From Tubulanus polymorphus (lineage: Eukaryota; Animalia; Nemertea), in NCBI RefSeq assembly GCF_964204645.1, contig NC_134031.1:744001-808000 (forward strand): a stretch of 64,000 nt of DNA, in the 5' to 3' direction. How positions within the stretch are numbered: the stretch's first letter is position 1; every line of letters starts with the position of its first letter. Shown one piece after another: positions 1 to 64,000 of the stretch. The notes under the pieces were generated by a model that was not told the origin of the DNA, made no database searches, and was given only the letters and a program-made list of their open reading frames with translations. The translations under genes and the position numbers were made by a program.

Positions 1-356
1 TTTGCCAAAGGGCAACTTTCTTTAGCGATTTCCCTTGAAAATCACCTTTATCAACCAGTCACCGGTTAAATGTTGAATGTAGCGAGACGATAGGTGTTCA
101 TTTACATTTGGGAAAATTGAAAAATCACCCATGAAATACTTTGTAAAACCTGGGAATTTTGAATTCATACAACTGTGGCAACCATGATTTATATTTGCAA
201 TTTTCTACTCATTCTACGTATTAAAATACCTAATTCATAACAAGGTTGTATCGAAAAATAGTGTGAGCATGCATAGTAGACTACTTAGATATGGAATATT
301 TCATCAAAAGATTTACATAATCTTTGAGCGATTTATGAATGAAGGAGTATTGAATA

Positions 357-509
357 CAATGGAACCTCGTCACAACAAACTACTGGTGTATAATGATTGA
401 TTGGTTAAACCTTGAATTTCAAATAGTAAAATATTGATAGTTTCATACTGAATAATTAACATATTTTTTAGTCCGCCAGTCAAGAGTTCGTTGTAACAAG
501 GTTCCACTT
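357..509. mobile_element. Degenerate Tc1/mariner-pogo-type MITE
   Basis: Left end TA|CAATGGAACCTCGTCACAACAAAC and right end GTTCGTTGTAACAAGGTTCCAC are inverted repeats; same family as 18237-18403. Confidence 0.6.
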
Positions 510-1513
510 TGTGGACATTACTGGCAAAACCATGACGCTAGAATATGTGTGTTTTTTACGTATCAGTAAATCTTTTCATGAATCACTGTTTTGTGATAGT
601 TGTATAAGGTGCATGCTTTTAGTTTCAATGATTATTGTACATTATAAATGATGAAATAAACTATTATTGTAAATGCGTTTTTATCCAATATCTTTTTTGA
701 AGAGGTTGATGATTTCTAGAAAACTTTACTTGCTAAGACTAGAACAAATTCGCCCAAAACGCCCGTTGCTTGTGGCCATACTGTATAGAAAATCCCACAA
801 TAATGACGAGAAAATAACGTTAAGTCCGAAAATGAAAGGTTGATTCAAAGGTTGATTCAAATGCAGCCCCTTGGGCTTGGCCCTGCTTTGTTTATTTCAT
901 CGTTTTTTCTACCATGAGTTTTCTTCGAATATATAATATTGACTTTTATCACTTGTGATGACTCTTTCTCATATTCGAGAAGTTTGAATTGGTCAGTGTG
1001 GTCGATTTATGAATTTGTAATGGTGAATCATTTTAGTCTGACACTAAACGCGGTATATCGTTCTCATGTTCGAGAATTTTGAATTGGTCACTGGTGGTCA
1101 GTGATGATCAATCTATGAACTTATTAAAGAAATTTGTGGTTTGAATAGAACAGCGATCAGTGATTGGCTGACTTGGCGAACTTGTCACACCCCGCACAAT
1201 TTAAAATGACTTGAAATATTATGGCTGCTGACTACCTTTATCTCCCGATAGCTGTCACCAAAAAAGCAATTCTGTTGTTTCATTAGCAATAAAAAGTGAT
1301 AAAGATCTTAATAGATCTCCAAAAAGTGGATGCATTAAGATCGTAGGTATATCGGCAGGATCCAACTCGAAAGCAATGGAAATATCGTTCTTTATAACGG
1401 CCACATTCGTTCAACGTCATGTTTTTTTCACTAAAAGTGACATTATGAAAGACCTTTACTGTATTTACAAAAGGATGGCGGCAGTTTCAGCCGTGTCCAG
1501 TCATAATTGTAGA

Positions 1514-1660
1514 ATCCTAACATGCTGGTCCTATATAGAGCATAAGCGGCGGCGAATATGTAAACTAACTGGACTGCAGGCTATTCCTAGTGCGGCATGC
1601 CAGTAATAAGTTAGTTCGCCGCTTATGCTTTATAAAGGGGCAGCACTAGACGGTTAGGAT
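1514..1660. mobile_element. Palindromic MITE-like element
   Basis: ATCCTAAC..TGCTGGTCCTATATAGAGCATAAGCGGCG is mirrored by CGCCGCTTATGCTTTATAAAGGGGCAGCA..GTTAGGAT. Confidence 0.55.
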
Positions 1661-1923
1661 TTCACCCAGATCGCTATTCTTACTGTGGCACGTGAATAAC
1701 AGAGGTTTACGTTATTTGACTGGTGACGGTAAAAATAATTCTACCCACGAAAGGTTTTCTCCACTCCTTTCTCAGAAAATCCTATTTCTATTTTCATGGT
1801 CATCGTCCTTTAAAAAGCATTCCCTGGATGTCGATTTAAATGACAAATGCCACATGATCTACATCTAGTTCTAGTTTAAGTTTCGTGATGAGCATTGCAA
1901 TGTTTTGACTTAATCCTTAATCA

Positions 1924-1994
1924 GGGCCCAGTTCCACAGTTGTATTTAAATGTTTAAACTCTGAATCAAATCTTAACTCGGAACTGCGGAACTG
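1924..1994. mobile_element. Short MITE of the CCAGTTCCACAGTT family
   Basis: Left GGGCCCCAGTTCCACAGTT, right AACTGCGGAACTG; related to 29187-29290. Confidence 0.5.
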
Positions 1995-2995
1995 TACACA
2001 CTGGCTCACAGTGTTCCATTTATGGTTATAATTTAGAGTCAAATGATCACTCACACATAGATCAGCGCCCTGCACCCTGGTATAACGTGGTCACTGAATC
2101 TCAATGACGACTCCGCATATTTACTTAAGACTGTGAATCGTGTTTGACACAATGAAAACCAATATATACAACAATAACAGTATTAATCTAATGATTGCCA
2201 ATATATAGATTAATATATTATATATCTGTGTGTGAGTACGTGCGTGTCTTAGCACCGGAAACCTCTACTTATAGTTCTTATTATACGCGTGTTCGTGTTA
2301 GAGATTGTCAGACGGATTTGACTGGCGTTTAACTGTTAGTTCACACACATCAATCACTGAGTTCATATCTGTTTGATTAATTCATTTAGCGAATTTAAAG
2401 TGCAAACAAAAATTGGAATCTGTAATATTTCGGGAGTGCATGTTTTCACTGAAAATCAGTGACAAATTTACAAGGAGTTCAAAACTACATCAACCGCGTA
2501 GGATACAAGACTTGAAACTTCAGCCTAGGAGCTTCGATCTGTGATTCGATGATTCGTTTTAATCAACTTTTAATAGCACTGGACCGCGAGTTAATAGGTA
2601 AATACGTGAGTTGACACCTAGTTCAAAATGAACACCGCCTTATGAGGATAGCCGAGGAACTTTTCACCAAACGTTAATCCAAGGATAGCTGTTAATTTTG
2701 TTTCGAAAACAGGCTACCGCGATCTGTGTACAGTACGCGTTCTGGAGCGCATTAGGAATCAGTTCGTATAGGGATAGAGAGAGTGAGAGAGTGAGTGAGT
2801 GAGTGGTGACGGAGAATGATAATCACTTCACACTCGTTATATAGATAGATATATCAATCCCGGGGACGACATAGAAACAGGCGGACGATCTCCCTCGTCT
2901 TACGAATATTCAACTTAACAATGTTTGAATGACGTGGAACGGCGTTTTTGAGATATTCCTCTAAAATGGATTAATTAAAAGTTATAAGATTTTAA

Positions 2996-5900
2996 ATGGA
3001 GAAGTCGGATTATCTACTGCGGCCTTGTTGCTGTTGGATTATAATCAAGTGTTTATTTGTGTTAGTTCTAACGGATTTAAACGTATCGTTTGGGTATCTT
3101 CATCGACCGGGGTAAGACTTATAAACATTTAATACCCGCTACAATGAATATCTTAATCAGTAACGATTTTGGGCTGAATATTTTTAATTTCAAATTTCAT
3201 CCATATTCGCGAAAATTAATCATTGACGAAAAAAGTCGTACGTAAAAATAACTATATATTCCGCGTGAAAAGAGATTTTCTAATTCAAAGTTTGATTTCA
3301 AAATCAAAAGGAACTTAGACGTTCAAAGTTAAATCTTTTTCGAGGATAAACTGCGGATTTTCTTTTCGCCTTGAATCAAAATTACGCACTAATAAATCTT
3401 CGTTGAGCGGATTTCAATCGACTTAATTTCGATCGAACGCCACGAAAACTCATTCAAATTTCCTGTAAATACCCGGATTAGAGTCATCTACCGACAGTGT
3501 CGTCATAGTAACGAGTCGCCCATTATTGGCCAAAAGGCGTACACCTGAAAATGTTGTATTTGACAGATAATTAGGACCTGATGATCTCAGACTCACGGAG
3601 GTCAAAAACCTCTTGATAAAACGCCCAACAATCAAGAAGCCTATACATCTCTGAGATAGATGCTAGTTATAATTAACCTGCCATTCGCAACTTGAAGAAA
3701 CCCTAAAAATGAAATTTTTCCGAGTCAAAATTCGATTAGACGATTCTCGTTTGAGATGTGATTTCCAAGAACTGTAGAATTTCTGTTGTTTCATTTCTTC
3801 CAGTCGACACGTCTGTTCTAATCCTCATGTCCGGATGGAAACAGTTAAAACTACTCAGTCTTATTGTAAACCGGTTTATTCTAGAGCGGTGTTCAGGTGT
3901 CCAAGTGGATTTGGCATGTGTAACACGATGAGGTAAATCCAGTTGAACAGTCGTTACTTCAGTTTAAAAGTAGTCACCAAAATGCTTAGTTTAGACTGGT
4001 CCTAAATTGTTAGTTTGTCTATAGAACCAAAATGAGTTAAGACTGGTCTGAAGTTGTTAGATTGTCTATAGCACCAAATTGATTTTAGACTGGTCTTCTT
4101 ACGTTTGCTTTTTGGATGGCAGCTAAAATAGTTTAAGACTGATTTATAGCTGTTGTCTCAGAAATATGTACCCAAAAAACTATAAATGAAAAATTTGCCT
4201 TCGTTGAGCTACTGTAGAAGAATCATCTTAATTCTTCGTGGAACTTTGCCTAACATCAAAATAATGAAAAAAGAATAGTTTGTGATAATTTTGCGTCATT
4301 TGTAGAGTGATGTACACAGTAGGTTACAGAGAACGGTATAATCTACAACCTGCTACAACGATGACGTATTACTGTTGTCCAGGCTGGTCGCAATATTCCC
4401 CTTCCAGTCAAGACTGTCTTAAACGTAGGTATTTTAGTGTCATTGAATTGAACGTGTTCATCGTTTTTGTTCTCTATTCGCTGGTAATGGTGGCTGATTC
4501 GGGCCACGGTTGACGAAGAAAAAACTAATTTCATTGCGTTTGTTTCCTCGCATTAACATTTGTTTTCTCGCTATAGAATTTGTTGTCAGATTTTTTTGTA
4601 CTCGAAAAAATTCGGCGTGACCCGAATCAGCCAACATATGCTGGTTCGACTCAAAGCATTTACCCTGTTTTTTTCGGAAAGGTCATTCGTAATTCTTTCC
4701 TCCAGCTCACAAATAGTCCTGTAATCATGTAACATCTAAAGAAGATTACACGCGCTCTCTGATCGGTGCAGTTACTGCTGAAACCCGCCTTTCTTCCAAT
4801 CATAGTCTGTATTTATCCTACAGAGAACACCGACACCAGTGTCTACCTACCCGTGGTGCCTCAGACCTTCGTGTGTGCGCTTCATCAATAAATGAAAATA
4901 AAAAATCCCTCGTTGAAAAAATATTATCAAAGTGAAGCTGTTTATGTTAAAGCTGTTTGTGAAACGGGTTGCGGTTTCATTCAGAAGCACGTATACACAT
5001 AAAATCAGGTCAATAACCCGAATAGCCACCTGAATCTTCGAGGACATTATTCATTATTCATTCCAAAATCGTGATTTCTATCAAAAAGTGTATTTTATTC
5101 CAATTATCCATAAAAAAGATATCTTCGATGCAAAGCTATGGGATATCTAAAAAATCGATCCGAAATCAGATGCATATAAACGCATTCTTCGGGGATCGAA
5201 CCTGCGGCCCGAGCAGATCATTTCGAGCCGAACGCGTGAACCACCAGACTACAGAACCGCGTGGTTGTGAAAGCTTGTGGTGACCAATATTACCTATTGT
5301 GACAGGTTCGGTGAATTCCTCGAATGCAATTTAATCTGAATATTTTCATTATTTTGTAGCTATTTGTGAAAGAGGCTGCAGGAAGGGTCGGTGTAAAGCT
5401 CCTAATGTATGTTCCTGTCGACAAGGCTGGCAGGGTAATAACTGCCAACAAGGTAACTACATCCATTATATATACTTGAAATATCGAAATGTTGTGCAAT
5501 TGTTACATTAAACCTAGGAAGACAGTTCAATCGAGGACAAAATGCTTAATAGGGACTTATCAGCTAATATACAAGCAATACTGTACTAACAGTGGGTCAT
5601 ATTCATAGACCTATCACGGTGATTGGATAAGTATATATTGTGAAGTGCCTCGGTGAAGTACCCAGTCCTGATAGACTGTCAAATGCTCGTGATAATAACC
5701 TCAAGTGTGGCCTCAAGTAATCGCTTGGACACGTCACGTAGGTTTTTGGATTTGGTCGAACACAATTATCGTAGTTTAAGAAAGTTGAGCGCGCTGGTTT
5801 AAAAGCTTTGAGAACATGGTATTCATCATTGTTAGTATGAATATTTCTACTGATTATAATTTTAGAATCAACGTCACATACATTTCGTAAATCTTTCGCT

Positions 5901-8444
5901 AATTTAAATTGTAGTTTACATAATAAATCAATATATAAAACTCTAGAAACATTTCGTTTTGAACGTGGCTATCCCTGGTGCAGACACGATATCTATTTCA
6001 TCTTCGGGGAAAGCCTCCACTTGTTATTCGATCTATAAAAACTCGATCTGTGCGTATAACATACATTCCTTGTTATATAATTAAGCGCTGATTTGATAAG
6101 TAATTTGCCTGCTGTAATTAATCAGTATATTTCTGTTATAATTACATGAGATCGTGTGATATATTTATTAGCCGTTCAGAAGTGACTAAAAATAAGCCGT
6201 ATGTACCGGTTATTCTATAAATGTGTGTTCAGTCAATCTGTACCTTTCAGTGCGAGTCATTCCGAACTAACAATAAAAATGATTCGTATTAACTAGAGAT
6301 TCACCAGGTCCACGCGGTTTGAATGTTTCTCGAGTTGTCAGAATCCACCGAAGATCGAACCGGTGGAAATATGATAAACTCCAATCGCAAATTATTTTAG
6401 AAAAGAGAAAAATCAACCCTACATGACTAAATTACCCTCTTAAAATGACGGTTAGCAACCTCTAAAATGGTTTATTCATAAAGTTTGTATGTCTATAAAC
6501 GATGGAAGGGGTGAGAATAACTTGATGGTTAACTTAGTGGCATCGTAGATGCGACTGAATTACAAGATCACCTTCTACCAAAGTACGTATCAAAAATCAC
6601 CGATAGAAATGCAGATTTTCCGTTGTGATTACAGATGTGGATGAATGTAGTGAGGAAAATGGAAACAAATTGTGCCATCAGAAATGTATGAATACAATCG
6701 GTAGTTTCCGGTGTGGCTGTTTTCCGGGTTTCACTTTGGATACCGACAAAAATCGCTGCACATGTAAGTGATTGGTTAAACTTGATAAATAAAATAGAAT
6801 CCTTCTTGGGGTGCCAGTCAACCCTACAGTGTTGTCTCCTCCTCAGCCAGGGTAAAGCTAAGTCTTCTTTTACTAGAATTTATATGAAAAACTCTTTTAT
6901 TTCCTTCTCATCTCGGTGAAATATAGAGAACAGTCCCAGTCGTATCGAGTATCTGACGAGAAATCTATAATGTGCTTCTTGTGTGGATAAGCATCAACAT
7001 TTACTAAACTCTTGAATTGAATTAAGTTTTTGTTGTGAAATCGATCTTACAAATAAAACATCTTTGTTTGAATGTAGTTTAAGCTATTTCAATCACAGAA
7101 ACAGATACGATTACAGTTTATTATTTGATGCTGGTTTTATTTATTTACTTACAAATATCTTCGTTTGAAAGCCGTTCACACGATCTGTATTAATGATAGA
7201 ATCAATGCTTTATTTCTATGATGTAAGTTTTATGTTACAGTCTGTTTACAATGTACAACTGAATACAAACATCTTGTGAAGAATCAAAGTTTACTTTACG
7301 ATAAACTCGATCACCTTCAACGAGAAAAGGTTAGCTATGAATGCAGTAGAACAGATAAACAACCGCAATCGGAAAATAACAGCGAATTTGGTTGTTTACA
7401 TTTCGAGCAGAATTGACAATTCTCTAGTCATCTTCACAGTAATAAGTTGAATTTACTTGAATACTCTGAAGATGAGCAGAAGTTTTAAAAATGGCTGTGA
7501 TAGAATTAAGTTGAAATGTTATTACTCGAAACGACAGAACTATATGCAAGCTGTATCTTCTGATTGTGAGTTTTCGACTCTGCTACCAGCCTCAGATGCG
7601 GATCCGAGAGGAGGGTTCACTCCTCCTAGAATTGTTGAGTTGCCCTGAAACTTTACGAGCAAATGAGGAATGTTAAAGCTGATACCTAAAAACAGCTTGT
7701 TTTCTGTGTTGAATTATAACGTTCTCCGATGAGCTTTCTTTGGGGATGGTGTTTTGATTATACGATGTGCCCTGTCTTGGGGGTGCTCCCCCTCCCTGAA
7801 TCAGGCCCTAGATCCACCGCCACTGAGCTTGCTATTACTAGAATGTAGACACTATCGATATTCCAAAATGTTGTGTCACATTTCACGATTCGTTGAATCA
7901 ATTGATTTCAGATCGATCTTCAACGGAATTTGACGCGGAAAATTCGAGGCTACGATATTCAAATGAAAACGACCTTTAACCGAGTTCAAAATATATTCAA
8001 CCAAACTCTACGGGATAATGTTGCTCGAATTAACCGCACTTTGCAAGAAAAAATACAGAATCTAAAGACGAAAATCAAACGGTTCGAGCGGCCGCCAGGC
8101 GACCTTGACATTCACCCCGAATCGAACGGTTTGAATAACGCGATTCTGGATAATCTTCAGAGGACCCCTGGCGGCAGGAATGTAAACGATGCACCAAAAC
8201 CGGACCCGTATCTGTTGGATTTGATCAAATCTCTAACTGTGAGAATATCAGCGCTGGAAGAGCGGTTAGAAACCTGTGAGTTTAACAATTTAATATTCTT
8301 TCATTTTTCTGGAACTCCAAATCCCAGGTTTTTTTTAATGTTATGTTTCTATTTTCTGATTTAGGTAAATGTGATCATCCATTAAAGAGACGAGTTTTGG
8401 GAGACGAAGATATACTGAAACACCGTGGTGATATTCTACCGTAA
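2996..8444 (+). CDS. EGFL7: EGF-like domain protein 7/8 homolog (signal peptide, EMI, EGF, calcium-binding EGF, coiled coil)
   Basis: Eight GT-AG exons with continuous frame: 2996-3111, 3804-3932, 4306-4424, 5360-5452, 6635-6763, 7241-7329, 7912-8275, 8365-8444. Hydrophobic leader; EMI (HRPGRHVC..SYCKPVY..YYCCPGW); EGF (PICERGCRKGRCKAPNVCSCRQGWQGNNC); cbEGF (DVDEC..CMNTIGSFRCGC); C-terminus SLTVRISALEERLETCKC matches the EGFL7/8 terminal motif. Confidence 0.88.
4493..4631. mobile_element. MITE in EGFL7 intron 3
   Basis: Terminal inverted repeats GCTGATTCGGGCCACG / CGTGACCCGAATCAGC. Confidence 0.55.
5181..5260 (-). mobile_element. tRNA-derived SINE head or tRNA pseudogene
   Basis: Minus strand has A-box-like TAGTCTGGTGG and B-box GGTTCGATCC at tRNA-like spacing; no intact acceptor stem. 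Confidence 0.5.
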
Positions 8445-8486
8445 TACGAGTTGTAGGTGGCGCCACATGTACTTGTGTAATCACAG

Positions 8487-8604
8487 GGGCCGGCCGGTTG
8501 AACAGTCATGGCTTAGACTTAAGACCAGTCTAAGACCATCTTAGTTCCACAGCCGATGTAACAACTTAAGACCAGCCTTAAGATTTAAGTTCCGAAGTCA
8601 CGAC
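8487..8604. mobile_element. Dispersed AAGACCAGTCTAAG MITE-like repeat family
   Basis: Related copies at about 3985-4140, 14430-14635, 41838-41975 and 49722-49950. Confidence 0.55.
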
Positions 8605-9441
8605 TCCTGAACCTAGTTCAATGTTATTCTAGTGTTAATTTCAACACTAGTCGCGTCGCAATCCAACCCGCGTCATCTGCAGAACCGATGGATTTAGAAC
8701 TCGGATTCAGGATGAGACAGTTTTAGTCTCCACCAGTAACACATGATCCAACTATAGTTTCTTCTCGCTTGAATCTGCTGCCATGTTTACTGAATTAATC
8801 TGTGGAAAAATAGTGAATGATGTGAAACCGATTTCTAAAATGTATGATTCGTTTTGTTTCGGGCATCGACTTTTGAAAATGATTGACAGAATTAAATCAT
8901 AAGATTATTTCTAAGTTGTTAGATTGTCTGCATTAGTTTATAGAGAGACTGGTCAGAATGTAAGCCTTGATCGTTTAACGGCGAGGCCTGGATAGTGAAA
9001 TGTATCAATTACCGGTGCAGCCATTTTTAACACAAGTCTAAAAACGCTTCCCTGGGAATTCTTTTTATCTATGTACGTTCACAGCCTGGCGACACACATT
9101 ATCACCATTTATCATTCAGGATTTAACTTGATAAATATTTTTGATACATAAAATTGAATACGAAATTTAGATACAAAATACTTTTAGCTTTGAACATATC
9201 ATCGATGTGTTCTATAAGCTTACACGTATCTGATTACCTATAATGTAACCTAGTTTAAATGATAGGTACTTGAAACCCTTCACACGTGCAGTTAATTTGA
9301 ATAAGCCAATGAGATGCATTAATGCAAATGAAACAGTTTTATTGACCACCATATTGTCCCGCGTAACATATAATCTATACTGAATACATACTTTTCCCTT
9401 GAAAACCCTTAAAAATAGAATACGAAATCATATATTTCCAA

Positions 9442-9870
9442 TGTAGAGAGAATCCCACAATTATAACGAAAAAGTCCGAAAATGAAACTTCGAGATAGTA
9501 GTTTATTTCAACGTTTCGACTATATCCTAATAGTCATCTTCAGGAATAATGAGATACTACAAAAATTATGAGATATATATACAATCCAGAGACAAAGAGA
9601 CTAATTCAAGTAATCAGAGATGATACAAACTAAAGGAACTAAACTTTCCTTTAGTTTGTATCATTGAGATAAGGTCGATGATACAATCCGTGATAGTCTC
9701 CAGTTGTAATTCTCCTACATACCGGTTATCTAAATTTCTCACGAAACAGTTATCTCCTTTGCTCGGTTCGTTCTCTCCGTCGCACTTCGGACATTTTCGG
9801 ACTTTTTCGTTATAATTGTGGGATTCTCTCTACATCGCGTCAACACGGAAATAGTGTTCTATCAATCGTG
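9442..9870 (+). mobile_element. Truncated Penelope-like retroelement with inverted terminal segment
   Basis: RT fragment VIVSSCNSPTYRLSKFLTKQLSPLLG at about 9690-9788; 9442-9484 is an inverted repeat of about 9792-9835; flanked by the 15-bp direct repeat ATCATATATTTCCAA (9427-9441 and 9871-9885). Confidence 0.8.
9500..9552 (-). ncRNA. Minimal Penelope-type hammerhead ribozyme motif
   Basis: Minus strand reads TTATTCCTGAAGA-T-GACTATTAGGATATAGTC-GAAACGTTGAAATAA: CUGANGA core, stem II GACTAT/ATAGTC, GAAAC, palindromic mini stem III. Confidence 0.65.
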
Positions 9871-10273
9871 ATCATATATTTCCAAATACCGAAACAAGGG
9901 TCTCATAACATGTATCCCAGCACCGGCAGTATCGAGCACAGGCGGCTCGTCATAAAGCTTGAAATCCAAAATTAAAACTTTCAGAAAGTATCCCGATAAC
10001 TTATTATTCTTTGATTTTAGATTCCCCGCCAACTGTGTCAAGCACGTGTGATACTGAGTTAGTTTAAATCAATATACATTCAACTACCCGTTATACCACT
10101 GCCCCCCCCCCCCCTTGATAAACCACCACGCCTCATGTCCCCATATTTTTCTGATTCATAAATATCTGTATTTTCCCTCGAAACTAGTCAAAATCCCCAG
10201 CCATACCACCATACCCTCAATACCAGCTAAATCATAAATCACCGATTTGGCTGGTAGTGTGCAGACGTTGACT

Positions 10274-11543
10274 TTATCTCCGTGTCGCACACACAGCTAA
10301 CATCCATCCTTTATCCAAGTCGTAATTATCATCATACACGGCCTTCTCCTTCGTACATTTCTCCACAGTGATACCGGGCATGTTTGTCGACAGAATGTGA
10401 CGTACGGCTTCGAATCGATCTTTCGCTTCTTGCCACGAACAATCGAACATACGAAAAGTGAGGACGCGATAAACCGTGTTGATCGAGTCGTCTTACGACC
10501 TGTTTTCTTCAGCACGGAACGCGCCAGACGCCCGAGTTTCCGATCCGTTTCGATGCCATCAAACACGGTCGCCGATTCTCCTCGTAGAGTGTAATGAAAC
10601 TCGTAATACTGACCACTAGTTAAACGCTCGTTTTTATTCGTGTGAAATGGTTCTTCGATTTTTCTGCGTACCGGGTATAAACCGCAGGCTGTGGCATCGT
10701 CTGCGAATTTGTTCGCCAGTTCCAGCGGGTTTTTCGTGCACACCAATGCGCACAGTAGCTGGTATTGCCTTTCAACGTCCGGCGGAAGTTCTACCAGAAT
10801 CATTTTACAAACATAATTGTCGTTTATCTCGGGAATTACTTAATTAAACAGTGAATAAACTAAGTTATAACTAGTTAATGCAGGACCCGGTTCCACAGTT
10901 CAGTACCCAGTTCCACAGGTCAGTACCCTTTTCTACTGATACAGGACCCGGTTCCACGTTCAGCGGCTCGGATCCACAGTTCAGTACCCGGTTCCACAGT
11001 TCAGTACCCAGTTCCACAGGTCAGTACCCGGTTGTACTGACACAGGACCCGGTTCCACGTTCAGCGGCTCGGATCCACAGTTCAGTACCCGGTTCCACAG
11101 TTCAGTACGCAGTTCCACAGGTCAGTACCCGGTTCTACTGACACAGGACCCGGTTCCACGTTCAGCGGCTCGGATCCACACTCGTAAAGTTTGAATCTAG
11201 AGTTATAATTAGTTCATATTCCAATCCTTTGATCCTAAATTCAAATTCTGAGTAAGAAATAGCTGTTTTACTGGATCCAGAGTTTCTGGAATGTGTTCCC
11301 TGATGAACGTCTCATCGCACGGCAGAGGGAGGATCCAGTGCCCGCCAGGTCGCTAGACACGGAGGATTATCTGAATTTAAGCTCAGAAGCATTTAATCTC
11401 ATGATTTGGGTAATGAAGTCTCGGGGGCCACACACATTTCATCGAAAAAAAACATCGGAATCGTACACGTCGACTCCGCTAGACGGAAAAGTTATTAAAG
11501 TTTAAACGCATTTAATGTGACCGACGCCCACATCGTAGCCCAT
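10274..11543 (-). pseudogene. Decayed, apparently intronless gene with RxKIE / YYEFH / YDxNxxLDxGW motifs
   Basis: ORF from 10803 (MILVELP..GLYPVRRKIE..GQYYEFHY..LARSVLK) continues after a one-base frameshift as DSINTVYRVLTFRMFDCSWQEAKDRFEAVRHIL..KEKAVYDDNYDLDKGWML (stop 10274-10276). The upstream part from ATG 11543 has several stops and is split by a satellite; its inclusion is less certain. Confidence 0.6.
10881..11180. repeat. Minisatellite of GGACCCGGTTCCACAGTTCAGTACC-type units
   Basis: About 20-bp subunits in a higher-order repeat; interrupts the minus-strand pseudogene. Confidence 0.9.
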
Positions 11544-11639
11544 GGCGTCGTTAGATTCTTTGATTCTGACTTGCCGGGGCACCGTGTGCGGGCCGAGAGG
11601 ATTGAAACGTCCGATCGACGGATTCGTCGGCGGTCGCCA

Positions 11640-11871
11640 CACCGGAAACGGACAACAAGAGACCTGCCGTCGTCCGATTCCGGTTGACGTGATATAGAGT
11701 AAACCCAAGATGGCTATGATGGAGATTGGCGTTTTAGAGCAGGATATTTTCAGCCAGAAATACAGAGCTCTGTTTTCTGGTACGATTCTGTTTTCCTGAC
11801 CAATAGCTAGTGTGAAGTATAGAGACTAGTCTCGGACGGCTGGACGGTGATTATTGGATTATTAGTAACTG
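11640..11871 (+). promoter_or_regulatory. Probable Roquin core promoter and first leader exon
   Basis: CpG-rich; TGACGT and YY1-like CAAGATGGC motifs; donor CTG|GTAAGT after 11871; acceptor TTTCAG ending 12582 upstream of ATG 12696. Confidence 0.55.
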
Positions 11872-12695
11872 GTAAGTAGTGATTCTCAACCGCCGGTTCA
11901 TCTGATCCAGAAACCAGTCCAAAAAGATGAAAATCCCTTTTTGTAATTCGCTTAAAAGTTCGAAAAAAGGTGTTTTAGCCTTTTTTACTCGACGATAAGT
12001 TCACCATACCGTATTGATAGACATAGGTTTGACTCTTGGGAAGAGGTTACTGGTAGTGGAAGGGTGTGTTAAATACCAAGTGAACCCTAAACTTCCGAGC
12101 GAGGGTAACACTAACTAAAAACCAATCGACCATGTCCAACCTAACCAGCACTCTGCAGCACTTGTATGCCACTTCTTTTATCATATTTTTTATGTTTTAT
12201 TTGAGGTTGCCCACTTAGTGACAGGGACAAGGTTAACAATCCTCTAAGGTTTTTTTAAGAAAAATTCAAATAGCCTCGGCTTCATCCGCAAAGGCATAGG
12301 CCTAACAATTTACAGAATTGAAATCTGTCACAAGCGATTCAAAACTTATGAGTGAATTTTTCAGCTGAAATTTACACTTCAACGTTTAGCGCCCACAGTT
12401 TAGAGAAAATATATTTTAAACGGATCGAGGCCTAGTATTAGACGCTAGTTATACTTGTAGGTCATTGAGAGTGGAAAGTTGCCTCCACTCTTCAACAACT
12501 GGTTTCTCCCCCCTCCCCCTCACCTGGTTTTCTCACATTTCGTTGTGAAACTAACACAGAGTTTTTTGTTTTTCTATTTCAGATTATATCAGTATATTGT
12601 TTATTGCTGGATGTTATACATACTACAACTATTGTTACATAGTGAATTTCAAAACATTTTGAAACATTGAAGAAGAACGTGTCATTTATTTTAAA

Positions 12696-15600
12696 ATGCC
12701 TGTTCAAATTCCGCAGTGGACCGAGTACCTGTCGTGTCCGATCTGTTTTAATAAATACAACGATTTGATTCACGTGCCGTTAACTCTGAGCTGTGGTCAT
12801 ACGTTGTGTAAAACATGTCTGTCGAAACTTCACCAGAATAAATGTCCGTTCGACCAGACAGCGATCGGACGATCAGCCGACGACCTGCCGCCGAATAACG
12901 TCATCATTCGACTGGTCAACGGTCGACCGCCCGAATTCAAAAAACTTCCGAAATTAATCGGGGATAAAAATGTGGATCTGTTTGAGTCGTGTATGTCGTT
13001 AATTGAGGAGTTAGCGATGTATCTGAAACCAGTTACGCAACCATTACAAGGTAAGGTACCATCTCACAGGGGAGGGAGAGGGGACCTCACAGGGTAGAGA
13101 GAGGGGACCTCACAGGGTAGAGAGGGGACCTCACAGGGGAGAGGGGTCCTCACAGGGGAGGGGGACCTCATAAGCACCTCACACAGGGAGAGAAGACCTC
13201 ACGGAGCTGTCAACTGTCCCTGATGGGCGTTTTGTAGGCGATTGAAAATCAATTGCTGTCCCTGAAACAATTTTCGGTTATCCCTCTTAAAAATTCTTCA
13301 TTATTTCCCTAATAATGTCCCTAAAAATTGTAAAATTTTCTTTTTTATCCGTGAATATGGTAAATTGATAATAGCATGTCTGAAATTGTCTGTATCCTGA
13401 TTGGTCGGATCAAATCACAGACTGTGTTTCCATTTTAAGTTAATTATTGACTCTTGAATTATTTATAGATTTGAATGTGAATATCCCGAGTAGCGGTAAT
13501 TCGACCAGTAGCGCCACCTGTAGCAGTGTATTGAGTCGACCGATGCAGCGTAAACTGGTCGCGTTGATAAACTGTCAGCTGATCGAGGATGAGGGACGAT
13601 CTCGAGCGATGCGAGGAGCTCGGTCCCTCGGCGAACGTACCGTTACTGAACTTATATTACACCATCAGAATCCACATCAACTATCGGCGAATCTTTGGGC
13701 TGCAGTGCGAGCTCGCGGCTGTCAGTTCTTAGGACCAGGTAATTACAACACTTACGCAGTATTCTCTTGGTTCAAATGGATCTATTGGAAAAATGCTTGT
13801 CTAGTTAAAGAATTGTGAAAAAAAAATTGAAAATTATAAAAAATGTGTGAAAAATTGGAGAAAATTGTCTGTCGAAATATTTTGATCCCCTTTTTTATGC
13901 CGTACACGGTTGAGCTTGAAATCTATGCAAAAGCTGAAATTTTATTTTAACCTGTCCAGATTGTGATTAGTTACCTCTTATAAAGCTGCAAAGAAAAATG
14001 TGAATAGAGACCTTATTTTTATGGATTTTAAGATTCCTCAGTTCATTAATCTGATCCCTGAAACAATGAAATATCTTGAAGTCTTTGATTAAATCGTGTG
14101 GCTTTTCATCAAAATGTTCTTCTAGCCTAGAGAATCTAACTGTGGGTCAAACAAGTTTAGTTTCTGAAGTCCACGTTTGATGTATTTATATAAATTATAT
14201 TTTAGCGATGCAGGAAGAAGTATTGAAGTTAATATTGTTAGCTTTAGAAGACGGTTCCGCTTTATCTCGTAAAGTTCTCGTATTATTCGTCGTGCAGCGA
14301 CTCGAGGCTCAATATCCACAAGCATCAAAAACTGCTATAGGACACGTCGTACAACTTCTCTATAGAGCTTCTTGTTTTAAGGTTTGTATCATTCCTTTTA
14401 ATTGTGATGATATTCGAGTCTAGTTACTCTGAGACTGGTCTTACATCGTTGAATTTGGCTTAAATACAACATGAGCTTAGACTGGTCTTAAGTTGTTCGA
14501 TAGGCTAAAGAACCGAAATGAGTTTAAACTGGTCGAAAGTTGTTAGATAAGTTATTGAAATAAAGTAAGCTTGTGGACTGTGGTCTCAAGTTGTAAGATT
14601 CACAATAAAACCAAAATGAGTTTAGACTGGTCATGACTCTTGATTCTGCACCTGTTCGCTAGATTTTAGTCGAAATGTGTTTCAATCTGTGCTGACTGAT
14701 AGTTTAACTGCAGCGGGCTGCTGTATCTGATAGTTTAACTGCAGCGGGCTGCTGTATCTCTGCTGGTAGTTACTGTATCTGATAGTTTAACTGCAGCGGG
14801 CTGCAGCTGTATCTGATAGTTTAACTGCAGTGGGCTGCTGTATCTGATAGTTTAACTGCAGCGGGCTGCTGTATCTCTGCTGGTAGTTACTGTATCTGAT
14901 AGTTTAACTGCAGCGGGCTGCTGTATCTCTGCTGGTAGTTACAGTATATGTATGATATATTTCAGGTTACAAAGCGTGATGAAGAATCGTCTCTGATGCA
15001 GCTGAAAGAAGAATTTCGTAATTATGAATCGTTGAGACGTGAACACGATTCACAGGTCGTACAGATCGCTACTGAGGCTGGATTACGTATCGCGCCCGAA
15101 CAATGGTCGTCTTTACTATACGGAGATACTTCACATAAATCACACATGCAGTCTATCATAGATAAGGTATCTATTTAAAATCTACCTCTTTTACTGGGTT
15201 CTTAAACGTCTGGCAAAATCATTCCAGATTTATTGCGGGATAATCTGGGTTCTGATTCTTTTAAAAATCAGCGTAAAGTTGGGGTACTTTGAATTTTGAG
15301 TGTTGTTGTTCTTGCCGGTGAGTGGCACAGAAGAAACTGCCCCCACTGAGGATATCTTATAATTTGATTAGGATGTTCTTCAGTTAAGGGTCTTGAAAAT
15401 ATCGGGGAATTTCGAATTTCCTGATCTTGATATTCTACACAGAATGATATAAAGATAATTGTTTATTTGTTTCAGCTTCAAACTCCTCAGTCGTTTTCAC
15501 AGAGTGTCAGTGAACTGGTGATAGCGTTACAGCGTACCGGTGACCCGGGTAACCTGTCGCGTTTGAGACCACATCTCGATCTGTTAGCTAACATTGATCC

Positions 15601-18600
15601 TACACCGGGTGAGTGTGACATCAATTATCATCATCAGACTCGGCTCAGGTCTTTTAGGACAAAATTTGTCAGACTTGACAGTCATATCGCAGTTTGATAG
15701 TCTTTTGTATAATGTATGATATCAGTAAAATGTTTCAAACATCTAAAGTTGAACTGTTAGCTCTGAGTTTAAAGGTCATCTGCAAGTTGGTTTTCACTGG
15801 ATTAAGCCCTTATCCATGAGTAATAACACTTATACCTGACTAAAACAGTTATTGTTTAAAGTTAATCAGTTATCTCTGAGACTTAATCAGTTATCTAACT
15901 GTCAATTAAACAGTTATCTCTGTCAGTTCAGCCATTATCTCAGAGAATGGTTGAATCTAAATCTTGAGCCTACTGTACCTGTGCGTGCACAATCTGAATG
16001 TATTTATCATAAATGGCGTTGTAAGTATTTTTGTGTGTATTGTATTTTGTTTAGATACACCTCCTCCATCGTGGGATAATCTGAACGCTATAATCAGCGG
16101 AACTCACACGGTTATTAAAGGATTGATCGAATTCGTTCAGAATCACAGTTTTAAAAAGTACGACGCCCCAACGATGCACAGCGCCAAATATAAAACCAGC
16201 ATGTGTCGCGATTATATACAGAAAAACAGCTGTCCTCGTGGCGCCATCTGTACGTTCGCTCATTCCGATGATGAGATGGAAAAGTAAGTCGATGATAAAC
16301 AAAACCTTAACTTCAATAACTTGATTCGATTCTTAAAGTGTTTTATACACAGCCGAGAACCTCTTCACCTCTTCACTATGATAGTGTGAACTGATGAAAT
16401 GTCTGAATAATAATAATCGTATTGTTTTAGATACCGAGCTAAAAGTAAACGAATCGCTAAAACTGGTTTTACAAAATCACTCTCAAGCGATGGAGATTTG
16501 ATAATAGCCAATCAGCAGCCAGCACCTGTTGGATTAGTCCATCAGACCGCTGCCGATAGGTAAGTTACACCTACTCACCCTTCTTGAATGCGTTTTGAAT
16601 GATGAATTGTAAATGATGTTGTAATTGTTTCAGTTTAACGGTAACCGCCTCCAATGGAACATCTACAGTCACAGCTCTAGCGACACCTGTTAATATGTCG
16701 GCTACTGTTAACTCTAATACTACTGTTACTCCTTATACTCCATCAATCAGTAAGTTATCACTCATTTCAACCTGTAGTGTTTTAGGCAGACTACATTTAA
16801 AGTACCTCTGATTATCACTTGTCCCTTTGCTTCTGATGGTCATGTGCCCTGCATGACAAGATATTTGAAATTTTCATAACTCTAATTCATTATTACTGCA
16901 ACTGCTTCAGAATGTGAGCTGAGTCTACTGTAGTATTTTCTGATACGTTAAGTTCATGGTAGTTTTAATCTTGTAGGAAATAATTTACCGATTACGGCAC
17001 CTGCTCATCATCACTACAACCACAATTCAGCCAATCACAGATCAGTGAGAGTACCGATATATAACGTCATGTCACCACAAACACGCCCTCTATTGACCGC
17101 GGGAGTCACTCATAAATATCGGCCTCCTACGCGGTATTACTCATCGGGAATCTATGAGGAATATCCACCAACATCTGGACCTCCACGGGTACGTGTGTGC
17201 ATGTGTTCCACTGATCCAGGTTCCACACTTACTGGACCTGGTTCCACAGTTACTGGACCTGGTTCCACAGTTACAGGACCAGGTTCCACAGTTACTGGAC
17301 CAGGTTCCACAGTTACTGGACCAGATTCCACAGCTCTGTTTGATCCCGGTTCAACATTTTAAGGTTAAAATTTGACTATGGTTAAAACATTATGGATGAA
17401 CTAATTTCAAATCTCAAGTAAAATTTAGCCAATGACACCTTGGGAACAGTAGACATCGATACTGTTAGTTCTTAGTCAAATGTGACTCAAGGGAAATGAA
17501 TGAACTAATTGCGAATATTTATATAATATAGGTGAATATTGGATCAGGAGGAATCTTACAGGATTTATATCAACGTCGATCCGAATTATTGGCTCAGTTG
17601 CATCATCGAGTTCCGTCGGTGACACCAGGTGTCGCTAGTAGTAGCGGTAGTATGACCCATAGAGAATTAGCGCGGTCTGTCAGTGATACCGCTGGTACGA
17701 TGCACGTTACGTCAACACTAGCGCAGCATAACAACACCAACAAGAATTATCCTCGCACCACGACGACAGGTAAGACAACTAAACCGGGTTCAACTAAACA
17801 GGGGATCGGACTGGAACGTACTATACCGAGGACCGGACTCGGTCCGGTTTCATATTATCGGATAAAGTTCCTCAATCGTGACAGAAATATCATTGTATTT
17901 TTGAAGGTAAAACAAAGACATTGAAAACATCGAGTTCAAGTTCTAACTCTAGTTCATACACGGCCTGGTCGACAGGTGATGATTCTGAATTACTCGTAAG
18001 TGTTTATTCGTTTATATGGTTTCCTCCGTGAATTCCCCCTATGACATCATACTTTCACTATTGTTTTTATTGATTATAGCGTTGTGAAGGCGATATACAA
18101 ACACTACCGGTAGTTAGTGACGACGATATCTGGGATAATACGTTTCAAACTCCGGTCAGGTCAGTAGAAACGTTATCAGTTCTTAATATTTAATTCTTAG
18201 ATATACAGTGGAACCTAGTAACAATTCTTAGATATACAGCGGAACCTCGTTACAGCGAACTTCTCAGGAAATCTGTTCGTTATAACTGATAGTTCGTTGT
18301 ATCCAGTATGAAATTAATCAAATTTTCTGACTTAGGACGAAATTCTGTATTTGTAATATCCGATGAATCGTATCGGAGGGTTCGTTATAACGACGTTCCA
18401 CTGTATTAACGATGATAGGTTTTATAAAACTCTTTGTGTTTCACTGCGCTATCTCTCGTCCATACATCTGTATAAATAGATTACATTTCAGTGTCCTCTT
18501 AAATGAATCAATGTTTGTAAAACATTGGTAAAAGAACTGATTTTAACTCTATGAATAGTTTATTTGCAACTGTCCGATTAAAATAGGTACCGAATGACAA

Positions 18601-19519
18601 AGGGTTAATTGTGAATGTTTGATTGTAGTTTGGATTCTGATGATGATGAAAGTTACGTTCCGTTCGGTTATAATGACGGTGATGATGACGACGATGATTT
18701 GATCCCGTTTGACCCGGTTCCGCGAGTATCGAAATATGGTCCGATATCTCGAACTGCGAGATCTCGTATTCGTAACACAGCGCCCGTCATGGCAACAGCT
18801 TCCATTCAGGTTCGAATCGCGTTCAACTTATTCACGTTTTATTTTTAATTTGACTGATTTAACGTTGTTTCGATTGTTGTGTATTTTCAGGAGGTTGCCA
18901 CGACACCGGTAACAGCGTTAACACCGTTGAGTCACCCGTATCAGACGGTATCTTGGATACCGAGTATCTACACACACCGTAACGATACATCGGAGCCACT
19001 TGCGATACACTCAAAAATACACGATTCAGAACCAGCGAGTTTATGGAAACAAAGGTTTGTCCTCTCTCTAACCAAACACCCTTCAGCCTGGAACCACCCT
19101 TCAATAGTTAACGATGTCAGGTGTGCAGGGTCGAGGGTGTGTGGGGCAGAGAGTGTGCAGGGTCGAGGGTGTGTAGGGCAGAGAGTGTGCGGGGTCGAGG
19201 GTGTGCAGGGTTGAGGGTGTGCAGGGTTGAGGGTGTGCAGGGCCGAGGGTGTGCAGGGTTGAGGGTGTGCAGGGTTGAGTGATATGAAATGATTGTTATA
19301 TTGTTTATTGATAGAAGTGACACAAGCCGCAGGATGATGTACGAAGAATGTGATCATGTGATGCATGAATTAGAAAGAGTAGATCAACAGATTCGAATTA
19401 TTGCTGAAGATGAACAACTTGTTAAAGACATACAAGCATTGAATATACCGGGTCCCAGATCGCAGGCCTTTAATATACCGGGTTCTGGATCGCAGGCCTT
19501 GTACCGGGTACGTCATTAA
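12696..19519 (+). CDS. RC3H1: Roquin (RING, ROQ, CCCH zinc finger) RNA-binding protein
   Basis: Exons 12696-13050, 13469-13738, 14206-14381, 14966-15166, 15476-15608, 16055-16283, 16431-16559, 16634-16749, 16977-17188, 17532-17769, 17976-17995, 18080-18159, 18629-18809, 18891-19054, 19315-19507 (or read-through to 19519). [21 protein letters not shown]; ROQ ([37 protein letters not shown]); [18 protein letters not shown]; [16 protein letters not shown]. Stop uncertain: 19519, or 19811 after an acceptor at 19805. Presumed co-ortholog of RC3H1/RC3H2. Confidence 0.93.
13062..13205. repeat. Purine-rich minisatellite (GGGGACCTCACAGGG core)
   Basis: About 7 imperfect 18-23 bp units just after the Roquin exon donor. 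Confidence 0.8.
14695..14942. repeat. Minisatellite CTGATAGTTTAACTGCAGCGGGCTGCTGTAT
   Basis: Six copies of a 31-bp unit, some with an added segment. Confidence 0.9.
17215..17332. repeat. 21-bp minisatellite CCAGGTTCCACAGTTACTGGA
   Basis: About 5.5 copies, intronic. Confidence 0.9.
18237..18403. mobile_element. Tc1/mariner-pogo-type MITE
   Basis: TA|CAGCGGAACCTCGTTACAGCGAAC ... GTTCGTTATAACGACGTTCCACTG|TA; TA on both sides; partial duplicate of the left end at about 18193-18218. Confidence 0.75.
19118..19279. repeat. 16-bp G-rich minisatellite GGGTTGAGGGTGTGCA
   Basis: About 10 imperfect copies, intronic. Confidence 0.9.
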
Positions 19520-20924
19520 CCGTCTTTAAAAACCACAAACCAGTTTCACAGTTCTACGTACGTTAATTATTGACTTTAAAACAATGAAAATGAACTAATT
19601 AATACCTGAAGTGCTGGAGATAATTTGAAAGAGAGATAGAGATAGAAACTAATTACTAATAGCATTAATACACCGCGGTGCGGTGTACTAGCAGAGTTCA
19701 TCATCGATTTATACACTGCACTGAAAGGGTCAACTTCAAGTTGACAACTGTAGAACTGGCATCTTTTCATCTTGTTCTTCGACATCTGTTTGTTTCTGAT
19801 TTCAGAATTAAGAGCGAGAATCGATGGAAGTTATTTCACAGTTTAAGCGGAAGGAATAAAACGTTCACTCGTACGAACTCTGTTTTAGGAGAGAGAGAGA
19901 GAGATTAGTGAATTATTGCGGTTTAAAACCGATTGTTAACGCGTTAACACCGGGAGTTGATTATACTTATACAAACTGTGCTTATTTGAAATGTACTTTA
20001 TACATATATATATATATATAAACCTCACATTGCTTTTCATAATGAAAATGCACTAAAATTAATCGTTAAAGTGACTATTTTTATCCGTAAATCCGACTCA
20101 AATTCTCAATTTTTCTGATTATTTGAAGTGATTGAACTAACAATTCACAACAGTTGTTTGTAACAGTCCATTGTTGTCCGCTGTAGTTGCGGTCAAAACG
20201 TGATTAGGTCATCGTCAGGTTCTCTTTAAGTCGTCACGTTACTGAAGTTATCTGTAAGTCATTTCGATAAGTCATCATAACTAGGTCATTCCGTTCATGA
20301 CTCGTCCAAATGACAACTTACGTTTAGTAAATTGAATTAGAAATATAAATCATGATTCAAAAATAGCGAAGACTTCAGTAATTCGACGACTTATCAGTTG
20401 ATGACGAAGTGATAAGCGAGTTTGACTGTTATGTTTATTACAACAACGATGACTTTGACTAAAAACAAATGACTGTTGTGAGAAGTGAATTCAGTTACAG
20501 GTGTGTTAAAGTGCTGTCAGATGGATGAATATATTCTATGGTTTATAAAACTATAATAGTCACTTTAGCTGAAATAAATGGCTTCTAAATACTTGTTTAT
20601 TGTTTAATATTTAAAAAATTCATACATGTTATTTAAGCCATTCTGTTACCTTCTGAGTGACACGTGTAATATAGATATTTATAGATTCCTACGTGTACTG
20701 TATATCGGTATATTAGATAATGATTATGTTTATAATGTTATTGATCTACTGCCTGTACCCCCACCCCGCGTCCTGTTATAAATCATCACGATGTCTGCAC
20801 AATGTGCTTCTCCATGAAATAGGTAAAAACTGTAATTCATGTTCATATAAAAATGTCTGGAGTTTAAACAAAAGATCGGGTGCAGTGTTGATCAGTTTTT
20901 CTAAGGAAAGCCAAAGTTTTTCTA

Positions 20925-21150
20925 TTGTCTGAGGGTTTGCGAGGTACAGGCAGCAGATTGTTTACGGCTGAAAGCAGATTGTCTTAGAGGGTGGGAGTAT
21001 AGACAGCAGATTGTCTGAGGGGTACAGACAGCACAGATTGTCTGAGGGGTACAGACAGCGCAGATTGTCTGAGGGGATGCAGGTTACAGACAGCACAGAT
21101 TGTCTGAGGGTCCCGACAGCACAGATTGTCTGAGGGGGTACAGGTTACGG
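20925..21150. repeat. CAGATTGTCTGAGGGGTACAGACAGCA minisatellite
   Basis: About 8 imperfect copies in the presumed Roquin 3' region. Confidence 0.85.
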
Positions 21151-21868
21151 ACATCAGATCGACATTTGAACTGATAATCCACTAGCGATGTATCTAGCTT
21201 CTGCGCTTGCAAATTAATCGTAATTTTTAAAGCCGAAATAAATAAAAACCTTAAGTTCAAGCTATAATTAGATAAAGTGTATAAGAATACAAAGCAACCT
21301 TGTGTAATTCGTTTGGTGGAGTTGTTTTTTTGATATTTAGCTGTAATGTGCTGTGCTGCTTACAGATTTTTACCTGTTTACGAATATTAACGTAATTTAG
21401 ACTTTAATATTGTGTGTAGTGTTGGATTGTTATATATTTTAAACTGTGAAAAAAGTACGGAAGGCGTCCCGGAAAGAGGTCTGCCTGGGATCGAAAAATA
21501 TTTTTGGAATTTATTCCATGGTAATAAATATCTCAAAATGAAAATTAATTATTCTCGTGAGATATCATGTCGAAATGATTTCTGAAATGTTTTTGAATTG
21601 ATGAAAATTTACCCGAAATTTCCTGGGGGTTTCTAGTCAGTAACCTGTGAGTGTCTGTGGTTTAATTTCATTAACCTTGTTATAAGCCCCATTCTTTTCT
21701 AAAAGCTTATCACCAACGTTTATTAAACTAACTAAGGGGTTTCACCATTCAATTAACGAGTTGTTAACCGTTGAGTTTTGTTTTTTATTACCGGTTAAGA
21801 TCTAAGGACTCTTCCGTATCAATGCCTATTACATTGTATCCAGCTGGATACAGTTGAGACCTCGATGC

Positions 21869-21886
21869 TGCCAGCAGGGGGCAGCG
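21869..21886 (+). promoter_or_regulatory. CTCF consensus site
   Basis: TGCCAGCAGGGGGCAGCG matches the CCASYAGRKGGCRS core. Confidence 0.45.
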
Positions 21887-22545
21887 GGTCAGGGAGTCTA
21901 GTATAAATCGCAATTTCACAATTCGTGAAATGTTGGAAATGTGCTTCATTGTTAATGTATACACCGTATCCTTCAGAACGTCATACCGGCCGTCAATTGG
22001 CCGTCAACCATTCAACTACATACTTCAGTGCCGTTTGCGCCTGAAGGATATGATATTATGACGCGTTTATGACGTCACGGGTCTGACGAGTTGTATGTCT
22101 AACAGTCTAATCGCGGTAGTTCGCCGCAGCTACAGCGAGAGAATAACACCTCGACTTTGAATTTAACTACATGTATTGACCTCGTAAGATTTATTATTTG
22201 TAATTTAATTACGACATAAATTAGTGTTAATTTCTAGCACTCTGAATGCAATGATGTAACCGCGGCTGACATCTTTCTTCAATATTCCTCTGTATTACAT
22301 GTATATACAACGAATAATGAATTAAACAAATGATGTTTATCAATATCGCCAGTGAGAAAAGTAGATAAATCATGATTTTGTTTTTTTTGTTCGGAAAAAG
22401 TTTTTTGAGAGCGCAAGATCGGAGTAAATTTTGAGACGATATCAACATCATCAGTGCGCGCGTTCCGAGGCCCCAGTCGAGACGTACTGGGACGATACTA
22501 AAACAAGAATTCGCGCCCGAAACCTAGTTCTTCCGTAACCCTAAC

Positions 22546-22614
22546 CCTAGTCCCGACTCGAACCCGGGACCTACCGCGTACCAGTCGGACGTGCTAACCA
22601 CCAGACCATTGATA
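22546..22614 (-). mobile_element. tRNA-derived SINE head or tRNA pseudogene
   Basis: Minus strand TGGTCTGGTGGTTAGCACG...CCCGGGTTCGAGTC (A and B boxes), followed by TAGGGTTAGGGTTA. Confidence 0.55.
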
Positions 22615-22944
22615 TAACCGACGACGTTTGTAAGTTCGTCTGGCCAGTGTGGTGACCAGTCAGGTGTAATCACTGAGAATCAACCGGGGGTCGTAAGGCA
22701 CGTTGCGCTCTGAAAATACGAGAAATTAACCACAGTCTCATCGCCGAGAATGAATGTCATTTTTTGTAGCATTACTTTTCGTTTTTAGCTCGAAATACCG
22801 CGCATCATTAATCAATGGAGTTTTTTTAGTGGCTATCGTGAACCCACCTATAAGCAGCGTCACCGTTTCAACTTTATAATTGGTTACGAATTACAAACCA
22901 GTGAATGATTAGCTTCGTCACTGTAGTAATCGATTACACACAGT

Positions 22945-24090
22945 ATGAACGGCGTGGTGACAACATTACAAGCTGCGCGCCAGGACAACGTGACAACTAC
23001 TAGGACAACCGTAACATCGACTCCTTCGTTTTCAGAATGCGATCATCCGCCGGCGAAATGGCAGTACACGTTCACGTTCTACATGTACACGTTCGTGTAT
23101 CTACCGGCCTCGTTACTGGGAATAGTTCTCAATTTAGCTACGATTACCGTTTTCCGTCGTATCGACAGCGACGCGTATCTCACAGTAATCAATCTCGCCT
23201 GGTTTGACTTACTGTTTCTAGTCACAGTGTTTCTACTGTTTCCGATGCGCACTATTGTCAACTATATATTACTATCCGACTACATCCACAGTTACGATGA
23301 TTGGTATTTTGGTCACGAGATTATTATTTGGGTGTTGCCGTTTTTCTTCACGTTTCAAATGGCCAGAAACTGGTGCGTCGTTATCCTAAATTTCGAGCGA
23401 TTATTGGTCGTCGCCAGTCCGCTGTATTTCAAACGGTTTTGGGCCAAATCTCAAATCATATGTTTCACCGTTGTAAATTTCTTCGTTTCAGCATTCTGTA
23501 ACTGGCCGTATTTCTTTCCGTTGACTCTCCCGGGCAAAGCTACTTGGCACTGTTTTAAAATGGTATCGCTTTACACTATGGGAGCATTTGCGGCCAAAAC
23601 GATCAAAACTCCTTTCGACTACAATTTCAACATCGCGTACTCTTTTACATACCACACATACATCTACATGTGCATCATTTTTCCGTTCGTCATTTTAGCT
23701 TTGATCAACATCGCGTTGGCGATTTTAATTCTACGCAATTATTACAAACTAAAGCGCATCGTCTCGCATTCCAGCGTCAACAAAATCTCGACGAATTCCA
23801 CGACGGCCGAGACGAAAGAGCAGACGATTTTAAAAATGGTTCTTTGTATCGTTTTTATGTTCATGGTATTTGAAATTCCCGCCTCGATGGATCGGCTGAT
23901 TCGTTATCACGAAAAACGTATGGGATGGAACGCGGGTCTTCATTATAATATGCTGATGGTTTTGAGAAAGGTCGGAATTCTGTTGAGTATTTTAGATTCT
24001 TCGTTTAATTTCGTCGTTTACTGTTCGACGAATCGGCTTTTTAAGAAAACGGCAACACGATTTTTCCTCGTTCATTATTTCACCGAATGA
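22945..24090 (+). CDS. Intronless rhodopsin-class GPCR, FMRFamide/peptide-receptor-like clade
   Basis: 381 aa, seven hydrophobic helices; GIVLN (TM1), NLAWFDLL (TM2), NWCVVILNFERL (TM3), PFVILALIN (TM5), IVFMFMVFEIP (TM6), SSFNFVVY (TM7). Confidence 0.9.
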   Translation: MNGVVTTLQAARQDNVTTTRTTVTSTPSFSECDHPPAKWQYTFTFYMYTFVYLPASLLGIVLNLATITVFRRIDSDAYLTVINLAWFDLLFLVTVFLLFPMRTIVNYILLSDYIHSYDDWYFGHEIIIWVLPFFFTFQMARNWCVVILNFERLLVVASPLYFKRFWAKSQIICFTVVNFFVSAFCNWPYFFPLTLPGKATWHCFKMVSLYTMGAFAAKTIKTPFDYNFNIAYSFTYHTYIYMCIIFPFVILALINIALAILILRNYYKLKRIVSHSSVNKISTNSTTAETKEQTILKMVLCIVFMFMVFEIPASMDRLIRYHEKRMGWNAGLHYNMLMVLRKVGILLSILDSSFNFVVYCSTNRLFKKTATRFFLVHYFTE

Positions 24091-25019
24091 TGACGTCACT
24101 GCGTGAATTCGAGATCTTTAGAAAAATACCCGCTGTAATGAGACCCTCTGGGGCGAGCCAAATTAATACCCAATAAGAAAAATTATAAGTTGTTTTTTTT
24201 CAAGTTATGCAACTTGTTTTTTGTGTGTTTGGGACTGGATTACATGTTGCTGCCTCAAACTAAGAGTCTTAAACTAACCAGGGACACATTTTCACATCTT
24301 TAAACTGCTGACCACAAGGTCCCTTAAATGGGCGAGATCACTTCAGATCCTTAAGCAAACTCGGTCGGCGGCTCCATTCGAAATTTTAATCAGTTTATTT
24401 TGTGGCTCGCAGCTCTTTCTTTTCGCGAATTAATATCACGTGATCAGCTAGCGTACTATCGGATATAAACGGGACAAATGTATTTTTTGAAATGACGCAA
24501 GTGTATTACTACTCTTTAGACGCGCTACTTTCTGACTGTACTTATCACAGCGCCGCGGCACAGCGCATCAAAACTAGTTCACTCCAATTCAGGGTAACGT
24601 TTGGAGATCCCAGTACCTTCCAAGTTCTGGTAAAGTTTCGAAGCGGTGTCAGAAATCGAGTTCCCGGCATTTTCGGAACAAAATCAGAGAAATGAACCGG
24701 CGTGCCTTCGTGCCGACCCTAGTGCGCGACAGCGGCGACATCTGAGGGTAAGAAATGTTGCCGTTCCGACAATGCCCTATTGAAAAGAATAAATACCATC
24801 TTCCAGTTAAGATAAAATTCTATCTTTTTTTTGGCAAATAATTCTTTTCCTGAAATAGAAAACACACGATCGATGTTCACGAGCTGAATGATAGTCACAG
24901 TGCTCTATAACCCCTTTTTCGATAAATGGTGACACTCACAATTTTGTGGGTCATACGCAAATGTTATAACTCCTGGCCTGGATCAAACCACCACTCAAGA
25001 GTCCGAGGTTCGAGCCCGC

Positions 25020-25085
25020 GCACACGCGTCGCGCGCTTTTTGAGCAGTGTGGCGCATGCGCGTACGGTGCTATCAATATGGCCGC
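25020..25085 (+). promoter_or_regulatory. EHMT promoter region
   Basis: CpG-rich; NRF1-type palindrome GCGCATGCGC at 25052-25061; YY1-like ATATGGCCGC overlapping the start codon. Confidence 0.5.
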
Positions 25086-28000
25086 TGCTGGCTGTTCTGT
25101 TCAGGTGAGGGAAATAAATACAAAAAACTAACAAACAGTGCCTCTAAAAAAATTAATACAAACAAAAAACCCTCAAATAGACAATTTGATTTAATATTCC
25201 CACGATATAAAGCCAGTTTCGGGCGGGATGGTTTGTTTGAATCGCTGTAATACAGCGTTTTATAACGCGATCGCCGGAGTTTTCGCTGATTTTAACCCTT
25301 TCAACGCGGCTTTTAGGAAAACCGAAATTACCGCTACGTCAAACTCTTCAAATATCTGATGACCAATAAACATATGGCGCCATTTAAGTTATTAAAATAT
25401 TCCGATTTGTTTAAAACTGCTGATTTGATGCGTTATACGCTAATTCAACTGTTCTGATCGAAGGTGAAGGTCATCGAATGGTGCATGTTATAATTTGAAG
25501 TGATTGGCTAACGCGGTTTTAACGTTTACTGCTGCGATGCTGCTATTTTATCAGAGATTGTTAATACGGATGCTTTGAAAAATTCATTTTAATTTTCATG
25601 TCCTGTTAATGCCTGCTAGCTAGTTCTAAACTCAAAAACTTCCAAGTTTTTTCTTAAAAAGATATTTACCGATTTATCACATTTTCTCTCTTTCTGTTTC
25701 TCTTTTTGTGACAGCAGAAAAAATTAACAGCTTGGCTCAAAAACGGTAAAACCGATTCCGATGACAACAGTGAGATGGATATAGCGGCCCCTCATCTGAC
25801 TAACGGAACACATATTGAGAACGGAGGGGTTGATGAGTGCTCGGATGAGTGCAGAACTCCAAACTCGACTGATATCGGTGATATCAGCGATCTGGAGCCG
25901 GCGGCCATTTCTAAATCACTGCGTTTAAAATCAGTTGATTCCGATTCGTATTCGTTTAACTCGGATAGCACGGTCGTTTTACAAGATACCAATACCGATA
26001 CCAATACCGATTCCAATACAACAACAGCAGCAGCAGCAGCAGCAGCAGTAGCCGAGGTGGTCGGGAACTCAACAAAAAAATCAGCGTTAGACAAAAAAAC
26101 CAGTATTAAACAACGAAAATCTAATAACTTCAAATCTTCATCGTCTCAACTTGAAAACGGTTCGACTTTAAATCAGATTAAATCAGAAGAGAAAAATGTG
26201 AATGGATCGAACAGTGACGGGAATAGTGAGAATACTGAGAGTGAAAATATTAAACATGATGAGATCGAAAGACAGACGGATGATACAAGTCCAGAAACAA
26301 CATGTGAGGCTATAAGTGAGGGTACTCATCAGGGTATTAGCGAGGGTGATGGTGATGGTCCGAAAGAGAAATCGTCTAGTATCCTCGCGAGTATAATTAA
26401 GGGTGAATTAGACGCAGCTCCACAGAAAAGGAAACTTATACCGAAGCAAACAGCTCGTAAAACCGGGTTCCCGTTGAGGAAAATTAAAAATCCCGCGGTT
26501 TCTTCAGAAACGGTGAAAACGGTGAATCTTTTTCCGATCGCGAACATGGCGTTGAATTTACCGGAGATCGAAACGGCCCTCGGGATAACGGAGATTAGAT
26601 CGGAATCGCGAAGAGATCACGCCAACTCTGCGGAATCAACCGATAGTAGTAACACCTCTCCGCTCGTAGAGTCCGCTATCGCGCCGCTCACAGAGTCCGC
26701 TAGTACACCGCTCGCAGAGTCCGATAATAGTGTTACCAGTAAAACAACGGAAAACTCAAAGAACAACAACAACAATGCGGTGAAGAGAAAACGACGAAGG
26801 TTCGGCCGGTACGACCTCAACAGAAAACGTAAATACGGCAAACGTAAATTAAGAACGGATCATGATAATACTGGCTCCGATAGCGAGGCTACTATTGATA
26901 GTCAGGTAGCGTTCACAGCCAATCATATTCATTTATTTCAAGGTCGTCTTAGTAATTTTGTTAAAAGATAGATATTGGAAGAAAACTAATATAACATTAA
27001 AGTTTGTATGGTGAAGTTTCTCGTCATGAAATAACTGTTTAGTTGCCTCTAAAGGCAGTCAACTTAGAGCGTAATTTTGTTACAATTTTCTTTTGCGTTT
27101 CAGGATTGCGATGATCAACTATCAAGCGAGGGGGCGCCACCGTCTAAAAAACGTAAGTTCACAAATTTTAATGGGTTCATTCATAGTAAAAAGAAATGTG
27201 TGGCACATTCTCTATCCACCGCAGAAATAAACCAGACAAAACCAAACACCACGATCTTACAATCGAATCAAATTTCACCCAAAAAGTTCATAAAATGTAT
27301 CTTATTTTTAATTCAAGACCCTAATTTAAAATTCTTTCTTTAGTTCGTTTAGATTCAGAGTCGATTGCATTGAAACCGGCAACAAACTCACGAGGAGGGA
27401 GGAGACGCCGGGCGCGAAAATCATTCCCACCATCTTTAGTTTCATCATCGGTGACCGGTTATCATCCGATACAGAAATCAGTCACTTCTAGCTCGATACC
27501 GATCGCATCGCCTCCTCAAACTACAACGCATTTAATAACCGTTCCGGGTATCGGTAAACGAGTTATCACTTTACAACCACCGTCTGCTGGATCTTCCATA
27601 CCGACCGGTAAAACACCAGTTATAACCGGTATTAACAATAAAGGTCAGTCGGTAGTGATACCAGTCGTACCGATATCAGCCGAGTCGATCGCGAATACGC
27701 AGGCTACGACCGTGTTCTTTATACCGAATAATCCATCCATAACAACCACCGGGAATCACCATCGAATCACCGCGAATCACAGTTTTAATCATCCGTTCTT
27801 ATTACCGAATCCGGCTCGTCCGAGTAACTTTTCACCGGTTCAGCCGGCGACTGTTTTACCTCGGCTTACATCGGCGTCGATACTCAGAACTAACACCAAC
27901 ATCATCACAGCTACGTCGACCAGTACGCAGCAGCTGACATCAACCGCTACCAGACAGATGCCGACTTTAAAACCGGCCGTAACGACCGTCGCTAAGAACC

Positions 28001-31000
28001 TCGTAACAATGACGTCGTTGTTAAGTTCATCGCCTCCGCAGCTTATCAAATATAATTCACCGCAGTCCGGAACATCTGTGTGGAGTTCCTCGCCGCAGTC
28101 CGGAACACCTCCGTGGAGTTCCTCGCCGCAGTCCGGTAATACTCCATCGAAGAATCGTCATTCATCTCCTAACGGTATTATTCATCATCAAAAAAGAACA
28201 GTTCGTAATCACCGATCATCGTCCGGTTCAGCTCCAGCTGCTCATATCACTTCACCCATTGTTACTATGTTAAAAACTGATTGTGCATCGGGATCTTTAA
28301 CTCCATCAACAACTACTTCATTATTACTGTCAACAGCAGCAACTCGTAATGTACACAGAACACCTTACAATCAGGTCAGTTATCAATCTCTTATAATTGT
28401 TTGAAGAAATCCCACAATTCAAATTTTTATACGATGAAGTTTATTAGAATGAAACCACAATGGTTTCGTTTTAATAAACATCTCTTAAATAAAACGTCGA
28501 ATTGTGGCACTTCGATTATCTGCAGTTTACATGGATTAAAGTGTTTCATTCGACTATTGCTTACTTTTAACAAAATGCCTCACTAAAACGTTTTACTTTT
28601 CTTTAAAAGTCCTCGGGTATTTTTTCATAAAAAATGGCGACTTTGCTGCTGTCAACCCTTTGTATTATGAATATATTGTAGGTAAAAGTGACGTCTGAAG
28701 AGACTCCAGATCTATTCGATATTCCTCTCTGTTCTTGTAAAGTTAGAGGCACGAGATTCGCGAATGTTGCGAAGGTTTCTTACTGTCAGGCTTTAGATTC
28801 TATAGATGATAAGGTCAGTACATAGTAAACCTGTTTAAATCATTCGCGGCTGATGAAATTCATTCTGTTTATGATGAAACATCCTATTATCTGTAAATGA
28901 TGTGTACGTTGTTTGTAGATTGTTGGATGCAGTAATAAAGTATCCGGAGGAGGTGTTTTACTTCGTCCTGCCGTCAAAATTCCATTCATGGCTTTCTGTG
29001 AGCAACATCAATCACGTTTAAAATCGCATCAATGTTGTCCGAGTTGTGGACATTTCTGTACTCAGGTAAATTATGCATTCACACTGCATTCACTCGCACT
29101 CATTCCACAGCCTGCATTCAGTCTGCAGTCTCATTCTTACAATTTTTGATCATGTGCCCTTCACCAAAGGTTGGTTCTAGGCTACAGGGTCCACAGTTGT
29201 GAGTTAGAGTTAACTCTTGAGTTAAAATCAGTTCATTTTCAATGTTTTAACTCTAAGAGTCAAATTTAACTCACAACTGTGGAACTGGCTCCAGATGGAT
29301 ACCTGTTTTACCAGATAAAAAGTAGTTCTAAAAATCAGACACAAAATGTCCATAAAACAGAAACTTGCTCGGCTTACATTCGGTTTTTCTCTCATTGTTT
29401 CAGGGTAAATTTTATCAATGTCGTAAAGAAGACGAATCAGTCATACATCAATTCCATAGAGAATGTCAAATATTTCGAAACGGTAAATACTTGTGTCCAC
29501 ATTGCGGAGAGGAGTCCGTTCAACATGAGATCACAGTCAAACGATCAGACGCTAAAAAACAACTTCAATTTCAACGAGAGTAAGTCTCAAGTGCTCCATT
29601 GATTTTAGCTTTCTTCTCATAAACAGATGTTCGTTTGTCAATTATTGTAAGGTTTCTATGGTATAGATGTATAGCAAACTGTATCAAACGCTGTAGTATT
29701 CGGGCAGTCAATATTTTAATCAGGATAAATAGCGCTTTACGTACCCCACTTTGACCAGTACAGATGAAGCGAGGACCATGGGCCAGTTGCCCAAAAGTTG
29801 GTTAAAGATAATCTGCCGATATTTACCATAGTATAAATGAACAGTTAATTGTAACTATGTCAACTATCAACCGGTTTACTCTTCATTCTATAGATAATCT
29901 TAATAATAAACTAAAAACAAGCATCCAGAAATGAAGACCAGTTTTGGAACCCAGGGTCCGGTTTCATAGACTGGTATCAAAGTTATCCCTAGGGATAACT
30001 CCTAAATTTGGTGAACAACCACCACAGTAACAATGAGAAACCATGGCTATGACTGACGAATTTCAAAGTTCCCAGGGACTGTTTTGCTTGCACAACTATG
30101 AAACCCAGCCCTGAAGTTTAGTTTATTGAGCATATCTCGGTATTTGATGAGCCTTTATTGTTTTATTAAAGGAGAGCCAAGATGACCGGTTTATCATTTA
30201 CGAAAGTTCGTCAGGAATCTGAAGAAGCAGAAGACGAAGGAAAATCATTAGAAATCATTTCCAATAATAAACGGTTAACGTCGAGTATGTGTTCAATATA
30301 TTCACCGTCGTTTGAAACTTCATGTGGCAGATTTAAATCTGAAGAGGAAACTGCTTTTATAAACTGAAAGTCAGCAAAGTCAATCGATTTTTTGTTGAGT
30401 TAAAACCAGTCTATAAATCTTGAGTTAAAACCAGTCTATAAATCTGAGTTAAAACCAGTCTATAAATATGAGTTAAAACCAGTCTATAAATATGAGTTAA
30501 AACCAGTCTATAAATCTTGAGTTAAAACCAGTCTATAAATCTGAGTTAAAACCAGTCTATAAATATGAGTTAAAACCAGTCTATAAATATGAGTTAAAAC
30601 CAGTCTATAAATCTGAGTTAAAACCAGTCTATAAATATGAGTTAAAACCAGTATATAAATCTGAGTTAAAACCAGTCTATAAATATGAGTTAAAACCAGT
30701 CTATAAATATGAGTTAAAACCAGTCTATAAATCTGAGTTAAAACCAGTCTATAAATCTGAGTTAAAACCAGTCTATAAATATGAGTTAAAACCAGTCTAT
30801 AAATATGAGTTAAAACCAGTCTATAAATATGAGTTAAAACCAGTCTATAAATCTGAGTTAAAACCAGTCTATAAATCTGAGTTAAAACCAGTCTATAAAT
30901 ATGAGTTAAAACCAGTCTATAAATATGAGTTAAAACCAGTCTATAAATATGAGTTAAAACCAGTCTATAAATCTGAGTTAAAACCAGTCTATAAATCTGA

Positions 31001-34000
31001 GTTAAAACCAGTCTATAAATCTGAGTTAAAACCAGTCTATAAATATGAGTTAAAACCAGTCTATAAATATGAGTTAAAACCAGTCTATAAATATGAGTTA
31101 AAACCAGTCTATAAATATGAGTTAAAACCAGTCTATAAATCTGAGTTAAAACCAGTCTATAAATCTGAGTTAAAACCAGTCTATAAATCTGAGTTAAAAC
31201 CAGTCTATAAATCTGAGTTAAAACCAGTCTATAAAGCTAGTGCCTTTAGTTTATATGATTATAGAATTGTGTACACATATCCTAAATATGTATAAGATTT
31301 ACGTTCAGAAAATGTTTGAATGGAATGTAATTGTTTTTGATTGTAGAAGGGTTACCTCTAGGTCCAACTCGAACACAAATGGAACTTATTTTAACGTATA
31401 TGGAAGCCGAGAGGTAAGAGAGAGAGATTGATTGATTCAGGGACCGTGTCGCTACTGTTATGAGGCACTGCTTCATCTTAAATCTGCATTTCTATTCTAG
31501 ACCAAAGAAATTGCGACTGAGCGCCAAGAATTTATACATGGTCAGTAAAAACGGAGAATTAGATAAAGTGATATTCATGTTAGGTGCGTAAGACTGCTGT
31601 GTATGTTATTTACCCTCAGTAACTGTTATACGTGATGTTATATTCTGATTGTATATTGGTTTAGCTGAAGGTTTTGATCCTAATTGTGAAGTCGATGAAT
31701 TCAAGAAACGTTCACCTCTTCACGCGGCAGCAACTTACGGACATCTCGCCATCGTTCATTGTTTATTACAGGTAAATAAATACTTTCTGATATAAATACT
31801 TACTATTGATGAAACGTTCTGAGTCTGTTGTAATGACAACACAAAATCCCTGGGGCTGGTTTTATAGACTGGTATTATCTTTAACCCGAGGGTTAACTCA
31901 ATTGATAATGAATTGAGTCAGCCCCGGGGTTAAAGGTGATAAAACTATCAAAAACTAGAATAAAACTATATATAAGTCTATAAAACTGGGCCCTGCACGC
32001 TAAGAATAACGGGTCCAAAATGTTTAAGTTTGGGATTTTATGTAACTGATAATATAGAAAATAGGTTTTCATACGGTTACAGGGTTCCTACAGTCCCTCA
32101 AATCTCTCAAAAAGCTTTCAAATTCCAAAATTCAATTTCAAAATCCTCAAATTCTGAGTAAAAGCCCTTCGCTTCTCAAATACTCCTCAAATGTTGAAAA
32201 TGTGCCTTAGGAAATCTTTTTAATCGCATATATTCCCTTCATATACACATTTCCTGCAAAACATACTAGCCTTTGGCTTGCTGGTATAACTGCCCTAAAT
32301 TCAACTTGCAAATATTTCTAAAGAAAGATTCCTAAAACGATCTTTCTATATCATGATAACAATACGGTTAACATGTCGTCGATGGTAAATGACTGGATGT
32401 AGTTGTGATAATTCAGGCTGGTGCTAACCCGAATGTAGAAGATGAAGTCTTAGTAAAACCAATCATGTGCGCAGCGGAAAATAATCACGTGAATGTGATG
32501 AAATTACTGATTAAATCAGGAGCTGTCATTGAAACGAGGGTAAGAGTTAGAAATGTGCGATGGTATCGGGTTGTATCCTGTGTGTGTGTGTTTATGTGAA
32601 CTGACCGGTTTCATTTCAGGATGATGATGGAATGACTTGTATACATTTAGCAGCTAAACACGGACATCTAGAAACACTGAAATATATCTTAGATGAAAAA
32701 CTCATGGATATCTCGACACTAGTAAGTCCTGTTAATCTCTCTCACCCCCTACACCGGAGTTAGTGAGGGATTGATTATTCTGATCAGTAAGTGTCTGTTG
32801 TATATTGTAGGATGACGGTGGTTGGACTGCTTTAGTTTGGGCGTCTGAATATAAACGTATCGATACTGTGCGTTATTTATTATCTCAAGGCTCCGATCCG
32901 AATATTAAAGATAATGTAAGTTGAGACACCAATCAACCCTGCTGCCCACAGGTATCCTTTTGCCCAATCTACCTGCTGCCCACAGGTATCCTACTGCCCA
33001 ATCTCCATGCTGTCCACAGGTATCCTTCTGCCCTATCTACCCTGCTATCCACAGGTACCCTACTGCCCCTATCTACCATGCTGCCTACATGTATCCTATT
33101 GCCCAATCTACCCTGCTGCCCACAGGTATCCTATTGCCCAATCTACCCTGCTGCCCACAGGTATCCTACTGCCCAAACTACCCTGCTGCCCAAACTACCC
33201 TGCTGCCCACAAGTATCCTATTGCCCAATCTACCCTGCTGCCCACATGTATCCTATTGCCCAATCTACCCTACTGGCCACAGGTATCCTATTGCCCAATC
33301 AACCCTTCTATCCACAGGTATCCTGCTATCCACAGGTACCCTAATATCCACTGGTTCCCTGCTATCCACTGGTACCCTGCTATCCACAGGCACCCTACTA
33401 TCCACTGGTTCCCTGCTATCCACTGGTACCCTGCTATCCACAGGCACCCTGCTGCTGTCCATGTCACTGAATTGTGTAGATATAATTGATATTTTGTAGG
33501 AGGAGAATATAGCTTTACACTGGGCAGCATTCTCAGGAAGTGTTGATATAGTTGAATTATTCCTAACTCGTGGCTGTGATTTAGAATCGATGAATGAAGT
33601 CGGAGATCGACCTTTGTAAGTTTTATTCATTAAAACTCTGTTAACTCTTTAAAACCGGTATATTCAATTCCTCAACTGAAACAGTCTTATATGATATCAG
33701 CTTTCTAGGGTATACTTCAGTTATCTCTATTCTAGTGAATGGGGTTAAGTGGGGAGGTGGGAGGCTTTCGGTATCTCCATGGACTGTTACTGTGCACACC
33801 AGACCTGTTTGAATCCACTCCTGTTTAACATTTATTTATCAAAACATTAGAATGAAACTTAGAAAATATTATTTTCTGTCCACAGACATGTTGCTGCAAG
33901 ACAGAATCATTACGAATGTGTTGCGTAAGTTTATAAATCATGGAAGTACCATTGCTGCTGCTGCTGCTGCTGCTGTTAACTGTGTGTTTATATTTCTAGG

Positions 34001-35641
34001 TTACTGTTAGCTCGTGGAGCCGATGTTGAAGCCGTAAATAATGCTTCACAGACTCCTCTAGAGGTTAGTTTATAGAATAGATTCACCTCCTCTACGCTGT
34101 TTGAATTTCAGTATTGTATGAATTGATCGGTATATTTTACTCTCTGTAGTGTTGTCCCGATAATGATTCTTCCGCGTGGATGGCTTTGAAAGTTAACAAA
34201 CAACTGAAAAAATTCGCGGCCAAAAGATCAGACCGGCCAGAGAAACTACTGCATCGGTAAGCATTCTATTGATAGACGGATAATGTATGCGTAAACCACA
34301 CCCATTTACCGGAGATATGTATTGATTGACAGCTGTGTTTTTATTGCAGTGATTTATCGTTTGGTAAGGATAAAACAGCGATGCCTGTCGTGAATTCAGT
34401 TGATGACGAAGATTGGCCTCGTGATTTCATGTATGTGACGGCAAATGTAGAAACGAGTCAACTAAATATCAATCGTACTATTACTAGTCTGCATGTAAGT
34501 TATATACAGGATACTGCATTTATACTAGACTAAAGATAACCGTTAAACTCAAAGAGATAACTGTTTAACTAAGAGATTTAACTGGTTAATACAGAGATAA
34601 CTGTTTATCTATGAGATCACCGTTCAATTCTAGAGATAACTGTTTAACCATTTAAGAGAGTAGTCAGATAGTGATCGGATATTGTTGCATATTTGTAGAA
34701 CTGCCAATGTGAAGATGATTGTTCCACCGTAACGTGTCCATGTACTCAAATTAGTATTAAATGTTGGTATGATAAGGTATGTATTCATCCATCTCTTTCT
34801 CTCCTCCAGCCAGCTCACTGTCTCCTCCAGCCAGCTCTCTCTCCTCCAGCCAGCTCACTGTCTCCTCCAGCCAGCTCACTGTCTCCTCCAGCCAGCTCAC
34901 TGTCTCTTCCAGCCAGCTCACTGTCTCCTCCAGCCAGCTCACTGTCTCCTCCAGCCAGCTCACTGTCTCCTCCAGCCAGCTCACTGTCTCCTCCAGCCAG
35001 CTCACCTCTCTCTCTCCTGCGGTCTAGCTCACTGTCACTGAGAGACTCCTCAGTATTTCTCACACCCCTCTCTCCTGCAGTCTAGCTCACTGTCACTGAG
35101 AGACTCCTCAGTATTTCTCACACCCCTCTCTCCTGCAGTCTAGCTCACTGTCACTGAGAGACTCCTCAGTATTTCTCACACCTCTCTCTCCTGCAGTCTA
35201 GCTCACTGTCACTGAGAGACTCCTCAGTATTTCTCACACCCCTCCTGCGGTCTAGCTCACTGTCACTGAGAGACTCGGTATTTCCCCCCCTGCGGTCTAG
35301 CTCACTGTAGACTCACTGTTTATTTCAGGAAGGACGTCTATTGCCCGAGTTTAATATGTTAGAACCTCCGATATTATTTGAGTGTAATCGAAGTTGTCGA
35401 TGTTGGGCGAATTGTTACAATCGAGTCGTACAAAATGGAGTCCTGTGAGTATTCATCCCATTGTGAGTAGAACCACTCTCTCTCTCTTCCCCTCGTGCCC
35501 CGCGGTACTAACTAGAGATGGATGGGTTTGTGTATTTGTAGGACTCGGTTACAGATATTCCGTACAGTCGGACGAGGTTGGGGAGTTCGTGCGTTATTAG
35601 ATATACAACGTGGAACATTTATATGCGAGTAAGTGTCCTCA

Positions 35642-35717
<76 letters not shown>

Positions 35718-36901
35718 GAGATGAAACTCATCATTCACTGCTGTTCAGTAACATGTGTCTCTCTAATTATAGATATATAGGTGAATTGATATCTGATTCT
35801 GAAGCCGATATACGTGAAGATGATTCATATCTATTTGATCTTGATAACAGGGTAAGCAGTGACGTTTATACACATACTGTACAATGTGCTATGCCTCAGA
35901 TTATCATGTCACTCAGTCTACTGTAGATCTGAGGCAAGCCCCTCGTCCATGCATTTACAAAATGTTTGATATTTTCCTACTATTACGCCCAACTGCCCCA
36001 GAATTCACTTGTGGCCTCACAGAGAATATCTATTGATCTCATGTGATCCAAAACAAGCCAACAATCTACTGTAAATCAGAGTCAGTCTACTGTAGATCAG
36101 AGTCTGTCTACTGTAGATCAGAGTCAGTCTACTGTAGATCAGAGTCAGTCTACTGTAGATCAGAGTCAGTCTACACAGTTATTGTTTCTATTATTTAACA
36201 GGATGGTGAGACATATTGTATCGATGCTCGTAAATATGGAAACATCGCCAGATTCATCAATCATCTCTGTGAACCGAATATAATTCCAGTTAAAGTATTC
36301 GTAGATCATCAGGATTTGAGATTCCCTCATATTTGTTTTTTCTCTTCGCGAGAAATAAAAGCAGGCGAAGAACTTGGGTTAGTATTCAAAATACAGCTGT
36401 CAATCATCTTTCTGTTCCCGCCCCCTCAGACAATTTACCGTCTGAATGGAAAATCAGACCATCCAAACTTTCCCCATCAAAAGGTGAGTGTCTGAGGGAA
36501 GCAGATTTTGTCCTTGCCTAAATAGAGAGTGCACTTGATACTAATTGCTCGGACAAGCCAAGTGAGTCCCATGCTAAAATTTGGCTGGAGCATGGTCTGA
36601 CATTTTTGTTCGGGCCAAACAGGTACGGGGCCATTTGGCACCTGTGTGAACAGTTGTTCCGGGCCAAATTTTGCCAAAACTGTTTGTGTAATTGTGGCTA
36701 TTGGTTTCACTTCTCATCTAATGAAACCGATGTTCGTTATTTTATAGTTTTGATTACGGAGTGAAATTCTGGGTGATAAAATGGAAGCAGTTTTTATGCG
36801 CGTGTGGAACTGCCAAATGTAAATACTCCAGTGATAGAATACAACAAACATTAGACGATTATCATAAACGTATGCAAGAGGAGGAGCATTATGATAATTA
36901 A
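25078..36901 (+). CDS. EHMT1: Euchromatic histone H3K9 methyltransferase EHMT1/2 (GLP/G9a)
   Basis: 25 exons: 25078-25104, 25715-26905, 27104-27152, 27344-28374, 28682-28813, 28919-29065, 29404-29579, 30172-30284, 31347-31413, 31501-31583, 31665-31771, 32417-32539, 32620-32721, 32811-32915, 33500-33615, 33886-33924, 34000-34063, 34150-34256, 34350-34494, 34699-34776, 35329-35444, 35542-35628, 35773-35851, 36202-36377, 36748-36901. Cys-rich region ([19 protein letters not shown]), ankyrin repeats ([26 protein letters not shown]), pre-SET, SET ([23 protein letters not shown]), post-[11 protein letters not shown]. Presumed co-ortholog of EHMT1/EHMT2. Confidence 0.95.
29187..29290. mobile_element. 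Palindromic MITE
   Basis: TCCACAGTTGTGAGTTA...TAACTCACAACTGTGGA terminal inverted repeats. Confidence 0.75.
29955..30110. mobile_element. PIF/Harbinger-like MITE
   Basis: TIRs GGTTTCATAG/CTATGAAACC, CWG flanks, closely similar full-length copy at 63454-63612. Confidence 0.75.
30397..31235. repeat. 24-bp satellite GAGTTAAAACCAGTCTATAAAT(C/A)T
   Basis: About 35 nearly identical copies in EHMT intron 8. Confidence 0.97.
31852..31992. mobile_element. PIF/Harbinger-like palindromic MITE
   Basis: CTG|GGGCTGGTTTTATAGACT ... AGTCTATAAAACTGGGCC|CTG. Confidence 0.7.
32930..33455. repeat. 17/18/35-bp minisatellite CTGCTGCCCACAGGTATCCTATTGCCCAATCTACC
   Basis: Fills most of EHMT intron 14. Confidence 0.92.
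34799..35315. repeat. Compound minisatellite (21-bp TCTCCTCCAGCCAGCTCACTG, then about 57-bp units)
   Basis: Fills EHMT intron 20. Confidence 0.92.
35642..35716. repeat. (CAT)n microsatellite
   Basis: About 25 copies, intronic. Confidence 0.95.
36066..36174. repeat. 21-bp minisatellite TCTACTGTAGATCAGAGTCAG
   Basis: About 5 copies. Confidence 0.9.
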
Positions 36902-37432
36902 ACCACGCCCCCTTCCAACCAGTAGACCACACCCCTCTTCGGGCATTACTGATAACATTTCTACTCCGCGGTACAAAATTGAAGATTTATTGTTTGTCTT
37001 GTATTAATGGTTATAGACTCAGCTAAGGGAGATTTTGTTATGTATGTGAAACACTTTTTCCTAATTTTCAACCCATCTTCAACATTGTGTACAAAGGAAG
37101 ACTAATTTTCGAGCCGTATCACTACATGGGTGCCTGAACATTGTACAGTCAAGCTTGCTCAAGTTGTCATTGTTGTGGCAACCATGACTTACACTTAGTA
37201 AATTGGAATGAAATGAATTGGGACTTAAAAATAGAAACTTCAGTAATGATGGAATTAACAGAGTTTGACTATTAGGATGGTCCTAAAGTCCTGTAAAAGC
37301 AGAGTCAAAATTCATAAACTAAAGCATTTTGTTACTATGTATTCATTAAAAAACTGCTCTTGTTTGTAAATGTCGTCGATCTACTTAGAAATCATGATTG
37401 TTCTACCGTAGACTGAGCAAATACTCACTAAC

Positions 37433-37665
37433 CACAACCTGCTAAAAGGGGTACGACATCCAGCTAGAAGAGGTACTACACCCTGCTAGAAGGGGTGTCA
37501 CATCCAGCTAGAAAGGGTACTACACCCTGCTAGTAGGGGTTGTCACGCCCTGCTGGAAGGGTTACCATACCCTGCCAGTAGGAGTATCACATCCAGCTAG
37601 AAGGGGTACCACACCTTGCTAGAAAAGGTGTCACCCCTGCTGAAAAGGGTCACACCCTGCTGGAC
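37433..37665. repeat. Degenerate ~21-bp repeat CACCCTGCTAGAAGGGG
   Basis: About 11 diverged copies in the EHMT 3' region. Confidence 0.75.
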
Positions 37666-37872
37666 AGGTGGTGTTATAAACCTGACTCAATAATCATGAC
37701 TTTTCAATCATTATTCATTCAATCTTCAGTCATCGAAATTATGTATTTAGTAGAAATTGAAAACATTGTAGATATTTTTCTAGTTTATACGACTTTAAGA
37801 GAGGATGAATATTTCTTACAGAGTTTAAATGTAATAATGTATTTTAGTCGATTGTTTCCTTGGTGTAGATTA

Positions 37873-38194
37873 ACCAGCCAGTCAAATGTACAACTGACCA
37901 GCCAGTCAGATGAACAACTGACCAGCCAGCCGGATGTACAACTGACCAGCCAGTCAGATGTACAACTGACCAGCCAGCCGGATGTACAACTGACCAGCCA
38001 GTCAGATGTACAACTGACCAGCCAGTCGGATGTAAAACTGACCAGCCAGTCGGATGTAAAACTGACCAGCCAGTCGGATGTAAAACTGACCAGCCAGTCA
38101 GATGTACAACTGACCAGCCAGTCAGATGTACAACTGACCTGCCAGTCAGATGTACAACTGACCAGCCAGTCAGATGTAAAACTGACCTGCCAGT
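37873..38194. repeat. 24-bp minisatellite ACTGACCAGCCAGTCAGATGTACA
   Basis: About 13 copies. Confidence 0.95.
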
Positions 38195-38438
38195 TGTTGA
38201 TCTTTGTGCATGTACTAATGTCAATTGAATGAACAAATTTTACCAATGTAAATTATTATGTAATAAAAAATGAAACGATTCTTAAAATATCAATGAATTT
38301 TTGTGTCTGTTTTCATCGGTGAAGACTTTTCGAATCATAATTAATGACCACAGGAAGTATCATTGGATTCCAGATGATTTATTTACAGTGAAGACAGAGA
38401 GAGAGGATTTAAATACGCTTATTAGTAGCCCGACCATG

Positions 38439-38858
38439 AAGTGCTGCCCCTAAATATAACGATAGCGGAAAAAATGGAAACTAAATTTCTGGTGCTATAG
38501 CCTTAGACTGGTCGCCTGTCCAATTCTGCACCAACTGTTCGCAGTTATCATTCGCACGGATCTGACTGAAGGTAGAGACCGGCAACCAGTCTACTATAGC
38601 CTTTGAACAGTGGCCGGGGACTAACTAGACCAATTTGCGGCGGGGCGGACTGAGAAAAATTCTGACATTCTTAAAACAATACTGAAACTCTGCTACTCGA
38701 CATATTTATCATTTAACTGATCAACTCTGATAAGAAGAAATGGATGATTGGAATTTTGCTGAGTAATACAACCACTGAATGAATCGAAATATCACTTGAG
38801 AGTTCCGCTACGTTAGTTCACGATTTTACCGCTATCGTTATCTATAGGGGCAACACTT
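38439..38858. mobile_element. Non-autonomous DNA transposon with nested MITE
   Basis: Outer TIRs AAGTGCTGCCCCTAAATATAACGATAGCGG / CCGCTATCGTTATCTATAGGGGCAACACTT; inner TAGACTGGTCGCC..GGCAACCAGTCTA at about 38503-38593. Confidence 0.7.
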
Positions 38859-40079
38859 GACGGTAAAAGAGTCTATACATCGTGCTATTCTACCCTGGCA
38901 TGCGAGCAATATACAGACATTTTCCGAATCAAATTTCGTTCATTATTCAATATCATATTCATATATTGTTTCAACCATAATTTCACTATTAATGAAAGAA
39001 GGTTTCGTACGAGGGGAATCAACTTTCATACAGATTTTCGAGTAGTATTGATAGAACCCTTTGCTCGGAACGGATGGTTAGTGGCGAGTAGCTTGGACGT
39101 GAAGCGGTCACTCACATGCCACATGAAGCATAGATAATATAAATAATGTTTTCCTTATAACCTAACATAACATAACATAATGACGTATCAAATTTGCCGT
39201 TAATTTGCTAATCTATTGTATCAAGGTGGATATTTTTACTTGTTCATTTTAAACTATCACTTGTAAGATAAGACGAAAGGGAAGCCAACCCCTACCTTCC
39301 ATACTTATAATAACTAAGACGAGTAAGTCGGAAAAAATTCGAACTTTCAGCCAACAACGTTTCATCAATTCAGCGCCCAAAATAGGGGACCCCGTTTACA
39401 CAGTGCTAAGAAAAGACACGGTAAAAGATGGTAAATATATCGATATCCAACTTTTGCATCGAACTTTGTGATGCTTCCTCGCACGTAGCGCATTCATTTC
39501 TATCATCTTCTATTCGATAATAATATTGTCTCCAATGATTGATTGACTGATGCCTTATTAGTGAAAACCCAGCGTATATCATCGGTGAAAGTAGTCAATC
39601 TACTTTTGACTTAAGTCTCTTTAGCCAGGAAGTACCAAACTGGCTTCGCTTCAATATGTTTTCGGGGTTTACTGAGGGTCCGTAACGGACTAGCAGTTCA
39701 TGCGTGTATTATATCGTGTATCATCAATGAAAGCATAGTAAATTTAGTTCAGTTAGTAGCTGGTAGATGTCACTGAACACACATACTAATCGTGTCTATC
39801 CCTGTCAACCGGAGAGTGAGTGGTTTTGCGCCTGTTCTCGGTGGAGATTCGGAGGAAAACCAGCATCTCGGAGATTATTGTTCAAAACTGCTGGAGAATC
39901 TGACTGGACGCACGTCAAGAGTCATGTATTCTATCTGCGTGAAATATTGTTAAAGCGGATATACTAACATAGGTTAATTCTGGGCATCAGTTTCTGATAG
40001 TTTAAACGCGAGAGTGGCCCGCTGGAAAACTTGAGTAATCTCATACCTGTGGAATACATCATAACGACAGTCCGCCACG

Positions 40080-40536
40080 ATGCAGAATTTCAGAACAAAG
40101 TTAATCATTATTTCACTGATATGTCTAGTGACAATTGGCGAGTGTCGCCGGAGAAGAACCGCAAAAAACTGTAAAGAAAAAGATAACCTGGCTCATCGTG
40201 AACAGATAGCTAATGTCGTAATGACCGGTACAGTGAAGGAACTTTACGGATTCGTGCGAACAGGTGGTGGATCTTATATGGGCGAAGTCGAGGTGAAACG
40301 AATTATGAAAGGTGAAAACTACATTGAAAAGTTGCCGACTAAAATGTCACACCGTCGCAGGAAGATGATCATGGTGGAAGGATTCGGCGATCCCGATATC
40401 TGTGTTAGCGACGTTCACAAGTACGACACGAGAATCTTTCTGTTGAAAGATTTAGGAAATGGACATTTACGACTAAACGGGAGCATCATTAGAATGACTC
40501 TGAGAAATATAGATCTGACTGAAGCGCTCGTCAAAG
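40080..40536 (+). CDS. AGRN: Agrin first coding exon: signal peptide plus laminin-binding NtA domain (gene presumably continues beyond the window)
   Basis: REQIANVVMTGTVKEL, VEGFGDPDIC, DTRIFLL and LRLNGSIIRMTLRNID align with agrin NtA motifs; phase-1 donor AAAG|GTAAGC. Confidence 0.88.
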
Positions 40537-43500
40537 GTAAGCAGCAGCTCTAGAAACAGGTCTCAAAGTATTGTCACTTTCTGGATGCAATGTAGCCTCC
40601 TATATTTGACCGCATTTTACACGTTCATTCATATAACGTTGAATAGGTTACAGAGGTCCTTATTTCTACAAAATTGCGCGATGTTCAACTGACGTCTGGG
40701 TCAAAACCATCATCATCAACTAAACCACGTTGTACACGCACCAGTCCTTTTTATATCGTATATATATACACGAAAAATATGTATGAAATTTCGCTATGAA
40801 AATCATTCCGCGTTTCATTGCAAAGATGAGAGGTGTTTTTGATATTGAGTAGGACTCTCATAACGGCTCAGACTTACAGCAATACATAAACCAACAACAT
40901 AACACTGACATTCTAGGTACATGCACATAAAAGCCTCTTGTCGCGAATTCTTTCGGAACAATAAGAAAAAAATCTCAATTGCCACATGGCAGTTCCTGTG
41001 CATGTGTTTAACGCTATGAATATAGCATTGAGACGATCACAAAAAACCGGACCCTTAATTGATAAATGTTGGTCGTCGATTCTATAGAATCAGAGACGAC
41101 TGGCTTTTCGTTAAAGGCAAATTCTTTCAGTCGCCAAAAGAACCACGATTCATTCATATTTCGACCTAAAATCGGCTTTTGTTGATATGCGAAATCTTTC
41201 GGATTGATCGAAATGACGTTTTATTATTTCTTGAAAGATGATTTTTGAATCGTGAACAAAAAGTGATCTTTATTCAAAATTCGGCGTGAAACAAATTTGT
41301 TGTCATTGATGTACGAGTTTCCGCTAGTGTTGTGTATCCGGCCCTATTCACAATATTGCGCCCAAAGCGAGCGTCACACATTTTTTTCTTGAATATCTAA
41401 CGTTTTCTATGGACCATTTCCTTCATTTCTTCCTCTACACATACATTATACCAGTGCCTAGAAGATTATAATTTTTTTAGCTGTTATAATGGCCTCCGGA
41501 ATTGAATTTGAATTTCGAACATAATGACGGTCTTTGTTGGTCGCTAGAAATAAAAATCTTATCCGATTTCTTTATGCCAACAAACTACAGCTAAGAGTCT
41601 TAGTAAATATTTCACACCGAACATAAATATGTCAACAGTTAATCGGACGTATTTGACACTCGAGATTTTGTCGAATTCTATGTTAAGTAAGCTGGTAATT
41701 TTGTGTGTTTTAAGATTAAAATGTCGAAAAGGTTTCGCGTCGAACCGAGTTCGAAATACCAGCTTTACCTATGTAACATGATATTTGTATGCGTTTTTCC
41801 AAAAAAGAATATTACACCATTTACTTCGAAACATCTAGGGGCCAGTTCCATAGACGAGACTTCAAGTGTTATCAAATGTTATGGCTGTTCTTAAGAAGTT
41901 TTTAGATTGGCTATAGAACTAAGACGATTTTAGACTGGTTTTAAGCCTCTAAGCTATAATTATGGAACGGGTCCCAAAACAGATTTTTTACAAACTACAG
42001 AAGTTTTGATTCCCTGCTCCGTGAACTTGCCGACGCCGTCAGACAGTTGAGACTGTAATGCCGCCGGTTACTGAGATCACTTTAATAGCTCTTTGATGAC
42101 GTTTAATTTCACACTCTGTAGTGATAGATGGGTTCATATCTAATCTCGCAATATCTCGATATATCGCGGCCATCAATGATACACTTCGATGGATTCAAGT
42201 GTTTCACATTGCCATATATCAGAAAATTGTGCAAATGTTTAAAAAGACGAAAACCCACAAACCATGAATTGTAAAACTGATTTCATCTTTAAAATGTAAA
42301 AGGTAACGCCAGAAGGGTATCAACCCACAAAGCAATACCGGTCACACTAACAATCAAGTGAATTCAATTTAATTGCGACCCGCATATCTCCCAAATCAGT
42401 GGCCTTGACACAAGCACCATTCGAGTATATGATAATGATATACAAGGGTTATTGACTTGTATTAGAGTCCAGAAATAGGATCACCTTTCTTTCCAACCAA
42501 AATTAACCCAAACCCGCATAGGTCAATGTATTCAAACATTGTCACAATATCGAAGATGAATTTCGATGTTTATTGTTATAACGGATATCCGGTAGAATAA
42601 ATCCGGAAGAGCCAAATCCGCCATTATTCGCGGAAGGTTATGACCTGTTCCTAGATCTCGAGTTACAATAGTAAACGATTATAAGGTCTCATGTTATATG
42701 AGATTGTTCCTCCTTTTATGAGATTATTGTGTCTGGGTTAATAAATTATCGTTTATATATACATGGATGTGACAAGTGACACATCTTTAGAGTCTGATTG
42801 TTGATTGTTTGTGAGAGGCTTCGTATTGTGTTCGGTCGCATGAGAAGATGTTCTCGATGAACTGCACACAAGAGGATGTGACCGACTTAAACCGTCGCGA
42901 TGTCCACCACTATTCACAAACTCAGGGACTCGGGGAGCTCTATTCTTCACTTCGGAGAATTCTACATGAATTCTCTGCTACACGCTCGGTGAACACAGAC
43001 ATAATACAAATACTTCAAAGGCTTCATTCGAAAAACGTTATCGAAATGACTTACAATGATATGTATAGGATCTCGAGTATAGCTGTCTAATCCTATTCGA
43101 CATTCTCTAGTATCAATTTCATTAGCCGAATTGCGTATGGAATTATTGATATAATTGACTCTGATTAACCCCGAAATGTAGAATTATCAATGGATACTTC
43201 AACAGGTGCTCGCTGCTGCTGCTGCAACAACGATTTCCGATGAGATCGTACACTTTTTATCAATGCTTCTCATCTATAGTGTGACTGAGTCTCTCTTCTT
43301 CTCTCTTTCCTCTCAGTAACTCTTACTCGTAACCGCAATCTCATCACTAATAGCTTTATCGGTCGTGTTTAAATTGGAAATCAATAAATGTCACTTTATG
43401 TAAATATCGATATATCGATTGAGCGGATGAGATTAGTTGAGATTGGAAGAACGTCTCTGTCTGGTAACTGAGTTGACTTCTGAGAGGAAATGTGTGAGAA

Positions 43501-44250
43501 GAGAGAGGATGCTGGAAGGGTTCATCTCCATCTTCCCATCAGAGCTGTAACTATATGCCCCTATCTATACAGGATATGAATAATAAAATGCAGTCCAAAC
43601 CATGCTAGATGCAGAATTGGAAAAGAATTTAGGGCGCTTTTGTGAAATGTAGGAACTTGCATCAAACGCAACAAGCTTGAAGACCATTGACAGGGGTTTG
43701 GGGATCTTATGAAGAAAATTTGAAATGTCAAGACTATTAGATTCATGGCATTTATATAGGCTTACTAACTCGTGAAAATGTGCCGTCAAAAAATATGGCC
43801 GGTGAAATGTCTTTGAAGGACACTAGAAATTCTAGACGGTATTGGACAATACGACTGGTATTGGACAATACGGCTGATACCAGCCTGCAGATTGTATGTA
43901 CGTAGAAATATATAGTAAAACTATGGAAATAATTGTGTCAGAATCATTGAGAGACCCGTCATTAAGAGTAGTTCCCGCGGTGACAGTTATAATGAAGTCT
44001 ACATTCCTACAAACCAATCTAACACTATATATCTACCCCTATACTACTGTGGAACAGAGTATAGAAGTTTGATTAGTTATGATCAATTTGTGTAAACATC
44101 CTCTTTATTGCGATAAATCACAAATGTTTCTTTTTAAATTGAGAATCTATGAACAAAACCGGCGAATACCCAATCTCCAACAGCCGGACAAGAGCCGAAC
44201 ATGAGCCGGACAAGAGTAGGGAATGTTTTCGGAAATCAAAAGTGTATATA

Positions 44251-44368
44251 TTCATAATTCCTGAAGATGACTATTAGGACAAAAGTCGAAAAGTCTTAAA
44301 TAGACTATTATTAGACTCAAGGAAACATTTCAGGCTTTTAAGCTTTTATTCTTAGCGTGGAATTTTGC
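44251..44368 (+). mobile_element. Penelope-like terminal fragment with degenerate hammerhead motif
   Basis: ATTCCTGAAGATGACTATTAGGACAAAAGTCGAAAAGTC is homologous to the minus-strand motif at 9500-9552. Confidence 0.55.
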
Positions 44369-47300
44369 ATAATCTTTCAACAATCAGATTCACGCGAGTG
44401 TTTCATCAATAGTCGTTATTTGGGCTGATGAGTTTTGGACAGACAGCCGATGACGTCACTTTTGACATTTTAGTCTGTAGTTTTTTTCTTATTTTCGATG
44501 AATCTGTTTCGGCGCCGCCGTGATTCGAAAAGCTACACGCGATTTGATATTTCTCAGCAGTCACTCTCTCAGTTTAGACGTCGAATATGAAACAGAGTTT
44601 TTCGTGATGTCTGATGTTATGTTTTATCGGACAGAAATTAATCCTTCAGTCATAAAATATTCGCTGCCGATAAAACGAAACCGGCGGAAATTCGTTGTCG
44701 TCCATCTTTTGGGAATCGTCTGCTTGGAGATCTTGATTTATCGATCGCTCGCTGGCGCGCTATGAATGTTTGACTAGTATTTTATCTGAATCGATGCTGA
44801 ATCGGTTTGTGGTCGTCTCCGGAGATTTCTCATACTACCGTATCACTCAGTCCACCGTCTTTAAGTTTCGAAGTTCTCGATATAGTTTTAGCGACGGTCA
44901 AAATGCCTCACCTCACTTGCCACGGCATCGTTTCGATAATATTTTAGCAACAAGTGAGTGATTTTTTTGTGAACGCGCGGGCCAAATTTGACTCGGGCTA
45001 AGTCGTCTACATGTGATCGTGGTTCACAAAATGGAAACACTGAGCTCCGAGGGTGTGACAAATATTGTGTAAATCCAACCCTGAAATCGGTTTATCAGTT
45101 TTAACATTATGCAATGAAGCATCTTTTGTCAAATTCTACGATATAAGGGGAAAAATTGAAATGAATTGTAATCGCCTGGAGGAGGAGAGGGAGGTCCATA
45201 AACTCATAAAAACCAGAGCAGGCCGTTTGAGAAAAACGCAATTAGTAATCATACCGCAAAGTATCTCAACATTTACATTCTGAGATCATCAACACTAATG
45301 CTTCATACCAAAAATACATTTATGTATTTTCATTCACACTGATATTCTATAAATCTGAATATGTTCTCATAACAACAAGAGAAACAAATGGACAGATGGG
45401 TATTCAATAATTATTTGGCCCGTATAAATGGACGGATTCAAACCTCTGATCGTACAGATACCGCTGCTGCTGCAGCTGCTGCTATGAATTGTTACAGTGA
45501 TGTAATATTTAACTGTTGCCTGTATATATTGATCAATCCTAGGAAATTAATAATGATGACAATTTGATCTTCCGGTAATCAAACTCAATTACACTATACA
45601 CTGAAGAGCTCCGCCACACCGGGAAAAGTCGAACTCTTTTGTGATTCCCACCATCAGCACAGGACATCTCCTTGTTGTCACAGAGCCGACTGGCGTCGAT
45701 CACACTGTAAAACCCTACTGGTCCCCTACAACTATTTGTATTCTATGTCAGCACAGATGTATCGATCCTTAGATCCCATTGAATATTCTTAAAAATGACC
45801 CAGCCTTTTATTACTTTGTGGAGATTTTGTGCTTCTTGGTTATTAGAATATTATCGCATGAGTTATTTTTCCTATGAAAATGTCTTTCTGTGTTTCAATT
45901 GCATGTGAAATGTGAATACGTTTGAATCTGGAGATATAGATATGACATCAACAGCCTTCAAGTCGTCAATACGCGAGAGATGATTGTCTCTGAATTTTCC
46001 TTTATTGTACTGGGTTGAAATACAAGAATTTGTGAATACAAACTCTTGGGAAGATTTTATGTGATCTCGACTGACATATAAACGTGTACAAATAGTGCAG
46101 CTTATGATGATATTTCTAATGTAGCCTACATGACGAGAGATGAGAGGGAGGGGGAGAAGAAGAGGGGAAAGAGAGGAGAGGAGAAAGAGAGAGAGAGGAG
46201 AGAGAGAGAGAGAGGAAAGAGGAGCTCTCCACTCATCTCTCTGCTGAGATATGAGTACTCGATGTAATGACTCTATGTCTCTCTGAATGAACATCTCACA
46301 TGAACCTCAATGATGAAAAAATCAATTTCATTTTCACATCTTTATTTCAGATAATCCGTTGTTACAGGGTATGAACTATTATTACTTATCTTTACTTAGT
46401 TTCGCTGCATTTAAAGTTAAAAGCTTCATTAATTGCTACAGGAATCGCAACCACAATCGCTTCTTATGTGTGATGTTTAACATTATCAGCACAATTGCTT
46501 TTCGTGTTTTAGCGAATCTGCACATTTTATTAGTTTGACCAATTAACAATAAACTTGGATATAGCTGTAAACCGGCGATAACGGGTTTTCTGCCGAACGG
46601 ATAGAAAACCCTATAATTAATGTCTGGATTTTGTCTTTGCCTACCACAGTTCGTAGCTTAAAGAGAAGGTATGGCAATTGAGAAATGTGTGTCAGAATAT
46701 TCAAGAGTTCGAAGATATTCATAGTCCCGCCTCCCTAGTTCAAACTATGGGTTAATTCATACAATGAAACCTTGCGGAATAATTTGACTTCTTTATATAG
46801 AATTACCCCCTCTTACACTGGTATAATGTTATATATAAATGTTTATAATAGTAGCCTCCAATTTCTATTATATTTCCATTATGAATATTTTGTTTGACGA
46901 ATTTATTGATGTTTGTTTACAAAGATCGCGAACACGTGTCAGTTTCTATAGCAGACGAATGTCAGGGTCACGTCATATTCCTTTAAACTTGTCCGCTTTG
47001 ATTTCATCCATAAAAATATATTAGCCGCTATTATTTACGTATGAACTTCCATAAAGAATGCTTCCTTAGCTCAAAGCACGTTTTACAAGAAGTACCTTAT
47101 ACTCTGATCATAGAGTCAGGTTGTACGTAATAACCCCCCCCCTCCCCCTGTAAAAATCGCTCCTGGTAAACCCACCCTCCGAAATTCAGTTTTCTATAAA
47201 ACTATGAAAATGAATCTTAAATCTTTACAACAATATCTAGATAAACGTATGTGCATAGATATCTAACTATTACTATATCTCTTCGTGTACAGACTACGAT

Positions 47301-48762
47301 TATAACATTTTTGATGTAGCTTGCTTTAAGCATTATACGTCCATGCTTTAAGTCACAGAATAATATCATTTTCAGTGTGTAGCATGTGTGACCATCACAA
47401 CGACAACCTTAAATTTTTTTGAAATCTATAAAAGTTTTTTCAACATAAGAATATTGAATTAACTTTTTTTTGGTGGTGGGAGGGGCGGATTTTTACCTAG
47501 GCGGAATATTTACCGGGTGAATTATTTACCTGTTGCCACAGAAACAACCTCCAAATCGTGCACGAGCTGGTATATCGCAGTTTAATTTTGAAAAGAATCG
47601 AGATTATTTAAGAAGAAGATGTTCTTCTGTCAGAAACAGCTGGCATAAGGCTGGGATGGCAGTTTATCGGGGGGGATGGTGTATCGGGGATGAACCGGGG
47701 ATTACCTACGATAAGAATTTTGGAACTCCCCACCAAAATCTCTCTAGTTTCCTAATGTGTCCATTCTCTATGAGGGCAATTAGCAAATCGCTGAGAAATT
47801 CCAATGAAGTGCTCAGTAATGACGCTATGATTGAGAGGAATAGAATGCGTAGATCCAACTAATTAAACCATTTAGAGACTGAATACATGTATACTAGGGT
47901 CTACATGTCAGTATGTCATTGTACACTTGATAAGTTGTAACCAGGGGTTATTATCGCATTGTTGACTGTCAATTTAGCTCAATAACTCGGTTGTGTGAAG
48001 TTATATTTGCATAGTTGAATAATTAGCGAAAATTCTACACGACTGGAATTCGGGACTCGAACCGTACCGGGTCACGTCAAAAAGTCGTCGTTGTTTTTGT
48101 CCGAGTGTCTTTAAGTGCAGTAGCTCCTCATAAATCATGGACTTAATGTTTCAATTTCTCCGAGCGTGCCTTAAAACTCGTTTTTTCTTCATCGACCCTC
48201 AATTCCGGTTCGCGTTACATAGAAACGCGTGTAAGACTAACGAACGACCGCGAAATATAATGTTTACAATAACTCGTAGATGGCGCATGGGTCGACCAGG
48301 TGTCTACTTTACGCTGATTACTCGTGTCCAAGTAGTTATATCGTTAATTGCAAATGGCATGAAATGAAGTGTATCCAGGGAAACCAATCTCAGCTTGGCT
48401 CACTTAGAACGAGTGGGAATTTGATATGTCTCATTTTTCCGACATTGAAACCACTTGGTTTAGATGTGGCGGTATTTATCAAGCCCTTCACATTTCCAGT
48501 AGCGATCTACATTACGCGCTGGCAAACGGTTTTTAGTGGACATTCTTTATTCAGATTTTAGCTACGTTACAGAGGAGGGTAGGAATCCAGGATTCAGCTG
48601 TAGATGATTATCTAAATATGGGAATTTCATTTGTTTTGCTTCTATGCATACCTAGGATTCATGCAGCCCCAGAAATTACATGGAGTCTTTTTATTCCAGT
48701 AAAGAATTCTCTTCCAAAATTAGTATATAGAAATTTTTGAAATAATGCTCAAATACCCGTCT

Positions 48763-49008
48763 TACGCGTCCGGGTTCGAGCCCCTGTTTTACGCGTCCGG
48801 ATTCGAGCCCCTGTTATACGAGTCCGGGTTCGAGCCCTTGTTATATACGAGTCCGGGTTCGAGCCCCTGTTTTACGCGTCCGGGTTCGAACCCCTGTTTT
48901 ACGAGTCCGGGTTCGAGCCCCTGTTTTACGCGCACGGTTTCGAGCCCCTGTTTTACGCGTCTGGTTTCGAGCCCCTGTTTTACGAGTCCGGGTTCGAGTC
49001 CCTGTTTT
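48763..49008. repeat. 27-bp minisatellite TACGCGTCCGGGTTCGAGCCCCTGTTT
   Basis: Nine copies. Confidence 0.93.
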
Positions 49009-50361
49009 CCACGAGTGAGGATGAAATTGAGCAAGAAATTCTTCGATATTTTTCTCTCTATTGATTCAATGTTTCTGACACGTTTTATTGAAAGGTTGTT
49101 ATCGGTTCGTCTCTGAACCGAGTCGTGCGCGCGTCAGCCGCAGGCGGCGCTGCACCCCGCTGAAGTACCTCCAGTAACTCTCATCCGGCGTCCTGTATCT
49201 GACAACCACCGCCACCATTAACAGCAGACGATAGAAATTACACCGCAAAACACTGCGTCTCCTGTTCATGACATCGAATAGAAACACTGTCTAGAAGACC
49301 GCACCAGCCCTGGGGCCAGACGAGGATGACATTACCAGGGCCAATACGGCCTGGTGCTATAGAGCGTGTCTGATTTGGTTGAGAAATGGTTTAACGACTA
49401 AAAAGCTGTAGCAATGTGTTTATATTAGTTCTTCGCAGACACCGAGACGTGTTGCTGTTTTATCTTAGTTTCGCGTCTCCTGTCGATTGATCGATCGTCT
49501 TAAAACATTTACTGACAAGAACGGGTTGGATAAAGTTTATCTGGTTTAACGCCTTGTCACGTGTTGCGGTCAGTTAATCTGTTTACTGGCTCATCAGATA
49601 GATACTGATGGCAACAATGCATGCATGGTCAGTAGAATGTTGTCAAGTTAGAATTTGACTCGCTGTAGACAGATAACAGATAACCGCGTTTACTGCTGGG
49701 TCTCGAGGCCGTCTGCCATCAGAGTCATAGCTTAGATTGAAGACCAGTCTAAGATCATGCTAGTTCCAGAGACAATCTAAAAGCAGTCGTAAGACTTAAG
49801 ATATTTTGGACTGTGCACCAGGCTTCTGGGACCGGTACCATAGTATTAGACATAAGACTAGTCCATGACCATTCTAGTTCTTATAGCCAATCTAACCGTC
49901 TGTGATCAGTCTTGATTGCGACCACATTTTGCTATGGAACTGGGCCCTGGGCTCTGAAATTGAAGGGAGTATCTTCTTTGAGTCCACGGTGAAACAGCAG
50001 ACTGCCGCACTCCAAGTGTCACTACAATCGATGATTAAGAACAATGTACCTTCTTTCAATGCGATCTACAGTTACTGGGAAAATCGCAATTCTGCACAAA
50101 TAGAGAGTTTGAAATTGGGGTAAATTTGATACGATTAATCAAACATTGTTTCAGTGATCAGTTTATTTACCGAACAATGACTGAGACTAGCGCTGCGGCG
50201 CAGATAATAAATAATAAACAGCAGCTGAATTCTGTCACGTCACATCGACAATCATTATTACTGAACACGATTTAACCAGAAATTGAGAACAAAGTCAATA
50301 TTTATAGAGAAGAATAAGATTCCAACCAGTTTTAGTCGGTGTGCCGGGTCGGTAACACAGT

Positions 50362-50615
50362 CCCGGTCTATTCAGGGTCGGTGCTACAGCTGAGAGATAG
50401 GCCCGGTCTATTCAGGGTTGGCCCAGAGCTGGGAGATAGGCCCGGTCTATTCAGGGTTGGCCCAGAGCTGACTGAGAGCCATAGGCCCGGTCTATTCAGG
50501 GTCGGTGCTACAGCTGAGAGATAGGCCCGGTCTATTCAGGGTTGGCCCAGAGCTGGGAGATAGGCCCGGTCTATTCATGGGTTGTCTTAAAGCTGAGAGA
50601 TAGGCCCGGTCTATT
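50362..50615. repeat. ~39-bp minisatellite AGATAGGCCCGGTCTATTCAGGG
   Basis: About 6.5 copies. Confidence 0.9.
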
Positions 50616-51309
50616 GAAAAGGTTTGATTCCTTTTTTCTCGACCGCAGTCTAACTGGCGCCACGCTATTCCGTGCCGTTATACATCAAACGTCTCTGGGG
50701 CTCCGTTTTTACGAGAAAACGTTGTTTTTACTAAATCGGTTTTTATCGATAAATTTCAGCGGTTTTATCGGCTCAATAGTAAACGGTCGATTGAACCGAA
50801 CACTCGGAGTACTTTTAGCAAACCATGCAGTGTGTGTAAACCGGTCCACGATATGGTTTTCAGCATTTCATTTAGATACTCAAAACCTCCTTACGCCGGA
50901 CAGTAACACGATATGAACAACCTCCATTGACATCAATAAGTGAGCACCAACCCCATTAATATACTGACAGACAGAGACAGAGAGAGAAAGAGAGAGGGAG
51001 AGAGAGAGGAGAGTTAGCGCGACATTGTGGGTACTGTAAACTTGTACGTACAACCAAGCGCAATGTCACGAATCTATGACATCCTGCGCTGTTTTATTGA
51101 CAGCTCTGATAATTATCTCATCGCTAACATCACCGCTGCTGCTGCTGCTGCTGCTTCCCCGTGTTTCAAAAGAGAAAAATAACTAACTTCGATAAATTCG
51201 AATCCGTCGACGACAACGAGATTTCACTCTTTGAAGTTGTTTAAGTGGAAATTGTTCTAGAATCAGCGATGAATGTGATGTGAAAACAAACTCACTATAT
51301 CGGGTGCCA

Positions 51310-51632
<323 letters not shown>

Positions 51633-52218
51633 TGTCAAGGACTCTTGATGTTTTGACTTGTTTTGCCTCGAGTAGAATCTGAACTGAACCGTCAAACACG
51701 TTTGAAATCTATACACGATTAAAGGGACGCTTTAGGGCAACCGACAAATTCCCATAAATCCTACATCAAACAGTTTTACATCTGAACAACTTTCATATCA
51801 ATAGACATTTTCACTGGTCGTTCGTGGACTCATCCTTAATAGAACCCTAATCCATCCGACAGTAAGAGAGCGAGTGAGGCATATCTGTGCGCTATAAAAT
51901 GATGGTGGAAATCAGATTATTGTTGGTGTATATTCATTCGATTTGTGCCCGTCTCTTTCCGTCAGCAAATAACATTCAGCAGACCGACCACGGTTCTGGC
52001 GGAGAGTGAGACTTACTGGATAAAATCAAGGATGGACGGCAATATATACAACACCATGCGGAATATGTCAAAATAATGGTTTCTTTAGAAAGAATCCGCC
52101 GCGCTTTTTTTCTGTCATGAATACGATCGGAATGTAATCTGGCCAGGGGAGGTGGTTCAAGAATATCTGGAAAGGCTGATACAACTACCACAGCTATATA
52201 TATCCTCATACAGCGATA

Positions 52219-52475
52219 TCCAGCACCCAGTTCCACAATCCAGCACCCAGTTCCACATACCACCCAGTTCTACAGTTCAGGACCCAGTTCCACAGTTCTG
52301 AACCCAGTCCCACAGTTCTGGATCTAGTTTTACAGTTCAGGACTCATCTCGATAGTTCAGGCTCCAATTCCACAGTTCTGGACCCAGTTCCACAGTTCAG
52401 GCCCCAATTCCACAGTTCTGGACCCAGCTCCACAGGATCCAGGTCCACAGTTCACGATCCAGGTCCACAGTTCTT
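52219..52475. repeat. 20-bp minisatellite GGACCCAGTTCCACAGTTCT
   Basis: About 13 imperfect copies; complementary end AACTGTGGAACTG at 52552-52564. Confidence 0.88.
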
Positions 52476-53044
52476 GGTCTTGGTCAATATGTAACTCTAT
52501 CAGGTAATTGCAAAGTGAACTAATTGGTCTCCAGAGTCCCACTAAACTGACAACTGTGGAACTGAGTCGTGATCTTGACGACGAGTTTATTCTGATATTC
52601 TGTGATCGTCTATCGTGCTCCGATAAGTTCTCTATATGTCAGTTATTTGGATCTTCAATCACAGACGATGTTGTATAATCCACACCCGTTTCAGGTAAAC
52701 CCACTGATTTATAGAAGTAGTGACTGCAGTAAGTCCGACTAGCACCTGAATTAATCACATCTTCATTCTGATGTGTGGCTGGAACAGTAACCGTGCTGCT
52801 GGTTCTACCGCTCCTCACTGATATTACTCAAATCGATCAGATACGGTCAGAAAGGTCACGATTCTCTGAATTCCTGTTTACATCAATGATTTATTATTCA
52901 AAATAGAGAATATTCTCAATCAAACACACGCAGGGAGAAGGTTCTATTGGAAATTCGAATATTTGTGTTTTTCAAGCGCTAGAATGTGATCGAAATTATC
53001 AATGATATCAGTCAACACTTCAATCCTCACAGTCGCACAGTCGC

Positions 53045-53758
53045 CACCTCCCCCTCTCTGTGGCTGTACAGATCACCCCCTCTCCCTCTCTGTCGCTGTA
53101 TAGATCACCCCCCTCTCTGTCGCTGTATAGATCACTCCCTCCCCTCCAGTCGCTGTATAGCTCACCCCCTCTCCCCTCCAGTCGCTGTATAGACCACCCC
53201 CTCTCCCCTCCAGTCGCTGTATAGACCACCCCCTCTCCTCTCCAGTCACTGTATAGATCACCCCCCTCCCCTTCAATCGCTGTATAGATCACCCCTCCCC
53301 TCCAGTCGCTGTATAGATCACCCCTCCCCTCCAGTCGCTGTATAGATCACCCCCTCCCCTTCAATCGCTGTATAGATCACCTCTCCCCTCCAGTCACTGT
53401 ATAGATCACCCCTCCCCTCCAGTCGCTGTATAGATCACCCCCTCCCCTCCAGTCGCTGTATCTAACCCCCTCTCCCCTCCAGTCGCTGTATAGATCACCC
53501 CCTCTCCCCACCAGTCACTGTATAGATCACCCCCTCTCCCCTCCAGTCACTGTATAGATCACCTCCTCCCCTCCAGTCGCTGTATAGATCACCCCCTCCC
53601 CTCCAGTCGCTGTATCTAACCCCCTCTCCCCTCCAGTCGCTGTATAGATCACCCCCTCTCCCCTCCAGTCACTGTATAGATCACCCCCTCTCCCCTCCAG
53701 TCACTGTATAGATCACCCCCTCCCCTCCAGTCGCTGTATAGATCACCCCCTCCCCTCC
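53045..53758. repeat. ~29-bp C-rich minisatellite CCAGTCGCTGTATAGATCACCCCCTCCCCT
   Basis: About 24 copies. Confidence 0.95.
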
Positions 53759-55764
53759 TCGGTTACTGATGCCTCTGTAAATTGTAGTTTGTCACGCGAA
53801 TTTGTTTTACAATCTGTCGATATTAAAACGATAAAACTGGCGCATTTTTGTCATAGTTGAAACATCGCGACGCTGTTTATCTCTTGGAGTAATCATCTGA
53901 ATGACAGTCTCCAAGCTTTCTCTCTGTAACCGCCTCCAGTCGCCGTGAAGATCGAAATGGGAGTTATACCGCCGGATTGTCACGTGACTCATGATGGTAC
54001 GATGGATCGGTCACGTGATCGATAGGAAGACAGATTGTCTACGTGACTGATGAGAAGTTATGGGGTAATTTTGGTAATTGGATTTCTCGAAATATTTTTG
54101 CAATGGAAAATATTCGATCAAACCGGCGTAATGAATTCGACGTAAACGTTTTCACCCATCCACCGACCTGCGGAGTGATACTAGGGTGGCTCCTGTATTT
54201 CGATGAAGGCCGGAGCAGGTTAATTCCTAATGAGCGAATCTGCGACGGCTGCCGGTGCGGTCAGTACCCCTAACTCCACCGCGCAGCCTTTCAGATGTAG
54301 ACTTGCAGATAATTCGATGATGGGCAGTTACACTTCCGGTGGTTACCGGTGGTCATTATCGCGCAGTAACGGCGTCAGCTTACGCGGTCAGTGTATTGTG
54401 TGATAGGACACGTTTTATCACCGCGTTAGTGTCTAACAAACCTCGATTGAACGGAAATAAGATAAAGATTATCCGTGACTCGTAAAGAATTGCTCGCCAG
54501 ACATAGATAGAAAAACGACACCGACATAAACGGCGTATTTCACAGGAAATTAGCTGCAGTCTGAATGAGTCAAGATTCAGGGTCAAACAGCCCGTTAACA
54601 CAACGTAAATTCACACGAACAACGGCTTTTTTATTATCGATAGCCATTGAAAAGGTTACGATAAAATTCTCACTCTGTCGGTCATACGGCCATTGATGGG
54701 ACTGTAAACTCATTATCACGAGTGATTTGCGGGCGGCATTAGTGAGGGTTCTTAAATGTCGAGAATATATCTTACATTCAGCATCCACTTGCTTGGAGTG
54801 CAATACAGTCAATCCTGTTTAACTTAGCAAAATAGGAACCGACAGAATTGTTTCAAGTTAAGAACAGAAAAGAGAAAAGATCAGAAAATATATGAGGAAT
54901 GTCAGATTTCTAGGATTTGTCATGTTAGCCATGCTTGAGTAAGAATTGAAAGTGAACTGTTTTCAACTGTAAACCTCATAATTCAGATCTATGGAACTGG
55001 CCCATGAAAAGCTTGAAATCCTTATTCATTCATGGAGTTTACTTATATGCAAATGGCCTTGTGATGTCAATCAATGGCGCGCTATTGGTTCTGGTATTGG
55101 TGGGTTCGAGTCCATGTATGCTTTCAGGATGATTACTGCGTTCGAATCCCGGTTACGATTGAATTTACAACACGTTTTCTTTTCTATTGTAATCTATGCC
55201 TCGGTGGCCGTTTCTGATGGCAGTCGTGTGGTGTTCGCGATAGATTTCCACTATATAATCCCGTCGTCATCAGTAAGAATGCTAAGCCTCAGTCAAGGTT
55301 TTCGCTTGACGTCCACTTGACAGCTATTCGTAATTACCAACTTATGATACTTAAGAGTAATTCCATCAAGTGGGTATAAAGTCGATGATAGCAATGGCCC
55401 TGACTAGCGGCTAATAGCATTGTATTATAGGATAGGTCTATTCTAATCACTGCATTAGAAAAGGCGAAGGAACAAGGTACTAACAACCCTACGAAGACAA
55501 TAAGCTTTTCAGCACTGTTCTTTTACAGGAAGTTTCTGAAAAAGATGAAAAAAATCAAATGTATATTTTCAGCATTTTTGCATTTTCTGCTAAAATCTAT
55601 ATTTGATGGTTCTATCTAAGAATTCACCAGTGCAAGCGTCAATTAGAGAGTCTTATTCATCCCCGACATTGCCCTATAGCTGCCGCGCTTACATCGCCTT
55701 CACAGTTGAAATAGGGAGAAACCGTTTAAACGCCAGAAAAAAACAATTTTCGATTCGCTCGGTG

Positions 55765-55796
<32 letters not shown>

Positions 55797-56663
55797 GGTG
55801 CTGGGGCAGAGAATATTAGACTCTATAGAGTTAAAACTAGCTGTAAAAATGAATGGAAATTCCTATCGGTTGAAATTCCTTTACAATAGAATACAGACCC
55901 GTTACGAGTACTAGAGAATGAGGGAGAGAGAGAGTGGAGTTTGAGAGAGAGAGGGAGAGAGAGTGGAGTTTGAGAGGGAAAAACTGAAAGATAACACAGA
56001 TGTTTGAAATCAAATACGTTCACTTCGCGTCGTATTTAACGTTGAATATTTTATGCCGTTACTTTCAAATCGAATTTCCTTATTTCCGATAACGAATTAG
56101 AATTCGATTTCGTTTGAAAACCCAATCACTTAATGGCTGAGAAATAAAAAAGAAGCTTAGAGTGGGTAGGTGAAACCTCACTTTTACTGTTTGTGATTTT
56201 ATGGGTGATGTACACTATTTTGGTTAAATATAGTTCCTTATGGATGAAGAATAGAATTTTTAAAGATGTTTTATATTTTCAGAATGTTTGTGTATATACA
56301 TGTATATATGATGAGCTCAATGATCACTTTATATTCTGTATTGATTAACAATCAATCGATGATTTTGATCGGGCAATTTACAGCGTGTAAATTGAGGTCG
56401 ATGCTATCAGCTCGAGTTGATCTGATCTCGAACACATCTCCCATTGATCTACACGACGAACTAAACGGTATTTCCCGGTCTTGTTTCAGTTAGAGCACCG
56501 AGAAATGAGACGAAAACCTCTTCGATTTGAATTATTTGTTTCGCTGTATAGTTTGCTTCGTTTTATGATCACGACTGAGCTCACGTGATCCTTCTAAAAA
56601 CTGCCTCTTTACGAGTCCATGAAACCAAACCAACAAAACAGCAAGATATTTTTAATCACTATT

Positions 56664-56937
56664 CAGTTCCGCAGTTGGAACCTCGAGTAAACTCTGAACT
56701 CAGGATCCAATTCCGCAGTTGGAACTTCGAGTTAACTCTGAACTCAGGATCCAGTTCCGCAGTTGGAACTTCCAGTTAACTCTGAACTCCGGATCCAGTT
56801 GCACAGTTGTGAGTTAGAGTTAACTCTGAACTCAGGATCCAGTTCCGCAGTTGGAACTTCGAGTTAACTCTGAACTCCGGATCCAGTTGCACAGTTGTGA
56901 GTTAGTGCTGTGAACTCAGGTTCCAGTTGCACAGTTT
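56664..56937. repeat. ~44-bp minisatellite built from a MITE left arm
   Basis: GGATCCAGTTCCGCAGTTGGAACTTCGAGTTAACTCTGAACTCA units; shares CACAGTTGTGAGTTAGAGTTAACTCT with the MITE at 29187. Confidence 0.88.
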
Positions 56938-57896
56938 GCAATGAGAGTGAACTCTCAAAATCGTTTTATTTTCAAGGTTTTTACTGTGCTGTGATCAGAA
57001 CTCAGAACTCTATAGACCTGGGTCCAACTGACGTTTCGGGCATCTTCAGAATATCTATTTGAAACAGTCTGATGCGAAGATACTGAGTTTTTTTTTCTCT
57101 TAGCATCTTAGAACACTAAATTCCCTCTTTCTGGTAATTCCTTGGTCGCCAGAGTAGCATTATCTCTCGGATCTAGTAATCGGTTTAGAAACAACCATTA
57201 ACTTCCTCTACTGAAAATCAACTTAGAACCGGGAATTGAAAATGAAAAAAAAAAACACCGCGCTGTTTCAATCCCCCCATTCAATACGATCTAATTTCAC
57301 TCGAATTTTAAAATTAACTTTTTATCGCCTCAGTGAATGAAACATTGCGTCCTTCTTTCTCCGGCGTCTCTCTATTTTGTCTCACTCCACACGCGTGCGC
57401 GCGGTAACTCTTCACGGCGACGTCTCCTGTTGAAAAGGGAATTGAATTAAAACATGTGAAAGTAATCGAAGCCGGCGCCGGGGCAGGTGCGCGCAGGTGC
57501 GCTTCGCTAATTAGTGAGTAGTAAGATTGTGTTTTAAGGAGGCCTGCTACTGCTACGAAGAATCCTGTGAAGATTGTCTCTTTCTAACGGTAAATGTCTA
57601 TAATACGCCTACACTGAGTATCATCACTGATTTTATGATCTAATAAAATATAATATAATGATAAGAATTATGAGTCCGAAAAGAGACATAAAAACAATCA
57701 GCTCTTCTTTGGGCATCTTTATGTCGTCCATTAGTGATTGTATTTCTGTGTATAAAACTTAATGCAACTCGAAACTAGAATAAGAAGTTCTTACACTTAT
57801 ATTCTTAGCTCATTCAACGAATGAAAAAAAAAACCATATATTTCAATGGCTAATTAAAAAATAAGAAAACGTTACCGGAGTATGTATCGCGTGAAA

Positions 57897-57968
57897 GGTC
57901 GGGTTGGATTCGATCCCGGCAGCACCACGAGTGAAATAGGGACTGCCTAACTCACTGGGCCAACCTGA
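57897..57968 (-). mobile_element. tRNA-derived SINE head or tRNA pseudogene
   Basis: Minus strand GGTTGGCCCAGTGAGTTAGGCAG...GCCGGGATCGAATCC. Confidence 0.5.
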
Positions 57969-59688
57969 CAAGTTGATAGCGTCGTTCATGACTGAACCTG
58001 GTGAACGAACCTTGCGAATTCATGATGACGTCAAATTAGGGTAGACCTCTGACGTCATTAAACGTATGCGTTGTACTGAATATGATTTTGAACTACTTCA
58101 TTTAGTAAAGTCCCAAGGCGTATCTATGTATTATAAAGATATATATTCGATATTCTATAAAGTCTAGAGAGTTAGTATTTATAGGAATTGACCAGACATT
58201 TCCAGGGTTCAATAATCTATCACTTCCGCCAAAATGGTGACCTGTTCTCTCTCTAGGAGGGCGGGATTGAGTCGATCGTTTTAAACCACGAGGATCAGTT
58301 TTTGTTCGATAAATGATAAAATGTCATCGCATTTCAGCCGCATCAGACTCTTATCCGTTTAAACCACCGACTTATTTTCAGAGGGATTATAGCTTGTACC
58401 GGGGTGTATTGTCAGTTGTCGGGCGCTCAGGAGACGAGTCGGATGGAGTTTGGAGTGCTCCAATGATGTAGATACGGTAGTTCTGTGTAGTATGTGCACT
58501 GAACGCATCTCCCGCGCTCCTCGCTAGCTAGCTCTCTCTCTCTCGCTTCGTGTCCGGGTTCTGAGAGTGCGTGTGCAGCCAATACAACTCACTGATCATT
58601 CTTCACGTTCTCATACTAACTACACCGTGTTCGCGTTCGCATAGGTAGGAAAACTTACCTCATTCTTACCTCATCGAGGATAAGCGTTTATTCTGTTGAT
58701 GTTACAATTAATTGTTCATACACTTGGATTAACTACCGTATTTGTATCGCTTGATTGGATTATAATCGTCGGATACTTATCAGTCTTATCAGTTACTTAT
58801 CACCTGCACGTAAAAACGGAGTTAATATCAATTGCGATAGATGTGATAGCGTTAATGAATATCATTTAGTTTTATACGGTGAAACTTGAGAGTTTAAGTC
58901 GAGTTTTAGTTGTGACGATGATGATCGTTATTGCGTCGACGACTTTAATTTAGTAAATCGAATTAGAAATTTACAAATAGAGACGACTTCAGTATTTGAC
59001 AAATTATCCGTCTGTTCGACTGTAGTTTAATCTCATTCGTAGGTAGGATAGGATGATGATACATGTGTATTTTAAAGTTGATTTCTTCCTTTTATACAAA
59101 TATTCGATCAGTGTTTGTGGTTAGGATGAAGAATCAGATGATTCTTTCGGCTCATTTCACTTTTTCATTATCGAGTATATTGTAGTGAGTCGATGTGTGG
59201 TGTGTATTCTATTTCTATAAGTCGCGGGTTTGACAGTTGTATTCAACTGTCTCACCGAGCCGGGTCCCATTCTTCCAGTCTTCGCCCCGGCGTGTCTCTG
59301 AATTATTACCCGCATTCACAGTTTATCGCTTTGACATTTCTAATTTAAATATTCAACATCAATTAAAATTTGTTCCACTTGTCGTTCACGCGTCGCGGAT
59401 TAGCTGAAAATTGAATTCCTAGTGCGAAGCAGAATTTCTAATCCTATTTGCCGTTGATAGATTCTATTGTCGGCAGGTAACAGATATAGAAAGAAAAATG
59501 AATGATAAAAACCTGCGCTTAATCTGATATATGGAGGCAGTAACGTATTAGTAGAATAATAGTCCGCGCATTGGCGTGCAGAATTTATAGATAATCAGAT
59601 TAAGATCCACTTAAAGAAATCAAAAAGAATTCATTTATCAAGAATTGTAATCATGAATTTAGAATACACAACGTTACGGGCTCTCTCT

Positions 59689-59743
<55 letters not shown>

Positions 59744-59889
59744 TCTCCAGAGAATCATCAGGTGTTTTTTTTAAATTTTCTATTAAGAAGTATTAACAGG
59801 ATAGTAGACTAACTGACTGATGCTTTCCCTCTCGTTGTTTATACATAGATTCATAGAAATCACATCTTGTTTATTTTAACAAGCAGATT

Positions 59890-59983
59890 TTGAAGGCAGT
59901 AAAATTGGGATATTTTGAAGGCAGTGGATTGGGATATTTTGAAGGCAGTGGATTGGGATATTTTGAAGGCAGTGGACTGGGAT
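59890..59983. repeat. 24-bp repeat TTTTGAAGGCAGTGGATTGGGATA
   Basis: Four copies. Confidence 0.85.
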
Positions 59984-61477
59984 CTGGGATAATTTCCGCA
60001 GTCTGTCAAATAAAAACCCACCACATTTGATGAAATATCCCATTTATTTTCTAACCATTTCGAACGAGATTTTGTAATTACCAGATCTACAATAAAGCCC
60101 CGCGCAACTATACACGCAACGCGAAACTCGATGTTTCGAACTGAATTGTAAATAGATAACTATTAAATTGTAATTAACTAATTTAACATTGATCCCAGTT
60201 TTATACAAGACGCAATCATGTAACGGTTTAGATTTGTTTAGTAAACACGTTACACACACTACCAGCAGCAGCAGCATCACGTAGTTATAGGTTTGGTATG
60301 TGAGCTAGGATCGAGAGAGGGAGAGAGAGGATGGGTGTGTTGATGTTGTATCTTGAGTATTACGTGTATAGGTAAATACCATACCACAATACATACACTT
60401 TATACCAATAACCACCGCTATCCCTGCCGTACTGGTTCAGCTCTTCTTATACCCCGAATAACCCGGATATCTCAACAGCCAAAACCCACTTATCGAACTC
60501 AATCGCTGGATATCAACGGCTTTTTTCTGGTAAAGATGTTAATTGCCACTTAAGCATATTATGAAATGAATGCATGATATATTTCATACATCAATTTCAC
60601 AGTTTTTTTGTTGGTTGGATCTCAATTTACTCTACTATGGATCCTTCAAGCACTGAATAACTCGTAATATTTTTCTAGCGCAAGCAGCTGGCTTATTCTC
60701 TTTTGGAAAATCAATCGATTGACAGCTATTTCTACGATGCATATTGATAATTCTTTTAGAAATTGAAAAAATTAAAGTACATAATAATATTCTGAGATAT
60801 CATAATAGCTAATTAACCAGTCCCAGGATTTCATATATAACAAATGATAATTGAGGATATGATGATCATTGTCGGATTTATTTAGATACTACATGTATGT
60901 ACAGCACATAATTCGTGAAATATGTTAGCAACATGATGAATTTCAAAGTGCATTGCTAGTAACTTATACACGTCAGGTAGTCATTACTGGTTACAGTGGC
61001 TTTAGGAGGCAATAAACCATATACTCAATCGTTCCTTAAATACTGCTTAGATTGATAATAGAATCTATTATTTACCGAGATGGTGATAAGACCGAATTCT
61101 GACGTTTGTCGTGTGATAAGTTTCTGATAAGACTAATTTGAAATTCGTACAGTGTCTAAGCGAAGGAGTAGCGAAGTTGCGCAATGAGGATTGTGTCGGA
61201 TTTCAGGACGGTATTAACCGGATAGATTGAAGCGCAGACTGTTTGTGTCTGTGTAAAATACATCGGAAATATAACTGATTAATCATTATATGATGGATAT
61301 CACGTAACGTCGTGTAATCAGTGGAAGACATCGAGTATCGGATGAAAATGTCAAAACAGCGTTGAGACACTAAAATGACAGTCCTCCTAAAATTGTAGTG
61401 ATTTCACATACGCTGAAATGCTGGTAGAGTTACAGTGATCGAAGCCGCAGTTCGGGCTGTCTGAGAAAAAATCGTGA

Positions 61478-61817
61478 ATGCGAAAAATGCCAAAGATGAA
61501 TCAAGTTTATGTGTATTCACCTCAATCGGGGTCCACTAAAACTTCATTATTTACAGAACCGCCTAGTAAATCAGCGCTATGTTTGAGGTCGATAAAACGA
61601 TTTATACGCAGGAATTTACTGGCGATTCTGTGCGTTCTGTTCGCTCTGTTCTGGTGCAGTTTAGCCGTCGTTATGATTCTCGTTTATTCGCAATATTTAC
61701 ATTACGTTCCGCCGCAAAATAAAACAATAACAACAACAATGTTAACTCCAACTGAAAATGGAATTATCCTCAGACCGACCATTCGAGCAATAATTGAAAA
61801 GCCTTCCGATAAAACAG
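61478..61817 (+). CDS. First coding exon of a type II membrane protein; candidate transmembrane N-terminus of agrin
   Basis: About 45-aa polar N-tail ending in basic IKRFIRRN, hydrophobic LLAILCVLFALFWCSLAVVMILVY, Thr/Pro-rich stalk with sequon NKT, consensus phase-1 donor ACAG|GTAAGT. Confidence 0.65.
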
Positions 61818-63453
61818 GTAAGTAATAGAACAAATCAACATTAGAACGTGCTCCACCGCTGTTTACTCACTCCCACTCCCATAAACAACGCCATCTCCCT
61901 TAAAAATAGTATCGAATAAAAAAGTCCTGCAGTCGCCCAAAATCCTATCAATGGCGTAAATTTTCTTTCCAAAAACCACTATATACTTTATATTAAGGTA
62001 ACTATTTTGGAATCTGATGAAAATCCATTATGGTGACGTTTATATGAAGTAGGTGTTTTCCCCGGAGAGTGCTCGCAGATACCCCTCAGTTTCACCATGG
62101 ACTCTGTTTCAGAGTTTCGTTTCGACTCCAGACACCCCCCCCCCCGTCAAACTGAACCATTCATCAATTACCTCATATATCAACCTCGTATATAAACAAA
62201 TCTATTGTCAATCAATATTGTGGAAAGGTTTCCAATTATTGTACCACTGTTTATCCGAAATCTTTGTTCTTCTACGTATCGTCATAAAGCGTGCGGTGCC
62301 TACCGGTCCCATAATGCATTATATATTTATTGAAGAATGATGGGTAATTGGGTAACAATGGATCCGTTGAGTGGTAACAATGTTAACCGTTGATCGCCGT
62401 TGGTTACGACCTGTGTGCAGACGACAGATTCCTGTTGTTCGGATAATGGCATCGCGATGGATGTCGGATAGCGGGGGATTACACCCCGTATTAAACCAAG
62501 CGTCCGATCAATTAACATTGTACAAACACTGGAGAAAATGCCACTCGAATACGCATCATCTAGACCTACGTGGTAACATCGAAATGGCTGAAACTGAAAT
62601 TATAGTGAATGTATGAATAAGTCTACAGTCCATTTATTGATTAATAAGATTTGTTTTTCTGTGGTATTTCGCTTAAATATTGGAATACATACCTATAGGA
62701 CCTTAACGTGACCCCGAGAAACTCAAAATGCCCCGGTCTGGTACCAGTTCAGTACTGATTTCAAGGACTGTCAACGAGCGTCTTCTATTTCTCAAAAATA
62801 AATCACAGAAAAAAGAACAATTTGCCCTACGAAATCATGGCACGTTTCATGGTAACAATATCAGTCTCTTAAAACAGTATTTCAAAATTCGTTGGTGAAA
62901 GAACGGAATTGATAGCGCCAATATTTTTCCTGTCGCTGTCGTTGTCGTGTCAGTGATAAGGATGTATTAATTGCCATTTTTCATTTATTATTAGATCACA
63001 TTGAATTAACAGAAATATCGCGTATATCAGTAAAAAAGTGACCGGTTTTGGCCGCATGTAAATCGGCCACAGATGGTCGCAGCTTTGATGCACTTATTTT
63101 CTATCTCAGCAGTTTTATCAGCTACATGTAATACGTTTAGCCAATTGGTTTTCGCTGAAATGAAGCTGATATAAACCACTTCCAATACTCTATGCCTCAT
63201 TGCTGCTGTGATAAGCGAGGTTGGCTATTTTTCAAACGCGTAGTTGTTTTTCTGAACTCATGTCCGCAATCCTTACCACGCCGTATGTCACTATATATCG
63301 TGCAGACCTTTTTTTTTGGTTAGTCCATGTGTATTTGAATTCAACTCACGCTAAGACCTCAGAGCTGAAGAATTCTCTTAAGAGTTTGAGCTTTGGTATT
63401 TTTGGTCAGCGATCGAAAACATGAAGAAATCCTACCTGTTTTGTAAACACCTG

Positions 63454-63735
63454 GGCCCGGTTTCATAGACTGAGTATCAAAGTTATCCCTAGGGTTAAAT
63501 CCTCAATCTGGGTGACAACCACCATAGTAACAATGAGAAACCATGGTTATAACTGACAAATTTCAAAATGTTCCCAGGGATTATTTTGCTTCCACATCTA
63601 TGAAACCAGGCCAAGGGGTTGCAGTTGCTCAAATGGTGGTCAAAGATAATCAACGGATAGATACCATAAACCTTTAATTGTCACTATGTCAACTATCCAC
63701 TGGTTAACTGTAACACATTTTTGAGCAACTGGCCC
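63454..63735. mobile_element. Two abutting PIF/Harbinger-like MITEs
   Basis: 63454-63612 is a copy of 29955-30110; 63616-63735 (TIR CAGTTGCTCAAA/TTTGAGCAACTG) is a full copy of the fragment at about 29781-29880. Confidence 0.75.
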
Positions 63736-64000
63736 CAGGGCTCTGTACAACAGACATTCCTTTTGCCAGGCGTTTATTTGTATTATCTAAGTTATATTTT
63801 AAGATAAAATTTATTACAGTATCATCTAGCTGGCAATCGTGTCCTGAGCATTACCGTAAGCTTTTAAAAATGAAGAATGTTTCCACAATAAATTGCTTAA
63901 TTTGACAGAATGCGGCATTCAATTAATGATGTCTACTGGAATTAACGGATCGCTATGTATTCTGGGGGAATGTAGACATTGACCGCCACTGTTCGAGCTC

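Follow-up and report, generated by a model that had tools for sequence, protein, structure and literature searches.

A candidate transmembrane first exon in the first intron of a nemertean agrin gene

Introduction

Does an invertebrate agrin gene have a second first exon that would anchor the protein in the membrane, as the vertebrate gene does? Agrin's two N-termini set its fate, directing it either into the basal lamina or to the neuronal surface. The anchored form predominates in the vertebrate brain, where its role is still debated.

An alternative first exon gives rise to transmembrane agrin (SN or TM agrin) in vertebrates (Neumann et al. 2001, cited in PMC1939731). In the mouse, one SN exon is found 8 kb beyond the LN/NtA exons, and the first common exon, a small one, follows it at a distance of 0.4 kb (Burgess 2000, PMC2189804). 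The literature that we searched treats this secreted/anchored switch as a vertebrate trait (PMC2874008, PMC1939731). Invertebrate agrins have been described in C. elegans (AGR-1; PMC1939731), in Trichoplax, Apis, Tribolium, sea urchin and Ciona (PMC2874008) and in echinoderms (PMC10381214). For each species a single N-terminus is given: a signal peptide, with NtA or lacking it, or else a model beginning directly at a follistatin domain (PMC1939731, PMC2874008, PMC10381214). In C. elegans, 5' RACE gave a single agrin isoform (PMC1939731). These papers describe a transmembrane first exon for none of the species. An earlier sequence-only reading of this locus was unaware of SN-type agrin beyond vertebrates, and the searched literature likewise contains no description of transmembrane agrin outside them.

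Results

The locus was analysed in a 64,000-nucleotide stretch of the Tubulanus polymorphus genome, called the window below, and in the loci downstream of it. Positions called extended coordinates refer to the window plus these downstream loci. The features discussed are listed in Table 1.

Table 1. Features of the 5' part of the agrin gene
Feature	Position	Strand	Details
Agrin first exon, secreted form: signal peptide and whole NtA (laminin-binding) domain	40080..40536	+	Pfam and PDB matches
Proximal intron 1	40537..61477	+	Minisatellite-rich; no follistatin or other recognisable coding exon
Candidate alternative first exon (anchor exon)	61478-61817 (last base C7:805817)	+	ATG, 113 codons plus one base, phase-1 donor
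Predicted cytoplasmic tail, aa 1-45	61478..61612	+	Basic cluster IKRFIRR beside the membrane
Predicted transmembrane helix, aa 46-70	61613..61687	+	Family motif
Predicted extracellular stalk, aa 71-113 and first base of split codon	61688..61817	+	NKT sequon, Thr/Pro-rich
Splice donor GTAAGT, phase 1	61818..61823	+	Full 9-base consensus CAG/GTAAGT
Distal intron 1	61824..64000	+	Runs on to L005:9228, 19.2 kb beyond window end
First follistatin exon	L005:9229-9453 (G000:C7:827229-827453)	+	Phase-1 acceptor ttcag/AA; outside window

The window contains the 5' end of an agrin gene of about 101 kb. The gene was identified as agrin by its exon order on one strand: NtA, a follistatin/Kazal run, two laminin-EGF domains, Kazal, EGF and three Laminin-G domains. 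The NtA exon opens with an ATG, and its reading frame runs up to a phase-1 donor, AAAG/GTAAGC. The Pfam NtA domain (PF03146) covers residues 36-144 with 83.9 bits (E 9.4e-24), which bears out the sequence-only call of an NtA exon ending in a phase-1 donor. Solved agrin NtA structures in the PDB also match the exon (E 4e-13), and no other strong NtA match exists in the genome. Four relatives share the single-exon NtA layout ending in ...VKG, and one of them (contig L022) has an AAAG/GTAGGA donor at the same position and phase.

Downstream, Kazal_2 was found in 6 of the 10 frames sent to Pfam, and further follistatin exons were recovered with the gene's own follistatin profile. This array is followed by two EGF_laminin domains and one more Kazal exon, in order and on a single strand. 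Laminin_G_1/2 matches fall in three separate regions (133.5, 137.2 and 139.3-140.1 kb, extended coordinates), with EGF exons between them; some of the single-exon matches are below the Pfam cut-off because the domain is split over several exons. Vertebrate agrin also has a SEA domain with Ser/Thr-rich regions on either side. No SEA domain was matched in the exons scanned, which cover part of the open frames, and an EB-module exon lies in the SEA interval. Agrins without SEA have been reported in echinoderms (PMC10381214). In its follistatin array, laminin-EGF, EGF and LamG domains, the gene resembles the described invertebrate agrins, which occur with or without NtA.

Intron 1 of this gene is 42.7 kb long, from 40536 to L005:9229, and the candidate anchor exon lies within it. 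On the + strand, nothing from 40.5 to 83.2 kb (extended coordinates) matches a follistatin/Kazal profile built from the gene's own repeats, so the intron has not yet ended at 64000. This agrees with the earlier reading, which saw no follistatin/Kazal exon in the 23 kb after the NtA exon. The downstream phase-1 follistatin exon that had been proposed as a check was found 19.2 kb past the window end and 21.4 kb downstream of the candidate exon. Open frames of the proximal intron are low-complexity or unremarkable. The roughly 21 kb from the anchor exon to the first follistatin exon consist mostly of tandem repeats and contain no other recognisable coding exon, and Pfam assigned no family to the 10 longest non-repetitive + strand open frames in this interval.

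The elements read earlier from the anchor exon (ATG, tail, basic cluster, one transmembrane helix, glycosylatable stalk and phase-1 GTAAGT donor) were all recovered in place. The ATG has a G at -3 and is immediately preceded by an in-frame TGA. There is one hydrophobic helix, with the best 19-residue window at 50-68 (mean hydropathy 2.9), and the stalk is 23% Ser/Thr with one NKT sequon, at N81. The charge is +6 on the N-terminal side of the helix and +1 on the C-terminal side. The topology is thus predicted in silico to be type II, as the sequence-only reading had it, with the protein's own start codon and an uncleaved signal anchor. The nearest language-model neighbours of the exon are N-termini of type II membrane proteins; their scores of 0.77-0.89 lie below the bar of 0.9 and lend weak support. 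Use of the exon as an internal cassette after NtA was rejected by reading the sequence, as entry through the nearest upstream AG runs into a stop codon in frame ahead of the ATG. The genome has one copy of the exon. The only public sequencing run containing it is genomic DNA, with contigs continuous across the exon, its donor and both flanks. Since these independent DNA contigs agree, the assembly is sound at this point.

Five ATG-initiated open frames of at least 100 codons occur on the + strand of the 42.7-kb intron, so the length of the frame alone is not above chance. It is conservation across species that lifts it. A phmmer search of 1.84 billion representative sequences returned 12 short ORFs (E 1.5e-7 to 1e-3) that share the helix motif N-L-L-x-I-[LV]-C-x-x-F-x-L-F-W-C-x-x-A-V-x-M-I-x-x-Y-S. 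All 12 come from the DNA of other animals, and P0009, one of these ORFs, shares a cluster with a gene model of the clam Tegillarca granosa. The family now comprises P0002-P0013, P0016, P0017 and an ORF in L021, a 4-kb contig added by a single metagenome scan; its members are unannotated short transmembrane ORFs, and the copy in the window is alone in having known genomic neighbours, the agrin exons. A profile of the 12 ORFs, from which the window was left out, scored the anchor exon at 77 bits (E 1.2e-22), and the runner-up open frame in 164 kb reached 20 bits.

Conservation is concentrated on the helix. The invariant internal columns of the helix alignment (n=8) are L, C, F, F, W, A, M and Y, and the closest relatives are about 50-70% identical to the exon over the anchor core. 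A basic juxtamembrane segment is common to the exon and the family, and residues 36-45 of the exon align to the family profile. Conservation is lacking in the cytoplasmic tails, of about 20-180 aa, and in the stalks, of about 8-45 aa; the stalk is conserved neither in sequence nor in length. At the DNA level, the helix core is the sole stretch in 5.5 kb with similarity to relatives, and no non-coding conservation was found upstream of the exon. After the stalk of variable length, a phase-1 GTAAG follows in the window and in all six relatives with a clear donor in their DNA. This conserved donor indicates that the exon is spliced onward and is not a one-exon gene. When Tegillarca is compared with a related clam contig, the exon aligns without gaps at 88% identity, with 5, 5 and 22 differences at the three codon positions. 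For the upstream flank of the same pair, identity falls to 75% and 151 columns contain gaps; the alignment ends 17 bases past the donor. This pattern indicates that the exon is under purifying selection. Judged by these comparisons, it is a real, conserved, protein-coding 5' exon with a conserved donor.

The donors of the NtA exon and the anchor exon are both phase 1, as is the acceptor of the first follistatin exon. Joining either donor to this acceptor gives G+AA, a Glu codon, followed by PCERHYC... The phase match alone is weak evidence, since phase 1 is the commonest phase for signal and anchor exons and for extracellular modules. Taken with position and strand, it fits an alternative first exon placed after NtA and ahead of the shared exons. 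The likeness to the vertebrate LN/SN layout claimed earlier holds, as the mouse SN exon has the same placement (PMC2189804).

Searches for a direct link to agrin were also conducted. None of the collections searched contained a protein or contig joining the helix motif to a Kazal domain. The word-index protein searches are length-limited and mean little here: the exon peptide found no match, and the family alignment found three short ORFs only. The relatives' loci reached neither an NtA nor a follistatin exon, including 28 kb downstream of the exon in Tegillarca, so agrin linkage is shown in this genome only. The Tegillarca locus (L018, 40.7 kb) has the anchor exon at 12809-12892, which corresponds to about 17,186,251-17,186,334 on the + strand of CM056597.1, and no NtA or follistatin exon. 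A weak tblastn match at 29.3 kb of this locus was considered as a Kazal exon and rejected, as it proved not to be Kazal. The contigs from Logan, ENA and JGI (L019-L026) do not extend far enough for synteny, and the gene lists of three ENA contigs (12-45 kb) contained no informative Pfam neighbours. A contig carrying NtA (L022) and one carrying the anchor exon (L019) come from adjacent run numbers and do not overlap.

Discussion

We think it probable, from sequence evidence, that 61478-61817 is the alternative first exon of a transmembrane agrin. Transcripts from the upstream promoter would include the NtA exon and encode the secreted agrin that binds laminin. The internal first exon would have its own promoter; it supplies an ATG, a 45-residue basic tail, a helix predicted to act as an uncleaved signal anchor, and a short stalk that can be glycosylated. 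The donor of this exon would then be spliced to the first follistatin exon, whose acceptor is likewise phase 1 and lies 21.4 kb further downstream, and the product would be a type II transmembrane agrin without NtA. The exon thus suggests a secreted-versus-anchored switch like that of vertebrates. No long annotated protein with the helix motif occurs among the 1.84 billion representatives, as expected if the exon is an alternative start that a longer isoform masks.

The same blank bears on another explanation, that the exon is the first coding exon of a small same-strand gene nested in agrin intron 1, whose later exons are too short or too poorly conserved to be recognised. A constitutive first exon of a separate annotated gene should show among so many representatives, and no annotated protein has the motif. 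A nested gene would account for an exon that is clearly real and spliced and yet has no recognised partner exon, for the lack of an agrin link in every relative's contig and for a first follistatin exon as distant as 21.4 kb. The Tegillarca annotation also models the exon as a separate hypothetical gene, but the model is poor. However, the 21 kb in which the later exons would be sought are mostly tandem repeats and have yielded neither a Pfam family nor a follistatin-like frame, and same-strand nested genes are uncommon. The chance that an unrelated single-copy exon falls here in the sense orientation is about 1e-4, from an intron of 42.7 kb in a genome of 268 Mb and a factor of one half for strand. 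We consider a nested gene unlikely.

The exon could also be a relic, conserved in other lineages and intact here but untranscribed, or included only in non-productive transcripts. With even the closest relatives about 50-70% identical over the core, constraint within the lineage is not measurable, which leaves some room for this explanation. Decay would have struck at least one of the ORF, the ATG, the motif and the donor; instead, the 113-codon frame is unbroken, the ATG and all the invariant residues of the motif are still present and the donor matches the consensus perfectly, and we regard a relic as quite improbable. The view that this is a chance ORF, with a hydrophobic stretch and a GTAAGT that arose by accident, would draw on the fact that frames of this length are expected by chance, five of them lying on this strand of the intron. 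It is effectively refuted by the specific invariant motif, the third-position bias of substitutions in the clam homologues and the score of the window-free profile (77 bits, E 1e-22), and the conserved donor also argues against it.

As an alternative first exon, the anchor exon shares several traits with vertebrate SN agrin. It is one ATG exon, placed after NtA and ahead of the shared exons on the same strand. The encoded segments are a short cytoplasmic tail, a signal anchor that stays uncleaved (type II by prediction here) and a short stalk; the exon is in frame with the follistatin array and would take the place of the signal peptide and NtA. The layout differs from that of the mouse in its distances, with 21 kb separating the anchor exon from the NtA exon upstream and another 21 kb separating it from the first follistatin exon downstream. 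It differs also in that NtA occupies one exon in the window compared with at least three in the mouse. In addition, splicing and expression are proven for vertebrate SN agrin and proposed for the exon in the window. The vertebrate SN helix is not known to have the LFWC motif.

That the helix is conserved with such unusual strictness, with C, F, F, W, A, M and Y invariant, hints at a role beyond anchoring. A broader and rather doubtful proposal is that the switch is ancient, with the LFWC-motif exon as the protostome counterpart of SN, lying in the NtA-to-follistatin intron across lophotrochozoans and perhaps wider. If this were true, agrin would have been controlled by two promoters, one for a matrix-bound and one for a cell-bound form, before it took on its neuromuscular role in vertebrates. 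A conserved anchor exon in the lophotrochozoan agrin intron would either push the switch back in evolution or show its reinvention. It would also flag a conserved exon that is missing or mis-modelled in the searchable annotated proteins, as in Tegillarca, and would offer a simple invertebrate system for probing the function of cell-bound agrin.

The gene starting with the NtA exon has agrin architecture

Agrin exons were searched singly, each one separately, in the window and in the next 100 kb 3' of it (loci L004 to L013; in extended coordinates L004 is 64001-74000, L005 is 74001-84000, and so on) of this 268-Mb genome. Coordinates are collected in the table. The NtA exon, with a hydrophobic signal-like segment, was matched by Pfam NtA (83.9 bits, E 9.4e-24) and by solved structures of agrin NtA (E 4e-13), and it ends in the phase-1 donor first described for it. 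It was the only strong NtA match genome-wide. A weak second match (28.3 bits), barely above the Pfam cut-off, lies within a 184-residue open frame on another contig.

A follistatin profile made from the repeats of this gene itself had no match on the + strand from 40.5 to 83.2 kb (extended), in line with the absence of a follistatin or Kazal exon before the window end in the sequence-only reading. The earliest match past the NtA exon was the open frame 83174-83497 (extended), and the phase-1 follistatin exon predicted downstream is present (Kazal_2, E 5e-11). The G from either the NtA-exon or the anchor-exon donor would yield GAA (Glu), followed by PCERHYC... of this exon. Further 3' are more Kazal exons, two laminin-EGF exons, another Kazal, EGF and an EB module, and Laminin-G matches fall in three regions. 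The gene ends at ~140.9 kb (extended) and spans ~101 kb, of which intron 1 takes 42.7 kb. The EB-module exon (E 1e-5 in Pfam) follows the last follistatin exon and precedes the first laminin-G region, at about the place of the SEA domain in vertebrate agrin; none of the agrin exons scanned matched SEA. The frame with the second follistatin exon has a confirmed Kazal/EGF match and also an upstream ATG and hydrophobic stretch.

The single-exon form of NtA ending in ...A[AV]VKG is also found in four relatives, and the donor of the relative locus L022 (AAAG/GTAGGA) has the same position and phase. A stand-alone, NtA-only gene, the alternative named at the outset, was rejected on this shared exon end and donor. 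No Kazal exon was found within 10 kb after the NtA exon in one 45-kb relative contig, so the long NtA-to-follistatin intron is not peculiar to T. polymorphus.

Minisatellites are packed in intron 1, among them (CTG)105 and an array of 1.8 kb, and produce long spurious ORFs on both strands. Near the window end is a short repeat (about 160-300 bp) with a very high copy number (>40 copies, 91-98% identity, on all large contigs), with a word depth in the DNA run of 16,000-37,000 versus ~26 in its flanks. Frames with a multi-pass membrane look, two just beyond the agrin 3' end on the opposite strand and one upstream of agrin, may be receptor genes.

Features of the agrin locus and of related sequences (positions are in the window unless a locus or extended numbering is named)
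Feature	Position	Strand	Details
NtA exon	40080-40536	+	ATG; phase-1 donor AAAG/GTAAGC
Anchor exon	61478-61817	+	in-frame TGA directly 5' of ATG; 113 codons + one base; donor CAG/GTAAGT
First follistatin exon	L005:9229-9453	+	long pyrimidine tract, acceptor ttcag/AA, phase 1; donor TAG/GTATGT, phase 1
Frame with second follistatin exon	L006:4826-5269		
Weak anchor-profile match	L006:5671-5805 (extended 89671-89805)	-	45 residues
EB-module exon	L010:7926-8084		
Weak NtA-like match	G000:C6:4677401-4677679		
Intron-1 minisatellites	48762-49008, 51310-51625, 53051-53758, L004:2537-3463, L005:4351-6154		
High-copy repeat	63419-63812		
Multi-pass-looking frames	L011:8939-L012:2710 (extended 142939-146710)	-	390 and 355 aa
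Multi-pass-looking frame	22930-24087	+	386 aa
Clam non-coding block	L018:11246-12150, L020:525-1424		0.9 kb

Intron 1 holds a conserved exon for a predicted membrane anchor

The anchor exon was as originally described: an ATG-initiated exon with a tail, one helix (best stretch at residues 50-68), a glycosylatable stalk and a phase-1 donor. The charge is +6 over the 15 residues on the N-side of the helix versus +1 over 15 on the C-side, so the N-terminus is predicted to be inside, giving a type II topology. The stalk is Thr/Pro-rich with one NKT sequon. The exon is single copy in the genome and is spanned unbroken by independent DNA contigs. The length of the ORF means nothing by itself, since intron 1 has five + strand ATG ORFs of at least 100 codons. 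Language-model neighbours of the peptide were type II membrane protein N-termini (SLC3A2 N-terminal domain, pneumovirus G proteins), but at 0.77-0.89 they fall under the bar of 0.9 and are a weak lead only.

With the 113 residues as query, phmmer found 13 hits at E <=1e-3 among 1.84 billion representatives, 12 of them short ORFs of 84-257 aa and one a junk repeat protein. One of the 12, P0009, has as cluster mate KAJ8320443.1, annotated as a hypothetical protein in the clam Tegillarca granosa. The relatives share invariant L, C, F, F, W, A, M and Y columns and a nearly invariant N, in the motif N-x-L-x-x-[IVL]-[VL]-C-x-x-F-x-x-F-W-[C]-x-x-A-x-x-M-x-x-x-Y, and these common columns led us to reject mere hydrophobic look-alikes. 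A profile of the 12 relatives, with the window ORF left out, was searched against 3,912 open frames of 164 kb and matched the anchor ORF at 77 bits (E 1.2e-22), compared to 20 bits for the runner-up. A 19.5-bit match adjoining the second follistatin exon on its downstream side, on the opposite strand, is probably due to chance. Within 5.5 kb around the anchor exon, DNA similarity to the relatives covers the helix-coding core only.

The alignment of the Tegillarca locus (L018) with a related clam contig (L020) begins 1.5 kb 5' of the anchor exon and stops 17 bases past the predicted donor. The ORF aligns without gaps at 88% identity, and the differences are 5/5/22 by codon position, a third-position excess that indicates selection on the protein; upstream, identity is 75% with 151 gap columns. 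A non-coding block 0.7-1.5 kb 5' of the exon is 80-88% identical, above the exon-adjacent sequence, and may be the promoter or 5' UTR of the anchor exon.

A phase-1 GTAAG donor is present in the window and in 6/6 relatives with a clear donor in DNA (L018, L019, L020, L021, L023/L024). It follows a stalk of about 8-45 residues that is unconserved in length and sequence, and several further protein-only relatives have a read-through "GK" end, the translation of G/GTAAG. A pentamer whose phase is kept while the sequence before it varies marks a splice donor, so the anchor exon is a 5' coding exon spliced onward, which rules out a one-exon gene. This conserved exon family and its donor are new beyond the sequence-only reading.

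The anchor exon as a proposed alternative first exon of agrin

With moderate confidence, we infer that the anchor exon belongs to agrin. It lies in sense orientation in the intron corresponding to that of the vertebrate SN exon, the transmembrane-agrin first exon; in mouse, the one SN exon follows the LN exons at a distance of 8 kb and precedes the first common exon (PMC2189804). Its donor phase is compatible with the first follistatin exon, 21.4 kb away across largely minisatellite sequence, and no Pfam family was found in the ten longest ordinary + strand frames between them. By arithmetic, the chance of an unrelated single-copy exon landing in intron 1 on the sense strand is ~1e-4. Against this, no protein joining the motif to Kazal domains was found in the protein collections searched, and no agrin exons were reached on the relatives' contigs carrying the anchor exon. 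The observations of the sequence-only reading are thus confirmed and its secreted/anchored switch is partly supported: exon and donor conservation, intron, strand and phase fit, and the joined product was not found.

In the Tegillarca annotation, the anchor exon forms a gene of its own, with a poor model. A separate nested gene is unlikely here, since its constitutive first exon should appear in the representative library (1.84 billion), where no long annotated protein has the motif. In clusters at 50% and 90% identity, the longer isoform of a 2,000-residue protein would mask an isoform that begins at an alternative first exon; the absence thus favors agrin. An unused relic is more doubtful still, and a chance ORF is very improbable.

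Two agrin N-termini have been described for vertebrates only (Hrus et al. 2007, PMC1939731; Bányai et al. 2010, PMC2874008), and 5' RACE of C. elegans agrin gave one isoform (PMC1939731). In a 2023 review of the matrix proteins of echinoderms (PMC10381214), agrins are listed with NtA, with a follistatin domain as their start, or with an odd fused domain; unlike the T. polymorphus candidate, none is mentioned with an anchor exon. Full-text searches on transmembrane agrin and invertebrates gave nothing further, in line with the sequence-only reading, which was not aware of such a form outside vertebrates. If the splice is real, the known secreted/anchored switch would reach a further branch of the animal tree.
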